Assembly: GCA_025062415.1 (NCBI GenBank)
Contig: JANXAH010000037.1
Span: forward strand, 1 to 54,873
DNA: 54,873 bases
From: Anaerolineae bacterium
Lineage (GTDB): Bacteria > Chloroflexota > Anaerolineae > B4-G1 > DUEL01
Reading direction: 5' to 3'
The notes beneath the pieces were generated by a model. That model saw nothing but the letters and a program-made list of their open reading frames with translations, did no database searches and was not told the DNA's origin. Position numbers and translations under genes: made by a program. This document shows positions 1-54,873 of this stretch, one piece after another; positions within the stretch are counted from its first letter, which is position 1; each line of letters opens with the position of its first letter.

Positions 1-288
<288 letters not shown>

Positions 289-689
289 ATCCTGGAGCGC
301 TACGAGGCGGGCATTGCCCTGACCGGGACCGAGATCAAGTCCGTCCGAGCCGCGCAGGTCAGCCTGCAGGAGGGGTACGTTCAGGAGGAGAACGGCGAAC
401 TCTGGCTGGTCAACGTCCACATTGCGCGCTATGAGCCAGCGGGACGGCTGAACCATGACCCCCTGCGCCCCCGCAAACTTCTCTTGCACCGCAAAGAAAT
501 CAACCGCCTCATTGGGCGTATGCGCGAGCGTGGCTACACCGTTGTCCCGCTGCGAATGTACCTGAAAAATGGGCGAGCCAAAGTGGAAATCGCCCTCGTT
601 CGTGGCAAGCGTAAGTACGACAAGCGGGAAGCCATCGCGCGGCGGGATATGGAACGGGAAATCCGCCGGGAATGGAAAGGACGGTTCCG

Positions 690-1508
690 ATGGTGAAGGT
701 GGAGCCCTTCGTGGTGGATGGTCAGCGGATGGTCTCCATCCGGCAGATCAACAATCTCCCTCAACATCAGAAAGAGGCTATCTACCGGACCCTGATCCCT
801 CCTGAGGCTTTGCTCCGGTTTGGCATCCCCTTCTCCCTGACGGACCCTCAGGGGAATTCCCTCTGGACCTGTATCTGTGAGCGGGGGACCAGTTCCGTAA
901 CCCTGGCGCTCCGCCACCGCGCGGACGCGGAAGACCCTGTCCTGTATCTGGAACTGGCGGAGACCCTCCACAACCAACTGGAAGTTCTTTTCTTCGCCAT
1001 TAACGACCCGGAGTCCGAGCGGTACAACGTGGACCGGACGCCCGATGGGCGCCCCACCAACTTCGGGCTGGACGGGCGCAATATCCCTGAAGAGGTGCGG
1101 GCTATGGAGGCTGGGCTGGCTCCTGGGCAGGTCCGGCAGGGAGCCCGCCTGACGCGCCGGCTGATCCCGCGCTTTGAGGAGTTCGTGGCCCGCCTGGGAT
1201 ACGACCGCTTCCAGGCCCAGCCCCTCTTCTACCACGCCGCCATCCTCTTTGAGCGCTGTGGGTTCGCTTACACGATGGGCCAGGGGAAGATGGAGTGGAT
1301 CCACCAGGAATTCCAGCGCAACGGCCTGCTCCACCGTCGCCTGGATGGCTCCACCCCTTTCCGTCAGCCGGGGATGGAGGCCACTGTGCGGGGGCGCAGT
1401 TGGGCCATCTACGATGGCATCCTGGGAGAGCCCTTCGCGGGCGTTCGGATGTATAAGCGCATCGGGATTTTCGCTGGAGTCTGCACCTTCCCGGACGCGG
1501 TCTGGTAG
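690..1508 (+). CDS. Hypothetical protein (272 aa) translationally coupled to smpB
   Basis: ATG 690 overlaps the smpB stop (ATGGTGA) and follows GGAAAGGA. Long ORF with codon usage like its neighbours. I can name no motif; a GNAT-like C-terminus (QGARLTRRL...FYHAAILFERCGF) is only a guess. Alternative start at 672. Confidence 0.6.
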   Translation: MVKVEPFVVDGQRMVSIRQINNLPQHQKEAIYRTLIPPEALLRFGIPFSLTDPQGNSLWTCICERGTSSVTLALRHRADAEDPVLYLELAETLHNQLEVLFFAINDPESERYNVDRTPDGRPTNFGLDGRNIPEEVRAMEAGLAPGQVRQGARLTRRLIPRFEEFVARLGYDRFQAQPLFYHAAILFERCGFAYTMGQGKMEWIHQEFQRNGLLHRRLDGSTPFRQPGMEATVRGRSWAIYDGILGEPFAGVRMYKRIGIFAGVCTFPDAVW

Positions 1509-1517
1509 CGAGAGGGT

Positions 1518-2882
1518 ATGACACTTTTTGGCTTGAGCCTGGCTTTAGAATTTCTGCGGGGACTGCTCTTCTTTGTCCAGGGACTTCTAATCCTCTTTGT
1601 CGCACCCCGAATCAGTCGGCTGGAAGAAGCCCGGTGGATGTCCCTCCTGGCCCTTTTCTCCCTCTGTGAAAGTGCCCTCGTCTGGGATCAGATCCTGGCT
1701 CCCGCACTGGTATTTCCCTTCCTCATTCCCCCTTTCCTGCGGACGCTTCTCCTGGGCCTGGGATACGGGAGCCTGCTGGCCTTCGCTGGATTTCTGTTCT
1801 TTCGGAGCAGGGGGGAGCCGATTACCCTTGCCCGGATGACTCCCGTTCTGGGAATCTTTCTTCTCTGGCTGACGATATTCCTGGTCACCGCACACACACT
1901 CCCGCCGATTCTGGCTGCAAGAGTGGGGGAGACAGTCGCCCGGCTGGGAATGGGGCTCCCCGGAGGATGGCTGGCCTGCTGGGGACTGTTTCGCTCTCCT
2001 CTCTCTGCGGGAAGCCCCCGCCGCCTGCCGCTCACCCAGCCTTCTTCCCGGCTGATGGGGGGCGCTCTGGCCGCTCTGGGGACGATCATTGGGATCGGCG
2101 GTGTTCTGCGGGCCTTCTTGTCCCCCATCCCGGTCTGGATATATCCTGCGCTCTCTGGCCTCGCCCTGCTGGCGGGTCTCGCCCTCTCCGCCGGGTTGAC
2201 CTGGACCTTCGCCGTCGTCCAGCAGGAGGTGGAGCGGTGGGCTGCGGAGGTCCTGGAGGCCCAGGCCCTGGCCGCAGACCGGGAACGGATCAGCCGGGAA
2301 CTCCACGATGGCATCATCCAGTCCATCTATGCCGCCGGCCTGATGCTGGAAGGGGTTCAGGCCCTGATCCCGGAGGACCCAGCGGCGGCCCAGGCCCAAC
2401 TCTCCCGCGTGATGGTGGCCCTGAACCATACCATCCAGGAAATTCGGCGGTACATCTTTAACCTGCGGGGAGGGCTCCCCGAAGCCGATCTGATAGAGGG
2501 GCTGGAGACGCTGCTTCAGGAGTTCCGGATCAACACCCTTCTGGAGACCCGTCTGACTATCCAGGGGGAGGTGCGAGATATTCCCAGCGCCGAACGGAGA
2601 CAGCACGTTTTCCAGATTGTACGGGAAGCGCTGGCCAACGTCGCCCGCCACGCCCACGCCCGAAAGGTAGAGGTCCGCCTGACCTTCGGCCCCACTGCTT
2701 TTCAGGTCCAGGTCGCGGACGACGGGGTTGGCTTCGCCATAGGCCCTGTCCCCACCGGACAAGGGCTCCGGAACATCCGGGAACGAGCCCGCCTGCTGGA
2801 CGGCACCCTGGACATAGAAAGCGCCCCTGGCCAGGGAGTGACCCTAACCTTGACCGTGCCGTACCAAAAAGGAGAGTTGTAG
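1518..2882 (+). CDS. Membrane sensor histidine kinase, HisKA_3 (NarX/LiaS/DesK) type
   Basis: About 6-7 hydrophobic segments in the first 230 aa. H-box [17 protein letters not shown], then HATPase motifs ([28 protein letters not shown]). Confidence 0.88.
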
Positions 2883-2892
2883 GGGGGACACG

Positions 2893-3558
2893 ATGCCGCT
2901 GCGCATTCTGATTGTGGACGACCACGAAGTTGTTCGGCTGGGCCTGCGGGCCCTGCTGGAACGCCACCCCAACTTCGTTGTAGTGGACGAGGCCGGAAAC
3001 GCCGCCGAGGCCGTTCAGAAAGCCATGCTTCACCGCCCCGACGTTGTCGTGATGGATATCCGGCTGCCGGGCCGCAGCGGCATTGAGGCCTGTCGGGAGA
3101 TCGTCGCCCACGTGCCCGACGCTAAGGTCATTATGCTCACCTCCTATGCCGACGACGAACTCCTCTTTGAGGCCATCCAGGCAGGGGCCTGTGGCTACGT
3201 CCTCAAACAGATCGGCAGTAGCGATCTGGTCCGGGCTATAGAGACCGTGGGCCGGGGAGAGGCCCTGCTGGACCCGGCGGTGACCCGGCGGGTACTGGAG
3301 CGGGTGCGGGAGGCTGCCCGTCAGCAGGCCGCCGCCGCTTTCGCCGACCTGACGGAGCAGGAACTGCGCGTCCTGGCCCTCGTCGCCGAGGGAAAGACCA
3401 ACCGCGAAATCGCCGAGGCCCTCTACCTGGGCGAGGGGACCGTCCGCAACTACGTCAGCAGCATCCTGAACAAACTGGGGCTCACCAACCGGGCCGAGGC
3501 CGCCGCTTACGCCGTCCGGCACAACCTGCAGGAGTACCTTCGGTCCCTGAACCTGTAG
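2893..3558 (+). CDS. NarL/LuxR-family response regulator (REC + HTH_LuxR)
   Basis: [16 protein letters not shown]...[10 protein letters not shown] receiver, and a C-terminal [44 protein letters not shown] helix-turn-helix. Starts 10 nt after the kinase. Confidence 0.92.
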
Positions 3559-5745
3559 ATGACCGACCTTCTCAAAGACCTCAACCCCCAGCAGCAGAAA
3601 GCCGTCACCGTCTCCGACGGACCGGTCCTGGTCCTCGCCGGGCCCGGCTCCGGCAAGACGCGCGTGCTCACTTATCGCGTCGCCTATCTGGTGCTGGAGC
3701 GGGGCATCCCGCCCTGGCGCGTGATGGCCGTCACCTTCACCAACAAGGCCGCGCAGGAGATGGGGGAACGCCTTCAGCGCCTGCTGGGTCACGCCCGCGC
3801 CGCCGACCTCACCCTGGGCACCTTCCACGCCACCTGCGCCCGCATCCTCCGACGGGAGGGCGAGGCCATCGGTATCCCTTCCAACTACGTCATCTACGAC
3901 ACCGACGACCAGATGGCTGTCGTCCGGCAGGCCCTGAAGGACCTGGACATAGACGAGAAGCGGTTCGCCCCCACCTCCATCCACAGCATCATCTCCCGCG
4001 CCAAGAACGAACTGATCCCGCCTGAGGCCTTCCAGCCCGCGTCCTACCTGGAAGAGGTGGCCCGGCGGGTCTATGAACGCTACCAGCACCTCCTGCGGGC
4101 CAACGCCGCGCTGGACTTTGACGACCTGCTGATGGAGACGGTGCGCCTCTTCCGGGAGCGCCCCGACATCCTGGCCCGCTACCAGGAGCGCTACCTGCAC
4201 ATCCTGGTGGACGAGTTCCAGGACACCAACATGGCCCAGTACGTCCTCCTGCGGCAACTGGCGGGCCGACACCGCAACCTCTTCGTCGTTGCCGACGAGG
4301 ACCAGTCCATCTATCGCTGGCGCGGCGCCGACTACCGTAACATCTTCCGCCTCCGGGAGGATTACCCCGACCTGGCGACCGTCCTTCTGGAACAGAACTA
4401 CCGTTCCACCCAGACCATCCTGGACGCCGCCAACGCAGTCATTGCCCGTAACCCCCACCGGACTCCCAAGCGGCTCTTCACCCACCGCGGCCGGGGGCCG
4501 AAGATCGTCGTCCACGAGGCCTACGACCCCGAAGAGGAGGCCCAGTTCGTCGTGGACACCATCGCCGAACTGGTCCTGAAGGGAGAGGCCCAGCCGGGAG
4601 ACTGCGCCGTGATGTACCGGATCAACGCCCAGTCCCGCGCGCTGGAGGAGGCCTTCATTCGGGCTGGCCTGCCCTACCGCCTCGTCGGGGCCACCCGGTT
4701 CTACGCCCGTCGGGAGATCAAGGACCTGGTCGCCTACCTGCGGGTCGTCCACAACCCCCACGACTCCGCCAGCCTCTTCCGTATCCTGAACGTACCGCCC
4801 CGCGGCATCGGCCCCCAGACTGTCCGCCTCCTGGAGGATGCCGCGCGCATTCGGGAGGTTTCTCTCTGGCAAATGATAGAGGACGTGGCCCACGGCTCCC
4901 CGGCGCCCTCCCTCCCGGCCCGCATCCGCACCGCCCTGGTGGCCTTTCATCGGGCCGTCTGTGCCTGGAGGGAGGCCAGCGCCTCCCTGACCGTCGCGTC
5001 CCTGATGGACCGCATCATCTTGGATACGGCCTACGAGGCCTACCTGCGGGATGGTACAGAGGAGGGGGAGGACCGGTGGGAGAACGTCCAGGAACTCCGC
5101 TCTGTCGCGGCCCAGTATCCCGAAGCGACCCTTGCCGACTTCCTGGCTCTCGTCGCCCTTGTCTCGGACGTGGATAACCTCACGGAGAGCGTCAATGCCC
5201 CCGTTCTCCTGACGCTCCACAGCGCCAAAGGGCTGGAGTTCCCCGTCGTCTTCATCGTCGGGCTGGAGGAGGGGATGCTCCCCCACACCCGCTCCTTGGA
5301 TGACCCGGAGGCTTTGGCGGAGGAGCGGCGGCTCTTCTACGTGGGCATCACCCGCGCGAAGGACCGGCTGTTTCTGACCTACTCCTTCCGTCGGGCCCGG
5401 TGGGGAGAATATGGTCCCAATGCCCCCAGCCGGTTTCTGGAGGATATTCCCGAGTCTCTCACCGAAGGCGCGCGCGTCCGACGTCGGAGAGCCCGCAAGC
5501 CCACAGCCTGGGGCGTCCTGGCCGAACTGGATGCCCGGATAGAGCGCAGTGCTCCCGTTTCTGCGGATAAAAAGAAGGCCTCCCGGACACCTCCCTTTCA
5601 GGTCGGCGACGCCGTGACGCACACCGCCTTCGGCTCCGGTGTCGTCCTGGAGGTTGCGCCGATGGGCGACGAGTGGGAGGTCACCGTCGCCTTTGAACGG
5701 GCCGGCATCCGGCATATTCTGGGGAGTTACCTCCAGAAAAAGTAA
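3559..5745 (+). CDS. pcrA: ATP-dependent DNA helicase PcrA/UvrD family
   Basis: LNPQQQKAVT...VLAGPGSGKTRVLT (motif I), VDEFQDTN (motif II), and a C-terminal GDAVTHTAFGSGVVLEV Tudor-like tail. The ATG directly abuts the regulator stop (TAGATG). Confidence 0.92.
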   Translation: MTDLLKDLNPQQQKAVTVSDGPVLVLAGPGSGKTRVLTYRVAYLVLERGIPPWRVMAVTFTNKAAQEMGERLQRLLGHARAADLTLGTFHATCARILRREGEAIGIPSNYVIYDTDDQMAVVRQALKDLDIDEKRFAPTSIHSIISRAKNELIPPEAFQPASYLEEVARRVYERYQHLLRANAALDFDDLLMETVRLFRERPDILARYQERYLHILVDEFQDTNMAQYVLLRQLAGRHRNLFVVADEDQSIYRWRGADYRNIFRLREDYPDLATVLLEQNYRSTQTILDAANAVIARNPHRTPKRLFTHRGRGPKIVVHEAYDPEEEAQFVVDTIAELVLKGEAQPGDCAVMYRINAQSRALEEAFIRAGLPYRLVGATRFYARREIKDLVAYLRVVHNPHDSASLFRILNVPPRGIGPQTVRLLEDAARIREVSLWQMIEDVAHGSPAPSLPARIRTALVAFHRAVCAWREASASLTVASLMDRIILDTAYEAYLRDGTEEGEDRWENVQELRSVAAQYPEATLADFLALVALVSDVDNLTESVNAPVLLTLHSAKGLEFPVVFIVGLEEGMLPHTRSLDDPEALAEERRLFYVGITRAKDRLFLTYSFRRARWGEYGPNAPSRFLEDIPESLTEGARVRRRRARKPTAWGVLAELDARIERSAPVSADKKKASRTPPFQVGDAVTHTAFGSGVVLEVAPMGDEWEVTVAFERAGIRHILGSYLQKK

Positions 5746-5792
5746 TTTTCGCTGCGAAGACCTGGGCATCGCAGCGAAACGGGAGGTTTTTT

Positions 5793-6758
5793 ATGCTGAA
5801 AACCCGCGTCACCGAACTCTTCGGCATCCGGTATCCCATCGTCGGCGGCTGCATGATGCACATTTCCGGCCCGGAGTTCGTTGCCGCTATCTCCAACGCG
5901 GGTGCCCTGGGCGTCCTGGCCTCCGCGATGTACACCGACCGGGAGTCCTTCCGGGAAGCGATCCGCAAGACCCGCGCCCTGACCGACCAGCCCTTCGCGG
6001 TCAACCTGAGCCTTCATCCGGCCATCCGCCCCATAGACAACCACGTCTACGTGGACGTCATCCTGGAGGAGGGAGTCTCCATCGTGGAGACCAGCGGACA
6101 CCGTCCTCCGGAGGACCTCTATGCCCGGCTGAAGGGGGGCGGAGTCAAGGTGATGCACAAGTGCGTCAGCGTCCGCCACGCCCAGACGGCCCAGCGGCTG
6201 GGCGCCGACGCAGTGACCGTCTTCGGCTACGAGGGAGGCGGCCACATCGGCGAATTGGGGCTCACGACGATGGTCCTGGTTCCGCTGGCCGCGGATGCGC
6301 TGAGCGTCCCGGTGCTGGCTGCGGGAGGGATCGCCGATGGCCGCGGGCTGGCAGCGGCCTTGGCCCTCGGCGCGGAGGGCGTGGTCGTTGGCACCCGGCT
6401 CCTCCTGACCCAGGAGTGCCCTATTCACCCGGCGGTGAAGGAGGCCCTTGTCGCAGCGACAGAACTGGAGACCCGCCCTATCCTGCACACCCTACAGAAC
6501 ACGATGCGGGCCTGGGATAATGCCGCAGCCCGCAGGGTGGCGGAACTGGAGGCCCGAGGTGCCTCCCTCCCGGAGATCCTCGCCGTTGTCGGCGGCCATA
6601 TGACCCGCCGGATGTTTGAGACGGGGGAGACCGATGTCGGGGTGATGGCCTGCAGCCAGGCCGTCGGGTTGGTGCGGGAGGTGCGGCCCGTTGCTGAGGT
6701 CATCCAGGAGATGGTCGCTCAGGCCCGTGAAGTGCTGCTTCGGCTGGCTGCCGATTGA
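5793..6758 (+). CDS. Nitronate monooxygenase / FabK-like FMN-dependent oxidoreductase (NMO family)
   Basis: N-terminal TELFGIRYPIVGGCMMHISGPEFVAAISNAGALGVL and the GGIADGRGLAAALALGAEGVVVGTR motif are typical of the NPD/NMO TIM-barrel family. Confidence 0.82.
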   Translation: MLKTRVTELFGIRYPIVGGCMMHISGPEFVAAISNAGALGVLASAMYTDRESFREAIRKTRALTDQPFAVNLSLHPAIRPIDNHVYVDVILEEGVSIVETSGHRPPEDLYARLKGGGVKVMHKCVSVRHAQTAQRLGADAVTVFGYEGGGHIGELGLTTMVLVPLAADALSVPVLAAGGIADGRGLAAALALGAEGVVVGTRLLLTQECPIHPAVKEALVAATELETRPILHTLQNTMRAWDNAAARRVAELEARGASLPEILAVVGGHMTRRMFETGETDVGVMACSQAVGLVREVRPVAEVIQEMVAQAREVLLRLAAD

Positions 6759-6868
6759 CAATCCCCCGAAAAGCGGTAGAATACAAGTGCACAACCCCTT
6801 TGGTGAGCGCCCTCTTCTGCGTCCCCCGCCAAAGGCCGTTTGTGACAATTTTTCCGCAAAGGAGCGCG

Positions 6869-7282
6869 ATGTACGAAGAGATTCTCTCCCCCGAGGACGT
6901 CACCCCTCAGGCGATCAAGCAGATCTTTGACGACGCCTACATTGGCGCAACGTTGACCGCTGATGAGAAGGTCTGCGTGACCGAAGAGGGGGTCAAAGTC
7001 TTCATTTCCGTGGAAGAGGACAAGCAATTGCTGACCTACTTCCTGATTTTCGGCTGGCGGCCGGGCACGGACCCAATAGACCAACTGGAACTCACCAACG
7101 CGCTGAACCAGAATATCGTCCTGATGCGTGCCTGGGCCTTCCCGGAAGGGATCGTCGTGGACTACACCCTGCCCTACGACGCGGGGCTCCTTCCCGCCCA
7201 GGTCATCAGCGCCTACAATTGGCTCCGCCGGACTGCCATTTGGGGCATCCAGCACTACGATCGGAAGAACATCGTCGCGTAA
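6869..7282 (+). CDS. Hypothetical protein, possibly YbjN / T3SS-chaperone-like fold (137 aa)
   Basis: ATG 6869 follows AAAGGAG. Acidic small protein. The family assignment comes from overall pattern only and is weak. Confidence 0.55.
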   Translation: MYEEILSPEDVTPQAIKQIFDDAYIGATLTADEKVCVTEEGVKVFISVEEDKQLLTYFLIFGWRPGTDPIDQLELTNALNQNIVLMRAWAFPEGIVVDYTLPYDAGLLPAQVISAYNWLRRTAIWGIQHYDRKNIVA

Positions 7283-7342
7283 ATACAAGGCTCTTCCCGA
7301 TCCTGGGGCTACGCCGGGTTCCCGGGCACCGGACCAGGGAGA

Positions 7343-7488
7343 GGGGGGAGCGGGGGGGTGGGGGGGGGGGGGGGGGGGCCCGCCCCCCCCCCCCCCCCCC
7401 ACCCGCCGGGATGTGAGTAATGGGGAGGAGGGGGGGGGGGTCGGCGGGGGGGGGGGGGTGGGGGGGGGGCGCCGCCCCCCCCCCCCCC
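7343..7488. repeat. Two adjacent G-homopolymer/C-homopolymer palindromic tracts in the ybjN-like/holB intergenic region
   Basis: Tract A: G7-T-G19-CCCG-C18-ACCC (7352-7404). Tract B: GGGGAGGAG-G11...G13-T-G10-CGCCG-C14-AAACCCC (7422-7495). Non-coding low complexity; the overlapping ORFs translate to poly-Gly/Pro. Confidence 0.85.
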
Positions 7489-7541
7489 AAACCCCAATCG
7501 CTCTTGCTTTTGAAACTTTGCAGGAGTACGTCCGGTCAGGG

Positions 7542-8531
7542 ATGGACTGGGGAGTCGTTGGGCACGAATGGGCCGTACAACTCCTTCAGCAGGCTGTGGA
7601 GGAAGGGGAACTCTCTCATGCCTATCTCTTCACCGGCCCAGAGGGAGTTGGAAAAGGGACACTGGCGCGCGCCCTGGCGTCCGCTCTCTTCTGTGAGGGG
7701 TATCCTCGTCCCTGTGGGGCCTGCCGGGCCTGTCGCCTGGTCGCCGCAGGCCACCATCCCGACCTGCTCTGGGTGGGGCCCGCTACCGAGAAGGGCCACA
7801 TCAGCATAGAGCAAATTCGGGAACTCCAGCGCATCCTTTCTCTGACTCCCAACCTGGCCCGTCACCGGCTTGTCGTTCTGGATCGCTTTGAGCAGGCAAC
7901 AGCATCCGCCGCCAACGCCTTTCTGAAGACTCTGGAAGAGCCACCCGACTACGCAGTCCTTATCCTCCTTGCTCCGGAGGCCGATGCTCTTCTTCCTACC
8001 ATTGTCTCCCGCTGTCAGATCGTTGCCCTGCGCCCGCTCCCCGCGCGCCGGGTGGAGGAAGCCCTGATAGTTCGCTGGCAAGTGGACCCGGATCGGGCCC
8101 GTCTGCTGGCCCGCCTCTGTGGAGGACGGCTGGGCTGGGCCGTGCGTGCGGCCACTGACCCGGCCATCCTGCAACGGCGGGAGCAGCGGCTCCAGGAACT
8201 CCTCGCCCTGACAGCGGCCCCATTGACCGACCGCTTCCGCTACGCCGCAGAACTGGCACGCGACCCAGAGGAGACCCGTGAGGCACTGGACCTCTGGTTG
8301 GGCTGGTGGCGGGATGTACTTCTGGTGAGCAGTGGAGTGGATGAAGAGGGAGCGGGGGAATTCGCTCTGACGAACCTGGACCGACGGGCGCAGTTGGAAC
8401 AATTCGCTGCACGATTTTCGCCCGCCCAGGCGGCTGCGCGCATTCGGGCTATCCGGACCGCGCTGGACCGCCTCCAGCGCAACGCCAACCCCCTTTTGAC
8501 GCTGGAAGTCCTTCTGGGATTTGACCTGTGA
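7542..8531 (+). CDS. holB: DNA polymerase III subunit delta prime
   Basis: The internal ATG 7542 gives MDWGVVGHEWAVQLLQQAVEEGELSHAYLFTGPEGVGKGTLARALA plus the zinc module CGACRACRLV and HPDLLWV. This is classic HolB. The longer ORF start at 7128 runs through the G/C tracts. Confidence 0.9.
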   Translation: MDWGVVGHEWAVQLLQQAVEEGELSHAYLFTGPEGVGKGTLARALASALFCEGYPRPCGACRACRLVAAGHHPDLLWVGPATEKGHISIEQIRELQRILSLTPNLARHRLVVLDRFEQATASAANAFLKTLEEPPDYAVLILLAPEADALLPTIVSRCQIVALRPLPARRVEEALIVRWQVDPDRARLLARLCGGRLGWAVRAATDPAILQRREQRLQELLALTAAPLTDRFRYAAELARDPEETREALDLWLGWWRDVLLVSSGVDEEGAGEFALTNLDRRAQLEQFAARFSPAQAAARIRAIRTALDRLQRNANPLLTLEVLLGFDL

Positions 8532-8540
8532 GGGGATAAG

Positions 8541-8577
8541 ATTCTGCGGCGGGCGGCGAAGCCGCCCGCCGCAGAGT
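8541..8577. terminator. Bidirectional hairpin between convergent holB and the PHP gene
   Basis: ctgcggcgggcggc-gaa-gccgcccgccgcag is a perfect 14-bp GC stem, extendable to about 17 bp. It lies between the stops at 8531 (+) and 8583 (-). Confidence 0.75.
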
Positions 8578-8582
8578 TGATC

Positions 8583-9479
8583 TCACTTTTGGGCAGAAGC
8601 GGGATAACTTTCCGCAATCCTCCTGCGGGCCGATGCCCGATGGAGGGCTCTTATCCCCACGGCCTGCTGGACCTGCCAGAGAACCCGGAGAGGGACTTCC
8701 GGAGTTCCCAGAGATGCCCCCGCTTGCTCCAAGCCGTGAAAATCGCTCCCCCCGGTCACCAGCAGATGATAACGACGGGCCAGTTCCAGCAGGGTTCGCA
8801 CATCTTCCGGAGAATGTTCCGGGTAGTAGACCTCTATCCCCTGCAGCCCCAGGGAGACCAGCGTCGGGATATGATCTATCGCGCCCGAAGCAGCGGGGTG
8901 GGCCAGGATAGCAACCCCACCCGCTTTCCGGATTAACCAAATAGCCTCCTCGGGGGAAATCCGGACGCGCGGGACATAGGCTGGACCGCCCCATCCGAGA
9001 TAGCGCTGGAAGGCCTCGCTGATGTCGGCGACATAGCCGCGCTGGACCAGGGCGCGAGCAATATGAAGCCTCCCGATTGCGGCATCTCCCGCTAAAGCGA
9101 CCACCTGCTCCCACTCCAGGGGCTTCCCCAGTGCGGCCAACCGCTCCAACATCCGCCTGGCGCGGGCCGCTCGTCCAGCCCGTAACTCCTTCAGTCGTTC
9201 CTGTAGCGACCCGTCCTGAGGGTTCACATACAGCCCCAAGATGTGGAAATCTCCCCATTCCCCTTCTGAACTGAGTTCCACTCCTGGGACGACCTCTAAT
9301 CCAGTCCCTATCGCTGCAGCCTGGGCTTCAGCGATCCCTGCGATGGTATCGTGGTCGGCGATCGCAATTGCCGCTATATTTCGTTCTACCGCCAGACGCA
9401 CAACCTCACTGGGCGAGAACAGGCCGTCGGAGGCGGTGGTGTGGATATGGAGGTCTACGCGCTCTTCATGGAAGAACAT
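8583..9479 (-). CDS. PHP-domain metal-dependent phosphoesterase (TrpH/YciV-like)
   Basis: N-terminus VDLHIHTTASDGLFSPSEVV, then AIAIADHDT and GGSDFHG, which are PHP histidine/aspartate motifs. Confidence 0.88.
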   Translation of the reverse strand: MFFHEERVDLHIHTTASDGLFSPSEVVRLAVERNIAAIAIADHDTIAGIAEAQAAAIGTGLEVVPGVELSSEGEWGDFHILGLYVNPQDGSLQERLKELRAGRAARARRMLERLAALGKPLEWEQVVALAGDAAIGRLHIARALVQRGYVADISEAFQRYLGWGGPAYVPRVRISPEEAIWLIRKAGGVAILAHPAASGAIDHIPTLVSLGLQGIEVYYPEHSPEDVRTLLELARRYHLLVTGGSDFHGLEQAGASLGTPEVPLRVLWQVQQAVGIRALHRASARRRIAESYPASAQK

Positions 9480-9736
9480 CGGGTCTCCACCGTCAAGTGG
9501 ACAGCGGTCCGTTCCTGTCCGTCAATCACCACTTCGGAGAAGGAGGGAATGCACACGATGTCAATCCCCTCCGGCAGGAGGTAATTGCGAGCAATGGCCA
9601 CCGCCTTAATAGCCTGGTTGACCGCGCTGGCCCCGATTGCCCGCACATCCACCCGTCCACGCTCCCGGATCACCCCAGCGATGGCTCCGGCAACGGCGGT
9701 GGAGCGAGAATCTGCAGCGACTTTGATCATCTCCAT
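9455..9736 (-). CDS. spoVS: SpoVS-family protein
   Basis: MEMIKVAADSRSTAVAGAIAGVIRERGRVDVRAIGASAVNQAIKAVAIARNYLLPEGIDIVCIPSF matches Bacillus SpoVS almost position by position. Its 3' end overlaps the PHP gene start by 25 nt. Confidence 0.88.
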   Translation of the reverse strand: MEMIKVAADSRSTAVAGAIAGVIRERGRVDVRAIGASAVNQAIKAVAIARNYLLPEGIDIVCIPSFSEVVIDGQERTAVHLTVETRCSSMKSA

Positions 9737-9880
9737 AGCAACCTCCTTGCGGCGTCCTTGGATTCCACCTTGTCATTCAGAGCAATATTCGTACAATATT
9801 CCTGACTCTATGATACTTGAAATGGCGCTGCTGGAGGTTTCCGGCGCGTTACAGATCGGTAAATTTCTCCTGAGGGAACG

Positions 9881-10321
9881 ATGGGAGCAGCAGAAAGGGA
9901 GAAACACCTGCGAATCGTTGCGGAAATTCTGTTAATTCACTTGCCTGGCGTCCTCAAAGACCAGGCACTGGCTAAAGACCTGCTCTCCGTTGTCAGTGTG
10001 GCCCTGCGCGCAGCGTGGGAAGACGCGATGAAATCTGCTGAGGTATGGGATAGCAAGCACTATCACGTGCGCGCGGACCAGTTGCGAGATGAGTGGACCT
10101 GGGCCCTGGCCGCTGCCAACACTGCGGAAGGGCTGGCAGAACGGGATGCCCCGGTTACCCGGGAACATCTGGACCGACTCCGAAAACTGATCCATCATCC
10201 CCTGGAGCCTCCCGGGCGGCCCATCATCCGCAACCTGGAGGCCTTTCGTGGCGCAGCCAAAGCGAACCGTGAGCGCCAGCGTCGCACCGGACGCAAGACC
10301 CCGAACCGTTCTATGGTATAA
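9881..10321 (+). CDS. Hypothetical protein (146 aa)
   Basis: ORF with neighbour-like codon usage and a basic C-terminal tail. No recognisable motif. Confidence 0.5.
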   Translation: MGAAEREKHLRIVAEILLIHLPGVLKDQALAKDLLSVVSVALRAAWEDAMKSAEVWDSKHYHVRADQLRDEWTWALAAANTAEGLAERDAPVTREHLDRLRKLIHHPLEPPGRPIIRNLEAFRGAAKANRERQRRTGRKTPNRSMV

Positions 10322-10361
10322 TGAAGAGCCCTCCGACTTCGGCTGGCATAGGGGGAGTGCG

Positions 10362-12020
10362 ATGAAAGTCGTTACTGTCGCTCAGATGCGGGCCATAGAG
10401 GCAACGTCGGATGCGGCTGGGCATACTTACGAGATGATGATGGAACGGGCTGGCTATGCTGTGGCCCGGGCGCTGATGGCCCGGCAGAACGTGGAAAAAA
10501 AGCGCATTCTGGTCCTGGTGGGGCCGGGCAACAATGGCGGCGATGGCCTTGTCGCTGCCCGCTACCTGGCCCGGGCTGGGGCCGATGTTGTCTGCTATCT
10601 GGCCCGACCCCGCGATCCCCAGGTTGACCCCAACTACCGGGCCCTTCAGGAACAGGGGATCCCCTCTCTGCTGGTGGACGAAGACCCCGGTAATGCCAGG
10701 CTTCGCAAACTGGCGTCTATGGCTGATGTGGTGATAGATGCCCTCCTGGGAACGGGGGCTGCGCCGCCCCTGAAAGGCGCTATTGCCCAGATTCTCCAGG
10801 TTGTTGGCGAAGTTATCCGGGAACGGACAAGGTCCCCCGTTCCGGATTTAGCGCGTGTCGGAGGAATTCCCGATCCCCCGGTTCAGCGTCGGCCCCTCGT
10901 GGTTGCGGTGGATGGTCCCAGCGGGATGGATTTTGACACCGGTGCCCTGGACGACCTATCTCTCCAGGCTGACCTGACAGTTACTTTTGCCTACCCCAAA
11001 CAGGGACACTTTCGCTTCCCCGCAGCGGCCGCGGTGGGCGAACTTCTTGTCGCCGACATCGGCACTGACCCCACCCTCGCAGCCGATGTGGACCTGGAAG
11101 TGGTTACCCCGGAGATGGTTCGGGACTGGCTTCCTCCGCGTCCTCTTGATGCCCATAAAGGCACTTTTGGACGGGCCCTAATCGTTGCAGGTTCTGCCAA
11201 CTACACCGGCGCAGCCCGCCTGGCGGGAGCCGCTGCCGTGCGAGCCGGGGCCGGCCTGGTGACACTGGCCCTCCCTGCGTCCATCCACAGTGCAGTCGCA
11301 GCAGGACTGGCAGAGGCCACCTACCTGCTTCTTCCTCACGAGTTGGGCGTCCTTTCCGAGCCCGCCGCAGAGATTCTGGCGGAATATACCCGGCAATACG
11401 ACGCGATGCTCCTGGGTCCCGGTCTGGGACGGGAAAAAGAAACGGTGGAATTCGTGAAGGCCCTATTAGGAGGGACAGAGCGGCGCGCAGCGGGCTTCCT
11501 TCGGGCCGATGAGGGGGCTGTTCAAAAGGTCTTCCTACCCCCCCTGATCGTGGACGCCGACGGACTGAACATTCTGGCAGAACTCCCGGGCTGGCCCTCG
11601 CTCCTTCCTCCCCAGACCATTCTAACGCCCCATCCCGGCGAGATGGCACGGCTGATGAAGAGCACAGTTGCAGAAGTCCAGGCGGACCGGGTTGAAGTGG
11701 CACGCCGACAGGCGCGCGAATGGGGGCACATCATCGTTCTGAAAGGGGCATTTACGGTGGTCGCGGCGCCGGACGGCCGAACGGTGATAGAGCCGTTCGC
11801 CAATCCAGCCCTGGCTACGGGGGGAACGGGAGACGTTCTGGCCGGGACGATCGTTGCACTGCGGGCCCAGGGTCTGGGGCCCTTTGAGGCCGCCGCGGCG
11901 GGAGCGTACCTCCATGGACTGGCAGGGGAACTGGCCCGATCCTCCCTGGGCCGGGCGGGCGTCGCCGCAGGAGACCTGCCTGCCCGCCTTCCGGAAGCCT
12001 GGAGGCGGGTAACCGGGTGA
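10362..12020 (+). CDS. nnr: Bifunctional NAD(P)H-hydrate repair enzyme (epimerase + ADP-dependent dehydratase)
   Basis: ATG 10362 follows GGGGGAG. YjeF_N motif VLVGPGNNGGDGLVAARYL, and C-terminal carbohydrate-kinase motifs (HKGTFGRALIVAGS, GGTGDVLAG). Confidence 0.9.
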   Translation: MKVVTVAQMRAIEATSDAAGHTYEMMMERAGYAVARALMARQNVEKKRILVLVGPGNNGGDGLVAARYLARAGADVVCYLARPRDPQVDPNYRALQEQGIPSLLVDEDPGNARLRKLASMADVVIDALLGTGAAPPLKGAIAQILQVVGEVIRERTRSPVPDLARVGGIPDPPVQRRPLVVAVDGPSGMDFDTGALDDLSLQADLTVTFAYPKQGHFRFPAAAAVGELLVADIGTDPTLAADVDLEVVTPEMVRDWLPPRPLDAHKGTFGRALIVAGSANYTGAARLAGAAAVRAGAGLVTLALPASIHSAVAAGLAEATYLLLPHELGVLSEPAAEILAEYTRQYDAMLLGPGLGREKETVEFVKALLGGTERRAAGFLRADEGAVQKVFLPPLIVDADGLNILAELPGWPSLLPPQTILTPHPGEMARLMKSTVAEVQADRVEVARRQAREWGHIIVLKGAFTVVAAPDGRTVIEPFANPALATGGTGDVLAGTIVALRAQGLGPFEAAAAGAYLHGLAGELARSSLGRAGVAAGDLPARLPEAWRRVTG

Positions 12021-12023
12021 ACC

Positions 12024-12212
12024 CTACCCGCCGGAGACGACGGAGACCAGTTTTACCGTATCTTCTGGCTCCAGAATAGTGTCCTCCGTAAGAAGTTTTC
12101 CATCCCGGACTGCCAGCACTGTCTCCGGGATGAGCCCCACCTTTTCTATGGCCTGGCGGACGGTCATCCGCCCAGAAAGTTCCCATTCTTTGTCCCGGTA
12201 GATCAGCCGCAT
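12024..12212 (-). CDS. ThiS/MoaD-family ubiquitin-like small protein ending in Gly-Gly (62 aa)
   Basis: The size, the beta-grasp-like pattern and the C-terminal ...VSVVSGG are diagnostic of sulfur-carrier or ubiquitin-like proteins. Confidence 0.65.
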   Translation of the reverse strand: MRLIYRDKEWELSGRMTVRQAIEKVGLIPETVLAVRDGKLLTEDTILEPEDTVKLVSVVSGG

Positions 12213-12271
12213 CTTTTCAGCCCCAGATATCCCTCAATTTCTGCAGCGGTCCGGCCGCTGCGACGGAAAGA

Positions 12272-12312
12272 GGGGGCTTTTGCGGGCGGCCGAGCCGCCC
12301 GCAAAAGCCCCC
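12272..12312. terminator. Perfect 19-bp hairpin (GGGGG-C-TTTT-GCGGGCGGC / cga / GCCGCCCGC-AAAA-G-CCCCC)
   Basis: Direct reading. It sits between the ferredoxin stop (12320) and the ThiS-like start (12212), with T/A-rich flanks on both sides. Confidence 0.75.
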
Positions 12313-12319
12313 CGTTTTT

Positions 12320-12721
12320 CTACGGCGCCGGTGTGGGCATCTCCACGATCGCCAGCGCGTCGGCGGGACACTCTTTCACGCACTGCCCACATGCCACGCA
12401 CTTGAAGGGCTCCAGCAGGTCCGGGTGGTAGAACATCGCCAGATACGGGCAGAACCCCACGCAGGAGAGGCATCCCACGCAGAGTTGCTTGCGAAGGCGG
12501 ACGATCCCCTGCCGGTCCCGATAAAGAGCCTCCGTCGGACAAACAGGGATACATTCGCCACACTGGACGCAGAACGTCGCTTGGAGCGGTCCCGTTCCCT
12601 CGTCCTTAATCACGATGCTGGATTTGGCCAGATCGTGAGTCTTGAACCAGGTCTCCGCGCAGACCTCCTCGCAGATGTGGCAGCCGACGCAACGTTCCGG
12701 GCTATAGGAGAGAACCTTCAT
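12320..12721 (-). CDS. Polyferredoxin with four CxxCxxCxxxC(P) [4Fe-4S] motifs (133 aa)
   Basis: CVGCHICEEVC, CVQCGECIPVCP, CVGCLSCVGFCP and CVACGQCVKECP. The start is taken at the internal ATG 12721 (MKVLSYSPERC). Confidence 0.85.
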   Translation of the reverse strand: MKVLSYSPERCVGCHICEEVCAETWFKTHDLAKSSIVIKDEGTGPLQATFCVQCGECIPVCPTEALYRDRQGIVRLRKQLCVGCLSCVGFCPYLAMFYHPDLLEPFKCVACGQCVKECPADALAIVEMPTPAP

Positions 12722-12755
12722 CGTTTCGCTCCTATGGGAGGTGATGTGTGGAAGA

Positions 12756-13451
12756 TTACCGTGAACTCTCCGGAGGCCGGAGCGGAACCCACCCATGGCG
12801 CAGGGCATACACGGTTGCCTGAGTGCGGTCCGCTACGCCCAGTTTGCTCAGGATAGCGGTTACATGATTTTTGACCGTCTGGTGGCTGATGCCCAGCCGA
12901 TAAGCGATTTCTTTATTAGTCAGCCCGGCGACCATCAGCCGCAGAACTTCCATTTCCCGTGCCGACAGGGGAGACGGCAGGAATTTCTCCGGGATCAACT
13001 CCCCTCCGAACTGGCGATACCGCTCCTGAAGCCATTCGGCCAGTTGTTCCCGGTTCAACACGCGGTTTCGCACCACGTAGGCACCGGATCGGACCAGACG
13101 GATGGTCCGAATGAGTTGATGGGGTTCCACGTCCTTCGCATGATACGCGGAGGCTCCAAAACGGACGGCGTGATACACTTGCTCCTCGTCGTCATAAGCT
13201 GTCAGGATAACGACCTGAACATCCGGGAAGGTATCTTTAATTCGCTGGGTCGCCTCCAGGCCGTTGATTTTGGGGAGGTTGACATCCATCACCACGACAT
13301 CGGGAGAGCACTCCCGCACCATTGCCAGCGCTTCCTCGCCGTCCCCTGCCTCTCCAACAACCTCCAGGTCCTCCTCCGCTGCGATGACCTGACGGAGCCC
13401 CTCCCGGAAGAAGGGATGGTCGTCCACAATCAGAACGCGGGTCCCGCCCAT
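12756..13451 (-). CDS. NarL/LuxR-family response regulator
   Basis: Start at internal ATG 13451 (MGGTRVLIVDDHPFFREGL). DVVVMDVNLP receiver, and a C-terminal LSAREMEVLRLMVAGLTNKEIAYRLGISHQTVKNHV HTH. Confidence 0.9.
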   Translation of the reverse strand: MGGTRVLIVDDHPFFREGLRQVIAAEEDLEVVGEAGDGEEALAMVRECSPDVVVMDVNLPKINGLEATQRIKDTFPDVQVVILTAYDDEEQVYHAVRFGASAYHAKDVEPHQLIRTIRLVRSGAYVVRNRVLNREQLAEWLQERYRQFGGELIPEKFLPSPLSAREMEVLRLMVAGLTNKEIAYRLGISHQTVKNHVTAILSKLGVADRTQATVYALRHGWVPLRPPESSR

Positions 13452-13627
13452 TTCCACCCCCCTTTCTTGTGGCCTGGAAATTAGTATACCACAACCCGGC
13501 CAGTTGTAAAATTTGGGGGAAATGATTTTTAGCCATAGCAGATGCATCGTTGTATTGCGTTTGGATATTTCCAGAGGTTGGTTTATAATACCTGATGAAC
13601 TATTGTGTCACCTTTCTGGAGGGAGAC

Positions 13628-14770
13628 ATGGCCCGGGTTCTGGTGGTGGACGACAATCTGGATTTGCTTCGGATGGTCCAGATGCTCCTGGAGGAACGGG
13701 GTGGGCATCAGGTTGTCTTGAGCACCAGTGGAGAGGATGCCCTGGAAAAAGCCCGGGCGAATCCCCCAGACCTGGCAATTATAGACGTTATGATGCCGGG
13801 AATGACAGGCTATGAACTTTGCCGCCGTTTGCGCCAGGAGCCTTCCACTGCGCATATCCCCATCCTGATTCTGACAGCCCGTGGACAACCGATAGACCGG
13901 GAGACGGCCCTCGCCTCCGGAGCGGACGACTACCTGGCTAAGCCAGTAACCATGAGCGAACTTCTGGATCGGGTCAATCGTCTTCTGGCCCGTGGAGGAG
14001 CAGGTCCTACCACTCGGGGAGTCCTTGCGATGCTGGGGCTCCGGGGAGGCGTTGGCGTCACCACGATGGCCGTTAATCTGGCCCTTGCCCTGGCCCGATC
14101 CGCGCCGGAACAGGTCTGCCTGGTGGACCTTTCTCCCTCTTCGGGGCATCTTGCGCTCCATCTGGGCCTGCGACCAGACCCAAACTGGTCCTCCCTTTCC
14201 CTTCTTCCATCGCCTCCGGGAACGGAGACGCTCCGGAGTTATCTCATCACCCATTCCTCGGGGGTGCATCTCCTGGCTGCTCCCTTTGTTCCCGTGATAG
14301 GAGGAGGGCTCCAGCGGGATATGGTTATGGCCATTCTCTCCGCCCTTCAGGCTACTTTCTCTGCGGTGGTTGTGGACCTTCCCACTGTCCTAACGGAGGG
14401 ATCTGTTGCCGTCTTGGAGGCTGCCAGGGCTATCGGGGTGGTGACTACTCCTGAGCCTGCCGCTCTTCAGACGACGATCGGAACGCTTCAGGCTCTGAAG
14501 CCCTTCCACCACAAAGTGCACCTGATTGTGAACCAGATTTTTCCGGGCCATCTCCCCTCCGGCAGCGCCCTGCAGCGTATTCTTCGGCATCCGATTTCCG
14601 CGATGATCCCGTTTGAGCCCAAACAATCTCAGGCCCTGGCTCAGGGGAAACCCCTGCTTCTGGGGCATCCCGACTCTCCCTTTTCCCAGGCAGTTCTCCG
14701 GTTGGGTGCCGAAATCTGGAAATCCCCCGCCCTGGAGGTTCCCCAGCGTCTCTCAGCCGTCTCACCCTGA
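13628..14770 (+). CDS. Response-regulator receiver fused to a ParA/MinD-like (CpaE/TadZ-type) domain with a deviant Walker A
   Basis: MARVLVVDDNLDLL...IIDVMMPGMTGYEL receiver, then LGLRGGVGVTTMAVNLALALA (the P-loop Lys is replaced by Val). Confidence 0.8.
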   Translation: MARVLVVDDNLDLLRMVQMLLEERGGHQVVLSTSGEDALEKARANPPDLAIIDVMMPGMTGYELCRRLRQEPSTAHIPILILTARGQPIDRETALASGADDYLAKPVTMSELLDRVNRLLARGGAGPTTRGVLAMLGLRGGVGVTTMAVNLALALARSAPEQVCLVDLSPSSGHLALHLGLRPDPNWSSLSLLPSPPGTETLRSYLITHSSGVHLLAAPFVPVIGGGLQRDMVMAILSALQATFSAVVVDLPTVLTEGSVAVLEAARAIGVVTTPEPAALQTTIGTLQALKPFHHKVHLIVNQIFPGHLPSGSALQRILRHPISAMIPFEPKQSQALAQGKPLLLGHPDSPFSQAVLRLGAEIWKSPALEVPQRLSAVSP

Positions 14771-14846
14771 GCCGTAATTGGCCTGTAACTCCTCTGTAAC
14801 CACCTCCGAGTCTGAGAACGGTAAAATCCTTAAGAAGGAGACGCGA

Positions 14847-15707
14847 ATGCCCCGGGTAGGAATTCTAACCGACACAACGGCCAGCATCCCCAAGCCACTG
14901 GTGGAGGAACTGGATATAGAACTGGTTTCCTACTATATTCACCGGGGCCTGGAAACCCTCCGGGACGAGGTGGATATAGATACCGATACGCTTGCCCAAT
15001 ACTTAGAGCGCGCGGATACGTTGCCCACCACTTCCAACCCCAGTCCGGGGGATTACCTGGTGGGCTTCCAGCGACTTCTGGAGCGTACCCGGGAAATTGT
15101 TGCCCTGACGATGACCTCTAAAGGAAGCGGAGCCTTTCAGTCCTGTCGGGCGGCGGTGGAGATCTTACGGGAGCGGGTCCCGGACCTCCGGGTTGAGGTG
15201 GTGGATACCCTGCAGGTCGCTATGGCTCACGGGTGGGCTGCCATTGAGGCGGCCCGGGCCGCCCTGGCTGGTCAGACCCTGGGGCAGGTCGCGGCTCGGG
15301 CCCGGGAGGTGGCCCGACGGGCGATGATGATCCAGACTGCCGACACGCTCCGCTACCTGCATATGGGTGGGCGTATCGGCCGTGCTCAGCATCTCGTAGG
15401 CACTCTGCTCAACATCAAGCCCATTATCGGTATGGAGGAGGGGATTATCGTTGCCCTGGGGACCGCCCGAAGCCTCCAGCGGGCCTTTACGCGCATCGTG
15501 GAGTTGATGGAGGAGCGAGTCGGCCAGGGTGCCCGGATCAAAGTGGCTTTTACACACGTCGCGGCGCTGGACCGGCTTCGGCGGCTGCGCGAGATGGTGT
15601 TAGAAGCCTTTGATTGTGTAGAAGTTCTGACTACCTCTCTCTCCCCTGCTTTGGCGGTCCATTCCGGCCCCGGAACGGTGGGGGTCTGCTTTTTCCCTAC
15701 GGACTGA
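14847..15707 (+). CDS. DegV-family fatty-acid-binding protein
   Basis: ATG 14847 follows AAGGAG. VGILTDTTASIP..., TTSNPSPGDY and LRYLHMGGRIG are DegV signatures. Confidence 0.88.
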   Translation: MPRVGILTDTTASIPKPLVEELDIELVSYYIHRGLETLRDEVDIDTDTLAQYLERADTLPTTSNPSPGDYLVGFQRLLERTREIVALTMTSKGSGAFQSCRAAVEILRERVPDLRVEVVDTLQVAMAHGWAAIEAARAALAGQTLGQVAARAREVARRAMMIQTADTLRYLHMGGRIGRAQHLVGTLLNIKPIIGMEEGIIVALGTARSLQRAFTRIVELMEERVGQGARIKVAFTHVAALDRLRRLREMVLEAFDCVEVLTTSLSPALAVHSGPGTVGVCFFPTD

Positions 15708-15797
15708 GATTCAGAGAAATATTTTCACTTGGGAACCCATATAGAAGGGGTGCGCAAATTTGAGACACACGGGTGTGTCCCAACTTTGTTCCCAGAG

Positions 15798-15825
15798 TTG
15801 ACTTGCTGGCAGTGAATAGTATAAT
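15798..15825 (+). promoter_or_regulatory. Sigma-70-like promoter (TTGACT-16 nt-TATAAT) with a ~140-nt leader before the DUF4388 gene
   Basis: TTGACT at 15798-15803 and TATAAT at 15820-15825, in a locally AT-rich 260-nt intergenic region. Confidence 0.45.
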
Positions 15826-15968
15826 CAAAGTTCAGTTGAGGCTTATAGAAACTGCGCATTCCGAAAGAAGGTCTGTTTTTACTCTGCAGCAGATGGCGGG
15901 GCGTTGCGGAGAAGGGTGAGACCAAATAATTTTATTTTTCCTTTATATCGCCGAAGGACAGACGGTTT

Positions 15969-16811
15969 ATGGCCCTGAAAGGAAATCTTCAAGATTTCAG
16001 TGCAACACAACTTCTTCACCTGATTAACCTGGCCCGAAAGACAGGAACGTTGGTCGTAGAGGCGCCGCAGCAGGAACGGGCCCGGTTGTCCTTCAAGGAG
16101 GGGAAACTCATTTACGCGTCCCTGGACGGGCAGGATGACCGCCTGGTGAGCGTCCTTCAGCGGGCTGGGAAGATCTCGGAGGAACTGGCCAGAACCATCC
16201 GGGCGCGCTCCGACATAAAAGACGACCGGGAATTAGGATTGCTCCTAATCAACGCGGGCTATGTTACCCAGAAGGACATCCTGGAGAGCGTCCGGGCCTA
16301 TGTTCTGGATATTGTCTACAAACTCTTTACCTGGCCTGAGGGGGTGTTCCGCTTTGAGCCCAACGTCCTCCCGGTAGAAGGGCGCGTGACGGTTTCCATA
16401 GACCTGGAAAATGTAATTATGGAAGGCAGCCGCCGCCTGAAAGAATGGGAGCGGCTACAGGAGGAAATCCCCAACCTGGATATGGCTCTCCGTTTCACCG
16501 ATCGCCCCGATGCCCGCCTGCGGTCCATTCAGTTGACCGTGGATGAATGGCGGGTGGTTTCGTTTATTAACCCCCGCAACACCATCCGTCAGATTGCCCA
16601 GTACAACAATATGAGCGATTTTCAGATTCGGCGCATCGTCTATGGCCTTCTCCAGGCTGGTCTTGTGGAACTAATCCCGCCGGAAGGGGTGGAGGTGAAA
16701 CCGCCGCCTGGGGCCCCTCCAGCGCCTACCGTGGTTCCTCCTATTCAGCGACGCCCAGCCGTCAAACGCAGCATCATTCAGAAACTCATAGACCGCATCC
16801 GGGAGTTGTAA
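15969..16811 (+). CDS. PATAN/DUF4388-domain protein with a DUF742-like winged-helix C-terminus
   Basis: N-terminus MALKGNLQDFSATQLLHLINLARKTGTLVVE...LSFKEGKLIYAS is the DUF4388/PATAN signature. C-terminal TVDEWRVVSFINPRNTIRQIAQYNNMSDFQIRRIVYGLLQAGLVEL resembles the conservon CvnC HTH. Confidence 0.8.
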   Translation: MALKGNLQDFSATQLLHLINLARKTGTLVVEAPQQERARLSFKEGKLIYASLDGQDDRLVSVLQRAGKISEELARTIRARSDIKDDRELGLLLINAGYVTQKDILESVRAYVLDIVYKLFTWPEGVFRFEPNVLPVEGRVTVSIDLENVIMEGSRRLKEWERLQEEIPNLDMALRFTDRPDARLRSIQLTVDEWRVVSFINPRNTIRQIAQYNNMSDFQIRRIVYGLLQAGLVELIPPEGVEVKPPPGAPPAPTVVPPIQRRPAVKRSIIQKLIDRIREL

Positions 16812-17354
16812 ATGCAGATCGTCAAAATGGTGGTCACCGGACCCTTCGCTGCAGGCAAGACGCAGTTCATCCGCACCATCAGCGAGATAGATGTCGTCGC
16901 CACCGAGGCCAAGATCACTCGTCCGGAGGAGCGGATCAAGAACGAAACCACGGTGGCGATGGATTTTGGGCGGATTACCATAGACGACGATTTGGTCCTG
17001 TATCTCTTCGGGACGCCGGGACAACGTCGGTTTGAGTTTATGTGGGAAATCCTCTCCGAGGGGATGCTGGGATTTGTTGTGATAGTGGATAGCACCCGTC
17101 CCGAGACGTTCCGGGAGGCCCGTCTGATTCTGGATACTTTTCGCTCCTATGCCCCCGTCCCATACGTGGTGGCAGCCAACAAGCAGGACCTGGAAGACGC
17201 CTGGGCGCCGGAGGATCTGCGCATTGCCCTCCGGATTGACCCAACCATCAAAGTGATTCCCTGCGTGGCAACCGACAAAGAGAGTGTGAAAAACGTCCTG
17301 CTGGAACTTCTGTACTCCATTCTGGAACTGATGGAGGAAGAAGAAGCCACATAA
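16812..17354 (+). CDS. Small Ras-like GTPase of the CvnD/MglA-related (COG2229) family
   Basis: G1 GPFAAGKT, TTVAMDFGRI, G3 LYLFGTPGQRRF and G4 NKQD closely follow the conservon CvnD pattern. TAAATG junction with the upstream gene. Confidence 0.88.
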   Translation: MQIVKMVVTGPFAAGKTQFIRTISEIDVVATEAKITRPEERIKNETTVAMDFGRITIDDDLVLYLFGTPGQRRFEFMWEILSEGMLGFVVIVDSTRPETFREARLILDTFRSYAPVPYVVAANKQDLEDAWAPEDLRIALRIDPTIKVIPCVATDKESVKNVLLELLYSILELMEEEEAT

Positions 17355-17429
17355 CCTGTAGACCCGGCGTTCCTGTTCTTCTTAAGGGCCGAGAACCCGG
17401 TGGCGACATCCGACGAGGAGAACCAGACG

Positions 17430-18215
17430 ATGAGCTCCATTGTCACCGACCGGGGAGTGATCCACTACGAGACTTTTGGACGAGGGCAGCCCGTTATTCT
17501 GCTCCATTGCTGGCTGGGTTCCTGGAACTATTGGCTCAGCACAATGGAGGCCCTGAGCGATGGTTATAAAACTTACGCCCTGGATTTTTGGGGGTTCGGA
17601 GAATCGGGGAAGCAGGGGCTGCAGTTCCGGGTCTCGGATTATGTGGAGATGGTCCATCAGTTTATGGACCAATTGGGTATCCTCAGGGCGCGGGTGATGG
17701 GACACTCCATGGGAGGAACCGTTTCCCTCGCCTTTGGCCTGGCCCACCCGACCCGGGTCCAGAAAATTGCCATCGTCGGTTCTCCCATCACGGGCGATGG
17801 CCTGGCACTGGCGCTGAAACTGGCTGCGAAGAAACCCCTTGCGGCCCTCGCCTACAACTTACCTGGCCTTCTCCCATGGGGGGTCCGTCTGGCCTCGCCC
17901 TTCCTGACCCGTGACTGGCGGCGCTGGTCCGAGATGTTTGAGCAGGACCTTTCCAAAACGACCCTGGAGTCCTTCCACTACAGCATCGCTTCTCTCCGGA
18001 AAACCGACCTGCGCCCTCGGCTCAAAGAAATCCGGGTGCCCATCCTGGGCATTTATGGTCACAACGATAGGATTGTGAATCCCAACCAGGGGGAAATCCT
18101 GGCCAGCGGGAACCCTCTGGCCCAAGTTGTCTACTTTGAGCGCTCGGGACACTTTCCAATGCTGGATGAGGAAGAGCGTTTTCACCGGACCCTGAGGGAA
18201 TTCCTGGATAGATAG
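17430..18215 (+). CDS. Alpha/beta-hydrolase (intact Ser-Asp-His triad)
   Basis: HG box ILLHCWLGS, nucleophile elbow GHSMGG (Ser codon 17706-17708), HNDRIV, SGHFPMLDE. The N-terminus MSSIVTDRGVIHYETFGRG aligns with the paralog at 28259. Alternative GTG start at 17400. Confidence 0.88.
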   Translation: MSSIVTDRGVIHYETFGRGQPVILLHCWLGSWNYWLSTMEALSDGYKTYALDFWGFGESGKQGLQFRVSDYVEMVHQFMDQLGILRARVMGHSMGGTVSLAFGLAHPTRVQKIAIVGSPITGDGLALALKLAAKKPLAALAYNLPGLLPWGVRLASPFLTRDWRRWSEMFEQDLSKTTLESFHYSIASLRKTDLRPRLKEIRVPILGIYGHNDRIVNPNQGEILASGNPLAQVVYFERSGHFPMLDEEERFHRTLREFLDR

Positions 18216-18217
18216 GT

Positions 18218-18823
18218 ATGGACGACCTCCACATCCCGAACAAGATGGGGCGCATTCTCCTTTTGGCGCTGGAGGAAATCCTGGGAGAGGATGACCTGCA
18301 GACTGTCTTGGCGCGGGCTGGCCTGCGCGATCTCAGGGATTATCCCCCCGACAACCTGGAGCGTGCCTTCCCCATCCCCTGGGTCCCCCGGCTGACGGTC
18401 GCGCTGGAGGACCTCTATGGCGTCCGGGAGGGTCGGAACCTGGCCTTTCGCGCGGGGCACGCCTGCTTCCACCTCGGCGCTCAGGACCTCTCCTTGTTCT
18501 TGGACGTCCTTCGGGTGGCCTTGCGATTACTTCCCCAAAACTTTCGTCTCCAGACGGGCCTGCAGATCCTGGCGGAAGTTTTCAATCGTTTCACCCCTCA
18601 ATCCGTTCGGGTTGAGGAGGCCGAGGGTGTCTACCGCTGGGTCGTGGAGAACTGTGGATTTTGCCTGGGGCGGGTCGCAACCGCTCCCTGTTGCCATCTT
18701 ATGGGCGGTCTCCTTCAGGCGACGCTCGCTTGGTTTGTGGGCAAGTCCGTTTCCGTGACCGAAACCACCTGCATTGCCAACGGAGCTCCTCATTGCACCC
18801 TGCAGGTTGAACCCGGGGTGTAG
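18218..18823 (+). CDS. V4R (4-vinyl reductase-like) small-ligand-binding domain protein
   Basis: C-terminal cysteine pattern ENCGFCLG...PCCHLMGGLLQATL...ETTCIANGAPHCTLQV is typical of V4R/BchJ/XylR-N domains. Starts 2 nt after the hydrolase stop. Confidence 0.75.
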   Translation: MDDLHIPNKMGRILLLALEEILGEDDLQTVLARAGLRDLRDYPPDNLERAFPIPWVPRLTVALEDLYGVREGRNLAFRAGHACFHLGAQDLSLFLDVLRVALRLLPQNFRLQTGLQILAEVFNRFTPQSVRVEEAEGVYRWVVENCGFCLGRVATAPCCHLMGGLLQATLAWFVGKSVSVTETTCIANGAPHCTLQVEPGV

Positions 18824-18825
18824 GA

Positions 18826-20106
18826 ATGCGCAAAGTTATCCTGCGAGACCGACGGTTGATTTCCCCATTCAACGAGCCTGCACGGGAACTGAGGGTCCTG
18901 AATAAACCTCTCTGGCTCCATCAGCGAGACCTTTTGGCCCCCTATGTAACCCAGGAGCGGGAAGTAGATTCTTTCAGTGAAATTGGCTCGGAACGGGTAG
19001 AGACCCTTGTCTACCGCGAGAATCTCTTCTTTGACGAGTACTTCATCCAAGACTTCATCCAGAAAGCCCGTCAGTTGGGGAAGGCTTGCCAGGTCGCTTT
19101 CCCGCTGGACGACAAGGCTATTGTCGCCCATGCCCTTCCCCTTCAGCAAACCATCCGCCGGGAGGGGAACTACTACGTGGCGGATATGTGGTACTTCCCC
19201 CACGGGATTGAGGAGACAGTTCGCCCGCTGGTGATGCACACGGAGCCCCGGGAGATGGGCTACTACCGAATCCCCACCCATATGTCCAATGTCCTGGGGG
19301 ATCTGGTCTATCAGGTTCCGACCCGCGCTTTTCTGGCGATTGAGTCCTGGGTCCATGTCCTCCTGGCGAACATCATCTTCGGCGTCTTTGCGATGGCGGC
19401 CCGGCTGGACCGGGCAATTGAGCAGAGCGTCTGGCTTCAGTTGAAACTTTTCTGGCGTGCGCTTCTGGAACAGAAGCAGGTGCTCTCTTCTTCCGCCGTC
19501 GTTAAAATCGGCAAAAACTGCTCCATTGACCCCAGCGCGATTATCCGTGGGCCAACCATTATTGGGGACAACGTAGATATTGGCCCCGGTGCGGTCATTG
19601 ATGTTTCCGTCATTGGCAACAACGTCACTATTTCCGACGGCTGCCACGTGATGCTCAGCGTGGTGAGCGACCGGTGTTTCCTGCCCTTCCGCGCCTCCCT
19701 GTTTGAGACGGTCCTAATGGAAGACACGATGGTCGCTCAGAATACCTGTCTGCAACTGGCCTGTGTGGGCCGGAGCAGTTTTATCGGCGCAGGGACTACG
19801 TTTACCGACTTCAACCTGATTCCGAAGCCGCTCCGGGTGATGCGCGGAGACAAGCTGGAGCCGACAGGAATGACTGTGCTGGGTGGGTGTGTGGGCCATC
19901 ACTGCCGCATCGGTTCCGGGATGGTCGTCTATCCGGCCCGGACGATAGAGTCCGATAGTATCCTCGTCGCTTCGCCCCGACGGCGAGTGATTATGAAGAA
20001 CGTCTCCTACGAAGAAAGCGACGTTTTCCGGATTCCGGGCGCAGCACGCCTCCATCCGCGCCTTTACCCGCGGCCGGATGAACTCAAGAGTCAGAGAGAG
20101 GAGTGA
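18826..20106 (+). CDS. Left-handed beta-helix (hexapeptide-repeat) protein with an N-terminal degenerate nucleotidyltransferase-like domain
   Basis: Hexapeptide repeats: VKIGKNCSIDPSAIIRGPTIIGDNVDIGPGAVIDVSVIGNNVTISDGCHV..., with later repeats GGCVGHHCRIGSGMVV. The N-terminal VILRDRRL lacks a GxGTR signature. Confidence 0.75.
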   Translation: MRKVILRDRRLISPFNEPARELRVLNKPLWLHQRDLLAPYVTQEREVDSFSEIGSERVETLVYRENLFFDEYFIQDFIQKARQLGKACQVAFPLDDKAIVAHALPLQQTIRREGNYYVADMWYFPHGIEETVRPLVMHTEPREMGYYRIPTHMSNVLGDLVYQVPTRAFLAIESWVHVLLANIIFGVFAMAARLDRAIEQSVWLQLKLFWRALLEQKQVLSSSAVVKIGKNCSIDPSAIIRGPTIIGDNVDIGPGAVIDVSVIGNNVTISDGCHVMLSVVSDRCFLPFRASLFETVLMEDTMVAQNTCLQLACVGRSSFIGAGTTFTDFNLIPKPLRVMRGDKLEPTGMTVLGGCVGHHCRIGSGMVVYPARTIESDSILVASPRRRVIMKNVSYEESDVFRIPGAARLHPRLYPRPDELKSQREE

Positions 20107-21179
20107 CGTTGGATTCCTTTGCCTTCATCCTCCATCCTCTGGACCCGAAGGCCGATGTGGCGCGGAAATACCCGACGCTGGCCCGGATTCTGCCTGTTGG
20201 AATGATTCATTTTCTTTCTCTCTACTGGCCGCCACTGGTCCTGGCCCACGTGCGCGGGGTCCGGTCGGAAGCGACCGGGAAAGAGGTAGAGGGATGGCTC
20301 CTGGCTTGTCCCCTCACCGCCCGGCGGATGCTTCAGGTCCCGCCGCAGGTCGCCTACCGGAAGATCATTCAGACGGGGCGGCTGGCAGAGCGATTGGGGG
20401 CCCGGATCCTGGGCCTGGGCGCATATACTTCGGTGGTGGGCGACGGAGGTCTAACGGTCGCGCAGGCCCTTCAGATTCCCGTCACTACCGGCGACAGTTA
20501 CACAGCGGCTCTCTCTGTCCAAGCGCTGCTGGAGGCCGCTGCGCAGGTGGGCATCGTTCCGGAGCGCGCTACAGCGGCCGTCGTTGGGGCCACGGGAGCT
20601 ATCGGCGGGGCTTGCGCGGGGCTTCTGGCCCCGCGTGTCCGGCGGCTCATCCTGGTCGGGCGCCGCGCGGAGGTCTTGAGAGAAGCACGACAGCGGCTCT
20701 CTGCCCTCGCCGCAGGTCCAGTAGAGGTCACTACCGACACAGCAGAGGTTCGCGCTGCCGACTTGATCCTGACAGCCACCAGTGCTGGACGCCCGATCCT
20801 GTTTCCGGAGCACCTGAAGCCAGGGGCTGTCGTCTGCGATGTGGCCCGGCCGCGGGACGTCTCCCCGCGCGTTCATCAGGAGCGGGATGATGTGCTGGTC
20901 GTGGACGGTGGCCTGGTAGAACTCCCTGGGCGGGTAAGCCTGGGGTTTAACTACGGGCTGCCGCCAGGGCTGACCTTCGGCTGCATCGCCGAGACGATCG
21001 CACTGGCCCTGGAGGGCCGGTTTGAAGACTACACTGTGGGCAAGATGCTGGACTTGGCGCGGGTACAGGAGATAGAAGAAATCGCAACTCGCCACGGTTT
21101 TCGCCCCGCGCCGCTGCACAGTTTAGACCGCCCGGTCCCTTTGGAGCGTATCCAGGCCGTCCGCGCCAGGTGGGCCTGA
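20103..21179 (+). CDS. Homolog of cyanobacterial acyl-ACP reductase (AAR; COG5322 predicted dehydrogenase family)
   Basis: Collinear by-eye match to Synechococcus AAR: FAFILHP (FGLIGHL), VVGATGAIGGACAGLL (VVGATGDIGSAVCRWL), VVDGGLVEL, FGCIAETIALALEG (FACFAEAMLLEFEG), RHGFRPAPL (RHGFQPLAL). Cys codon at 20982-20984 is residue 294. The GTG start overlaps the upstream stop (GTGA). Confidence 0.8.
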   Translation: MTLDSFAFILHPLDPKADVARKYPTLARILPVGMIHFLSLYWPPLVLAHVRGVRSEATGKEVEGWLLACPLTARRMLQVPPQVAYRKIIQTGRLAERLGARILGLGAYTSVVGDGGLTVAQALQIPVTTGDSYTAALSVQALLEAAAQVGIVPERATAAVVGATGAIGGACAGLLAPRVRRLILVGRRAEVLREARQRLSALAAGPVEVTTDTAEVRAADLILTATSAGRPILFPEHLKPGAVVCDVARPRDVSPRVHQERDDVLVVDGGLVELPGRVSLGFNYGLPPGLTFGCIAETIALALEGRFEDYTVGKMLDLARVQEIEEIATRHGFRPAPLHSLDRPVPLERIQAVRARWA

Positions 21180-21227
21180 AAGCCTGGCCGCTGCAAAGGG
21201 GTCTATCCTCTGAAAGGGGGAGGCATT

Positions 21228-22121
21228 ATGGGAAAACCGAGAATTTTGGTAGTAGAAGATGATTTTGACATCTCTAACATGCTGCGCATCTACTTTCAGA
21301 GCCAGGGGTACGAAGTGGCTGTGGCCCCGCGGGGCAGCGATGCACTGGAGATGTGTCGTCAGCAGTTGCCCAACATCGTCGTCCTGGACATTATGCTTCC
21401 GGACATAGATGGCTATGAGGTCTGCCGACAGTTGCGCAGCAACCTTCGCACCAGCCATATCCCTATTATCTTCTTAACCCAGAGGGACGAGCGGTCGGAT
21501 AAAATCCAGGGCCTGGAACTGGGGGCCGACGACTACATCACCAAGCCCTTTGACGTAGAGGAACTGCGCCTGCGGGTCAAGAACGCGATCAACCGTGCCA
21601 CCTACGAGAGTCTGACCAATCCTACCACTGGACTTCCCAGTTCCCGGCTGATAGAGGACCAGTTGCGGCGCTTACTCCAGCGGGATAATTGGGGCATCCT
21701 CTATATCGGCATTGACCGGTTGGAGGAATTTCGGGAAGTCTACGGCTTCATTGCGGCCGACGAGGTCCTTCGGCATACTGCGATGATTCTGGGGGAAGCC
21801 GTAGATGTCCTGGGAACCCCGGATGATTTCATCGGCCATGTCGGCGGAGATGACTTTCTCATCATCACCCGCAAAGACCTGGTTCGCCCAATGGCCCAGG
21901 ACCTGATCCGCCGTTTCTCCGAAGGTATCCTCACCCATTACGACTTCAAATCCCGCCAGCGCGGCTATATCGTGTTGCGGGACGAGCACGGGAATGAGCG
22001 CCAGGTTGGACTGATGGAACTGGTTATCGGTGCCATCACCAGCGATGATGGCCCCTTTACCGACATCCGGGAAATTACTGAGGCAGCAGCAGCTGCCCGT
22101 CGGGAGCGACGGTTGGTGTAA
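21228..22121 (+). CDS. Response regulator with a GGDEF-like output domain (motif GGDDF)
   Basis: RILVVEDDFDISNML...VLDIMLPDIDGYEV receiver, then TGLPSSRL...GHVGGDDFLIITR (GGDDF at 21843-21857). RBS GGGGGAGG. Confidence 0.85.
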   Translation: MGKPRILVVEDDFDISNMLRIYFQSQGYEVAVAPRGSDALEMCRQQLPNIVVLDIMLPDIDGYEVCRQLRSNLRTSHIPIIFLTQRDERSDKIQGLELGADDYITKPFDVEELRLRVKNAINRATYESLTNPTTGLPSSRLIEDQLRRLLQRDNWGILYIGIDRLEEFREVYGFIAADEVLRHTAMILGEAVDVLGTPDDFIGHVGGDDFLIITRKDLVRPMAQDLIRRFSEGILTHYDFKSRQRGYIVLRDEHGNERQVGLMELVIGAITSDDGPFTDIREITEAAAAARRERRLV

Positions 22122-22130
22122 ATTTTCCCT

Positions 22131-25100
22131 ATGGTCCTGCTGAAGCAACTGCAGAACTGGTTCAAGAGAAATCAAAAAGAGCGCAATGACATCCAAGGGA
22201 AATGTTCCACCTTCGGACAGGATGTAGCCTCCCCCTTTGCGCTGACTTTTGAAGAAATCAAAGTCCTGGAGGAGATTTCCCGGACCATCAGCGCGAGTTT
22301 GGTCCTGGAACAGACACTTCGTGACATTCTCACCTCCGCCCGCCGCCTCATTGATTTTGATATGGCGGAAATCACCCTCTGGGATCCCGCGCGGCGTTGT
22401 CTGGTCAGTCGGGGCTCTCTGGATGCGGAGACCTACCATGCAGAGGTTGGCACCGTCTATCGTCTGGACGAAGGTTATTCCGGCTGGCTGGCCCGTCACC
22501 GTCAGCCCCTCTTGATTCCCGACATCGCTACCCGCCACGACGTTCGCCCCAAACTGGACCGGCCCGATTTCCCCTTCCGCTCGTTCCTGGGGATTCCCCT
22601 GAGCGGACCGGAAGGGTTCATCGGCACGCTGGAATTGATCAGTTATCGCCCTTATGCCTTCTCCGAACGCGACCTGCTGTTGCTGCAGCGGATCGGAGAA
22701 CATGCTGCTCTGGCCATAGAGCACGCTCGGCTATACGAGGAGACACGCCGCCGGGCGCTGGAACTGAGCACCCTCGCGCGCGTTGCCACCACGGTTATCT
22801 CCACACTGGACCTCCATCAGGTTCTGGAGACAATTGCCTTCTCCGTACTGGAAGTTACCGGATGCGACGCATCTGCCATTTTCGTCTTGGATGAAGAGGC
22901 ACGCGTGCTGCGTCTGGCGGCGACCCGTGGGTTAAGTCCGGAATACATCCGTCGTTCCCAGACGCTTCCGGTGGAAATTGGTGGGCGGGGGCATGCCGTC
23001 GCGATCGGTCAAACAGTCATCGTGGAGGACCTGAATGCCAACCCGGCGATGCGCCGGATTGCTCCTTTAGCCCAGGAAGAAGGCTTTGTCGCTTTTGCGG
23101 ATATCCCTATGCGGGTTGGGGAACGGACCATCGGAATGCTGGTGACCTTCTTTGCCCAACCCCACTATTTCACGGAGAGCGAGAGGGAACTCCTCACTAC
23201 TTTTGCCGACCAGGCTGCCATCGCCATAGAGAATGCTCGCCTCTACGCTCAGACCGAATATCACCTTCACCAGCAGCAGATTGCTCTTAGCGGCCTTCAG
23301 CGGGTCGCCCGGGAACTGAGCCGGACCTTTGACCAGGAGTACATCCTTCGGCTGGTTCTGGAGGAATCGGTTCGCATTGCTCGCGCACCTCGTGGTGCAA
23401 TCCTCCTGCGCAATGAATCCACCGGAACCTGGCACCTCCTGTTCTGCACAGGCTATTTGGAAGAAGAGCAGGCGGTCCTTCGTCGGGCGCTCCAGCACCC
23501 CGAAACTGAGGAGGTTTTGACCGAACTGGAGCGGGCCGCTCAGCCCCTCTATATCCCGAGCACGGCGAAAACTGTGCTGGGCCAGGGAGACATCCGCTCT
23601 ATCTTTCTGGCTCCCATTCGCCTGGGAGAGTCCCTGGTCGGCGCCATTGCCCTATTCAGCCATCAGCCCGACGCCTTCGGGCCAGAAGTGCGCCAGTTTG
23701 TGGAGACTCTTGCCTCCCAGGCTGCCATTGCCATCGGTAACGCCCGCTGGCACCAGGAACAGCAGGAGCGGGCCTCCTTCCTCCACCGCCGCACGGATCA
23801 GTTGAGCCGTGTGCTGGAAGTCAGCCGGGCCTTCCGATCCGACCGCCCGGTAGGGGAGGTCTTAGAAGAGATCGCCTACGCTGTCCAGGAGAGCGTCGGG
23901 TTCAACAAAGTGCTCATCAGCGTCCTGGAAGGCGACCCTCCTTATCTCCGTCGGGTCGCTGCTGCTGGTATTCCTCTCGCTGCATGGGAAAACCTGAAGC
24001 GGGTCCGGCAACCCTGGAAGACGGTGGAAGCCATTTTAGACGACCGTTTCCGTGTCGGTCGGAGTTACTATATCCCGGCTGAAGAACAGACCCACTGGCG
24101 CGGTCGGGTGGATGTCTACGAGGAGCATCTGGATGCAGCGCCCCGTCAGCCCGGTCGTTGGCATCCTCAGGATCTGCTGATTGTGCCTCTCATCGGCCCC
24201 AGTGGGCAGGTTCAGGGCATCCTCTCGGTGGATGAGCCGCGGGACGGGAGGGCTCCGGACTACCCAACCATAGAGGCACTGGAGATTTTTGCCTCCCAGG
24301 CCGCGGCCGTTGTGGAGAATGCCCGGCTTCTGGAGGACCTCCAGCGCCGTCTGGACATTCTGGCAACCTTCAACGATCTGAACCGGGCCGTCACGGCCCA
24401 GTTGGACTTAGAAAGCACGCTCCAGGCTGTAGTTGATGCTGCGGCTCGCCTGCTTCAGGCCCAGGGGAGCGTGGTCTTCCTGAAGAATTCCCAGACGCAG
24501 CGCTATGAAGTCTACGCAGCTTATGGACACGACCTGACTCAACTGCGGGATTGCTCCTTCGCACCGGGCGAGGGCGTTGTGGGCGAGGTCGCCCAGAGTG
24601 GTATACCCCTGGCTCTGACCGACGCCGCACAGGCTGGCAGTGCCTGTTATATTCAGGAAGGCGCTGTTGCTCTGGCCCCGCTGACCTTCGGCAACGAGGT
24701 TGTGGGCGTCCTGACCGCCGACCGGCGAGGCGACGGTGGAGTTGTGCACCCCTTCTCCACTGCGGACCTCGCTACCCTGACGGCCCTCGCTGATCAGGTC
24801 GCCATTGCAGTCCAAAACGCTCGGCTCTATGAGGAGGCTGTCAACCGCTCTCAGGAACTCTCCATCCTTCTGGAAGCGGCCAACGCGCTTTCCTTCACCC
24901 TGGACCTGGACTGGGTGCTCTACGCTCTGGGCGAACGGCTGATGGCCCTGACCGGGGCCGATGAGTGTGTGATCTCTGAATGGAACCGGGAGACAGACGA
25001 GATCATCGTAGTATGGGATACCCGCGGGGATGCGGCTCCTTTCGCCTGTATGCTCTATAAGGCCTCGGATCGCCCTCTCATCCGGGAAGTCCTGCTCACC

Positions 25101-27812
25101 CAGGAGCCCATGGTTCTCACCCCGGAAAATCCAGACGCACGCCCTATTCTGGAGGAACGGTCGTCATCCCTCTTGCTCCTGCTTCCGATGGTTACTCGCG
25201 GGCAGACTCTCGGCCTGGTGGAACTGGAACATCGCAGCCCAGGCCGGTCCTTCTCCCCAGAAGAGATCCGGTTAGCACAGGCCCTGGCCAATCAGGCGGC
25301 GGCGGCCGTTCAGAACGCCCGTCTCTTTGAAGAGGTTCGCCGTTTCACCGAGGAACTGGAACAGCGGGTAGAGGAGCGCACCCGCGAACTGGCCCAGGCC
25401 CTGCAGGACCTGCGGGCGGAGCGGGACCGTATAGAAGCCCTCTACCGCATCGCCAGTCAGGTCTCCGCCAGCCTGGACATTGGCCAGGTCCTGCACCGGA
25501 CGCTGGAGACGGTCGCCCAGGTGACCGGGGCAGATCAGGGCTACATCTTGCTCCTGGATTCCCGGACTGATACCCTGGTCCGTCGGGCCGCAGTGGGCAT
25601 CTCCACTCCCCTTCCTGTAACTGGCCTCCCCACCCGGTTCCATCGCGGCGAAGGATTGGCGGGCTGGGTCTTGCAACATCGGCAGGCCGCCCTCATCCCG
25701 GACCTCTCTGCCGATCCCCGATGGGTTCCGGGCCCCGAAAGTGCCCACCAGAAATCCGGACTGGCAGTCCCCATTGGGGTGGCCGGGGAGATTCTGGGCG
25801 TCCTGCTCCTTTTCTCCACCCGCCCGAATTTCTTCACCGAGGATCACCTGCGGTTGGTGGAGGCCGCTGCTGCCCAGATAGCCAATGCTGTCAATAATGC
25901 CACCCTTTATGACCTCATCCGCCAGCAGGCGGAGGACCTGGGTGCGATGCTCCGGCAGCAGCAGATAGAGGCTGCCAAGATGCAGGCCATCCTGGAGGGC
26001 GTCGCCGATGGCGTCCTCTTCGCCGACGCCTCCGGACAGATCGTCCTCTTCAACGCCGCGGCAGAGCGAATTCTGGAAATCCCCCGCCGGGAGGCTCTGG
26101 GCCGAAGCATTCGGGAGATGCTGGGCCTCTACGGTGTGGAGGGCCGGAAGTGGCTGGCGACAGTGGAGGAATGGGCCGCCCATCCGGCCGACCGGACTCC
26201 GGAGGACTTCATCGCAGAGCGGCTGCAACTGGGCGACCGGGTGGTCAGCGTCCATGCGTCACCTGTCATTCGGGGGAAAGAATACCTGGGCACCGTTTCC
26301 GTCTTCCGGGACATCACGGCGGAAGTGGAAGCGGACCGGGCCAAGAGTGAATTTATCTCCACCGTCTCCCACGAGTTGCGGACCCCGATGACCTCCATCA
26401 AAGGGTATGCCGACCTCCTGGTATTGGGGATGGCGGGGCCACTGAACGAGCAGCAGAAACACTTTATTAACATCATCCGCAACAACGCGGAGCGAATGGT
26501 GGCTCTGGTCAACGACCTTCTGGACATCTCCCGGATTGAGAGTGGACGGCTGCAACTGGACCTGCGGGCCCTGCACATCCACGAGGTCGTGGATCAGGTC
26601 GTCACCGCGCTGCAGCCCCGAGCGCAGAACAAGAACCTGACCCTTACGGCGAATGTCCCCACCGATCTGCCGCCCGTCTGGGGCGACCCCAACCGCGTGG
26701 CTCAAATTCTCACCAACCTGATCAGTAACGCCATCCAGTACACTCCGCCTGGCGGACGTGTGACCGTCTCTGCACAGATCAACGGGGATATGCTGGAAAT
26801 CTCCGTCGCAGATACAGGTATTGGCATCTCCAAAGAGGATCAGAAGAAAATTTTTGACCGCTTCTTCCGGGCGAACGATCCCCTGGTCCAGGAGACACCG
26901 GGAACGGGTCTGGGGCTCCCCATTACCGCTTCGCTGGTCCAGATGCACGGGGGACAAATCTGGGTGGAGAGCGAACTGGGCGAGGGCAGTACCTTTACAT
27001 TTACCCTCCCCTTGGCGGCAACCCGCCCGCTGCCTCCCCCTGCAGCACCCCCTCGCGCCATTTCTGTCCTGGTGGTGGAGGACGACCCGGACATCGCTAA
27101 CTTGCTGCGCATCTACCTGGAGCGAGATGGACATCGGGTTCTGATTGCCTATCGGGGAGAAGAAGCCCTGCGGCTGGCCCGGGAGGTGCACCCTGGCCTG
27201 ATCACGCTGGACATTATGCTGCCCGACATAGACGGCTTCACCCTTCTGGATCAACTGAAAAAAGACCACCGGACGGCGGACATCCCGGTTGTGGTCATCT
27301 CGGTCGTTCCCGACCGGGAGAAAGGGTTCCAGTTGGGGGCTCTGGACTACCTGAACAAGCCTATAGAGGAAGATCGTCTGTTGGAGGTCGTTCGGCGGGT
27401 CCTGCACCGCCGGGGGCTTATCCTGGTCGTAGATGACGACCGGGATAACCTCTCCCTAATGCGGGAGGTCCTGCGGCGCCATGGCTTCAGCGTCCAGACG
27501 ACGGGTCAAGGGAAGAGAGCCCTGCAGATCGCCCGGGAGACTCATCCAGCGCTCATCCTTCTGGACCTGAAACTGCGGGACGTGGATGGCTATCAGGTTC
27601 TGCGCAACCTGAAATCCGACCCGCGGACGCGCGATATCCCGGTGATCATCATGAGCGGTAGTCTGACCGACGAGGAACTCAAACGGCAGCGAGCCTTCGC
27701 GATGGGAGCGGTTCAATTTCTGACCAAACCGTTCAATATTGAGGACTTTATTCGGGAGATTGCCGCCCTGGTGGAGAAACCGAAGTCCGAGGGGGCGATC
27801 CAGAGGAATTGA
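22131..27812 (+). CDS. Giant hybrid sensor histidine kinase: 7 GAF + PAS + HisKA + HATPase + 2 REC (1893 aa)
   Basis: Seven repeats each end in A(A/I)AIENARLYEE-like helices. PAS (ILEGVADGVLFADASGQIVLFN), H-box FISTVSHELRTPMTSIKGYADLL, N/G boxes (NLISNAIQYT, DTGIGI, GTGLGL), then two receivers (VLVVEDDPDI...TLDIMLPDIDG; ILVVDDDRDN...LLDLKLRDVDG). Confidence 0.92.
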   Translation: MVLLKQLQNWFKRNQKERNDIQGKCSTFGQDVASPFALTFEEIKVLEEISRTISASLVLEQTLRDILTSARRLIDFDMAEITLWDPARRCLVSRGSLDAETYHAEVGTVYRLDEGYSGWLARHRQPLLIPDIATRHDVRPKLDRPDFPFRSFLGIPLSGPEGFIGTLELISYRPYAFSERDLLLLQRIGEHAALAIEHARLYEETRRRALELSTLARVATTVISTLDLHQVLETIAFSVLEVTGCDASAIFVLDEEARVLRLAATRGLSPEYIRRSQTLPVEIGGRGHAVAIGQTVIVEDLNANPAMRRIAPLAQEEGFVAFADIPMRVGERTIGMLVTFFAQPHYFTESERELLTTFADQAAIAIENARLYAQTEYHLHQQQIALSGLQRVARELSRTFDQEYILRLVLEESVRIARAPRGAILLRNESTGTWHLLFCTGYLEEEQAVLRRALQHPETEEVLTELERAAQPLYIPSTAKTVLGQGDIRSIFLAPIRLGESLVGAIALFSHQPDAFGPEVRQFVETLASQAAIAIGNARWHQEQQERASFLHRRTDQLSRVLEVSRAFRSDRPVGEVLEEIAYAVQESVGFNKVLISVLEGDPPYLRRVAAAGIPLAAWENLKRVRQPWKTVEAILDDRFRVGRSYYIPAEEQTHWRGRVDVYEEHLDAAPRQPGRWHPQDLLIVPLIGPSGQVQGILSVDEPRDGRAPDYPTIEALEIFASQAAAVVENARLLEDLQRRLDILATFNDLNRAVTAQLDLESTLQAVVDAAARLLQAQGSVVFLKNSQTQRYEVYAAYGHDLTQLRDCSFAPGEGVVGEVAQSGIPLALTDAAQAGSACYIQEGAVALAPLTFGNEVVGVLTADRRGDGGVVHPFSTADLATLTALADQVAIAVQNARLYEEAVNRSQELSILLEAANALSFTLDLDWVLYALGERLMALTGADECVISEWNRETDEIIVVWDTRGDAAPFACMLYKASDRPLIREVLLTQEPMVLTPENPDARPILEERSSSLLLLLPMVTRGQTLGLVELEHRSPGRSFSPEEIRLAQALANQAAAAVQNARLFEEVRRFTEELEQRVEERTRELAQALQDLRAERDRIEALYRIASQVSASLDIGQVLHRTLETVAQVTGADQGYILLLDSRTDTLVRRAAVGISTPLPVTGLPTRFHRGEGLAGWVLQHRQAALIPDLSADPRWVPGPESAHQKSGLAVPIGVAGEILGVLLLFSTRPNFFTEDHLRLVEAAAAQIANAVNNATLYDLIRQQAEDLGAMLRQQQIEAAKMQAILEGVADGVLFADASGQIVLFNAAAERILEIPRREALGRSIREMLGLYGVEGRKWLATVEEWAAHPADRTPEDFIAERLQLGDRVVSVHASPVIRGKEYLGTVSVFRDITAEVEADRAKSEFISTVSHELRTPMTSIKGYADLLVLGMAGPLNEQQKHFINIIRNNAERMVALVNDLLDISRIESGRLQLDLRALHIHEVVDQVVTALQPRAQNKNLTLTANVPTDLPPVWGDPNRVAQILTNLISNAIQYTPPGGRVTVSAQINGDMLEISVADTGIGISKEDQKKIFDRFFRANDPLVQETPGTGLGLPITASLVQMHGGQIWVESELGEGSTFTFTLPLAATRPLPPPAAPPRAISVLVVEDDPDIANLLRIYLERDGHRVLIAYRGEEALRLAREVHPGLITLDIMLPDIDGFTLLDQLKKDHRTADIPVVVISVVPDREKGFQLGALDYLNKPIEEDRLLEVVRRVLHRRGLILVVDDDRDNLSLMREVLRRHGFSVQTTGQGKRALQIARETHPALILLDLKLRDVDGYQVLRNLKSDPRTRDIPVIIMSGSLTDEELKRQRAFAMGAVQFLTKPFNIEDFIREIAALVEKPKSEGAIQRN

Positions 27813-27849
27813 GATTATCGTTTGGGAAAACCCTCCTGAGGAGCGGATT

Positions 27850-28230
27850 ATGACCCGAATCCTGGTCGCCGAAGACGAACGCGACATCCGGGAATTGATT
27901 GCTTTTACCCTGCGTTTCGCCGGCTTTGACGTGATACTGGCAACCAACGGGGCTGAGGCGGTGGAACTGGCTGAAGCCAATCCACCGGACCTGATCATCC
28001 TGGACGTGCGCATGCCCAAGATGAGTGGCTATGAAGCCTGCCGCCGTCTGAAGGAAAACCCGCGCACGTCCTCTGTGCCTGTGGTTTTTCTCTCCGCAAA
28101 GGGGCAGGATTCGGAAATTCAGCAGGGGCTGGCCTCTGGGGCCGATGAATACATTCTTAAACCATTTGCCCCAGACGAACTCATTCAGCAGGTTCGGGAC
28201 ATCCTGAACCGCGCCGGCCGCAATTCCTAA
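27850..28230 (+). CDS. Single-domain response regulator (CheY-like)
   Basis: Internal ATG 27850: MTRILVAEDERDIRELI...LIILDVRMPKMSGYE...YILKPF. Confidence 0.88.
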   Translation: MTRILVAEDERDIRELIAFTLRFAGFDVILATNGAEAVELAEANPPDLIILDVRMPKMSGYEACRRLKENPRTSSVPVVFLSAKGQDSEIQQGLASGADEYILKPFAPDELIQQVRDILNRAGRNS

Positions 28231-28258
28231 TCCTTAATCCCTACTCCTTACTCCCTAT

Positions 28259-29056
28259 ATGAGCGCAATCGTCGTTGACGGCAGATTGGTCCACTACGAG
28301 GCCATTGGCCGGGGCCGCCCGGTGGTCTTTATCCACGGGTGGATCGGTTCGTGGCGCTACTGGATGGTCGCAATGGACGACCTTTCGGAGCGCTATCGCG
28401 CCTATGCCTTGGACCTCTGGGGCTTTGGGGACACAGACCGCCGTCAGGACGGGTACTCGCTGGATGCCTATATAGAGTTGGTGGAACGTTTCTTGGACGA
28501 ACTGGGACTCCGGAAAGTGGCTTTGGTTGGGCATGGCCTGGGAGGTGCTATTGCTATCCGCCTGGCGGCCAGTTTGCCCGAACGGGTGGACCGGCTGGCT
28601 GCTGTCTGCACCCCTCTGACAGGGGCCGCCATTGCACCGCCTCTTGCGACCTTTACCAATCACTATAACGGCGACTGGGTAGCCCGAATTTTGGGCCGTC
28701 GTCAGGCCTCCGCCTATCCGGAGGTCCTGATGGAAGCCAACAAGGCCGACCTTCGCGCCGTCGTCGGAGGGATTCAGGGCCTCCTGCGGGAGGACCTGCG
28801 GTCTACCGTGGAGAACCTCACGATTCCGGTCCTGCTCCTCTACGGCAAAAACGACTCTCTGGTTTACCCGCCCGATGAACGATGGCTGCGGCAACTGGAG
28901 GAGAACATCTATTACTTCCACCTGGAAGAGTCCGCCCACTTCCCCATGCTGGACGAAGCCAACCGCTTTACCCGGCTGCTTCGTCAGTTCCTGGCCCTGG
29001 GGACTGAACTGGAAACGCTGGAACTGCGAGACGAGTGGCGAAGGCGGGTCCGTTAA
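28259..29056 (+). CDS. Alpha/beta-hydrolase paralog with Gly at the nucleophile position (GHGLGG)
   Basis: Collinear with the 17430 gene: MSAIVVDGRLVHYEAIGRG, FIHGWIGSWRYW, KNDSLV, SAHFPMLDE. Codon 93 is GGC (28535-28537) where the paralog has TCC (Ser). No obvious SD upstream. Confidence 0.85.
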   Translation: MSAIVVDGRLVHYEAIGRGRPVVFIHGWIGSWRYWMVAMDDLSERYRAYALDLWGFGDTDRRQDGYSLDAYIELVERFLDELGLRKVALVGHGLGGAIAIRLAASLPERVDRLAAVCTPLTGAAIAPPLATFTNHYNGDWVARILGRRQASAYPEVLMEANKADLRAVVGGIQGLLREDLRSTVENLTIPVLLLYGKNDSLVYPPDERWLRQLEENIYYFHLEESAHFPMLDEANRFTRLLRQFLALGTELETLELRDEWRRRVR

Positions 29057-29063
29057 ATGAGCA

Positions 29064-29099
29064 AAGGGGGCAGGCAATCAATTGATTGCCTGCCCCCTT
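29064..29099. terminator. 36-nt perfect palindrome between convergent genes (bidirectional terminator)
   Basis: aagggggcaggcaatcaa|ttgattgcctgccccctt, exact reverse-complement halves, lying between the stops at 29056 (+) and 29144 (-). Confidence 0.8.
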
Positions 29100-29143
29100 C
29101 GCATTCGGCCCAGCTTCCCGCAGCAGCCCAGGGAATTCCTGGT

Positions 29144-29599
29144 CTACGAGGAAAGGCCGCTCAGCAGTTCCCGAACCACTTCGTTGACGATTCGTCCATC
29201 GGCGCGCCCCTTCATCCGAGGCATCAGGGCTTTCATCACGGTGCCCATATCCCTTGGCCCCGTCGCGCCGACTTCCGCAATCACTGCCCGAGCCTCTGCC
29301 GCGATTTCCTCGCGCGTCAGCATGCGGGGAAGGTAGGACTCCAGAATAGATAGTTCGGCCTCTTCATCGGCCAGCCGGTCCGTCCGATCGGTGCCGCGGA
29401 GTTCCTCTACCGTCTCCTGCCTCCGACGGATCTCTTTCTGGAGAACGCTGATCACTCCAGCTTCGTCCAGTTCACCGCCGTGGTCCGCCTCGGCCAGTTG
29501 AATAGCGGCAAGTGTCATCCGGATAACGGCCTTCCGCCGCTCATCCCTGGCTCGCAGGGCTTCTTTCAGGTCTTCCTGGAGGCGTGTTTTCAGGTCCAT
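29144..29599 (-). CDS. yqeY: GatB/YqeY-domain protein
   Basis: MDLKTRLQEDLKEALRARDERRKAVIRMTLAAIQ...GPRDMGTVMKALMPRMKGRADGRIVNEVVRELL is typical of YqeY. Follows rpsU as in Firmicutes. Confidence 0.88.
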   Translation of the reverse strand: MDLKTRLQEDLKEALRARDERRKAVIRMTLAAIQLAEADHGGELDEAGVISVLQKEIRRRQETVEELRGTDRTDRLADEEAELSILESYLPRMLTREEIAAEARAVIAEVGATGPRDMGTVMKALMPRMKGRADGRIVNEVVRELLSGLSS

Positions 29600-29620
29600 C
29601 CCTTCCCCACCTGTGGCTGT

Positions 29621-29827
29621 TTACCCGTAACGCTGGAGATTGCGTAGGGTTGTGCGGCGGCTCTTGCGCAGTTTCGCAGCTTTCCGACGCTTCCGCAGAA
29701 CTGTGGGGGGTTCGTAGAACCGCCGCCGCCGAATCTCCGAGAGGATCCGCTCGTTCTGCACCTTCTTGTTGAATCGCCGGAGCAAAGAATCCAGCGACTC
29801 GCCCTCTTCAGCGATGACTCGCGCCAC
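29621..29827 (-). CDS. rpsU: 30S ribosomal protein S21
   Basis: GTG at 29827 after GGAGG. VARVIAEEGESLDSLLRRFNKKVQNERILSEIRRRRFYEPPTVLRKRRK is the S21 pattern. The longer ORF start at 29905 is unlikely. Confidence 0.85.
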   Translation of the reverse strand: MARVIAEEGESLDSLLRRFNKKVQNERILSEIRRRRFYEPPTVLRKRRKAAKLRKSRRTTLRNLQRYG

Positions 29828-29870
29828 TCCCCCTTCACCTCCTCTCTTTGTCAATTTTGGAACCGCCTCT

Positions 29871-29898
29871 ATTATAACTTTCAGATGAGGGTTGTCAA
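29871..29898 (-). promoter_or_regulatory. Sigma-70-like promoter for rpsU-yqeY (TTGACA-16-TATAAT on the minus strand)
   Basis: The reverse complement reads cTTGACAaccctcatctgaaagtTATAATag, about 40 nt upstream of the rpsU start. Confidence 0.5.
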
Positions 29899-29921
29899 GC
29901 GCCACATCAGTTCATCGCTGT

Positions 29922-29949
29922 TTGACACCCATTCCCAGCGTGGTAAAAT
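29922..29949 (+). promoter_or_regulatory. Sigma-70-like promoter for the YjbQ-family gene (TTGACA-16-TGgTAAAAT, extended -10)
   Basis: TTGACA at 29922-29927 and TAAAAT at 29944-29949, preceded by TGG. Divergent from the rpsU promoter. Confidence 0.45.
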
Positions 29950-30016
29950 CTCTAAAAGTGGTTTTTCGCTCGGTGGCAGGGCCGCTACTGCAAAAACCTT
30001 CCCTCTTGAGGGCGCT

Positions 30017-30412
30017 ATGGAACAGATTGAGGTGAACACCCAGACACGAAAGGAGTTTCGGGATATCACAGCCCAGGTTCAAGAGGTCATCCGGCGGAGC
30101 GGGGTTCGTGAGGGCATCTGTTACCTCTTCTGCCCCCACACGACTGCGGGGCTAACGGTCAACGAGAACTACGACCCAACGGTCCGCCAGGATCTGGGGA
30201 TGGTGCTGGACCAGATAGCCCCCGACCAATTCCCCTATCGGCATACTGAAGGGAACGCCGACGCGCACGTGAAGACCTCCTTGGTCGGGAGCCATCTGGC
30301 GTTGTTCATCAGCGAAGGACGGCTGGTCCTGGGAACCTGGCAGGGAGTCTTTCTGGCGGAATTTGACGGTCCTCGCCGCCGGAAGGTCCTGGTTAAGGTA
30401 ATCCCTGGATGA
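30017..30412 (+). CDS. YjbQ/UPF0047-family protein (secondary thiamine-phosphate synthase family)
   Basis: Internal ATG 30017: MEQIEVNTQTRKEFRDIT...CPHTTAGLTVNENYDPTVRQD...GNADAHVKTSLVGSH...GTWQG. Confidence 0.85.
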   Translation: MEQIEVNTQTRKEFRDITAQVQEVIRRSGVREGICYLFCPHTTAGLTVNENYDPTVRQDLGMVLDQIAPDQFPYRHTEGNADAHVKTSLVGSHLALFISEGRLVLGTWQGVFLAEFDGPRRRKVLVKVIPG

Positions 30413-30443
30413 CCCCCCGCAGCCCAGGCAGGACGGAAGGCTC

Positions 30444-32183
30444 TTGCCTCCTCAATTGGTTCAGGAAATATTGTCCCGCGGGTCAGCGGGGGCCAACTCC
30501 GGGCCTTCGGCCCGGGCAAGGGCCGCTTCCGTTGGCGCCCGGCGACGGCCAGCGATATCCGACGAGTTCGGAGCATATCCTTCGCCCTCCTTCCTGTTGG
30601 CTCTTCTCCTGTATGCGCTGGCGGGGACCTTTCTCCTGGTCTCCTGCATCGCGCCTCCTACGCCATCGGCGCCCACACTGGCCATTACGCCGGCACCTCT
30701 GATCTCCCCCGCTCCTGCATCTACGGAGCCTCTCCGCGTCTTTCTCCCGGAACTCCCGAACACGCTGGACCCCCTGACAGCGTCCTCCTGGGCGGCCCGT
30801 GCCCTGCGGAGCCTCTTCCTCCCCGGCCTCTGGGCTCTGGACGACCGTCTCCAGCCCCAACCTGTCCTGGCGGATTCCCTCCCAAGCCGTGCGGACGGCA
30901 CAATCTCTGAAGACGGACAGGTCCTGACCCTTCGTCTCCGTACCGACCTCCGATGGTCTGACGGGGAGCCGTTGACAGCCGCGGATGTAGTCTTTACCTG
31001 GCGGTATGCAGCCGGGCAGGGGGTGTTCCCCTACGCCTCGTTTGTAAAAGAGGTCACGGCTGAAGACGCGCAGACCGTCCGAGTAGAGTTCTCTCGCCCC
31101 TTTGCCCCGTGGCCTGCCTACCTTTTCGCCTACATCCTCCCCCGCCACATCCTGGAGTTGACCGACGCCGGGGTATGGCGCGCGTTCCCCTCGGTGGGAA
31201 GTGGGCCATACATCCCGGCCTACTGGGAGGGCAGGGGCCTGGTCTTTCTGGCCAATCCCTTCTTCGGAAAGGGACCGCCCCGCACAGACCGGCTGGTAAT
31301 CTATCAGGAAACGACGGCCGCGGCGCGCTGGGAGGCCATCGCAAGGGGCGAGGCAGACCTGACAGTTTTCCTGGCGCCAGAGAGTCTTCCCTTCACCCAG
31401 CCCCCGAATGGGGCTTTTATGCTCACTTCACCCTCCGGATACGTAGAGACGCTTTTCTTCAACCTGGACCCCCGACGAGGGCATCCGGCGCTCCAATCGG
31501 AGCGCGTTCGGCTCGCTCTGGCAAGCGTTCTGGACCCGGAAGCCCTCTGTCCAATGCTGGGGGGACAGATAGTTCCGGCCCGAAGCCTCTACAGTGGAAC
31601 CTTCTGGGAGCATCCGGGGCTGGCAGAGTTCGCTTTTTCCCCGGCCCGGGCCCAGCGGCTGCTGGACGAATCGGGCTGGCGAGATACCGATGGCGACGGA
31701 GTCCGGGACTGGCAGGGAATCCCTCTGAGGCTTCGCTACGCAGTGCCGACCGGAGCGGTGAACCGGGGTCTCGTTCAAGCCCAGGTCGCTCAGCGATGGA
31801 GGGAAATGGGGGTCCAGGTGGAGACCATCGGGGTGAGTCAGCCGTGGGAAGACCCGGCCGCGTGGGACGTGGCCCAGTGGGCGGGGCGGGTTCCCGGATA
31901 CCCCGACCCCGATGATCCCCGCTGGCTTTGCAGGGAGGCCCGACCAGGTGGGCTGAACCCCGCCGGAGTGTGTGACGAAAGACTGGACGAACTTATCGCT
32001 GCCCAGGCCACTGCAACGGATCCCGAAGACCGAAAGGGGTTCCTTTTTGAAATTCAGGCTCTGGCCCAGGAGCGAGTTTGGTGGATTCCCCTCTGTCGTT
32101 GGGAGGACGTCTGGCTGGTCCGGGGGAATCTGGAAAGCCTCCGCCCCTGGCGTGAGGCACCCTTCTGGAATCTGGAGCAGTAA
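30444..32183 (+). CDS. ABC-transporter substrate-binding lipoprotein, family 5 (peptide/nickel type), orphan
   Basis: TTG start after GGAAGG. Lipobox FLLVSC. SBP_bac_5-like body (LTLRLRTDLRWSDGEPLTAADVVFTW). No permease or ATPase genes adjacent. Start uncertain. Confidence 0.75.
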   Translation: MPPQLVQEILSRGSAGANSGPSARARAASVGARRRPAISDEFGAYPSPSFLLALLLYALAGTFLLVSCIAPPTPSAPTLAITPAPLISPAPASTEPLRVFLPELPNTLDPLTASSWAARALRSLFLPGLWALDDRLQPQPVLADSLPSRADGTISEDGQVLTLRLRTDLRWSDGEPLTAADVVFTWRYAAGQGVFPYASFVKEVTAEDAQTVRVEFSRPFAPWPAYLFAYILPRHILELTDAGVWRAFPSVGSGPYIPAYWEGRGLVFLANPFFGKGPPRTDRLVIYQETTAAARWEAIARGEADLTVFLAPESLPFTQPPNGAFMLTSPSGYVETLFFNLDPRRGHPALQSERVRLALASVLDPEALCPMLGGQIVPARSLYSGTFWEHPGLAEFAFSPARAQRLLDESGWRDTDGDGVRDWQGIPLRLRYAVPTGAVNRGLVQAQVAQRWREMGVQVETIGVSQPWEDPAAWDVAQWAGRVPGYPDPDDPRWLCREARPGGLNPAGVCDERLDELIAAQATATDPEDRKGFLFEIQALAQERVWWIPLCRWEDVWLVRGNLESLRPWREAPFWNLEQ

Positions 32184-32344
32184 AACTTGTTGTTAACCTA
32201 ACAAATTGTTCTGGCAGCTGCCATGAAGAACGCCCAAAGAGCCGGGTTTGTTTAGAGTCGGTCCGAGAGTTCAGGCTCTCTGGAGACCTGTGGCGCTGTT
32301 AACAGCCTGCGGTACGTGATCCTCAGCATTTTTCGGACATGCTC

Positions 32345-33742
32345 TCAGAAACGGCGCTTCCTGAGGTCGTTTACAGGCAGCGGGATAGCAGCCAGCATTC
32401 CCAGGGACAGGCCGATGAACAGATGGGCATTGTTGACGTATAGGTTGTCCACCAGGTGATGAACCGTCAGGTGAGTCCAAACCCCCAGCAGTCCCACAGC
32501 AATGCCCCGCTCCAGGCCAGAGGCGATGCGCGTGGCTCTCCATGTCCGGTAGAAGACGGCTCCCCAGAGGGCGAGGTAGGCCAACAATCCAATTACCCCC
32601 GTCTCCGCCAGCAGGTTCAGGTAGAGGTTGTGCGCATGGCCCAGTGCGATAGGCCAGTTGACCAGCGCGAAGGCCGGGTAGGCCGGTTCATATCCTCCGA
32701 AGCCGACGCCCGTCCAGAACCGGAACCGCCACATCTCCACTGCGCTCTGCCAGTGGGCCAGCCGTTCTATAACAGCGTAGTTGGCACTGTTGATGTTGAT
32801 TCCCCGAACATCCTGAAGGCGCAGGTCGGCCACGAAATCCGTCAGGCGGGCGACGACACGGGCTGGAAGCAGGCCGGTGCCTAAAAGCCCCAGGAAAAGA
32901 ACCACCAGTCCTGCCACCAGCAGGACGCCCCAGCGGCTGCGACGAGGGAGGGCGAGTGCCATAGCCCCCAGCGCGGCGGCGAATCCCATCCACCCGCCCC
33001 GGCTCCAGGAAGCCCCTAAGGCGACTGCCATCAGTCCAACGGCTGCTCCGATTCCCAGCACGCTTTTCCAGCGCCGTTCCGAAATCCAGGGGAGGCCACA
33101 GGTCCCCAGAATTCCCGTTCCCAGGGCCAGGGTCATCCCGATGTAACCCGCATAGGGATTGGGCTGCTCAAAGGTTCCGTAAGCGCGAAAGAAGCGAGTT
33201 CCCGGAATCCGGAAATGCTCCGGTCCCTCTCCCCGGATCCCAAACTGGTAGAGACCCAGGAGGGCCTGGAAAACCCCCACGGCGAGGATCCCCACGGCCA
33301 ACCAGGGAAGGTGGCGTCGGTCCGTCCGTTCTGCCACCATCCAGAGAAGAAGCAGGATTTCAGCCCACTTGACCAGTTCCAGAAGTCCGTAGGGGCCCAG
33401 ATAGCGAGCGTCGTAGGCGGGGGACCAGAGGGAGAGCCCGGCTGCGCCCAGGAAGACCAGGGCCGGGAGGGCCAGTGGCGCGGCGGGATGGCGAGCCCCC
33501 AGCGGGAGACGAAGGTCGCGACGGGCCAGCCTGCGCGTCCAGTGGGAAAAGAAGGCCAGTGCGAGGAAAAGGTGACCAATCTGATCGGGCACCTGAGGGG
33601 CCTCCGTGCGCAGATAGGCCCGGAGGAGGCCCAGGAAAAGCCCCCCCACTGCGCCGACCAGGGGCTCCATCAGGGTTCCAACTGTCAGAGCAAGAAAGCC
33701 GAAGAGCGCGAGGGCGGTGGGTAGGGCAGGGCGCGCCAGCAA
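32345..33742 (-). CDS. O-antigen ligase/polymerase-like (Wzy_C) polytopic membrane protein
   Basis: About 10 or more TM segments and the WSRGGWMGF motif. The long ORF start (33883) would read through the rny terminator hairpin, so a TTG at 33742 is proposed. The start has low confidence. Confidence 0.7.
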   Translation of the reverse strand: MLARPALPTALALFGFLALTVGTLMEPLVGAVGGLFLGLLRAYLRTEAPQVPDQIGHLFLALAFFSHWTRRLARRDLRLPLGARHPAAPLALPALVFLGAAGLSLWSPAYDARYLGPYGLLELVKWAEILLLLWMVAERTDRRHLPWLAVGILAVGVFQALLGLYQFGIRGEGPEHFRIPGTRFFRAYGTFEQPNPYAGYIGMTLALGTGILGTCGLPWISERRWKSVLGIGAAVGLMAVALGASWSRGGWMGFAAALGAMALALPRRSRWGVLLVAGLVVLFLGLLGTGLLPARVVARLTDFVADLRLQDVRGININSANYAVIERLAHWQSAVEMWRFRFWTGVGFGGYEPAYPAFALVNWPIALGHAHNLYLNLLAETGVIGLLAYLALWGAVFYRTWRATRIASGLERGIAVGLLGVWTHLTVHHLVDNLYVNNAHLFIGLSLGMLAAIPLPVNDLRKRRF

Positions 33743-33790
33743 CCACCCCGTGCCCAGGCCGAGGGCTAACCCAGCGGTTTCGTAGAGAAC

Positions 33791-33833
33791 GAGGGGGATT
33801 TGCGGCGGCCCCGAGCCGCCGCAAATCCCCCTC
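33791..33833. terminator. 18-19-bp hairpin downstream of rny (GAGGGGGA-TTT-GCGGCGGC ... GCCGCCGC-AAA-TCCCCCTC)
   Basis: Direct reading: gagggggatttgcggcgg / ccgccgcaaatccccctc are exact complements. Located 40 nt after the rny stop on the minus strand. Confidence 0.75.
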
Positions 33834-33872
33834 GCACCCCCCCAGGAGGGAAAGCGTAGCGCAAACCGACGA

Positions 33873-35402
33873 CTATTTAGCATAGTCTACGGCCCGGGTC
33901 TCCCGGATGACTGTGACTTTGATCTGGCCCGGATACTCCATCCCCTCCTCAATCTTGCGAGCAATATCGCGGGAGAGCAGGATGGCTCCCAGATCATCCA
34001 CTTCCTCGGGCTTTACGATGATGCGAATTTCCCGCCCTGCCTGGATGGCGTAGGATTCGGCAACTCCGGGGAAAGAAGAGGCCAGTTCCTCCAGAGCCCG
34101 AATTCTTTTGATGTACTGTTCCAGGCTCTCCCGGCGGGCGCCCGGACGGGCTCCGGAGATCGCGTCGGCGACCTCAACAATGATGGCCTCCAGGCTACGC
34201 TGGTCCGTCTCATGGTGGTGGGACTCTATACAGTGGACGACTTCCTCCGGAACTCCGTATCGCCGACAGATTTCTGCCCCGATCAGGGCGTGCGTCCCCT
34301 CCACCTCAAAATCCACGGCCTTACCAATGTCGTGAAGCAGCCCTCCCAGACGGGCTACTTCCACATTGGCCCCCAATTCCGCCGCCAGCATTGCCGCCAG
34401 TTTAGCGGTCTCAATCGCGTGTGCGTGTTGGTTCTGCCCATAACTGGTGCGGAACCGCAGTTTTCCCAGCAATTTAATCAGTTCCGGATGGAGGCCGGTC
34501 ACACCCGTCTCATAGACAGCCCGTTCTCCTTCCTCCCGGATAATCTGTTCCACCTCTTTGCGGGCGTCTGCGATGACCTTTTCTATGCGGCCCGGATGGA
34601 TGCGCCCATCGGTAACCAGTCGCTCCATCGCCCGACGGGCGATCTCCCGACGTACAGGGTCAAAGCAGGAAATAGTGATGGTTTCCGGGGTGTCGTCTAC
34701 CACCACGTCCACACCCGCAGCCTGCTCAAAGGTCCGAATATTTCGTCCGCCGCGGCCGATAATCCGGCCCTTCATCTCGTCGGAGGGGAGGTCCACCGAA
34801 GAGACGGTCAGTTCGGCGACCTGCTCGCTCGCTATTCGCTGGATAACGGTCGCCAGGATGCGACGAGCCCGCCGTTCCCCTTCCTCACGGGCTTCCTGCT
34901 CAATTTCCCGGATAACTCGCGCCATGTCCTGACGCGCGCCCTCCGCGACAATGCGGAGGAGTTCCTCGCGGGCCTGTTCCTGGGTCATCTGGGCGACCTC
35001 CTGCAGGGCTTTCATGCGCTCTTGCTGGAGGCGGTCCAGTTCGTTCCGCTGGCGATCCAGCGCGCTCTGCCGCTTGTTCAACATCTGTTCGCGCTTATCC
35101 AGCGCCTCCTGTCGCTGGTCCAGTTTTTCCCGACGTTGTTGCAGGCGCTCCTCTTCCCGGCGCAGGTTGTTGCGCCAGCGTTCTATTTCCGCTTGAGCCT
35201 CGTTGCGCAGTTGGACCGCTTGATTCCGGGCCTCCAGAAGAATGTTCTGGGCCTCGCTGGAGGCCTCTTCCAGGATCTGTCGGGCCCTCTCCTCCGCCTG
35301 ACGAATCATACTTGCCGTGGCGCGTCGGGTCAGCCCGTAGCCAATCCCCACTCCCACCGCCAGTGCGATCAGCCAAACGAATACCCAAATCCACGCGTTC
35401 AT
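33873..35402 (-). CDS. rny: Ribonuclease Y
   Basis: N-terminal TM helix, a long coiled coil, KH ([15 protein letters not shown]) and HD ([10 protein letters not shown]) domains, and C-terminal [14 protein letters not shown]. Confidence 0.93.
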
Positions 35403-36049
35403 AGTCCCGATTCCTCTTCCAAAGAGTCTCTTGGGGGGCCGGAGGTCAGGATCTGGTTGACGATAGGCCCCACAAGGCTGTAAGGGAAGCCCCGCCGCAG
35501 CAAAGCATTAGTCAGGCGACGGCGCAGGAGTTGAGGGGCCGCGCCTTTCCAGCGGCGAAGCAACTTCTGAGCCGCAAGGCTTGCGGCCTGTTCCTCGTCG
35601 TAGTTGGCGAGGGCTTCTTCAATGATTTCGTCCTCCAGCCCTTTCTGGCGAAGTTCCTGGCGAAGGACGCTTTTCCCTCGCGGATTGTACTGGAAGCGGT
35701 TTTCCACCCAGTAGCGTGCAAACTCCCGGTCGTCCAGGAGGCCTCCCCGGCGAAGCCGTTCCAGCGCTTCCCCCAGGGCCGCTTCATCGTAGTGCTCCTC
35801 CAATCGGGAGCGGAGTTCCGCTTCGCTGCGCGGCCGGTAAGAAAGAAGGTCCAGTGCTCGTTCCGCCGCACGTTCCACCTGGTCCCCCTGGCGAAGGCGG
35901 GCGATGTCCTCATCTGAAAGAACCTGTCCAACTCGGAGACGCGCCGCCTCTATGGCGGCCAGCCCGAAGGCAAACTGACCGTCCAAGTAGACGTTGACCC
36001 GGTTCGGGTTTTTCTTCTGGACTTTCAGGGCTGTAATCCGCCTGGCCAT
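35399..36049 (-). CDS. recX: Recombination regulator RecX
   Basis: Internal ATG 36049: [30 protein letters not shown]...[15 protein letters not shown]. Its stop overlaps the rny start (ATGA). Confidence 0.88.
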
Positions 36050-36061
36050 TGGCCCCCCTTT

Positions 36062-36101
36062 AAAAAAGCGCGCCGTGGCATCAGCCACGGCGGGCGCTTT
36101 T
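36062..36101 (-). terminator. Terminator-like hairpin 12 nt upstream of the recX start
   Basis: aaaaagcgcgccgtggc-atca-gccacggcg(g)gcgcttttt, about a 16-bp stem with A/T runs on both sides. Confidence 0.6.
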
Positions 36102-36237
36102 TCCGGTCGTTGGACAACGCCCCTTCCTGCCAGGACGTTACGAGATGGGGTATATCAGGAAAGGTAGCCGTGAAAAACTACGGCTATACCCTCATACCGT
36201 CGCGCTGTCTGCAGTTCAACACCCTAAACAAACCCCA

Positions 36238-36256
36238 CCTGTCGTCAGACGACAGG
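36238..36256 (-). terminator. Short hairpin plus U-rich trail downstream of recA
   Basis: cctgtcg-tcaga-cgacagg is a 7-bp stem. The minus-strand trail reads tggggtttgtttaggg. It lies 46 nt after the recA stop. Confidence 0.45.
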
Positions 36257-36303
36257 GAAATGCACCACACCGTGGCGAGGGCAGATCCGCAAACGGACCC
36301 CCC

Positions 36304-37359
36304 TCACGCGGGCTCCACGTCCTCCGTAATCAGGGGCGGCGGGGCTTCCGTCGCCTTCTCGCGGATCAGTTTCTCTATCGCGCTCGCCACGTCTGGATGG
36401 TCCCGTAAGTACTGTTTGGCGTTCTCTCGTCCCTGGGCGATATTCTCGCCCCGGTAACTATAGAAAGAGCCGCGCTTTTCTATGATGCCGTACTGAACTG
36501 CCAGGTCCAGGATGTCTCCCTCCCGGCTGATCCCTTTGCCGTAGATGATGTCAAATTCCGCCACCCGGAAGGGAGGGGCGACTTTGTTCTTGGTCACCCG
36601 GACGCGCGTACGGCTTCCGACGACTTCTCCCTTTTCCTTAATACCGCTCACTCGTCGGATATCCAGCCGTACGCTGGCATAGAACTTCAGCGCTCGCCCA
36701 CCCGGAGTTACCTCAGGGTTGCCGAAGGGCACGCCCACCTTTTCCCGCAACTGATTGGTGAAAATCATCGCCGTATTGGATTGCTTGATGGCACCGGCGA
36801 GTTTCCGGAGTGCCTGGCTCATCAGGCGGGCCTGAAGACCGGGATGCGAATCTCCCATCTCTCCCTCTATCTCGGCTCGCGGGACCAACGCTGCCACAGA
36901 GTCTATCACCACAACATCTACAGCCCCGCTGCGGACCAGGGCCTCAGCAATCTCCAGCGCCTGCTCGCCAGTATCTGGCTGGGCGATGTAGAGGTTGTTG
37001 ATGTCCACTCCGCAGGCTGCCGCGTAAGCCGGGTCCAGCGCGTGTTCCATATCAATGTAGGCTGCAACCCCGCCCTGTTTTTGGGCCTCCGCAACAATAT
37101 GCAGCGCCAGCGTCGTTTTCCCTGAGCCGTCCGGACCGTAGATTTCGGTAATCCGTCCGCGAGGGATGCCGCCGACCCCTAAAGCAATATCCAGGGATAG
37201 GGAGCCCGTCGGGATGACCTCCACCTGTAGTTGGGCCGCCTCTCCCAGGCGCATAATGGCACCATCCCCGAACCGCTTGGTCAGGGTTGCCAGGGCCGTC
37301 TCCAATGCCTTCCTGCGTCCTTCATCTTTCATCGGCGCACCGCCTTCCTTCGCCTTCAT
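36304..37359 (-). CDS. recA: Recombinase RecA
   Basis: Internal ATG 37359 after GGAGGGGG. ...[23 protein letters not shown]...[16 protein letters not shown] (Walker A)...[19 protein letters not shown]. Confidence 0.95.
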
Positions 37360-37758
37360 CCCAAGCCCCCTCCAGAGGACCAGTCCCTGGTCCCTGAATT
37401 TCCAATGGTAGTGTACTACAAGTCGGAGAAAAAGCAAGTGAGCGAGGGGCCTTCCGCTTGCCTCACCCCACCCCCGCCGCCTTCGGCGGCATTCCCTCCC
37501 CCCTCTTGGCCGAAGGTCAGGAGAGGGAAAAGGGCCGAGGGAAAGGGTGAGGACCTCCGGCACCCGACGGTCGCTGATCAACATCCGGCAAACTGAAGAC
37601 ACACCCTGAGATATGGGTAAAGTCAAGTTGCTGTATTCCTTTCCTATCTGAAAACCAGGTGGTATAATTAACCCGCATTAGCGGAGGGTTTGGGGATAGC
37701 AGTGAGGCTGCTGTTCCCAGGCTTCTCCGTTTTATCATCAACTCCCTGCGGAGGCGAG

Positions 37759-38409
37759 ATGGCAACCATAGAAGTTGCGATAGTAGAATTTCTGCACAAA
37801 ATCCTGAATACCATTGGGTGGCCCGGAGTGGTCTTGGTTATGGCGCTGGAGAGTGCGAACATCCCCATCCCCAGTGAGGTCACGATGCCGCTGTCTGGGT
37901 GGATGCTGGTTCAGGCAAAAGAACTTCCCCTCTGGCGAGCAGCGCTGGACGGCGGGTTTTATGGTGCGCTGGGCTGTACGCTGGGATCCATCGCCTCCTA
38001 CCTGCTGGGTCTGTGGGGTGGACGACCCTTTCTTCAGCGGTGGGGCCGCTACATCCTGATTTCCCAGCATGATCTGGAACAGGCCGACCGATGGTTTGCC
38101 CGATGGGGAGACTGGGCAGTTTTCATCTCCCGCTTGCTCCCGATTGTGCGTACGTTTATTTCCTTCCCGGCTGGCGTGGTGAGGGTGCGATTCGCCCGCT
38201 TTATGATCCTCAGTTTCATTGGCTCCTTTATCTGGTGTGGAGTACTGGCAGTTGCGGGGCACATATTTGGAAGCGAGTGGGAACGCATCCGCGAGATTAT
38301 GCGTCCCTTTGACATCCCTATTGCTGTTGCCATCCTGGCTGGAACAGCCTACTATATCTACCGGCACATCCGTCGGGCGCAGGGAGTGACTCCGCAGGAG
38401 GCGGAGTAG
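37759..38409 (+). CDS. DedA-family membrane protein
   Basis: ATG 37759 after GGAGGCGAG. GWPGVVLVMALESANIPIPSEV...FISRLLPIVRTFISFPAGV are DedA/SNARE-associated motifs. Confidence 0.85.
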   Translation: MATIEVAIVEFLHKILNTIGWPGVVLVMALESANIPIPSEVTMPLSGWMLVQAKELPLWRAALDGGFYGALGCTLGSIASYLLGLWGGRPFLQRWGRYILISQHDLEQADRWFARWGDWAVFISRLLPIVRTFISFPAGVVRVRFARFMILSFIGSFIWCGVLAVAGHIFGSEWERIREIMRPFDIPIAVAILAGTAYYIYRHIRRAQGVTPQEAE

Positions 38410-39225
38410 ATGTCCCTTTTCCACCACCTTCGGGAACTCTGGGCCTATCGCGAACTGGTGTACAATCTGGTGATTCGGGACCTGAAGGCCCGCTATAAAA
38501 ATTCCATCCTGGGCGTAGCCTGGTCCTGGATGAACCCGTTGCTGATGATGGTGGTCTACACCGTGGTTTTCAACATCCTGGCGGGCCGGTCCAATCTTCC
38601 CAACTATCCAGTTTTCCTTCTCTGTGCGCTGCTTCCCTGGAACTTCTTTTCCACTGCGGTCTCTCAGGCCACAAACAGTATTGTAGATGCTGCCCCGTTG
38701 ATCAAAAAGGTCTATTTCCCCCGCGAAGTGCTCCCGATCGCCGCAGTGCTGAGCAATATGGTCAACTTCCTGATCTCCCTGCCAATCTTTTTCCTGCTGG
38801 CGTTGGTTCTGGGCAATCCCATCACCGGATGGGCCCTTCTGTTCCCGGTGACCCTGGTCATTCAGGTGATGTTCACTCTGGGCGTCGGTTTCATCACCGC
38901 CACACTGAACGTCTTTTATCGGGACACTCGCTTGATTATGGACGTCCTTCTGTTGGCCTGGTTCTTCCTGACACCCATCTTCTATCCACTGACGACGGTG
39001 CCGGATCGCTACGTCTTCTGGGGAGTTCCTGTCAACGTGCGCGCATGGCTCCTCAGGCTCAACCCGATGGCATCCATCATTTCCTCGTACCGGGACATCC
39101 TGTATTGGGGCACATCCACTGCCTGGGACTTTCTTCTACGGACGGCGATCACTTCCCTGGCGGTCCTAATTATAGGGTATCTCATCTTCTTACATTATAG
39201 CCCCCGCTTTGGAGAAGAAGTGTAA
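38410..39225 (+). CDS. ABC-2 type polysaccharide/teichoic-acid exporter permease (Wzm/TagG-like), no adjacent ATPase
   Basis: RELVYNLVIRDLKARYKNSILGVAWSWMNPLL is the Wzm/TagG signature, with 6 TM segments. The ATG abuts the dedA stop (TAGATG). Confidence 0.85.
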   Translation: MSLFHHLRELWAYRELVYNLVIRDLKARYKNSILGVAWSWMNPLLMMVVYTVVFNILAGRSNLPNYPVFLLCALLPWNFFSTAVSQATNSIVDAAPLIKKVYFPREVLPIAAVLSNMVNFLISLPIFFLLALVLGNPITGWALLFPVTLVIQVMFTLGVGFITATLNVFYRDTRLIMDVLLLAWFFLTPIFYPLTTVPDRYVFWGVPVNVRAWLLRLNPMASIISSYRDILYWGTSTAWDFLLRTAITSLAVLIIGYLIFLHYSPRFGEEV

Positions 39226-39257
39226 GTCGGAGACACCCGACAAAAGAAACAAAGGAC

Positions 39258-39296
39258 AAAATTTGCTGCGGCGGCGAGACCGCCGCAGCAAATTTT
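39258..39296 (+). terminator. Intrinsic terminator (17-bp stem, T-run)
   Basis: aaaatttgctgcggcgg-cgaga-ccgccgcagcaaatttt followed by tctt. Confidence 0.8.
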
Positions 39297-39313
39297 TCTT
39301 TAACAGAGCCTGT

Positions 39314-39353
39314 TTGACAAAAACCTGCTTCTGCATATAATTGCAACTGCAAT
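39314..39353 (+). promoter_or_regulatory. Promoter (TTGACA-16-TATAAT) overlapped by the palindrome ATTGCA-AC-TGCAAT, a candidate Fur-family operator
   Basis: TTGACA at 39314-39319, TATAAT at 39336-39341, inverted repeat at 39340-39353. It contains TTGCAA/CTGCAA hexamers. Confidence 0.5.
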
Positions 39354-39368
39354 ATATTGGAGGAAGCG

Positions 39369-39809
39369 ATGAGCCACTGTCATACGCTGATTGCCACCCT
39401 TCGTGCTCTCCGGCTCCGGATGACTCCTCAGCGGGAGATGATCGTGGAAGCGCTGGCTCATAGTGGTTCGCATATGACCGCTGAGGAAATTCTGGAAATC
39501 GTGCGACGTCGGGCTCGTTCGGTGAACATCGCCACCGTCTACCGCACGCTGGACCTGCTGGTAGAACACGGCCTGGCGACCCGCACCGACCTGGGGGAGG
39601 GCCGCGTGGTCTATGCCACGGTCCGCCACGGCCCCCACATCCATCTGGTCTGTCGTGGCTGCGGGCACGTTCAGGAAGCAGACGCGTCGCTCCTGAGATC
39701 TCTCACTGAAGCCCTTCGGGAGCGTTATCATTTTTCCTGCGATGCAGGCCATCTGGCCCTGTATGGCCTCTGCGAGGCTTGTGAACAGAAGGAGCCCACG
39801 TCCAATTAG
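39369..39809 (+). CDS. Fur-family metalloregulator
   Basis: LRMTPQREMIVEAL...HMTAEEILEIV...NIATVYRTLDLLVEHGL, plus HLVCRGCG...CEAC zinc-site cysteines. Confidence 0.88.
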   Translation: MSHCHTLIATLRALRLRMTPQREMIVEALAHSGSHMTAEEILEIVRRRARSVNIATVYRTLDLLVEHGLATRTDLGEGRVVYATVRHGPHIHLVCRGCGHVQEADASLLRSLTEALRERYHFSCDAGHLALYGLCEACEQKEPTSN

Positions 39810-39932
39810 GCCCTTAAGCCCGGATGCTGTGGAGTCTCATAAAATTGTGTTGGGCAAAGGTTCCGAAATTGCGACTCTCTACAGAGGAGGCCAGTTATGT
39901 TAAGGAGTGAAATCCTTCCATCCCCGGCTGCT

Positions 39933-40868
39933 ATGCACATCCCGGACGGGTTCCTGAGCCTCGGCGTTCTTCTGGCCTGCTGGGTGCTGACTCTGATCGG
40001 CATCGGGATTGCGCTGGCGCGGACCCGGAAAACGCTGGGAGAGCGCCAGGTGCCCGTTATGGGAGTGCTCGCCGCGTTTATCTTTGCGGCTCAGATGCTC
40101 AACTTCACTATCGCTGGCGGCACATCTGGACACTTTCTGGGCGCTGCGCTGGCGGCGATTCTGCTGGGCCCCTGGGCCGCTATGCTCACGATGACCACCG
40201 TCGTCGCTATCCAGGCCCTCCTGTTTCAGGACGGGGGACTCTTGGCCCTGGGTGCCAATGTCCTGAATATGGCGATTCTCGGGCCTGTTGTTGCCTATGG
40301 CTTTTATCGGGGTGTGCGGACCCTGCTGGGCAACCGCAGAGTAAGCGCGTTGATTGCGGGATTCGTGGGAGCGTGGATTTCCATCGTGGTTGCAGCGATT
40401 GCCTGTGCGCTGGAACTGGGTTTCTCCGGGACCTCGCCCATCGGCATTGCGCTCCCAGCGATGGCGGGAATCCATGCCCTGATCGGTATCGGTGAGGGAC
40501 TCATCACCGTGGGCGCGCTGGCGCTCGTCCTGGTGACTCGGCCTGACCTGGTAGAGGCGGAACGGGCACCGGCTCCCTCCGGAATGCGCTGGGTCTGGGG
40601 TGGACTGGGGATCGCCATTGTGCTGGCTCTGCTCTCCCCCCTGGCATCCCCACACCCAGACGGTCTGGAGCGGGTGGCGGAGGACCTCGGCTTTATAGAG
40701 CGAGCGCAGGAGCCCCTCTACGAGGTCATTCCGGACTACGTCTTTCCGGGCATCCCCAACGAAGTGCTATCAACCATTGCAGCGGGGGTCGTAGGAACAC
40801 TCATTGTCTATGGTATCGCAGTCGGTCTGGCAGCCCTCTTCCAGCGGAGAAAGCAGGCGATAACATAG
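39933..40868 (+). CDS. ECF-type Co/Ni transporter substrate component CbiM/NikM fused to a PDGLE domain
   Basis: Mandatory N-terminus MHIPDGF at ATG 39933. CbiM body (GGTSGHFLGAALAAILLGPW, LLFQDGG). The C-terminal ...SPHPDGLERVAED carries the PDGLE motif plus one more TM. Confidence 0.88.
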   Translation: MHIPDGFLSLGVLLACWVLTLIGIGIALARTRKTLGERQVPVMGVLAAFIFAAQMLNFTIAGGTSGHFLGAALAAILLGPWAAMLTMTTVVAIQALLFQDGGLLALGANVLNMAILGPVVAYGFYRGVRTLLGNRRVSALIAGFVGAWISIVVAAIACALELGFSGTSPIGIALPAMAGIHALIGIGEGLITVGALALVLVTRPDLVEAERAPAPSGMRWVWGGLGIAIVLALLSPLASPHPDGLERVAEDLGFIERAQEPLYEVIPDYVFPGIPNEVLSTIAAGVVGTLIVYGIAVGLAALFQRRKQAIT

Positions 40869-40889
40869 GCGATAACAGAATCGGAGCCC

Positions 40890-41678
40890 ATGCACCTCCA
40901 CGCGCTGGACACGTACCTGCCCGGCGACAGCCTGGTCCACCGGTTGGACCCGCGGGTCAAACTGGTACTGACGGTGCTGTTCATTTTGACCGCCGCACTG
41001 ATCCCAGACCGGGCATGGCTCTTCTTTGGGCTGCTGGAAGGGCTGATCCTGGCAGCCGTTCTGGTTTCCCGCGTGGGGATGGGGATAGTTCAGAAGCGAT
41101 CGGCTCTGGCACTCCCTTTCCTGCTGGCAGCGGTCACGGTCATCTTCGCGCGCCCTGGGGAAGATGCCCTACCTCTGCCGGGCACGCTCTGGGCGATCAG
41201 CGAGGCGGGGCTCTGGCGATTCCTCTCCATCGTCGCCCGGTCCTACCTCTCTATTCAGGCGGCTGTGCTCCTGGCGGCGACCACCCCGTTTCCGGACCTG
41301 CTCTGGGGAATGCGGGCGCTGAGGGTCCCCCGCGTGCTGGTTGCTGTGGGGGGATTCCTCTACCGCTATCTATTCGTGCTGGCGGACGAGGCCCGACGGA
41401 TGCTCCAGGCCCGCGAAGCCCGATCCGCTGCACCTGAGGGCAGGAAAGGCGGCGGGACACTCATCTGGCGGGCCCGGGTGACCGGGGCGATGGCGGGGAC
41501 GCTCTTCCTGCGGGCCTACGAGCGGAGCGAGCGCATCTGGGCAGCGATGGTCGTCCGGGGATACGACGGCGAGGTCCGCGTGCTCTCTGCCCCGCTCCTT
41601 CGCCCTGTGGATTGGCATGTCGGGGTCGGGGCAGGACTCCTGCTGCTCTTGCTGATGGTTGTCGCACGGGTGCTGTAG
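40890..41678 (+). CDS. cbiQ: ECF transporter transmembrane (T) component CbiQ
   Basis: SLVHRLDPRVKLVL..., and the ARSAAPEG...ERSERIWAAMVVRGY coupling-helix region typical of CbiQ/EcfT. No CbiO ATPase gene follows. Confidence 0.85.
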   Translation: MHLHALDTYLPGDSLVHRLDPRVKLVLTVLFILTAALIPDRAWLFFGLLEGLILAAVLVSRVGMGIVQKRSALALPFLLAAVTVIFARPGEDALPLPGTLWAISEAGLWRFLSIVARSYLSIQAAVLLAATTPFPDLLWGMRALRVPRVLVAVGGFLYRYLFVLADEARRMLQAREARSAAPEGRKGGGTLIWRARVTGAMAGTLFLRAYERSERIWAAMVVRGYDGEVRVLSAPLLRPVDWHVGVGAGLLLLLLMVVARVL

Positions 41679-41761
41679 ACCGCAAGCGCCCCGGAGGATA
41701 GGATGTGTGAGGCAAAAGTCTACGTAAATTAAAGAGGGAGCGTCCCCCGTTAATAATGAAA

Positions 41762-41797
41762 AATGTGCCAGACACCTCCAGAGGTGCCTGGCACATT
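41762..41797. terminator. Bidirectional terminator (16-bp stem flanked by A5 / T4)
   Basis: aatgtgccagacacct-ccag-aggtgcctggcacatt (one mismatch), between the cbiQ (+) and Nudix (-) stops. Confidence 0.8.
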
Positions 41798-41822
41798 TTA
41801 TCCTCGGGGCTGCTCCAAAAAG

Positions 41823-42467
41823 TTAGAGTTTGTGCCGAAAACGGTAGAGTTTGCGCTTACGGCCGGCCTCTTTCCGTATCTCCCCTGTCTTCTCCACCAG
41901 ATCCGCCGAAAGGACCCTCCGTCGGAAAGTGTGCGGATTCAGTTTTTCCCCCAGGATCGCCTCGTAGACTGCCTGAAGTTCACGAAGGGTGAACGTCTCC
42001 GGAAGTAGTTCGGGAAGCGCCATCATACAGCGAAGGTTATGGCGCAGTTTCTGGAGCGCACATGCCAGAATCCGGTCGTGGTCAAAGGCCAGGGGAGGAA
42101 GGCTCCGGACGGGCCACCAGCGGGCATCGGCGGCGTCGTCACCGGCCCGGACAGTGGTCCGGCCGGGAGGGAGCAGTGCCAGGTAGGCCACTGTGATGGT
42201 GCGTCCCCGCGGGTCCCGTCCGGGGTCCCCAAAGGTTGCCAGTTGCTCCAGCCGAACGTCCCGGACTCCGGTTTCCTCCTCCAGTTCCCGCAGGGCGGCG
42301 GTCTCCAGCGGCTCGTCTATGCCCACAAAGCCCCCCGGGATCGCCCACATCCCCTCAAAGGGCGGATGCTTCCGGCGGACCAGCAGAACCTGGAGGTCCT
42401 GCTCCTGTAGAGTGAAGATGACCACGTCCACGGTTACCATAGGACGGGGAAATTCAGATAGGGGCAT
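41823..42467 (-). CDS. NrtR-like Nudix hydrolase/transcriptional regulator (Nudix + C-terminal winged helix)
   Basis: Nudix box GGFVGIDEPLETAALRELEEETGV. C-terminal FTLRELQAVYEAILGEKLNPHTFRRRVL...KLYRF matches the NrtR wHTH pattern. Confidence 0.82.
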   Translation of the reverse strand: MPLSEFPRPMVTVDVVIFTLQEQDLQVLLVRRKHPPFEGMWAIPGGFVGIDEPLETAALRELEEETGVRDVRLEQLATFGDPGRDPRGRTITVAYLALLPPGRTTVRAGDDAADARWWPVRSLPPLAFDHDRILACALQKLRHNLRCMMALPELLPETFTLRELQAVYEAILGEKLNPHTFRRRVLSADLVEKTGEIRKEAGRKRKLYRFRHKL

Positions 42468-42661
42468 TCCACCTCCCGGTAAGACACGACTCTGCGCGGC
42501 AAACCGCGCCGTTTCAGAGTGCCAACGTATTAAAGCAGGTCTGAAAATTCAGGTTCTCCGGGGACCAGCGACGCCGTGCGCAGGCCGCCGGGTCTCTGTG
42601 CATTCACCCATCACGGGCTAACACCTGCGCTGCGCAATCTTCGCGTTTTTCAGACATGCTC

Positions 42662-43669
42662 TTAGAGGGAGCCACAGGAGGCGCGTACGATCAACTGGGT
42701 GGGCAGAATAATGTGTTGGGGGCCTGTGATAGTCCCCTCCACGAGGCCGATCAGCATCTCTGTGGCCATTGCGCCCATTCGCTCTATCGGCTGCCGGACT
42801 GTGGTAAGGGGAGGCTCCACCACCGAGGCGATGGGCAGGTCATCAAAGCCGACGACGGCGATATCGTCCGGGATATGCAGGCCTGCTTCCCGGATAGCCT
42901 TCATTGCCCCAACGGCCATCGTATCGCTGGCGACGAAGACCGCAGTGGGGCGCTGAGGGAGAAGGCGCTGCATAGCCACGCGAGCGCCCTCTTCCGTGAA
43001 GTCTCCTTCCACAATCAGTGCGTCGTTAAGCGGGATTCCCCGAGAAAGCAGCGCCTGGCGGTATCCCTCCAGCCGGTCCTGGCCTGCCATCATCGTGAGG
43101 GGACCCGTGATGGTCGCAATGCGGCGATGGCCCAGCCGCAGGAGATGTTCTACAGCCATCCGGGCGCCTCCAATGTTGTCCACATCCACGTAGGTCACTC
43201 GTTCGTCGGGGTACCGGCCTGCGATGACGAAAGGGGTGTTATCCTGAAGCAGCCAGGGGACCAGAGGGTCATCCAGAGGTGCGCCAGAGAGGATGACACC
43301 GTCCAGCAGCCGACTGCGCAACGCGCGCCGGTACAGTTCCTCCTGCTGGAGGGGATCACTGAAGAACGAGAGCATAAGGTGGTAGCGGCGCGCAGTACAG
43401 ACATCCGCGACGCCCCGGATCAGGATGGGAAAGAAGGGGTCGGAAAACAGTGTGACCAGCCCCCGCGGGATAACCAGGCCAAGCACCTGGGTCCGGTTGG
43501 TCACGAGGCTCCGGGCTGCCGCGTGGGGCTGATATCCCACCCGCTGGATCACTTCCCAAACTCGCTTCCGGACCTCCGGGCGAACGTTGGGGTGATTGTT
43601 GATGACGCGGGAGACCGTGGATCGTGAGACACCCGCTAACCTGGCCACTTCCTCAAGGGTAGAAGCCAT
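42662..43669 (-). CDS. LacI-family transcriptional regulator
   Basis: Internal ATG 43669: MASTLEEVARLAGVSRSTVSRVINNHPNVRPEVRKRVWEVIQRVGYQPHAAARSL, plus a periplasmic-binding-fold body. The longer ORF start at 44017 runs antisense through the riboswitch. Confidence 0.9.
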   Translation of the reverse strand: MASTLEEVARLAGVSRSTVSRVINNHPNVRPEVRKRVWEVIQRVGYQPHAAARSLVTNRTQVLGLVIPRGLVTLFSDPFFPILIRGVADVCTARRYHLMLSFFSDPLQQEELYRRALRSRLLDGVILSGAPLDDPLVPWLLQDNTPFVIAGRYPDERVTYVDVDNIGGARMAVEHLLRLGHRRIATITGPLTMMAGQDRLEGYRQALLSRGIPLNDALIVEGDFTEEGARVAMQRLLPQRPTAVFVASDTMAVGAMKAIREAGLHIPDDIAVVGFDDLPIASVVEPPLTTVRQPIERMGAMATEMLIGLVEGTITGPQHIILPTQLIVRASCGSL

Positions 43670-43717
43670 CCCTATCTCAAGTCCCGATATCTTCTGATCA
43701 GGATACTGGCAGAGCGG

Positions 43718-43735
43718 TTTGGGAGCGCTCCCAAA
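43718..43735. promoter_or_regulatory. 18-bp perfect palindrome TTTGGGAGCGCTCCCAAA containing the CebR/CelR-type operator core TGGGAGCGCTCCCA
   Basis: Direct reading. It lies 49 nt upstream of the LacI-family start codon. Confidence 0.65.
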
Positions 43736-43781
43736 TATTGTAACACATTTGTGCTTTTCTGACAAGCACAACCAGCAAATC

Positions 43782-43809
43782 TTGACAAACTTCCATCCTC
43801 TGTTATAAT
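43782..43809 (+). promoter_or_regulatory. Promoter of the FMN-riboswitch leader (TTGACA-16-TATAAT)
   Basis: TTGACA at 43782-43787 and TATAAT at 43804-43809, about 12 nt before the riboswitch P1 helix. Confidence 0.6.
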
Positions 43810-43820
43810 CGGACACACCG

Positions 43821-44000
43821 ACACCTTCGGGGCAGGGTGAAATTCCCGACCGGCGGTAAAGCCCGCGAACCGTTTCCCAAACCGGCAGCGCTGGGTCTCT
43901 GAGGATCTTCGGCGAGGGGAAGGGAAACGGCCGATCCGGTGAAGGCGGCGATGCCGCCCATTCCGGAGCCGACGGTGAAAGTCCGGATGGGAGAAGGTGT
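43821..44000 (+). promoter_or_regulatory. FMN riboswitch (RFN element) aptamer
   Basis: P1 acaccttc...gaaggtgt. Conserved cores ggggcagggtgaaattcccgaccggcggtaaagcccgcga and ggagccgacggtgaaagtccggatgggaga. Confidence 0.9.
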
Positions 44001-44074
44001 ACGGAGGATGACCGCATCTTCCGGGCCCGAATGTCGCGTGTGGGCCCGGGGTTGAAGGGAAATCCGTATGCGCT

Positions 44075-44108
44075 GGCCCCGAAGGCTCCCTTCGGGGCCT
44101 TCTTTTTT
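44075..44108 (+). terminator. Riboswitch expression-platform terminator
   Basis: ggccccgaagg-ctc-ccttcggggcc followed by ttctttttt. Confidence 0.8.
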
Positions 44109-44165
44109 CGGCGCGCTATGCCCCGCGGGTGTCTAACCTGCGGGGCTTTTTCGTAGGAGCGGGCG

Positions 44166-44945
44166 ATGAAAACGACGTATATCTCCCGAATTCTGGTTGT
44201 TGGGATCAGTATGCTGGCTTTCTTCGGCCTGTGGGAAGGGGTAGTCTGGCTGGGGGGATACCCGCCCTTTATTCTCCCCTCTCCAGGTCAAGTCGTCCAG
44301 CGGCTGGGTGTTTTGCTGGCCGACGGATCCCTCTGGCGCCATATGGGCGTGACGGTGGGGGAAATTCTGGCAGGGCTGGCTCTGGGTACCGTGGTCGCTA
44401 CAGCCCTGGGCTATCTTCTGGCCCATTTCCCCATCGCCGAGCGGCTCCTCTCCCCCTACATCATCGCTTCCCAATCGGTCCCGGTCGTCGCTGTGGCCCC
44501 TCTTCTGGTTATCTGGTTTGGTCCGGGACTTCTTTCTAAAATCCTGGTCTGCGCGCTGGTGGTCTTTTTCCCCATCCTGGTCAACACCATTGTTGGTGTG
44601 CGCTCTGTAGAGCCGGAACTCCGGGATCTGATGCGGATGCTGGAGGCGAACCGGTGGAAGACGTTCTGGTTTCTGGAAGTTCCCGCTGCGCTGCCTGTGT
44701 TGCTCAGCGGTCTGAAGATCGGGGCGACACTTTCCGTCATCGGAGCGGTCGTTGGGGAATTTGTCGCCTCTAATCAGGGGCTCGGATACCTCATCAAACA
44801 GGGGCAGCAGCTTTATGATACTCCCCTGGTCTTTGTGGGCATCGGCATGCTGATCGCGCTGGCTCAGGCTCTCTACGGCACAGTGGCCCTGGCGGAGCGA
44901 TTCCTGCTCCGGGGACATTCCATCCACACCAAGGAGGTACGATGA
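44166..44945 (+). CDS. ribX: ABC transporter permease (NitT/TauT family), RibX-type candidate riboflavin importer
   Basis: BPD-transporter permease with 6 TM segments and an EAA-like region (MRMLEANRWKTFWFLEVPAALP). First gene after the FMN riboswitch. Confidence 0.8.
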   Translation: MKTTYISRILVVGISMLAFFGLWEGVVWLGGYPPFILPSPGQVVQRLGVLLADGSLWRHMGVTVGEILAGLALGTVVATALGYLLAHFPIAERLLSPYIIASQSVPVVAVAPLLVIWFGPGLLSKILVCALVVFFPILVNTIVGVRSVEPELRDLMRMLEANRWKTFWFLEVPAALPVLLSGLKIGATLSVIGAVVGEFVASNQGLGYLIKQGQQLYDTPLVFVGIGMLIALAQALYGTVALAERFLLRGHSIHTKEVR

Positions 44946-45895
44946 TACGGCGCACAACGATCCTGCTTCCTATGCTTCTGCTTCTGCTCCTGGCGTGCTC
45001 CCGTCCCCCCGAACAAATTCGGCTGCCGATGGGATATATCGCCAATGTCCAGTTCGCTCCCTGGTACGTGGCGGTGGAACGGGGGTATTTCGCCGCCGAA
45101 GGGATGCAATTGGCCTTTGACTACAGTTGGGAGACCGATGGGGTGCGGCTGGTGGGCGCAGGGGAACTTCCCTTTGCGATCGCCAGTGGCGACCAGGTCA
45201 TCCTGGCCCGGTCCCAGGGGATCCCGGTGGTCACTGTTGCCAGTTGGTGGCAGCGGTTTCCGGTTGCGGTCGTCGCGCTGGAGGAGAGCGGCATTCGGAC
45301 CCCCACCGACTTGAAGGGCCGAAAGGTTGGCATTCCGGAGACCTTCGGGGCCAGTTACATCGGCTGGCGGGCACTCCTGGCCGCCACCGGGCTGAAGGAG
45401 GAGGACGTGACTCTTGAGGTCATCGGGTATACCCAGGTCGCTAATCTGGTGGAAAAGCGGGTGGACGCGGCCGTCGTCTACGCGAATAACGAGCCGATCC
45501 AGTTGATGCAGGCGGGCTACCGGGTCGTCCTCATCCCGGTGGCGGACTACGCTACCCTGGCCTCCAATGGCGTGATTACCAGCGAGCGGATGGTCCGGGA
45601 GCGCCCGGAGGAGGTCCGGCGGTTCGTCCGTGCGTTCCTGCGGGGGCTTCAGGAGACGCTGAAGGATCCCAATGCGGCCTTTGAGGCCTGCCGGAAATAC
45701 GTAGAAGGGCTGGACCAGAACGAGGCGGTCCAGCGAGCGGTGCTGGAGGCGACGCTCCCCTTCTGGCAGGGGGATCCCCTGGGCTGGTCGGACCCGGCGG
45801 CCTGGCAGGCGACGGTGCGGGCGATGCAGGAGGCCGGCCTGTTGACCGGTCCGGTGGATGTGGAGAGGGCCTTCACCAATGAGTTTCTGCCTTAA
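44942..45895 (+). CDS. ribY: NMT1/THI5-like substrate-binding lipoprotein, RibY-type
   Basis: ATGA overlap with ribX. Lipobox LLLLLLACS. NMT1-like body (GYIANVQFAPWYVAVERGYF). Confidence 0.8.
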   Translation: MIRRTTILLPMLLLLLLACSRPPEQIRLPMGYIANVQFAPWYVAVERGYFAAEGMQLAFDYSWETDGVRLVGAGELPFAIASGDQVILARSQGIPVVTVASWWQRFPVAVVALEESGIRTPTDLKGRKVGIPETFGASYIGWRALLAATGLKEEDVTLEVIGYTQVANLVEKRVDAAVVYANNEPIQLMQAGYRVVLIPVADYATLASNGVITSERMVRERPEEVRRFVRAFLRGLQETLKDPNAAFEACRKYVEGLDQNEAVQRAVLEATLPFWQGDPLGWSDPAAWQATVRAMQEAGLLTGPVDVERAFTNEFLP

Positions 45896-46052
45896 AGGGG
45901 CCACAGGCAAAAACAATACTGCGCATCTTCAAAACGGATGCAGGGCCTCTCCGCCCCCTCAAGTTTGGCCTTTTCTGGGAGAAAATGGCTTTTTGGGCTG
46001 CGGGAACGGTGGGGCCCATACAGAGATGCTACAGGCAAAGGGCCAAGGTTAA

Positions 46053-46091
46053 GGGGGATTTTCGGGCGGCTTCGCCGCCTGAAAATCCCCC
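46053..46091 (+). terminator. 17-bp hairpin (GGGGGA-TTTT-CGGGCGG / cttcg / CCGCCTG-AAAA-TCCCCC) plus T-rich trail, between ribY and the ATPase gene
   Basis: Direct reading; one mismatch in the stem; followed by tctttccccttttctc. Confidence 0.7.
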
Positions 46092-46150
46092 TCTTTCCCC
46101 TTTTCTCGCGAGAGGGAGGGGCGGAAAATATCCGAAACTGGAGATTCTTG

Positions 46151-47056
46151 ATGTCAACCCCTGTTCTGCAAGTGGAACGTCTCTATATGGCCTACCGCCG
46201 CCCGGAAGGGTGGCTGGAGGTCCTGCGGGACCTTTCCTTCCAGGTGGCGGAGGGAGAGTTTGTGACGGTCATCGGCCCATCCGGGTGTGGCAAGACGACG
46301 CTTCTGCGGCTGATCGCTGGCCTGATTCGCCCGGTCTCTGGGCAGATTCTGTTAAGGGGGAATCCTGTTTTCCAGCCGAGCCGGGAGGTGGGTTTCGTCT
46401 TCCAGCAGCCAGCCCTCCTCCCCTGGCGAACGGCGCTGGAGAATGTCGCACTGCCGCTGGAGGTGGACGGGTGCTCCCGAAAAGAGGCGTTGCAGAAGGC
46501 CCGGGCTCTACTGCGCTGGGTAGGGTTGGAGGGATTTGAGAACGCTTATCCGACCCATCTCTCCGGCGGGATGGCCCAGCGGGTTGCACTGGCCCGTGCG
46601 CTGATCCACGACCCGTCCATTCTGCTTCTGGATGAACCTTTCGGGTCCCTGGACGCGCTCACTCGGGAGACCCTGGCCCGGGAACTGGCCCGTCTGTGGG
46701 AGGAACGTCGCCTGACGGTATTGATGGTGACCCATTCCGTTTCCGAAGCCGTTTTTCTGGCCGACCGGGTCCTGGTCCTGACGCCGCGCCCGACGACACT
46801 GGCGGCCGAGGTTCCTGTTTCCCTGCCCCGCCCCCGCGATGCGACTCTCTTGGAGGAGCCGGCCTTCATCGCGCTGGTCCGGGAGGTCCGGGAAAGGTTG
46901 AACTGGGCCCAGCGTTCCGGATCAGTTACCCAAACCCCCAATTTGTGGTATAATCCACCTGATAACCGTGCGAACCTTGTTGGAACGGTGAGCAATGCCA
47001 CTCTGGAATCCGATAGACGCACTTCTGGGGCTGTTCTCCCTGGATATCGGGATTGA
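46151..47056 (+). CDS. ABC transporter ATP-binding protein (NitT/TauT family)
   Basis: Internal ATG 46151. Walker A GPSGCGKTT, signature LSGGMAQRV, Walker B ILLLDEPF. The non-conserved 3' tail overlaps mreB by 62 nt. Confidence 0.88.
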   Translation: MSTPVLQVERLYMAYRRPEGWLEVLRDLSFQVAEGEFVTVIGPSGCGKTTLLRLIAGLIRPVSGQILLRGNPVFQPSREVGFVFQQPALLPWRTALENVALPLEVDGCSRKEALQKARALLRWVGLEGFENAYPTHLSGGMAQRVALARALIHDPSILLLDEPFGSLDALTRETLARELARLWEERRLTVLMVTHSVSEAVFLADRVLVLTPRPTTLAAEVPVSLPRPRDATLLEEPAFIALVREVRERLNWAQRSGSVTQTPNLWYNPPDNRANLVGTVSNATLESDRRTSGAVLPGYRD

Positions 47057-48059
47057 CCTGGGGACCGCCAATACGCTGGTCTTCGTCCGGGGCAAGGGGA
47101 TCGTTATCAATGAGCCCTCTTGGGTCGCCATAGAGAAGGAAAGCCGGCGGGTGCTGGCGATTGGGGCGGAGGCCAAAGAGATGGTCGGGCGGACGCCGGC
47201 CAACATTGTTGCCATCCGCCCCCTGCGGGACGGGGTCATCTCAGAGTTTGAGGTGACCCAGGCGATGCTGGATTACTTCATCAAGAAGGCCCACGAGCAC
47301 TCCTTTATCCCCTTCCCGCGGCCCCGGGTGGTAATCGGGATTCCCAGCGGGGTCACCGAGGTGGAGCAGCGGGCCGTCTACGACGCGGCCATCGCTGCAG
47401 GGGCGCGCGAGGCCTACCTGATAGAGGAGCCGATGGCTGCGGCCATCGGCGCGGGCCTCCCGGTCACGGAGCCCAGAGGGAGCATCATTGTGGATATCGG
47501 GGGCGGTACGACTGAGGTCGCCGTCTTCTCTATGGGCGGGATTGTCGTCAGCGGCTCCCTTCGTGTTGCGGGCGACGAGATGGACGAGGACATCATCCAG
47601 TATGCCCGCCAGAAGTACAATCTGATGATCGGGGAACAGACCGCCGAGCGGGTCAAGATCGCCATCGGGTCCGCCTACCCACTCCCCGAAGAAAAGACCA
47701 TGTTGCTCCGGGGCCGAAACCTGGTCACTGGCCTCCCCGACGCAGTGGAAGTCAGCAGCATTGAGATTCGGGAAGCCCTTTCCAGTTCCGTCAACCTGAT
47801 CATAGACCTGATCCGGGATACGCTGGAGCGAACACCGCCGGAACTGATTTCCGACATTATGGAATCCGGTATCTGTCTGGCGGGGGGCGGTGCGCTTCTG
47901 AAGGGGATGGCGGAACGAGTCACTGCGGAGACGCACATCCGGGCCTGGGTGGCGCAGGACCCGATGACCTGCGTGGCCCGCGGGGCCGGGATGGTTCTGG
48001 AGAATCTCCATGTGCTCAGGCAGGTTATCCTCTCCACCGACCAGCGGGAAATCCGCTAA
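46995..48059 (+). CDS. mreB: Rod-shape-determining protein MreB
   Basis: LDIGIDLGTANTLVFVRGKGIVINEPSWVA...DIGGGTTEVAV...CLAGGGALLKG. Confidence 0.95.
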   Translation: MPLWNPIDALLGLFSLDIGIDLGTANTLVFVRGKGIVINEPSWVAIEKESRRVLAIGAEAKEMVGRTPANIVAIRPLRDGVISEFEVTQAMLDYFIKKAHEHSFIPFPRPRVVIGIPSGVTEVEQRAVYDAAIAAGAREAYLIEEPMAAAIGAGLPVTEPRGSIIVDIGGGTTEVAVFSMGGIVVSGSLRVAGDEMDEDIIQYARQKYNLMIGEQTAERVKIAIGSAYPLPEEKTMLLRGRNLVTGLPDAVEVSSIEIREALSSSVNLIIDLIRDTLERTPPELISDIMESGICLAGGGALLKGMAERVTAETHIRAWVAQDPMTCVARGAGMVLENLHVLRQVILSTDQREIR

Positions 48060-48170
48060 TTTCGGTTAAGGGAAACTCTTGTTGCGGCGACGTAGCCGCC
48101 GCAACGATGTCCGCAGGAAGTCCCCAAGGGTAACAGAGCACTTCTGCGACGGTGTCGCTTGGAGGGTGGA

Positions 48171-49049
48171 GTGAGACGAAAGGCGTGGCATGCCTGGCTA
48201 CCCCAGACGTTTCTGGTCCTCTCCATCCTGCTTCTGGCCCTCCACGAGACGCGTGTGCTGGCTCCTGTGGAACGCGCTCTCCAGATTGTTCTGGCACCCC
48301 TCCAGCGGGGTATGACAGAAGTTGTACGGGGTGTGGGCGACCTGTTTCAGACGGTCCGGGAAGTTCGGGAACTGCGGGAGGAAGTCACCGCGCTGCGGGA
48401 GCAGGTGGATGCGCTCACGATTGAAAACATCCGCTTGCGGGAGTTTGAGGCCGAAGCGACCCAGTTGCGGGCTCTGCTGGGGTTTGTCCAGGCCAATCCC
48501 ACCTGGGCCTACCTGGGCGCCGATGTCGTCGGGCGGTCCGCCTGTGTCAACGTCCCCTGCGCTGATGTGGTTGGGCAGGAACCGAACCCCTACATCCGTA
48601 CGCTCACCATCAACGCGGGCGAGGCGGAGGGCGTCCGGGTCGGAATGCCTGTGGTGACGGGCGGCGCCGTCCTGGTTGGAAGGGTGGCCCGGGTCTCCCT
48701 TCACACCAGTCAGGTCCAATTGATCACGGACCCCGGCAGCAGCATCGCAGCGATCCTCCAGCAAACCCGCGCCACCGGCCTGGTCGTTGGGCAGCCAGAT
48801 GGGTCCCTGCGTATGGTGTACATTCCTCAGGAGGACGAAGTCCCGGTGGGCGACGTGGTGTTGACCTCTGGCCTGGGCGGCGCTTTCCCACGGGGGCTGG
48901 TTCTCGGACAGGTCCTTCAGGTTATCCGACAGGATTTCGCGCTGTTCCAGGAGGCGGTCGTTCATCCTGCGGTGGACTACCGGCGTGTGGAGTGGGTGCT
49001 GGTGATCACCTCTTTCCAGCCCTTCGTCCAGGAAGAACCGACGGAGTAG
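48171..49049 (+). CDS. mreC: Rod-shape-determining protein MreC
   Basis: GTG 48171 lies 5 nt after GGAGG (alternative TTG at 48159). TM helix, coiled coil (LREEVTALREQVDALTIENIRLRE), then a beta-barrel domain (GMPVVTGGAVLVGRV). Confidence 0.85.
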   Translation: MRRKAWHAWLPQTFLVLSILLLALHETRVLAPVERALQIVLAPLQRGMTEVVRGVGDLFQTVREVRELREEVTALREQVDALTIENIRLREFEAEATQLRALLGFVQANPTWAYLGADVVGRSACVNVPCADVVGQEPNPYIRTLTINAGEAEGVRVGMPVVTGGAVLVGRVARVSLHTSQVQLITDPGSSIAAILQQTRATGLVVGQPDGSLRMVYIPQEDEVPVGDVVLTSGLGGAFPRGLVLGQVLQVIRQDFALFQEAVVHPAVDYRRVEWVLVITSFQPFVQEEPTE

Positions 49050-49058
49050 GGGGAAGGC

Positions 49059-49370
49059 ATGTCCCTCCTGCGCGATATCGCCCTCATCGTGCTGGCGCTT
49101 CAGGGAGTGTTCGTTGCGCTGGTCCTGGTGGCAGTTCTTGCGGCGGTCAACTACGGTCTCTACCGGGCCCAGTGGTGGCGGAGGTTTCCCCGTTTTCTGG
49201 CGCGTGTCTACGGTATCCTGCTTCTGGTCAGAGAGCGGGTGGATGCGGGAGCGCGCGCGGCCGCAACTCCCGTCTTCTTCGTCTCCGAGAAGGTCGCCGC
49301 CCTGCGCGGCGCACTGGGCCTCCGACGAGTGTCCGCGGCAGCCAACATCCAGAGGGGAGGTCAGCGATGA
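49059..49370 (+). CDS. Hypothetical small membrane protein (103 aa) in the position where mreD is expected
   Basis: ATG after GGGGGAAGG. One long hydrophobic segment. Not MreD-like in size or topology. Confidence 0.5.
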   Translation: MSLLRDIALIVLALQGVFVALVLVAVLAAVNYGLYRAQWWRRFPRFLARVYGILLLVRERVDAGARAAATPVFFVSEKVAALRGALGLRRVSAAANIQRGGQR

Positions 49371-49588
49371 ACTTGCGCACCCGAGTCCTGATTTTCGGCG
49401 GAATCCTCGGCGCCCTGATCGGCGTGGTCGCCGCGTACCTCTACCTGCGGTCGGCTCCCATCCAGTTGGACGAATCCGGGCGGGAGCGCCTTCCGGCGGT
49501 CTCTCCAGGTGAGGCTCTGAAGGTCGGCCTGGGCATTCTGAGTGCCATCCGGCAGATTGTTGGGCTGGGGCGGCCGGGCGCAGCATAA
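49367..49588 (+). CDS. Hypothetical small membrane protein (73 aa)
   Basis: ATGA overlap with the preceding ORF. N-terminal TM (VLIFGGILGALIGVVAAYLYL). Confidence 0.45.
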   Translation: MNLRTRVLIFGGILGALIGVVAAYLYLRSAPIQLDESGRERLPAVSPGEALKVGLGILSAIRQIVGLGRPGAA

Positions 49589-49630
49589 CCCAACACCCAA
49601 CCACCAGAATTTGCGGTCCGTTTGTGGCCG

Positions 49631-50740
49631 ATGTCCATCCGGCGCGCTCTGGCCGTCCTGCGAAAGGAGTTCCGCCACATCTTCCGGGACCTTCGTCTTT
49701 TCTTCCTCGTCACGGTGGCCCCGGCTTTCCTGCTCCTGCTGCTGGCCCACGTCTTTGTCCTGGACGTCCAGGAGGTGGAACTCGCGGTCTGGGATCAGGA
49801 TAATAGTCCCCTTTCCCGCCAGGTCCTGGCCGTGCTGACGTCGGATGGGGAATTCCGGGCCCGCTTCCGGGTTGAGGGATACGACGAACTGGAGCGGTTG
49901 CTGCGGTCGGGACAGGCCGATGGCGGGCTGGTGATCCCTCCTGGCCTGGAGCAGGAGGTGCAGGCCGGACATCCGGCGGAGATTCAGGCCGTTGTGGACG
50001 GCGCCGATCCCATCGCCGCGATTCAGACGACCGCCTCCCTCTCCCTTCGCATCGCCGCTATTTCAGCCCGGTTGAGTGGCCGGAGCCCAGGGAGCGGCGC
50101 TATAGATGTGCGATCTGAAGTCTGGTACAATCCCGCGCTGGATTCCCTGGTCAGTATGGTGCCCGGGTTGATCCCCATCGTTCTCTGTATGCCCGCTCTG
50201 GCCCTCGCTCTGGCGCTGACGCGGGAGAAGGAGACGGGCTCCTTTGAGAGCCTGGCGGTGACGCCGATTCGGGGCATAGAGTATCTGACAGGGAAACTGG
50301 GTGCCTACCTGGCCTGCGGGCTCCTGGGAGTCCTCCCTACCTGGCTGATGGCGACCCTCTACTTCCGTGTTCCCTTCCGGGGCAGTCTGGTCCTGTACCT
50401 TCTCTTTGCCACAGCCTATTTTCTGGCGGAGATGGGCTTCAGCGCCCTCGTCGCCAACTTTGTCCGCAACCAGCAGACGGCGATGCTGCTGGTCCTGACG
50501 CTCTTTTTTGTCCCCAGTTTCTTCGTCGCTGGACTGATTTTGCCGGTAGACACGGGCAACCCTTTCTCCCGGCTGGTAGCCTACAGTTTGCCCACGACGC
50601 ACTTTATCGCTATCAGCCGAGGGGTCTTCCTGAAAGGGCTGGGGCTGACTCCCCTGGCATTCCACATCCTGGTTCTTCTGGCGATGGGGCTGGGCGGGGT
50701 CTCCTTGAGCCTGCTGGTGTTCCGGAAGCGGTTGGGATAG
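49631..50740 (+). CDS. ABC-2 family transporter permease (YbhS/YhhJ-like), no adjacent ATPase
   Basis: N-terminal RKEFRHIFRDLRLFF, a large extracytoplasmic loop, then 5 C-terminal TM segments. Confidence 0.8.
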   Translation: MSIRRALAVLRKEFRHIFRDLRLFFLVTVAPAFLLLLLAHVFVLDVQEVELAVWDQDNSPLSRQVLAVLTSDGEFRARFRVEGYDELERLLRSGQADGGLVIPPGLEQEVQAGHPAEIQAVVDGADPIAAIQTTASLSLRIAAISARLSGRSPGSGAIDVRSEVWYNPALDSLVSMVPGLIPIVLCMPALALALALTREKETGSFESLAVTPIRGIEYLTGKLGAYLACGLLGVLPTWLMATLYFRVPFRGSLVLYLLFATAYFLAEMGFSALVANFVRNQQTAMLLVLTLFFVPSFFVAGLILPVDTGNPFSRLVAYSLPTTHFIAISRGVFLKGLGLTPLAFHILVLLAMGLGGVSLSLLVFRKRLG

Positions 50741-50741
50741 G

Positions 50742-50795
50742 GAGGTTTTGAAGGGCGGTGGCGAAGCCTTCGTCCTTCAAAACCTCTTTTATTTT
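50742..50795 (+). terminator. Intrinsic terminator (GAGG-TTTT-GAAGG...CCTTC-AAAA-CCTC followed by TTTTATTTT)
   Basis: Direct reading: gaggttttgaagggcg...cgtccttcaaaacctc, then a T-run. Confidence 0.8.
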
Positions 50796-50811
50796 AGGGT
50801 CAGGAGCGTGT

Positions 50812-51597
50812 ATGGCCGGGAAGTTCTGCGGTCAGGTCGCTGTGGTCACGGGCGCATCCAGCGGTATCGGGCGGGCCACTGCCCTTGCTCTGGCCCGGGA
50901 AGGGGCTCGGGTCGCCCTCGTCGCTCGCCGGGAGGAACGGCTGCGGGCTGTCGCCGAGGAGGTGGAGACTCTGGGCGGGGAGGCCCTCGTTCTCCCCACC
51001 GACGTCACCCGGCGGGAGGAGGTGGAGCGCGCTGTGGCGGATACTGTCGCTCACTGGGGGCAGGTGGATGTCCTGGTTGCGTCGGCAGGCGCCTATATCC
51101 GTGTCCCCGTTCTTCAGATGACCGTCGCCGATGTGGAACGCTCCATAGCGGTGAATTTCTACGGCGTCCTCTACGCCGTCCTGGCTGTCCTGCCGCACAT
51201 GGCTGCGCGGCGGAGCGGGCATATCGTCCTTGTCTCCTCGGCGGACGGTAAGAAGGGCATTCCGCCCGACGGACCCTACGTGGCGGCGAAGTTCGCCGTG
51301 GCCGGGCTGGGGGACATCCTGCGTCAGGAACTGCGGCCCCTGGGCATCGCGGTCACCACCGTCTTCCCCGGTCGGGTGGACACCCCGATGATCGCCCACC
51401 TGCGGGTGCCGTGGATCTCGGCCAAGATTCCACCGGAGGCTGTGGCGCGCGCCATCCTGCGCGCCCTTCGGCGTCGCACCCCGGAAGTCATCCTCCCCTT
51501 CCAGGTCCGGCTCTTTGTCTACGTCAGCGCACTCTTTCCTTCCCTGGGGGATTGGTTCACCCGGGTGTTTCATCTGGAAGGGTGGGAGGAGAAATGA
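50812..51597 (+). CDS. Short-chain dehydrogenase/reductase (SDR)
   Basis: VAVVTGASSGIGRA, NAG-like SAGAY, and catalytic YVAAKFAV. Confidence 0.9.
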   Translation: MAGKFCGQVAVVTGASSGIGRATALALAREGARVALVARREERLRAVAEEVETLGGEALVLPTDVTRREEVERAVADTVAHWGQVDVLVASAGAYIRVPVLQMTVADVERSIAVNFYGVLYAVLAVLPHMAARRSGHIVLVSSADGKKGIPPDGPYVAAKFAVAGLGDILRQELRPLGIAVTTVFPGRVDTPMIAHLRVPWISAKIPPEAVARAILRALRRRTPEVILPFQVRLFVYVSALFPSLGDWFTRVFHLEGWEEK

Positions 51598-51848
51598 CAG
51601 AATGACAGAATGACAGAATGAGGGAATGACAGAATGAGGGAATGACAGAATGAGGGAATGACAGAATGGCAGAATGACAGAATGAAGGAATGACAGAATG
51701 GCAGAATGACAGAATGAAGGAATGACAGAATGAGGGAATGACGGAATGAGGGAATGACAGAATGGCGGAATGACAGAATGAGGGAATGACAGAATGAGGG
51801 AATGGCAGAATGAGGGAATGGCAGAATGAGGGAGTGGCAGGGTGGAGG
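51593..51848. repeat. Tandem array of about 30-32 copies of an 8-nt unit (AATGACAG / AATGAGGG and variants)
   Basis: Counted unit by unit from 51593. It begins inside the SDR stop codon. Period 8, so it is non-coding in any frame. Confidence 0.95.
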
Positions 51849-51895
51849 AGGTGGGACGGGCTTTTGCCCCGTAGGATTGTGCCCTGTGCCCTGTT

Positions 51896-53395
51896 ATGGA
51901 GGTTCTGATGGCTATGCTGGCTTTGTCTGTGGTGCATCCCTGGCTGCGGCGGGGGATTCGGGTTGCCTTCGTTCCCGGCCTCTCTACGACGGCGCTCCTG
52001 GAGGAGGTGGCTGAAAGACTGCTGGACCGTTTCCGGCGCCGCGGGGACGTGGTCCAGCCGGCCCCCGATGAGCAGACGGACCTGATTCTGACGACCGCCC
52101 CCTTCGGGGAGCCTATCGGATGGCGGGAATCCCTGCTCCTCACGGCCCGGCGGCGTTTCCGCCTCTCCCGGACGCCCACCGTCGTTACTTTGGTTCACGC
52201 GACAAAGCGGGAGTTCTGCCGTCTCCTGAATCATTTCCGCCTGGCCCTTTCCCGCTCCGCGCCGAATCCGGAGGAGTTCTCCTTCCCCGGACTGGCGCCG
52301 GAGGCCTGGCGGGTGCTGGTGGAACAGGGACGGCGCGGCGGGCCGCTCCTGGCACTGGAGCGGATGGTCCAGGCCCAAGCCAAGTGCCTGCGGGTCCTGC
52401 TCTTCGTCGGCGATGACTGTCCGGAGGCCGCCTACGCCTTTGACCTGGTTGGCGCCTACCCCTGCTGCCGGATGGTGGAGCCCGACTCCTTCTACGAAGA
52501 CCTGGTCACACGGATGGTCACCGCCGTCAGCGTGGAGGAGGTCACCCACCATGTACGGCTGGAGCCACCCATCCCGCATGGCCTCTGGAGCGCTCTCTCC
52601 ACTCCTGCAGCGATGATGGAAGCGGCCCGCCAGTTGGGTCGCCGGAATTTCTTCACCGAAATGGTCCGCATCGCCGATCTGGTCCACGTCCCCGCCGTCT
52701 CCGATGCCGTCGCAGAGCAATACAGCGAGGGGTGTTTTGCCACCTGGGACCCGCAACTGGGCGCGCTGGTCGCCACGGTGACGGGGAGCGCGCGCCCGGT
52801 GGACAAACGCCAGATTACCGAGGACGACCTGGCAGTCATCGTCGGTATCCGCCCCGACGGACGGGGGGCCTATTACCGCCCTGTGGAGGGGAAGCGGAAC
52901 GACCCGCCCTCCTCGGAGGCGGTGGAGATGTTCGCGATGGACGAGGGGTTGCCGCGGGTCCGCTGGAAGGCGCCGGACGGAACGGCGGTGGAGGTCCCCG
53001 TGGCTCGGTCCAAGTTGCACGGCCATCGGGGTGTGGCGGCCTACGACCCCCGATATGTGGAGTACGTTCCCGTTGCCCTGCCCTACCAGCACTATCCTGT
53101 CTCCTGCGGGACCAGCGCGCAGGCCCGGTGCATCGTGGAGGCCTTCGGACAGACCCAGTGTCTGCGCGAGCCGGAAGACCCGCGTCCGGTGGCGTTCACC
53201 ATCCTACCCGGACATGGCGTCTTCATCGTGGAGAAATGGGTGCCGGGGAAGGCACCCTTCCAAGTCATCTGGGAGTTCATAGACGCAGGGTACCTGCAGA
53301 TTGACCCCTTCGTCCCCCAGGGACCGTTGCAATACCTTCCCGATCCAACGGGCCGAATGTGGGTTCAGACCGAGGACCCGCTGGGGTGGCTGTAA
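51896..53395 (+). CDS. Hypothetical protein (about 495-499 aa), no recognisable domain
   Basis: Long ORF with neighbour-like codon bias. The ATG at 51908 (5 nt after GGAGG) is a likely alternative start. I can name no motif. Confidence 0.65.
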   Translation: MEVLMAMLALSVVHPWLRRGIRVAFVPGLSTTALLEEVAERLLDRFRRRGDVVQPAPDEQTDLILTTAPFGEPIGWRESLLLTARRRFRLSRTPTVVTLVHATKREFCRLLNHFRLALSRSAPNPEEFSFPGLAPEAWRVLVEQGRRGGPLLALERMVQAQAKCLRVLLFVGDDCPEAAYAFDLVGAYPCCRMVEPDSFYEDLVTRMVTAVSVEEVTHHVRLEPPIPHGLWSALSTPAAMMEAARQLGRRNFFTEMVRIADLVHVPAVSDAVAEQYSEGCFATWDPQLGALVATVTGSARPVDKRQITEDDLAVIVGIRPDGRGAYYRPVEGKRNDPPSSEAVEMFAMDEGLPRVRWKAPDGTAVEVPVARSKLHGHRGVAAYDPRYVEYVPVALPYQHYPVSCGTSAQARCIVEAFGQTQCLREPEDPRPVAFTILPGHGVFIVEKWVPGKAPFQVIWEFIDAGYLQIDPFVPQGPLQYLPDPTGRMWVQTEDPLGWL

Positions 53396-53426
53396 CTGGC
53401 AGGCCCGGGACTGTACCCGCGATGCG

Positions 53427-53575
53427 TGGCGCAGGCTGTTAGTCTGTATTCTGCAGGCCAGTGGCCTGAGTTACTGGTCAGTGGCCCGCGCTACCGGCCA
53501 GTCGTTTGCGCGGCGGCGTATAACGCAGGCTGTTAGCCTATTTTTGCAGGCCAGCGGCCTGCGTGACTGACCAGC
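53427..53575. repeat. Two ~55-nt imperfect direct repeats, each containing a CAGGCCAG(T/C)GGCCTG hairpin
   Basis: cgcaggctgttagtctgtattctgcaggccagtggcctgagttactggtcagtggcc (53429-) against cgcaggctgttagcctatttttgcaggccagcggcctgcgtgactgaccagcagcc (53524-), about 80% identity. Confidence 0.8.
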
Positions 53576-53627
53576 AGCCTGTGTTACAAGCAACTGTAGA
53601 GAATCATGCACAGACGGAGAGCAGCCA

Positions 53628-54842
53628 ATGACACGAGGCCAGTATAGCGATTGGAGAATGGAAACGCGGGCAGTTCACGCCGGGCGCCTCATTCCAGGGG
53701 ACGACCGCGACCGACGGCCCTTCATCCCGACCGTTCCGCCCATCCATCCCTCCGTCACGTACTACTACGGGCGGATGGAGGACCTGGACGCTGCGTTTGA
53801 TGCCGAGGGCTACGTCTACGCCCGCCACGGGAGCCCCACCGTCGCCGCGCTGGAAGAGGCCGTCGCCGCGCTGGAAGAGGGGGAGACCGCAATGGCCTTC
53901 GCCTCTGGAATGGCCGCCGTCCACGCGGCGCTCCTGGCCGCAGGCGCGCGGGCCGGAACAGCGGTTGTCGCGGCCAGGGACCTCTACGGCGCGACGTATC
54001 TTCTTCTGGACCGTCTGCTGCGGTCCCAAGGGGTGAACGTCCGTTTCGTGGACGTGACCGACCTGGCAGAGGTGGAGGCGGCGTGTGCGGAGGTTTGCCC
54101 CGTTGTCCTGCTGGTGGAGACAGTCTCCAATCCCCTGCTGAAAGTCGCTGACCTCCCTGCGCTGGCGGAAATTGCTCACCGATACGGCGCCGCGTTCCTG
54201 GTGGACAATACCTTCGCCACCCCCTACCTGGTCCGCCCCCTCTCCCTGGGGGCCGATTTCGTCATTCACAGTGGGACCAAGTACCTGGGCGGCCATGGGG
54301 ACGTCCTGGCAGGGGTGGTGGTCACGTCGGCGGCGCGGCGGGAAGCACTGATGGAGGTTCTGAAGACGATGGGGGCCAATCTGGGGCCGATGGAGGCGTG
54401 GCTTCTGCTGCGGGGCCTGCGGACACTGGTTCTTCGGGTGGAGCGGCAGTTTGCCAGCGCACAGGCGGTAGCCCGCTGGCTGGAGGCGCACCCACGCATT
54501 GCGCGGGTCCTTTACCCCGGGCTTCCCTCCCACCCCCAGCACGACCTGGCCCTGCGGCTCTTCGGAGGCCGGGGGTTTGGTGGCATCGTGACCTTTGAGT
54601 TGAAGGACGCAGGGCGAGAGGAGGTTTTCCGGTTTATGGACCGGCTGCGCCTCTGCGTGCCCGCGACCTCCCTGGGCGATGTTCAGACGTTGGTCCTCTA
54701 TCCGGCTCGCTCCTCCCATCGCAGCCTGACGCCGGAAGAGCGGGCCTCGCTGGGCATCACCGAGGGGATGGTGCGGATTTCGGTGGGGATTGAGGCGGTA
54801 GAGGACATCCTGGCGGACCTGGAGGAAGCGCTGAAGGGGTAA
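53628..54842 (+). CDS. PLP-dependent Cys/Met-metabolism enzyme (cystathionine gamma-synthase / gamma-lyase / methionine gamma-lyase family)
   Basis: RAVHAG..., YARHGSPTV, and the PLP lysine in HSGTKYLGGHGDVLAG. C-terminal RISVGIE. Confidence 0.9.
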   Translation: MTRGQYSDWRMETRAVHAGRLIPGDDRDRRPFIPTVPPIHPSVTYYYGRMEDLDAAFDAEGYVYARHGSPTVAALEEAVAALEEGETAMAFASGMAAVHAALLAAGARAGTAVVAARDLYGATYLLLDRLLRSQGVNVRFVDVTDLAEVEAACAEVCPVVLLVETVSNPLLKVADLPALAEIAHRYGAAFLVDNTFATPYLVRPLSLGADFVIHSGTKYLGGHGDVLAGVVVTSAARREALMEVLKTMGANLGPMEAWLLLRGLRTLVLRVERQFASAQAVARWLEAHPRIARVLYPGLPSHPQHDLALRLFGGRGFGGIVTFELKDAGREEVFRFMDRLRLCVPATSLGDVQTLVLYPARSSHRSLTPEERASLGITEGMVRISVGIEAVEDILADLEEALKG

Positions 54843-54847
54843 AGGTT

Positions 54848-54873
54848 GGGGGCGGGGGGGCGGCAGGGCCGCC
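54848..54873. repeat. G-rich left arm of another GC-core hairpin or G/C tract, truncated by the window end
   Basis: gggggcgggggggcggcagggccgcc resembles the junction motifs at 161-186 and 7445-7475. Confidence 0.5.

Follow-up and report, generated by a model that had tools for sequence, protein, structure and literature searches.

The window, as we call the whole 54,873-nt stretch of Anaerolineae DNA that was analysed, carries ten + strand ORFs between positions 15969 and 29056, bounded upstream by a promoter-like site and downstream by a perfect 36-nt palindrome (Table 1). This co-directional layout had been described in an earlier reading made from the sequence alone (the sequence-only reading), whose ORF coordinates and junction lengths were reproduced: from g1 to g10 the junctions are 0, 75, 2, 2, −4, 48, 9, 37 and 28 nt. 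The domain calls of that reading for all ten genes also agreed with our Pfam search, with family labels corrected below. N-terminal conservation in orthologues supports the start codons of both g3 and g9. Of the ten products, six are signalling proteins and none was found to have a membrane segment.

Table 1. Features of the locus, with predicted products
Feature	Position	Strand	Description
Promoter-like site	15798-15825	+	TTGACT-16 nt-TATAAT, 11/12 consensus positions matched
g1	15969-16811	+	PATAN (DUF4388) with C-terminal MarR-like winged helix
g2	16812-17354	+	Small Ras-like GTPase, MglA family (Groups 2-5 type)
g3	17430-18215	+	Alpha/beta-hydrolase, Ser-His-Asp triad intact
g4	18218-18823	+	V4R-domain protein with Cys cluster
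g5	18826-20106	+	Nucleotidyltransferase-like (NT) N-domain and left-handed beta-helix (LbH), GlmU/ST0452 fold, without GlmU catalytic signatures
g6	20103-21179	+	AAR/PigE-N-type NAD(P)H thioester reductase
g7	21228-22121	+	REC and divergent GGDEF-like domain
g8	22131-27812	+	1893-aa cytoplasmic hybrid histidine kinase: 7 GAF, PAS, HisKA, HATPase_c, REC, REC
g9	27850-28230	+	CheY-like receiver, single domain
g10	28259-29056	+	Putatively dead g3 paralogue: alpha/beta-hydrolase fold without nucleophile
Palindrome	29064-29099		Perfect 36-nt palindrome AAGGGGGCAGGCAATCAATTGATTGCCTGCCCCCTT between convergent g10 and YqeY-like gene
YqeY-like gene	29144-29599	-	Convergent with g10

The TTGACTTG...GGTATAAT hexamer pattern of the promoter-like site was found again in 10 of 11 related loci, in which the surrounding intergenic DNA could not be aligned. 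In a scan of 15700-29200, the palindrome was the sole inverted repeat of at least 14 nt within 40 nt. The 90 nt 3' of the g10 stop fold at −49 kcal/mol, and the hairpins downstream of g10 in relatives are variable, with 32 of 54 at −25 kcal/mol or lower. The palindrome is a probable bidirectional terminator, a role that we only infer, given the lack of a U-tract and its position between convergent genes. Terminator-like matches inside the block were at chance level (18, with 15.9 ± 4.1 expected), consistent with the earlier report of no strong internal hairpin. The stop of g1 abuts the start of g2, a junction that spans at most 10 nt in 93% of loci, and the 4-nt overlap of g5 and g6 in the window corresponds to an estimated junction of no more than 10 nt in 62% of loci. 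Since the gap between g2 and g3 is long (median ∼144 nt across loci), two transcription units are allowed, and the block is probably expressed as one transcript or as two (g1-g2 and g3-g10).

Conservation of the gene order

Relatives of g5 were found in 515 species-level genomes. Synteny was counted in the best 80 loci among these relatives, and 46 loci had enough flank for a check of all ten genes. All 80 loci had Chloroflexota/Anaerolineae-type record titles, and the order and strand of g1-g10 were maintained across them with the exception of g6, which was absent from 5 loci while the other array genes persisted, implying that some lineages can do without the reductase. All ten genes stood in order in 41 of the 46 widely covered loci. 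Order and strand held with V4R and PATAN identities down to 29-57%, and the array order was intact in a metagenome contig at 51% g5 identity. The flanks were replaced repeatedly between loci, with no universal flanking gene; in the window, the upstream REC-CpaE-like gene had no synteny elsewhere. Within the conserved block we found no pilus, secretion, division, transporter, glycosyltransferase or carrier-protein gene.

The adjacency whose conservation the sequence-only reading chiefly proposed to check is thus kept amid changing flanks, and profile searches linked no middle gene to a characterised pathway. Because the block is intact across hundreds of Anaerolineae species, its ten genes almost certainly constitute one working unit. 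The block is apparently undescribed, as that reading had supposed: our literature search found no description, the only mention being an unannotated neighbour list in an appendix of PMC8756737.

Predicted functions of the ten products

The match of g1 to PF14332 (DUF4388/PATAN; 4.4e-30) was well above the Pfam threshold, its C-terminus gave MarR_2 matches in 16 of 27 orthologues, and the orthologue profile matched the MarR-family structure 7kua with an E-value of 0.0024. Because this winged helix stands in place of a REC domain, g1 is not a PatA-type regulator. Pfam matched g2 to ATP_bind_1, Ras and Arf, and its PDB matches were an Arf GTPase entry and MglA. Its motifs are GPFxxGKT at G1, GTPGQ at G3 (71/71 orthologues) and NKQD at G4 (70/71), with TT and no Arg in the G2 region. 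Under the MglA-family group criteria of PMC4316618, these motifs place g2 in the MglA family with Groups 2-5 signatures and outside the conservon CvnD group. The description of g2 as a 'conservon-like' switch therefore does not hold, given NKQD where the CvnD group has NxFD and no Pfam match to a Roadblock/LC7 or DUF742 partner in any of the ten proteins.

In g7, Pfam identified a REC domain (1.2e-30) and a partial GGDEF match (1.1e-9, profile positions 5-90 of 161). Of 74 orthologues, 71 had the phospho-acceptor Asp motif VLDIML. The GGDEF signature itself occurred in 3 of the 74 and GGDDF in 60, LPNR was replaced by LPSxR, the substrate-binding Asn was Ser, and a motif check of the orthologues found no RxxD I-site. 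Judged by these motifs the GGDEF domain is degenerate, and the 'c-di-GMP-like output' suggested earlier is doubtful. The g8 domains in Table 1 were all assigned by Pfam, and its kinase core matched VicK/HK853-type structures at ∼1e-50. Its GAF domains gave generic matches only, with no recognisable ligand signature (NKFDE and Cys-His motifs absent). The H-box (SHELRTP) of g8 is present, as is the Asp of each REC domain, and no transmembrane segment was found; g8 is thus predicted to be a multi-GAF hybrid histidine kinase with its catalytic features intact. Besides its two REC domains the block has two separate receiver proteins, g7 and g9, the latter (REC, 2.9e-31) with the DVRMP Asp motif in 59/59 orthologues.

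Both hydrolases matched Abhydrolase_1 (g3, 9.3e-32; g10, 3.9e-28). In g3 the nucleophile motif GHSMGG and its Ser were found in 73/73 orthologues with His and Asp retained, predicting an active alpha/beta-hydrolase; its PDB matches were generic esterases and C-C hydrolases. In g10 the corresponding motif is GHGLGG. The Gly noticed in the sequence-only reading at the nucleophile position proved to be part of a wider pattern, as 35 of 57 orthologues had Gly, 21 Ala and one Ser at this site, with His kept. At 30-39% identity to the gene at the g3 position in orthologous loci, g10 is a conserved and, by this substitution, putatively dead paralogue of g3. Besides its V4R domain (PF02830, 4.5e-12), g4 matched BchJ weakly over the full length (TIGR02019, 2.6e-4) and had cysteines arranged as CxxC...C...C(x7)C that were mostly conserved in orthologues; profile searches also gave weak BchO matches for g3 and g10. 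V4R and TRAPPC3 proteins have ligand cavities, and TRAPP Bet3/TRAPPC3 is related to V4R (PMC10933270).

Pfam recognised the Hexapep/LbH part of g5 and could not detect its N-domain, which belongs to a small family (170 clusters among 1.84 billion representatives). An AF2 model (pLDDT 83.7) gave Foldseek matches to ST0452, GMPPB/VTC1, GlmU and eIF2B, and a PDB profile search matched the GlmU LbH domain. The sequence RDRRLIS stands in place of the GlmU GxGTR loop, and in one alignment Q305 lies opposite the GlmU catalytic H363. The model thus predicts a GlmU/ST0452-like two-domain fold in place of the LpxA/LpxD type proposed before, and the sequence lacks both GlmU catalytic signatures. Although g5 is very highly conserved, with orthologues sharing 62-96% identity, it may be a non-catalytic scaffold.

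Pfam labelled g6 Shikimate_DH-like. It matched the N-terminal region of the PigE model NF053554 at 4.5e-65 and the AAR model TIGR04058 at 4.5e-25, the latter below the model cut-off; g6 scored far under the equivalog cut-offs, and its PDB matches were 4ppm (2.7e-40) and 6jzq (1.8e-20). A GxxGxxG motif and the Cys of the [FY][GA]C..E motif (FGCIAET in the window) are conserved, the catalytic Cys of AAR/PigE-type reductases being that defined in PMC8341465. As to the earlier label of AAR-like reductase, g6 is homologous to AAR and keeps the catalytic Cys, but the thioester reductase of the PigE N-terminus is its nearer relative.

The acyl-thioester/aldehyde chemistry proposed with that label gained indirect support from this Cys and from acyl-type genes beside distant g5 homologues. 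One such context adjoined a NAD_binding_4 reductase and a histidine kinase, another contained AMP-binding, ACAD, NAD_binding_4 and MMPL genes, and a further one ADO-like, ACP-KS, PKS and AMP-binding genes. Acyl-type contexts are not the only ones, because other distant g5 homologues lay beside GT2 glycosyltransferases and phosphodiesterases, beside GT2 and LPG_synthase_TM, or with radical-SAM genes. In a single related locus g5, the REC-GGDEF-like gene and a GAF protein were adjacent without g1-g4 and g6; this is the most persistent linkage seen, and suggests that g5 acts directly with the relay.

Candidate mechanisms and known systems

Our preferred explanation, to which we give a probability of about 0.4, is a vertically inherited unit of Anaerolineae and related Chloroflexota in which a cytoplasmic phosphorelay and GTPase circuit is coupled to an acyl-derived small-molecule module. 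Here g3 and g6, with g5, would convert an acyl thioester (acyl-ACP or acyl-CoA) into an aldehyde-type or further modified hydrophobic product, and this product or its precursor pool would be bound by V4R, the dead hydrolase and/or the GAF domains to set kinase activity. Canonical c-di-GMP synthesis would not be the output route; instead, the phosphorelay would act, together with the GTPase/PATAN-wHTH pair, through contacts between proteins or through transcription, and g5 would act directly with g7-g8.

The enzyme-like genes might instead be the regulated output, making or remodelling a lipid, glycolipid or envelope component while the kinase relay and GTPase tune them post-translationally. 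The retained catalytic residues of g3 and g6, a g5 identity range expected for a core enzyme and the biosynthetic contexts of distant g5 homologues (GT2/phosphodiesterase, GT2/LPG_synthase_TM, PKS/ACP, MMPL/ACAD) all speak for this, but we consider it rather unlikely in a block that is mostly signalling genes, encodes no membrane segment, transporter, glycosyltransferase or carrier protein, and keeps its remaining genes in place when g6 is lost. Improbable, too, is a polarity, pilus or cell-division module in which PATAN and the MglA-type GTPase act under phosphorelay control on a pilus/secretion ATPase or the divisome of filamentous hosts; NT-LbH, the dead hydrolase and V4R would then be mainly non-catalytic adaptors, and V4R could substitute for the missing MglB/Roadblock regulator. 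In Synechocystis the PATAN output domain binds PilB1 and PilC (bioRxiv 10.1101/2021.06.11.447907), PATAN genes adjoin some MglA Group 1 and 5 genes (PMC4316618), g2 has Groups 2-5 signatures but the block offers it no Roadblock partner, catalytic signatures are missing from g5 and g10, and V4R is related to TRAPP Bet3/TRAPPC3. However, g3 and g6 appear catalytically competent, g1 has a winged helix and not REC, no pilus, secretion or division gene belongs to the block, and the upstream REC-CpaE-like gene is non-syntenic elsewhere.

That the order reflects only shared descent in a narrow clade, of genes without a common function, would fit the uniform record titles and certain long junctions. 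It is nevertheless very unlikely, as order and strand outlast the divergence of V4R, PATAN and g5 described above while flanks are replaced, the g1-g2 junction stays tight, g5 and g6 remain near in most loci, and the promoter leaves a conservation footprint. Membership of the actinobacterial conservon family (CvnA-D) has almost no probability: GTPGQ at G3 is common to g2 and MglA Groups 2-5, CvnD included, and a sensor kinase is co-encoded, but membership is refuted by the missing CvnB (Roadblock/LC7) and CvnC (DUF742) together with the G4 motif, and the block has response regulators where the conservon has none.

Among known systems, the conservon and MglA Groups 2-5 share with the block an MglA-family GTPase with GTPGQ at G3 and Thr-Thr in G2 beside a sensor kinase, and the conservon GTPase is regarded as a switch on the output side of signalling (PMC4316618). 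The block differs in having no CvnB/MglB or CvnC, in NKQD, and in its PATAN-wHTH partner, receivers, enzyme-like genes and Chloroflexota host. The PatA-type regulators PatA, PixG and PixE, which bind the type IV pilus motor through their PATAN output domain (bioRxiv 10.1101/2021.06.11.447907), likewise occur in signalling operons with CheY-like receivers, whereas g1 has no fused REC, carries the winged helix and is GTPase-coupled, in a block without pilus genes. Cyanobacterial AAR-ADO and the PigE N-domain (PMC8341465) resemble g6 in full-length homology, in the Cys that accepts the acyl group and in the NAD(P)-binding motif. Its tight coupling to the adjacent gene is as expected if product is channelled, but that neighbour is the NT-LbH protein, and the block has neither ADO nor an aminotransferase partner.

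By predicted fold and LbH sequence, g5 has the NT and LbH architecture of GlmU/ST0452, GMPPA and eIF2B gamma/epsilon, with the GxGTR NTP loop and catalytic His of GlmU/ST0452 apparently replaced. GMPPA and eIF2B gamma/epsilon are themselves non-catalytic relatives (pseudo-enzymes) of GlmU-type proteins. The weak BchO and BchJ matches recall the BchO-BchJ pair, with no sign of a phototrophy or tetrapyrrole link in the block. Hydrolase-fold proteins also serve in signalling in RsbQ-RsbP and in D14/KAI2/GID1; D14 and RsbQ retain the nucleophile that g10 has lost, and neither was among the 60 best PDB sequence matches of the block hydrolases, which were headed by generic esterases and C-C hydrolases. 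Parallels in logic are the Xanthomonas rpf/DSF cluster (RpfF, RpfB, RpfC and RpfG), whose co-encoded enzymes make a fatty-acyl signal read by a hybrid kinase and a REC/c-di-GMP-type partner, and LuxCDE, in which the alpha/beta-hydrolase LuxD and the acyl reductase LuxC yield an aldehyde. To our knowledge rpf and Lux proteins have no homology to block proteins beyond generic folds, and the block departs from their logic in its cytoplasmic GAF-array kinase, its apparently degenerate GGDEF domain and its additional GTPase/PATAN pair.

The ten-gene array is conserved as a unit

The block of ten co-directional genes (g1–g10; 15969-29056) is conserved as a unit. We followed it through g5, the gene for its left-handed beta-helix (LbH) protein, the sequence of which is conserved to an unusual degree. 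More than 120 protein clusters, each grouped at 90% identity, were 65–96% identical to the window g5, and all of the cluster source names that gave a taxon were Anaerolineae, Anaerolineales or Chloroflexota. When GTDB species were scanned, each represented by a single genome, g5 relatives were encoded in 515 genomes, the best 80 of which were all named Anaerolineae, Thermoflexales or Chloroflexota; the closest loci by g5 were found in an Anaerolineae MAG (96%) and in Thermoflexales MAGs (91%), which puts the window within Thermoflexales or close to it. When the ten products were searched against the 80 best loci by tblastn, order and strand were the same nearly everywhere, and all ten genes were detected in order in 41 of the 46 loci with sufficient flank on both sides. 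Three of the remaining five lacked g6, the reductase gene, only, one was rearranged, and one had a longer kinase gene, with g9 and g10 beyond the end of the fetched sequence. One metagenome contig still had the whole array, although its g5 was only 51% identical. The conserved adjacency that the sequence-only reading had proposed to look for was thus present.

Clustering of the flank ORFs revealed no universal flank gene. An ORF that we take to be RecN-like from its N-terminal sequence lay upstream in 35 of 61 loci, and two flank ORFs in 22 loci are, as judged by eye, presumably an HMG-CoA synthase and reductase. The two genes directly upstream in the window, for a REC-CpaE-like protein and DegV, were not syntenic with the array in other genomes by tblastn and are therefore probably unrelated neighbours. 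SmpB, UvrD and DNA polymerase III delta' are encoded at the window 5' end, and the housekeeping neighbours are consistent with a chromosomal rather than a mobile location. The forward-strand ORFs from 44166 come after the FMN riboswitch.

Several loci had a reduced gene content. The reductase gene g6 was gone from five otherwise kept arrays (L059, L066, L072, L076 and L078), one of which (L066) also missed the kinase gene from its place, and a Thermoflexus MAG (L077) had neither the V4R gene nor anything past g6. At another locus (L088, 7193-12088; JGI 3300075934), a 530-aa g5 homologue with 46% identity was followed only by a REC-GGDEF-like gene and a gene for a GAF-rich protein; this locus had no gene for a PATAN protein, a GTPase, a hydrolase, a V4R protein or a reductase, and a low-molecular-weight phosphatase gene lay upstream. 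Taken with the loci devoid of g6, this makes g5-g7-g8 the most persistent linkage seen. Where the kinase gene was present among the 80 best loci (L001-L080), g9 was offset from g5 by ∼5.6 to 10.4 kb; this wide spread reflects a kinase gene of very variable length and implies that GAF domains have been gained and lost from one species to another.

The junctions of 0, 75, 2, 2, -4, 48, 9, 37 and 28 nt reported earlier proved exact from the ORF coordinates, the gene order was likewise that of the Pfam matches, and the ATG starts of g3 (17430) and g9 (27850) agreed with the conserved N-termini of their orthologues. Across loci, where each start was set by aligning the window proteins and the lengths are accordingly approximate, the g1-g2 junction was 10 nt or less in 93% and the g2-g3 gap had a median of ∼144 nt. 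Given this long gap, the array may be transcribed as two units, g1-g2 and g3-g10.

The hexamers of the promoter-like site (TTGACTTG...GGTATAAT) were kept in 10 of 11 related loci while the rest of the upstream DNA was unalignable, which argues for a real promoter. The window leader (15826-15968) exceeded by ∼80 nt that of the nearest relatives, whose -10 box lay ∼40–60 nt from the start codon, and no Rfam match in the block pointed to a riboswitch in this ∼140-nt leader. Within 15700-29200, no inverted repeat other than the palindrome downstream of g10 had arms of 14 nt or more, and the terminator-like matches inside the array (18) were at the shuffled level (15.9 ± 4.1), in agreement with the earlier view that it contains no strong hairpin. 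Because the palindrome has no U-tract and faces a convergent gene, we regard it as a putative terminator only. Hairpins 3' of the array varied among the relatives. No other copy of the palindrome half-site was found anywhere in the window, so a repeated-element reading is unsupported.

Features of the window in and around the array
Feature	Position	Strand	Description
REC + CpaE/ParA-like ATPase gene	13595-14770	+	Directly upstream of the array
DegV (fatty-acid-binding family) gene	14778-15707	+	Directly upstream of the array
Promoter-like site	15798-15825		TTGACT-16-TATAAT, 11/12 consensus positions
Perfect 36-nt palindrome	29064-29099		Between g10 and a convergent YqeY-like gene
RecA, RecX, RNase Y and Wzy_C-type O-antigen ligase-like genes	32345-37626	-	Ordinary housekeeping neighbourhood
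FMN riboswitch RF00050	43819-44002	+	101 bits, E 2.5e-22; sole Rfam match in the window

Signalling genes

The g1 product is predicted to consist of a PATAN domain (DUF4388; 104.7 bits against a Pfam cut-off of 25) followed by a MarR-like winged helix, as suggested by C-terminal MarR_2 matches in 16 of 27 orthologues and by a match of the orthologue profile to the MarR structure 7kua (E 0.0024). Whereas PatA-type regulators have a C-terminal REC fused to PATAN, g1 has none and is thus not of this type.

In g2, a small GTPase, the P-loop was intact, the G3 motif was GTPGQ in 71/71 and the G4 motif NKQD in 70/71 orthologues, and the G2 Thr-Thr was conserved (ETTVAMDFG), with Thr where an intrinsic Arg finger is expected. 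By the grouping of MglA proteins of Wuichet and Sogaard-Andersen (PMC4316618), GTPGQ in G3 and Thr in G2 define Groups 2–5, and Group 2, the conservon CvnD, has NxFD in G4; these motifs therefore place g2 in Groups 2–5 but not in Group 2. No MglB/Roadblock partner was found by Pfam in the block or among the scanned window genes.

The REC-GGDEF-like protein of g7 kept the REC Asp, and its GGDEF match (38.7 bits against a cut-off of 23.8) covered only positions 5–90 of the 161 in the profile. GGDDF was present in 60 of 74 orthologues, LPSxR stood for LPNR with Ser for the substrate-binding Asn, Phe replaced a conserved His, and TPDD was in place of RxxD, so there is no I-site. The c-di-GMP-like output proposed before is not borne out by these residues, which make canonical c-di-GMP synthesis by g7 doubtful.

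The hybrid kinase g8 (1893 aa) comprised seven GAF stretches, PAS, HisKA, HATPase_c and two C-terminal REC domains by Pfam, with the H-box (SHELRTP), the ATPase domain and both REC Asp residues intact; g9 was a lone REC. No Hpt domain was found by Pfam among the ten products, and none of the ten proteins had transmembrane segments. We rejected the GAF array as a light or bilin sensor, given no Cys-His motif, and as a cNMP binder, given no NKFDE motif. Its PDB matches were generic (the GAF domains of PtsP, DevS and Nlh).

Hydrolases, V4R protein, reductase and LbH protein

A predicted catalytic alpha/beta-hydrolase by its residues, g3 had GHSMGG in 73/73 orthologues and retained His and Asp. 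The g10 product was 30–39% identical to the g3-position gene of orthologous loci and kept the His, and the Gly noticed earlier at its nucleophile position was confirmed, with Gly or Ala in 56 of 57 orthologues; g10 is thus a conserved dead paralogue of g3. An RsbQ/D14-like identity was rejected for both, since neither protein was among the 60 best PDB matches listed, the top ones being generic esterases, C-C hydrolases and epoxide hydrolases.

The g4 product is predicted to be a V4R protein on the basis of its PF02830 match (46.3 bits against a cut-off of 31) and a cluster of mostly conserved cysteines (CxxC, C and C(x7)C), a putative Zn site with a precedent in PoxR/TRAPPC3-like proteins (PMC10933270). 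It also showed a weak full-length match to BchJ.

Pfam described g6 as a Shikimate_DH-like Rossmann protein, and its PDB matches were 4ppm and 6jzq. The proposed AAR-like reductase was upheld as to superfamily, with matches to the PigE model over its N-terminal region (4.5e-65) and to AAR TIGR04058 (4.5e-25), but not as to AAR itself, since the AAR match reached 88.7 bits against an equivalog cut-off of 449.7 and no Ald_deCOase match to an ADO partner was found in the block. The Cys of the [FY][GA]C..E motif (FGCIAET in the window) was present in all listed variants, inside a GC(I/M)AETI(A/V)LALE stretch aligned with PigE, and corresponds to the acyl-accepting active-site Cys, C294 in AAR and C296 in PigE (PMC8341465). 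Together with the conserved GxxGxxG NAD(P) motif, this Cys makes g6 a plausible NAD(P)H-dependent thioester reductase.

Residues 1–225 of g5 had no Pfam match, a PDB profile search matched the LbH domain only, and only 170 clusters among 1.84 billion representative proteins were related to the N-domain. An AlphaFold2 model from 11 sequences of at least 65% identity was discarded (pLDDT 43.5), and one from a diverse 40-sequence alignment was confident (pLDDT 83.7). The Foldseek matches of this model included 5z0a (E 9.6e-12) and 2ggo (1.5e-9), and the best PDB folds were Sulfolobus ST0452 (E about 1e-11), GMPPB/VTC1, GlmU, CobY, RmlA and eIF2B, which suggests a sugar-1-phosphate nucleotidyltransferase-like domain joined to a left-handed beta-helix. 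The LpxA/LpxD-like assignment of the sequence-only reading should accordingly be replaced by a GlmU/ST0452-like predicted fold. The protein seems to lack two catalytic signatures of GlmU: the position of the GxGTR NTP loop was RDRRLIS (N-terminus ILRDRRLISPF), and hhalign placed the invariant Q305 of g5 at the E. coli GlmU catalytic H363 of the acetyltransferase, an indicative alignment only. For this reason g5 may use another active site or be a regulatory pseudo-enzyme, such as GMPPA and eIF2B gamma/epsilon.

Among distant full-length g5 homologues (25–41% identical), one lay beside AMP-binding, acyl-CoA dehydrogenase, NAD_binding_4 and MMPL genes and another beside ADO-like, ACP-ketosynthase, PKS and AMP-binding genes, while others were found beside glycosyltransferases or beside cupin, cyclase-like and radical-SAM genes; a reductase together with acyl-thioester chemistry is thus a recurrent theme around them, but not the only one. 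At one locus (L089, 239-4872; JGI 3300027985), the homologue P0273, whose cluster representative P0265 was 28% identical to g5, lay between genes for an NAD_binding_4-type reductase and a HisKA_7TM histidine kinase. This trio parallels g6-g5-g8, but its reductase belongs to another Pfam family and its kinase has a 7TM architecture. Two large proteins, P0140 (3077 aa) and P0268 (1712 aa), matched g5 residues ∼142–178 in 28 and 6 stretches, respectively, which suggests a short repeat unit that they have in common with the g5 N-domain.

Possible working of the array and known systems

We favour, with a probability of about 0.4, a reading in which an acyl product is made within the array, sensed and relayed. 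The products of g3, g5 and g6 would act on an acyl thioester and yield a hydrophobic product, either of aldehyde type or modified in some other way; the V4R protein, the dead hydrolase and/or the GAF domains would bind this product or its precursor and so set kinase activity; and output would pass through the receivers and the GTPase/PATAN-winged-helix pair. Alternatively, the enzymes would be the regulated output, for example in lipid or envelope remodelling, which we consider somewhat unlikely. The contacts of PATAN with PilB1 and PilC (bioRxiv 10.1101/2021.06.11.447907) speak for a block controlling polarity, pili or division in which several of the enzyme-like proteins are adaptors, a reading that we judge improbable. 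That the gene order reflects shared descent only is very unlikely, because the flanks turned over repeatedly around the array. We also give a small chance to a self-contained intracellular 'hormone' circuit special to Anaerolineae that makes its own acyl- or aldehyde-derived ligand, in which the V4R protein, g10 and g5 would regulate g2, a GTPase with no Roadblock partner, in a ligand-gated manner and in place of a GEF or GAP. Bet3, a subunit of eukaryotic TRAPP, has been proposed to descend from the V4R domain family, and such a circuit, if true, would pair a bacterial V4R protein with a small GTPase in parallel to TRAPP-Rab.

The filamentous Anaerolineae abound in sediments, hot springs and wastewater sludge, and to our knowledge almost nothing has been described of their signalling. 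The array is intact in hundreds of species and combines module types for which we found no joint description: a phosphorelay with a GAF array, a PATAN protein paired with an MglA-type GTPase that lacks its usual Roadblock partner, a thioester reductase, a protein with the GlmU fold but not the GlmU catalytic motifs, and a dead hydrolase that is itself conserved. If its enzymes make the ligand read by the circuit, it would be a new autoregulatory small-molecule system and would offer a first way into the function of PATAN, V4R and the small family of g5-type nucleotidyltransferase-LbH proteins. The parts of the array are soluble and of a length suited to direct biochemistry.

A full-text literature search yielded no description of the ten-gene block, as the sequence-only reading had anticipated, and only general background papers for V4R with TRAPP and for PATAN with MglA. 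The sole trace was an appendix of Anaerolinea thermolimosa genes near nirS, where DUF4388, GTPase, hydrolase and GlmU-like genes (GAP05454-GAP05458) are listed beside a cytochrome cd1 nitrite reductase (PMC8756737). In A. thermolimosa the array may be cut short or broken up after g5. An anti-phage defence role was rejected, as PADLOC gave only generic REC-to-REC matches.

The array does not hold the defining gene set of any of the known systems with which we compared it. We rejected the conservon-like reading proposed earlier, since no Pfam match to CvnB (Roadblock/LC7, as in MglB) or CvnC (DUF742) was found among the ten products and g2 has NKQD in G4 where CvnD has NxFD. The conservon kinase CvnA, moreover, carries a C-terminal LPxR extension and conservons have no response regulator, whereas g8 ends in two REC domains and the array encodes two separate REC proteins. 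We rate the array as a signalling operon of the His-Asp and small-GTPase kind, whose accessory set is without precedent and whose function we infer. Its nearest analogues in logic appear to be the rpf/DSF cluster, which combines an acyl-derived signal, a hybrid kinase, and a REC and c-di-GMP enzyme, and LuxCDE, in which a hydrolase and an acyl reductase yield an aldehyde. The nearest by homology are MglA Groups 2–5 including the conservon, PatA-type PATAN regulators, AAR/PigE and GlmU/ST0452.

Follow-up and report, generated by a model that had tools for sequence, protein, structure and literature searches.

An octanucleotide repeat array of strain-dependent length at an operon junction in a hot-spring Anaerolineae genus

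The STRR heptamers of filamentous cyanobacteria are head-to-tail repeats that are dispersed over intergenic sites and often lie within operons, for example between hupS and hupL (PMC2670836). No function has been assigned to them, and contributions to transcript stability or translational coupling have been proposed (PMC2670836). A second group, the TAACTGA direct repeats, has been described in marine Beggiatoaceae, Cyanobacteria and Bacteroidetes (MacGregor 2015, PMC4679880). These arrays are mostly in the forward orientation just upstream of start codons and are patchily distributed among close relatives, and binding by CsrA, S1 or Csp has been speculated (PMC4679880). Repeats that change in number are also well known from the phase-variable SSRs of Haemophilus and Neisseria, such as the heptamer repeats upstream of hmw1A, and intergenic 5' UTR repeats at contingency loci of this kind can modulate expression (PMC8262952, PMC12721329).

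We examined an octamer array within a 54.9-kb stretch of DNA (hereafter the window) that is a complete contig of a 2.70-Mb MAG (264 contigs, 93% complete). The array resembles the STRRs in that one short unit is dispersed over many intergenic sites with a lineage-restricted and patchy distribution, and in that several unit families reside together in one genome, here as in cyanobacteria. However, the unit is 8 nt long (AATGACRG) rather than 7 nt and has no sequence relation to the STRRs, the heptamer families that accompany it (AATTAAM and others) are likewise unrelated to cyanobacterial STRR units, and the host belongs to a thermophilic Anaerolineae lineage of the Chloroflexota. In addition, the array is predicted to be unstructured, whereas some STRRs form hairpins, and strain-level length polymorphism was seen directly for the octamer array. 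With the TAACTGA repeats it shares dispersed intergenic arrays and a unit that contains a stop codon. However, TAACTGA usually occurs in 2-6 copies that overlap the RBS position of SD-less genes, whereas the octamer arrays reach 30 copies, start at the upstream stop and keep a canonical GGAGG in a host without CsrA; the unit sequence and length differ as well. As at contingency loci, whole units are gained or lost and the repeat number varies among close strains, but here the repeat leaves promoters and ORFs intact, the host is thermophilic and free-living, and, unlike that of a contingency locus, the unit occurs at dozens of loci and in either orientation. Any likeness to CsrB/RsmZ is superficial and consists of many GGA-containing repeats in one stretch, here without a CsrA partner, GGA hairpins, transcription signals of its own or a match in Rfam. 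By analogy, the octamer family would work like the STRR and TAACTGA repeats, while being a sequence member of neither. A full-text literature search returned nothing specific on the octamer or on Thermoflexus/Thermoflexales repeats.

The octamer array and the junction it occupies

The array separates an SDR gene from the gene for a conserved protein. The features of the junction are as follows.

50758-51597, forward strand: SDR gene (Pfam adh_short, E 1e-56; NCBIfam SDR family)
51593-51832, forward strand: core array of 30 head-to-tail AATGNNNG octamers (in-register parsing, TRF and pattern count)
51830-51860, forward strand: G-quadruplex-like motif, GGG-N7-GGG-N10-GGG-N2-GGG, at the decayed array end (regular-expression match, a sequence pattern only)
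51833-51856, forward strand: decayed 3' end of the array, AGTGGCAG GGTGGAGG AGGTGGGA (parsing; the same in all three conspecific strains)
51856-51872, forward strand: GC hairpin, ACGGGC-TTTT-GCCCCGT, without a U-tract (read from the sequence)
51878-51894, forward strand: heptamer repeat TGTGCCC, 2.4 copies, between the octamer array and the Shine-Dalgarno site (TRF)
51898-51910, forward strand: conserved RBS and initiation site of the 495-aa gene, GGAGG at 51898-51902, 5 nt, and ATG at 51908-51910 (by-eye ortholog alignment)
51908-53395, forward strand: conserved protein of 495 aa, function unassigned (public gene calls)

As a whole, the array spans 51593-51848 on the forward strand, with 30 clean AATGNNNG units and two decayed ones. 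Read in register from 51593, the clean units comprise AATGACAG (13 copies), AATGAGGG (9) and AATGGCAG (4), together with the rarer AATGAAGG (2), AATGACGG and AATGGCGG (one each, all within 51593-51832). These are arranged in higher-order blocks of 16 and 32 nt, namely (ACAG-AGGG)n and (ACAG-GCAG-ACAG-AAGG)x2, and TRF reports a period of 16 with 15.1 copies, 90% matches and a score of 377, by far the top-scoring short-period repeat of the window. A pattern of four AATGNNNG units in a row has 27 matches in the window and none in 100 dinucleotide-preserving shuffles. The forward strand of the array is 80% purine and has a G+C content of 46%, against 62% for the window.

The sequence-only reading had described about 30 copies at 51593-51848, beginning inside the SDR stop codon and decaying into GGTGGAGGAGGTGGGA at the 3' end. 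All three points agree with the parsing; the first unit provides the stop, with TGA 51595-51597 forming bases 3-5 of the first octamer. Several finer claims fared differently. ATGA had been placed in every unit but is present in only 25 of the 30, because five units read ATGG. Nine GAGGGAATGA units had been counted, and there are 6, although nine is the correct number for GAGGG. Nor does GAGGG precede ATG by 3 nt: the gap is 1 nt to the next ATG and 9 nt to the following one. Finally, the downstream gene is present as described, but public gene calls give it 495 aa from ATG 51908 rather than 499 aa, and in an exact-protein look-up the 495-aa reading was matched while the 499-aa reading was without a match.

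The unit sequence has marked consequences for both strands. The array puts 25 TGAs across all three sense frames, and the sense strand can be read as 24 three-codon mini-ORFs (ATG-NNN-GAA-TGA), in which each TGA overlaps the next ATG. A 32-codon ORF that begins at 51810 terminates at the TGA overlapping ATG 51908. The complementary strand has no stops in any of its three frames and therefore carries long spurious antisense ORFs.

Both flanking genes are conserved as a pair. The 495-aa gene is the downstream partner of the SDR gene throughout the genus, as judged by synteny, and its product has 2114 homologues at E<=1e-100 and no match in Pfam or NCBIfam. For the SDR, the product called in one conspecific strain (L193) has 261 aa, from which a start at 50812 follows. 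The GGAGG-N5-ATG of the downstream gene aligns with every ortholog junction, and 60 nt lie between the array end and this likely true start at 51908. The ATG is overlapped by a TGA at 51906-51908, a remnant of an ancestral stop/start overlap. The intervening features are less constant: the GC hairpin is missing from the loci of two sister species (L090 and L194), and one of them (L194) has another heptamer, CTGCGAC, at the position of the TGTGCCC repeat.

Copy number at the junction and the dispersed octamer family

Three proteins, each encoded on a different NCBI MAG contig, make up the cluster of the downstream protein, and two of these loci, L192 (GCA_033581995.1) and L193 (GCA_026415475.1), were compared with the window. 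Their flanking genes are 99.6-99.9% identical to those of the window at the nucleotide level. The number of units is 30 in the window, 25 in L192 and 20 in L193, values that come from short-read assemblies prone to mis-sizing repeats and are thus provisional. The spacer between the SDR stop and the next start measures 310, 270 and 230 nt, respectively, so that the differences are all multiples of 8. The three MAGs agree at both ends of the array but not in its internal blocks; AAGG units, and with them the (ACAG-GCAG-ACAG-AAGG)x2 block, are confined to the window. Such strain-specific unit variants argue that the differences between strains are real. Gain and loss of whole units or multi-unit blocks is fast enough to separate near-identical strains. 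A metagenome search yielded no conspecific contigs.

Sister species extend the range at the same junction. One has about 15 units, all of the pure AATGACRG type (L013), another about 8 degenerate units (L090), and a third about 3 (L014). A fourth (L194) carries 11 interrupted units, in an array that is identical in 6 Logan assemblies from different runs whose samples may be related; such constancy would be expected of an SSR that interruptions stabilise. No array is present at 12 more distant loci of the same genus (L015, L017-L021, L093-L097, and L016, on whose contig only 15 nt are visible upstream of the downstream gene). In these array-less loci the SDR and the next gene are about 17-30 nt apart or overlap at their stop and start as CGATGAGT or TTTGATGG; in L093-L097 and L017 the overlap reads ATGA or TGATG. 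In its ancestral state, therefore, the gene pair was tightly, and probably translationally, coupled, and the array is a later insertion directly after the last conserved codons of the SDR (EGWEE). In a tree of the downstream protein, the window groups with L090 and L014 (95/91 support), L013 is adjacent, and the 12 array-less rows fall together. This tree and the distribution of the array fit one origin in a sub-clade, followed by expansion, contraction and decay.

The array is also not unique to this locus. Searching for the octamer elsewhere, as the sequence-only reading had suggested, revealed 13 further arrays of the AATGACRG consensus, with 4-17 units, on other contigs of this genome (G000), one additional array at a contig end, and 24 arrays in a congener (G005). 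A 24-nt pattern of three octamer units was used for the family search across related genomes. Seven of the 14 species in the genus contain it, the highest count being 72 matches in G005; no match was obtained in 27 genomes that belong to the family and order but to different genera, or in a sample of 400 further Chloroflexota. At least seven of the G005 arrays, one of them at a contig end, occupy sites orthologous to arrays in G000 with differing unit numbers (17 vs 13, 4 vs 12, 23 vs about 4 degenerate, 7 vs 4, 13 vs 17 and 6 vs 8 units between the two genomes). These sites are shared between species even though their flanks are only 77-90% identical. Four G005 arrays have no counterpart in G000, and one orthologous spacer has an octamer array in G005 and an AATTRAC-type heptamer array in G000. 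The check that the same reading had set beforehand, variation in copy number, thus gave a clear result, with 30, 25 and 20 units in near-identical MAGs and 0-30 across species. Its proposal of slippage-generated microsatellite DNA is supported by these whole-unit differences and by the many sister arrays.

By codon-score heuristic gene calls, on which both the orientations and the intergenic status of the arrays rest, all 13 other G000 arrays are intergenic. Only one ORF spans an array (C16), and both its Pfam domain and its plausible initiating Met come after the array; a coding repeat on the antisense strand was rejected on these grounds. Seven of the G000 arrays are in the sense orientation, several of them supplying the stop codon of the upstream gene, and the six antisense ones adjoin the start of the gene that follows. 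Over G000 and G005 together, sense arrays amount to about 26-27 of 37 (p about 0.01-0.02, from rough codon-score gene calls), and antisense arrays to about 10 of 37, about a quarter to a third of the family. Across hundreds of units from the two species, only positions 5-8 vary and the AATG core does not, an invariance that is inflated by an array finder that required AATG.

Other short repeats are dispersed through the same genome. In G000 there are families of 7-8 nt with the units AACAATT (10 loci), AGGGCGC (9), ACTCCCT (7) and ACCTGCG (6), and AATTAAM heptamer arrays were found in 12 of the 14 genus genomes and in one neighbouring genus. Around the 13 G000 arrays there were no inverted repeats and no shared flanks, save for other short tandem repeats. 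Phage origin was considered and rejected, as the eight viral contigs with 3-6 octamer copies are unrelated to this genome and mostly low in GC. Loss of mismatch repair was likewise rejected as the cause of repeat proliferation, since MutS and MutL occur across the whole genus, whether or not a species carries arrays. Loops as large as 8 nt are in any case poorly handled by MutS.

Candidate roles of the array

We consider the array to be a hypermutable octanucleotide SSR (VNTR) belonging to a dispersed AATGACRG family that fills short intergenic spacers in one hot-spring, Thermoflexales-like Anaerolineae genus, and we put the probability of this reading at roughly three in four. Units would be gained and lost by slipped-strand mispairing or unequal recombination in steps of 8, 16 and 32 nt. 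The array would be passively co-transcribed as an unstructured, purine-rich spacer in the operon mRNA, without a sequence-specific partner. Its sequence shows that it supplies the SDR stop codon and trims the SDR tail. As the array replaces ancestral stop/start coupling with a gap of 230-310 nt, the downstream gene relies on its own conserved GGAGG-N5-ATG. The ATG, TGA and SD-like features are incidental to the composition of the unit. The sequence-only reading had also raised a contingency function. However, the array is unlikely to be a classic switch, since it is located outside any ORF and any recognisable promoter; it sits between a stop codon and the SD of the next gene in an apparent operon.

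An alternative put forward in the same reading was a titrating RNA that draws off 30S subunits or, in the manner of CsrB or RsmZ, a GGA-binding protein, with the SD-like GAGGG and GGA motifs acting as sponge or decoy. Nine GAGGG and 16 GGA motifs do occur in 256 nt of RNA predicted to be single-stranded. However, CsrA (PF02599) was found neither in this genome (93% complete) nor elsewhere among the genus's 14 genomes, in searches in which the positive controls scored, so the proposed check for a CsrA homolog came back negative. The GAGGG unit AATGAGGG accounts for 9 of the 30 units of this array, whereas in the remaining G000 arrays it appears once among 115 units and in G005 once among 211, less than 1% in the rest of the family; it is a local variant spread by duplication of the 16-nt block and not a family trait. 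The GGA motifs lack stem-loop presentation, and the predicted RNA fold of 51560-51920 is no better than that of shuffled sequences (z +0.46). An Rfam E-value search over 50500-53000 gave no match to the array and one chance-level match outside it. Moreover, no promoter- or terminator-like sites were found in or around the array, nor any sigma-70-like promoter at it, that could make it a transcript of its own, and 5-10 units are freely lost in conspecific strains. The titrating RNA is thus not supported, and we regard it as highly improbable. Even less credible is an origin as a sequencing or assembly error, or as a trace left by a mobile element (MITE or IS). It is true that the poly-G and poly-C runs near many contig starts of this genome are probably artefactual and that some contigs are broken within octamer arrays. 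However, an array is present at this junction in at least seven independently assembled records from different projects and runs, and its recurrence at the same junction in independent MAG assemblies means that it is not an assembly artefact. As for a mobile element, the arrays have no terminal inverted repeats and no shared flanks, and the empty sites in relatives show simple absence or another short repeat instead.

Two further readings give the array a sequence- or length-dependent role. It may be a platform for a putative lineage-specific protein that binds RNA or DNA, much as MacGregor (2015) proposed for the TAACTGA arrays (PMC4679880). The invariant AATG core with variation limited to positions 5-8, the restriction to one genus and the location at gene boundaries are consistent with such a platform, although an invariant core is equally expected under concerted evolution by slippage. 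Against it are also the occurrence of both orientations, the 8-bp period, which sets successive sites on different faces of the helix, and an unconstrained copy number (3-30), and no candidate protein was identified. We judge this platform very unlikely. The other reading is that of a cis-acting expression rheostat, in which the length of the array tunes the ratio of the SDR to the 495-aa protein as a form of soft contingency, possibly through translation uncoupling, through ribosome loading or stalling on the chain of mini-ORFs, or through a change in mRNA stability. An ancestrally coupled junction is now parted by 230-310 nt depending on the strain, the 24 mini-ORFs are linked by ATGA and the 32-codon ORF leads up to the TGA at ATG 51908, and similar roles have been proposed, without proof, for the STRR (PMC2670836) and TAACTGA repeats (PMC4679880). 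The bias towards the sense orientation and the persistence at orthologous sites also speak for a rheostat. However, in the roughly 10 of 37 arrays that are antisense the mini-ORF and ATGA features are absent, no preferred array length was seen, the downstream gene retains its own canonical SD, and translation that had to re-initiate 20-30 times in a row would be extremely inefficient. A rheostat at this junction therefore seems unlikely to us.

Two observations speak against the preferred reading of a hypermutable spacer repeat, namely the sense bias and the persistence of arrays at orthologous sites. Both could reflect selection for function, but they could also be explained without adaptation by self-renewal through slippage, by purine loading of thermophile mRNAs, or because an insert rich in stops does no harm. 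They leave a little room for a cis effect on coupling or on the behaviour of the mRNA. A broader conjecture, to which we give only a slim chance, is that the octamer and heptamer arrays are lineage-specific operon-junction modules: they would be seeded, with a preference for stop/start junctions, by template switching onto arrays already present, kept in the sense orientation as universal stop cassettes and unstructured spacers, and, through their hypervariable length, set the degree of translational coupling.

Implications for the lineage

In this array a hypervariable octamer VNTR is cleanly documented within an operon, in a thermophile that has not been cultured, and its full evolutionary series is visible, from overlapping genes through 3, 8, 11, 15, 20 and 25 to 30 units. 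A new regulatory RNA is not supported by the evidence from the array. For genome work, arrays of this kind break short-read assemblies, generate long spurious ORFs on the antisense strand and can shift the annotation of stops and starts, and they are possible strain-typing markers for hot-spring populations. With these arrays, a Thermoflexales-like genus of the Anaerolineae joins the lineages with STRR-like dispersed short repeats, which have been functionally obscure for decades. If the arrays do act as operon-junction modules, strains would gain a heritable and reversible means of retuning operon stoichiometry.

Genes around the octamer array

Two long ORFs run antisense through the octamer array, the roughly 30 tandem 8-nt units that separate the SDR gene from the 495-aa gene:

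50800-52179, minus strand, ORF of 459 aa
51557-53092, minus strand, ORF of 511 aa

Such long antisense ORFs exist because (CTGTCATT)n is stop-free in every frame, and they probably give rise to spurious gene predictions. Across the genus, the 495-aa gene itself (window 51908-53395) comes next after the SDR gene. Its product has more than 2000 strong homologues, mostly from Anaerolineae MAGs, and neither Pfam nor NCBIfam returned a family match for it. Further along, a gene for a Cys/Met-metabolism PLP enzyme (53628-54842) carries a 21-bp perfect tandem duplication (CCGTCGCCGCGCTGGAAGAGG x2, 53839-53880), which is in frame and therefore duplicates 7 aa. Elsewhere in the window's own genome (G000), a 17-unit antisense octamer array lies immediately downstream of mutL (C225:13812-15706), a proximity that is probably coincidental.

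Octamer units in viral contigs

Two IMG/VR contigs of 53-60% GC also contain 4-5 AATGACAG units (L203:2616-2650 and L205:1985-2030). These units occupy precisely the stretch from the end of one gene to a GGAGG-ATG, a placement that resembles that of the host arrays. Comparison of the two viral contigs with G000 revealed no similarity.

Homopolymer runs and the assembly

The window contains long homopolymer or near-homopolymer runs both near the contig start (86-206, with G33 and C21) and internally (7337-7469, with G36, C26 and G48), and C/G-rich repeats resembling them occur at about positions 10-200, close to the starts, of many other G000 contigs. The runs in the window and at these contig starts look like poly-G sequencing artefacts retained by the assembly, and the internal run could mark a mis-join.

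Repeat load and turnover

G000 is a small genome that is unusually rich in repeats. Genome-wide, TRF returned 810 rows at a score of at least 50, many of them large arrays of 20-25-nt and approximately 125-nt hairpin-rich units (e.g., CAGGCCTGGCGGCCTGCGTTA). Tandem AATTAAC/AATTAAA heptamers form a second dispersed family in G000; they often directly adjoin octamer arrays and are followed by GT-rich short repeats. A 20-nt pattern search found this family in 12 of the 14 genomes of the genus and in one neighbouring genus.

Examples of repeat sites in G000
C114:4647-5529, large repeat array (TRF)
C41:11808-12605, large repeat array (TRF)
C127:5757, C139:6187, C141:8436, C185, C214:32405 and others, AATTAAC/AATTAAA heptamers

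Another small repeat of the window is a TAATCCT/AATCCCT heptamer tandem of about 4-5 copies (28222-28257). A TGTGCCC heptamer repeat (x2.4, 51878-51894) separates the octamer array from the SD of the 495-aa gene, and at the corresponding position the sister species has CTGCGAC x3 (L194, approximately 640-680). Since the heptamer differs between species, these spacers are compound mosaics of short repeats. One intergenic gap is filled by an octamer array in the congener G005 (L173:1529-1568) and by an AATTGAC/AACTGAC/AATTAAC heptamer array in G000 (C192:971-1030), which shows turnover of repeat families at a fixed site.
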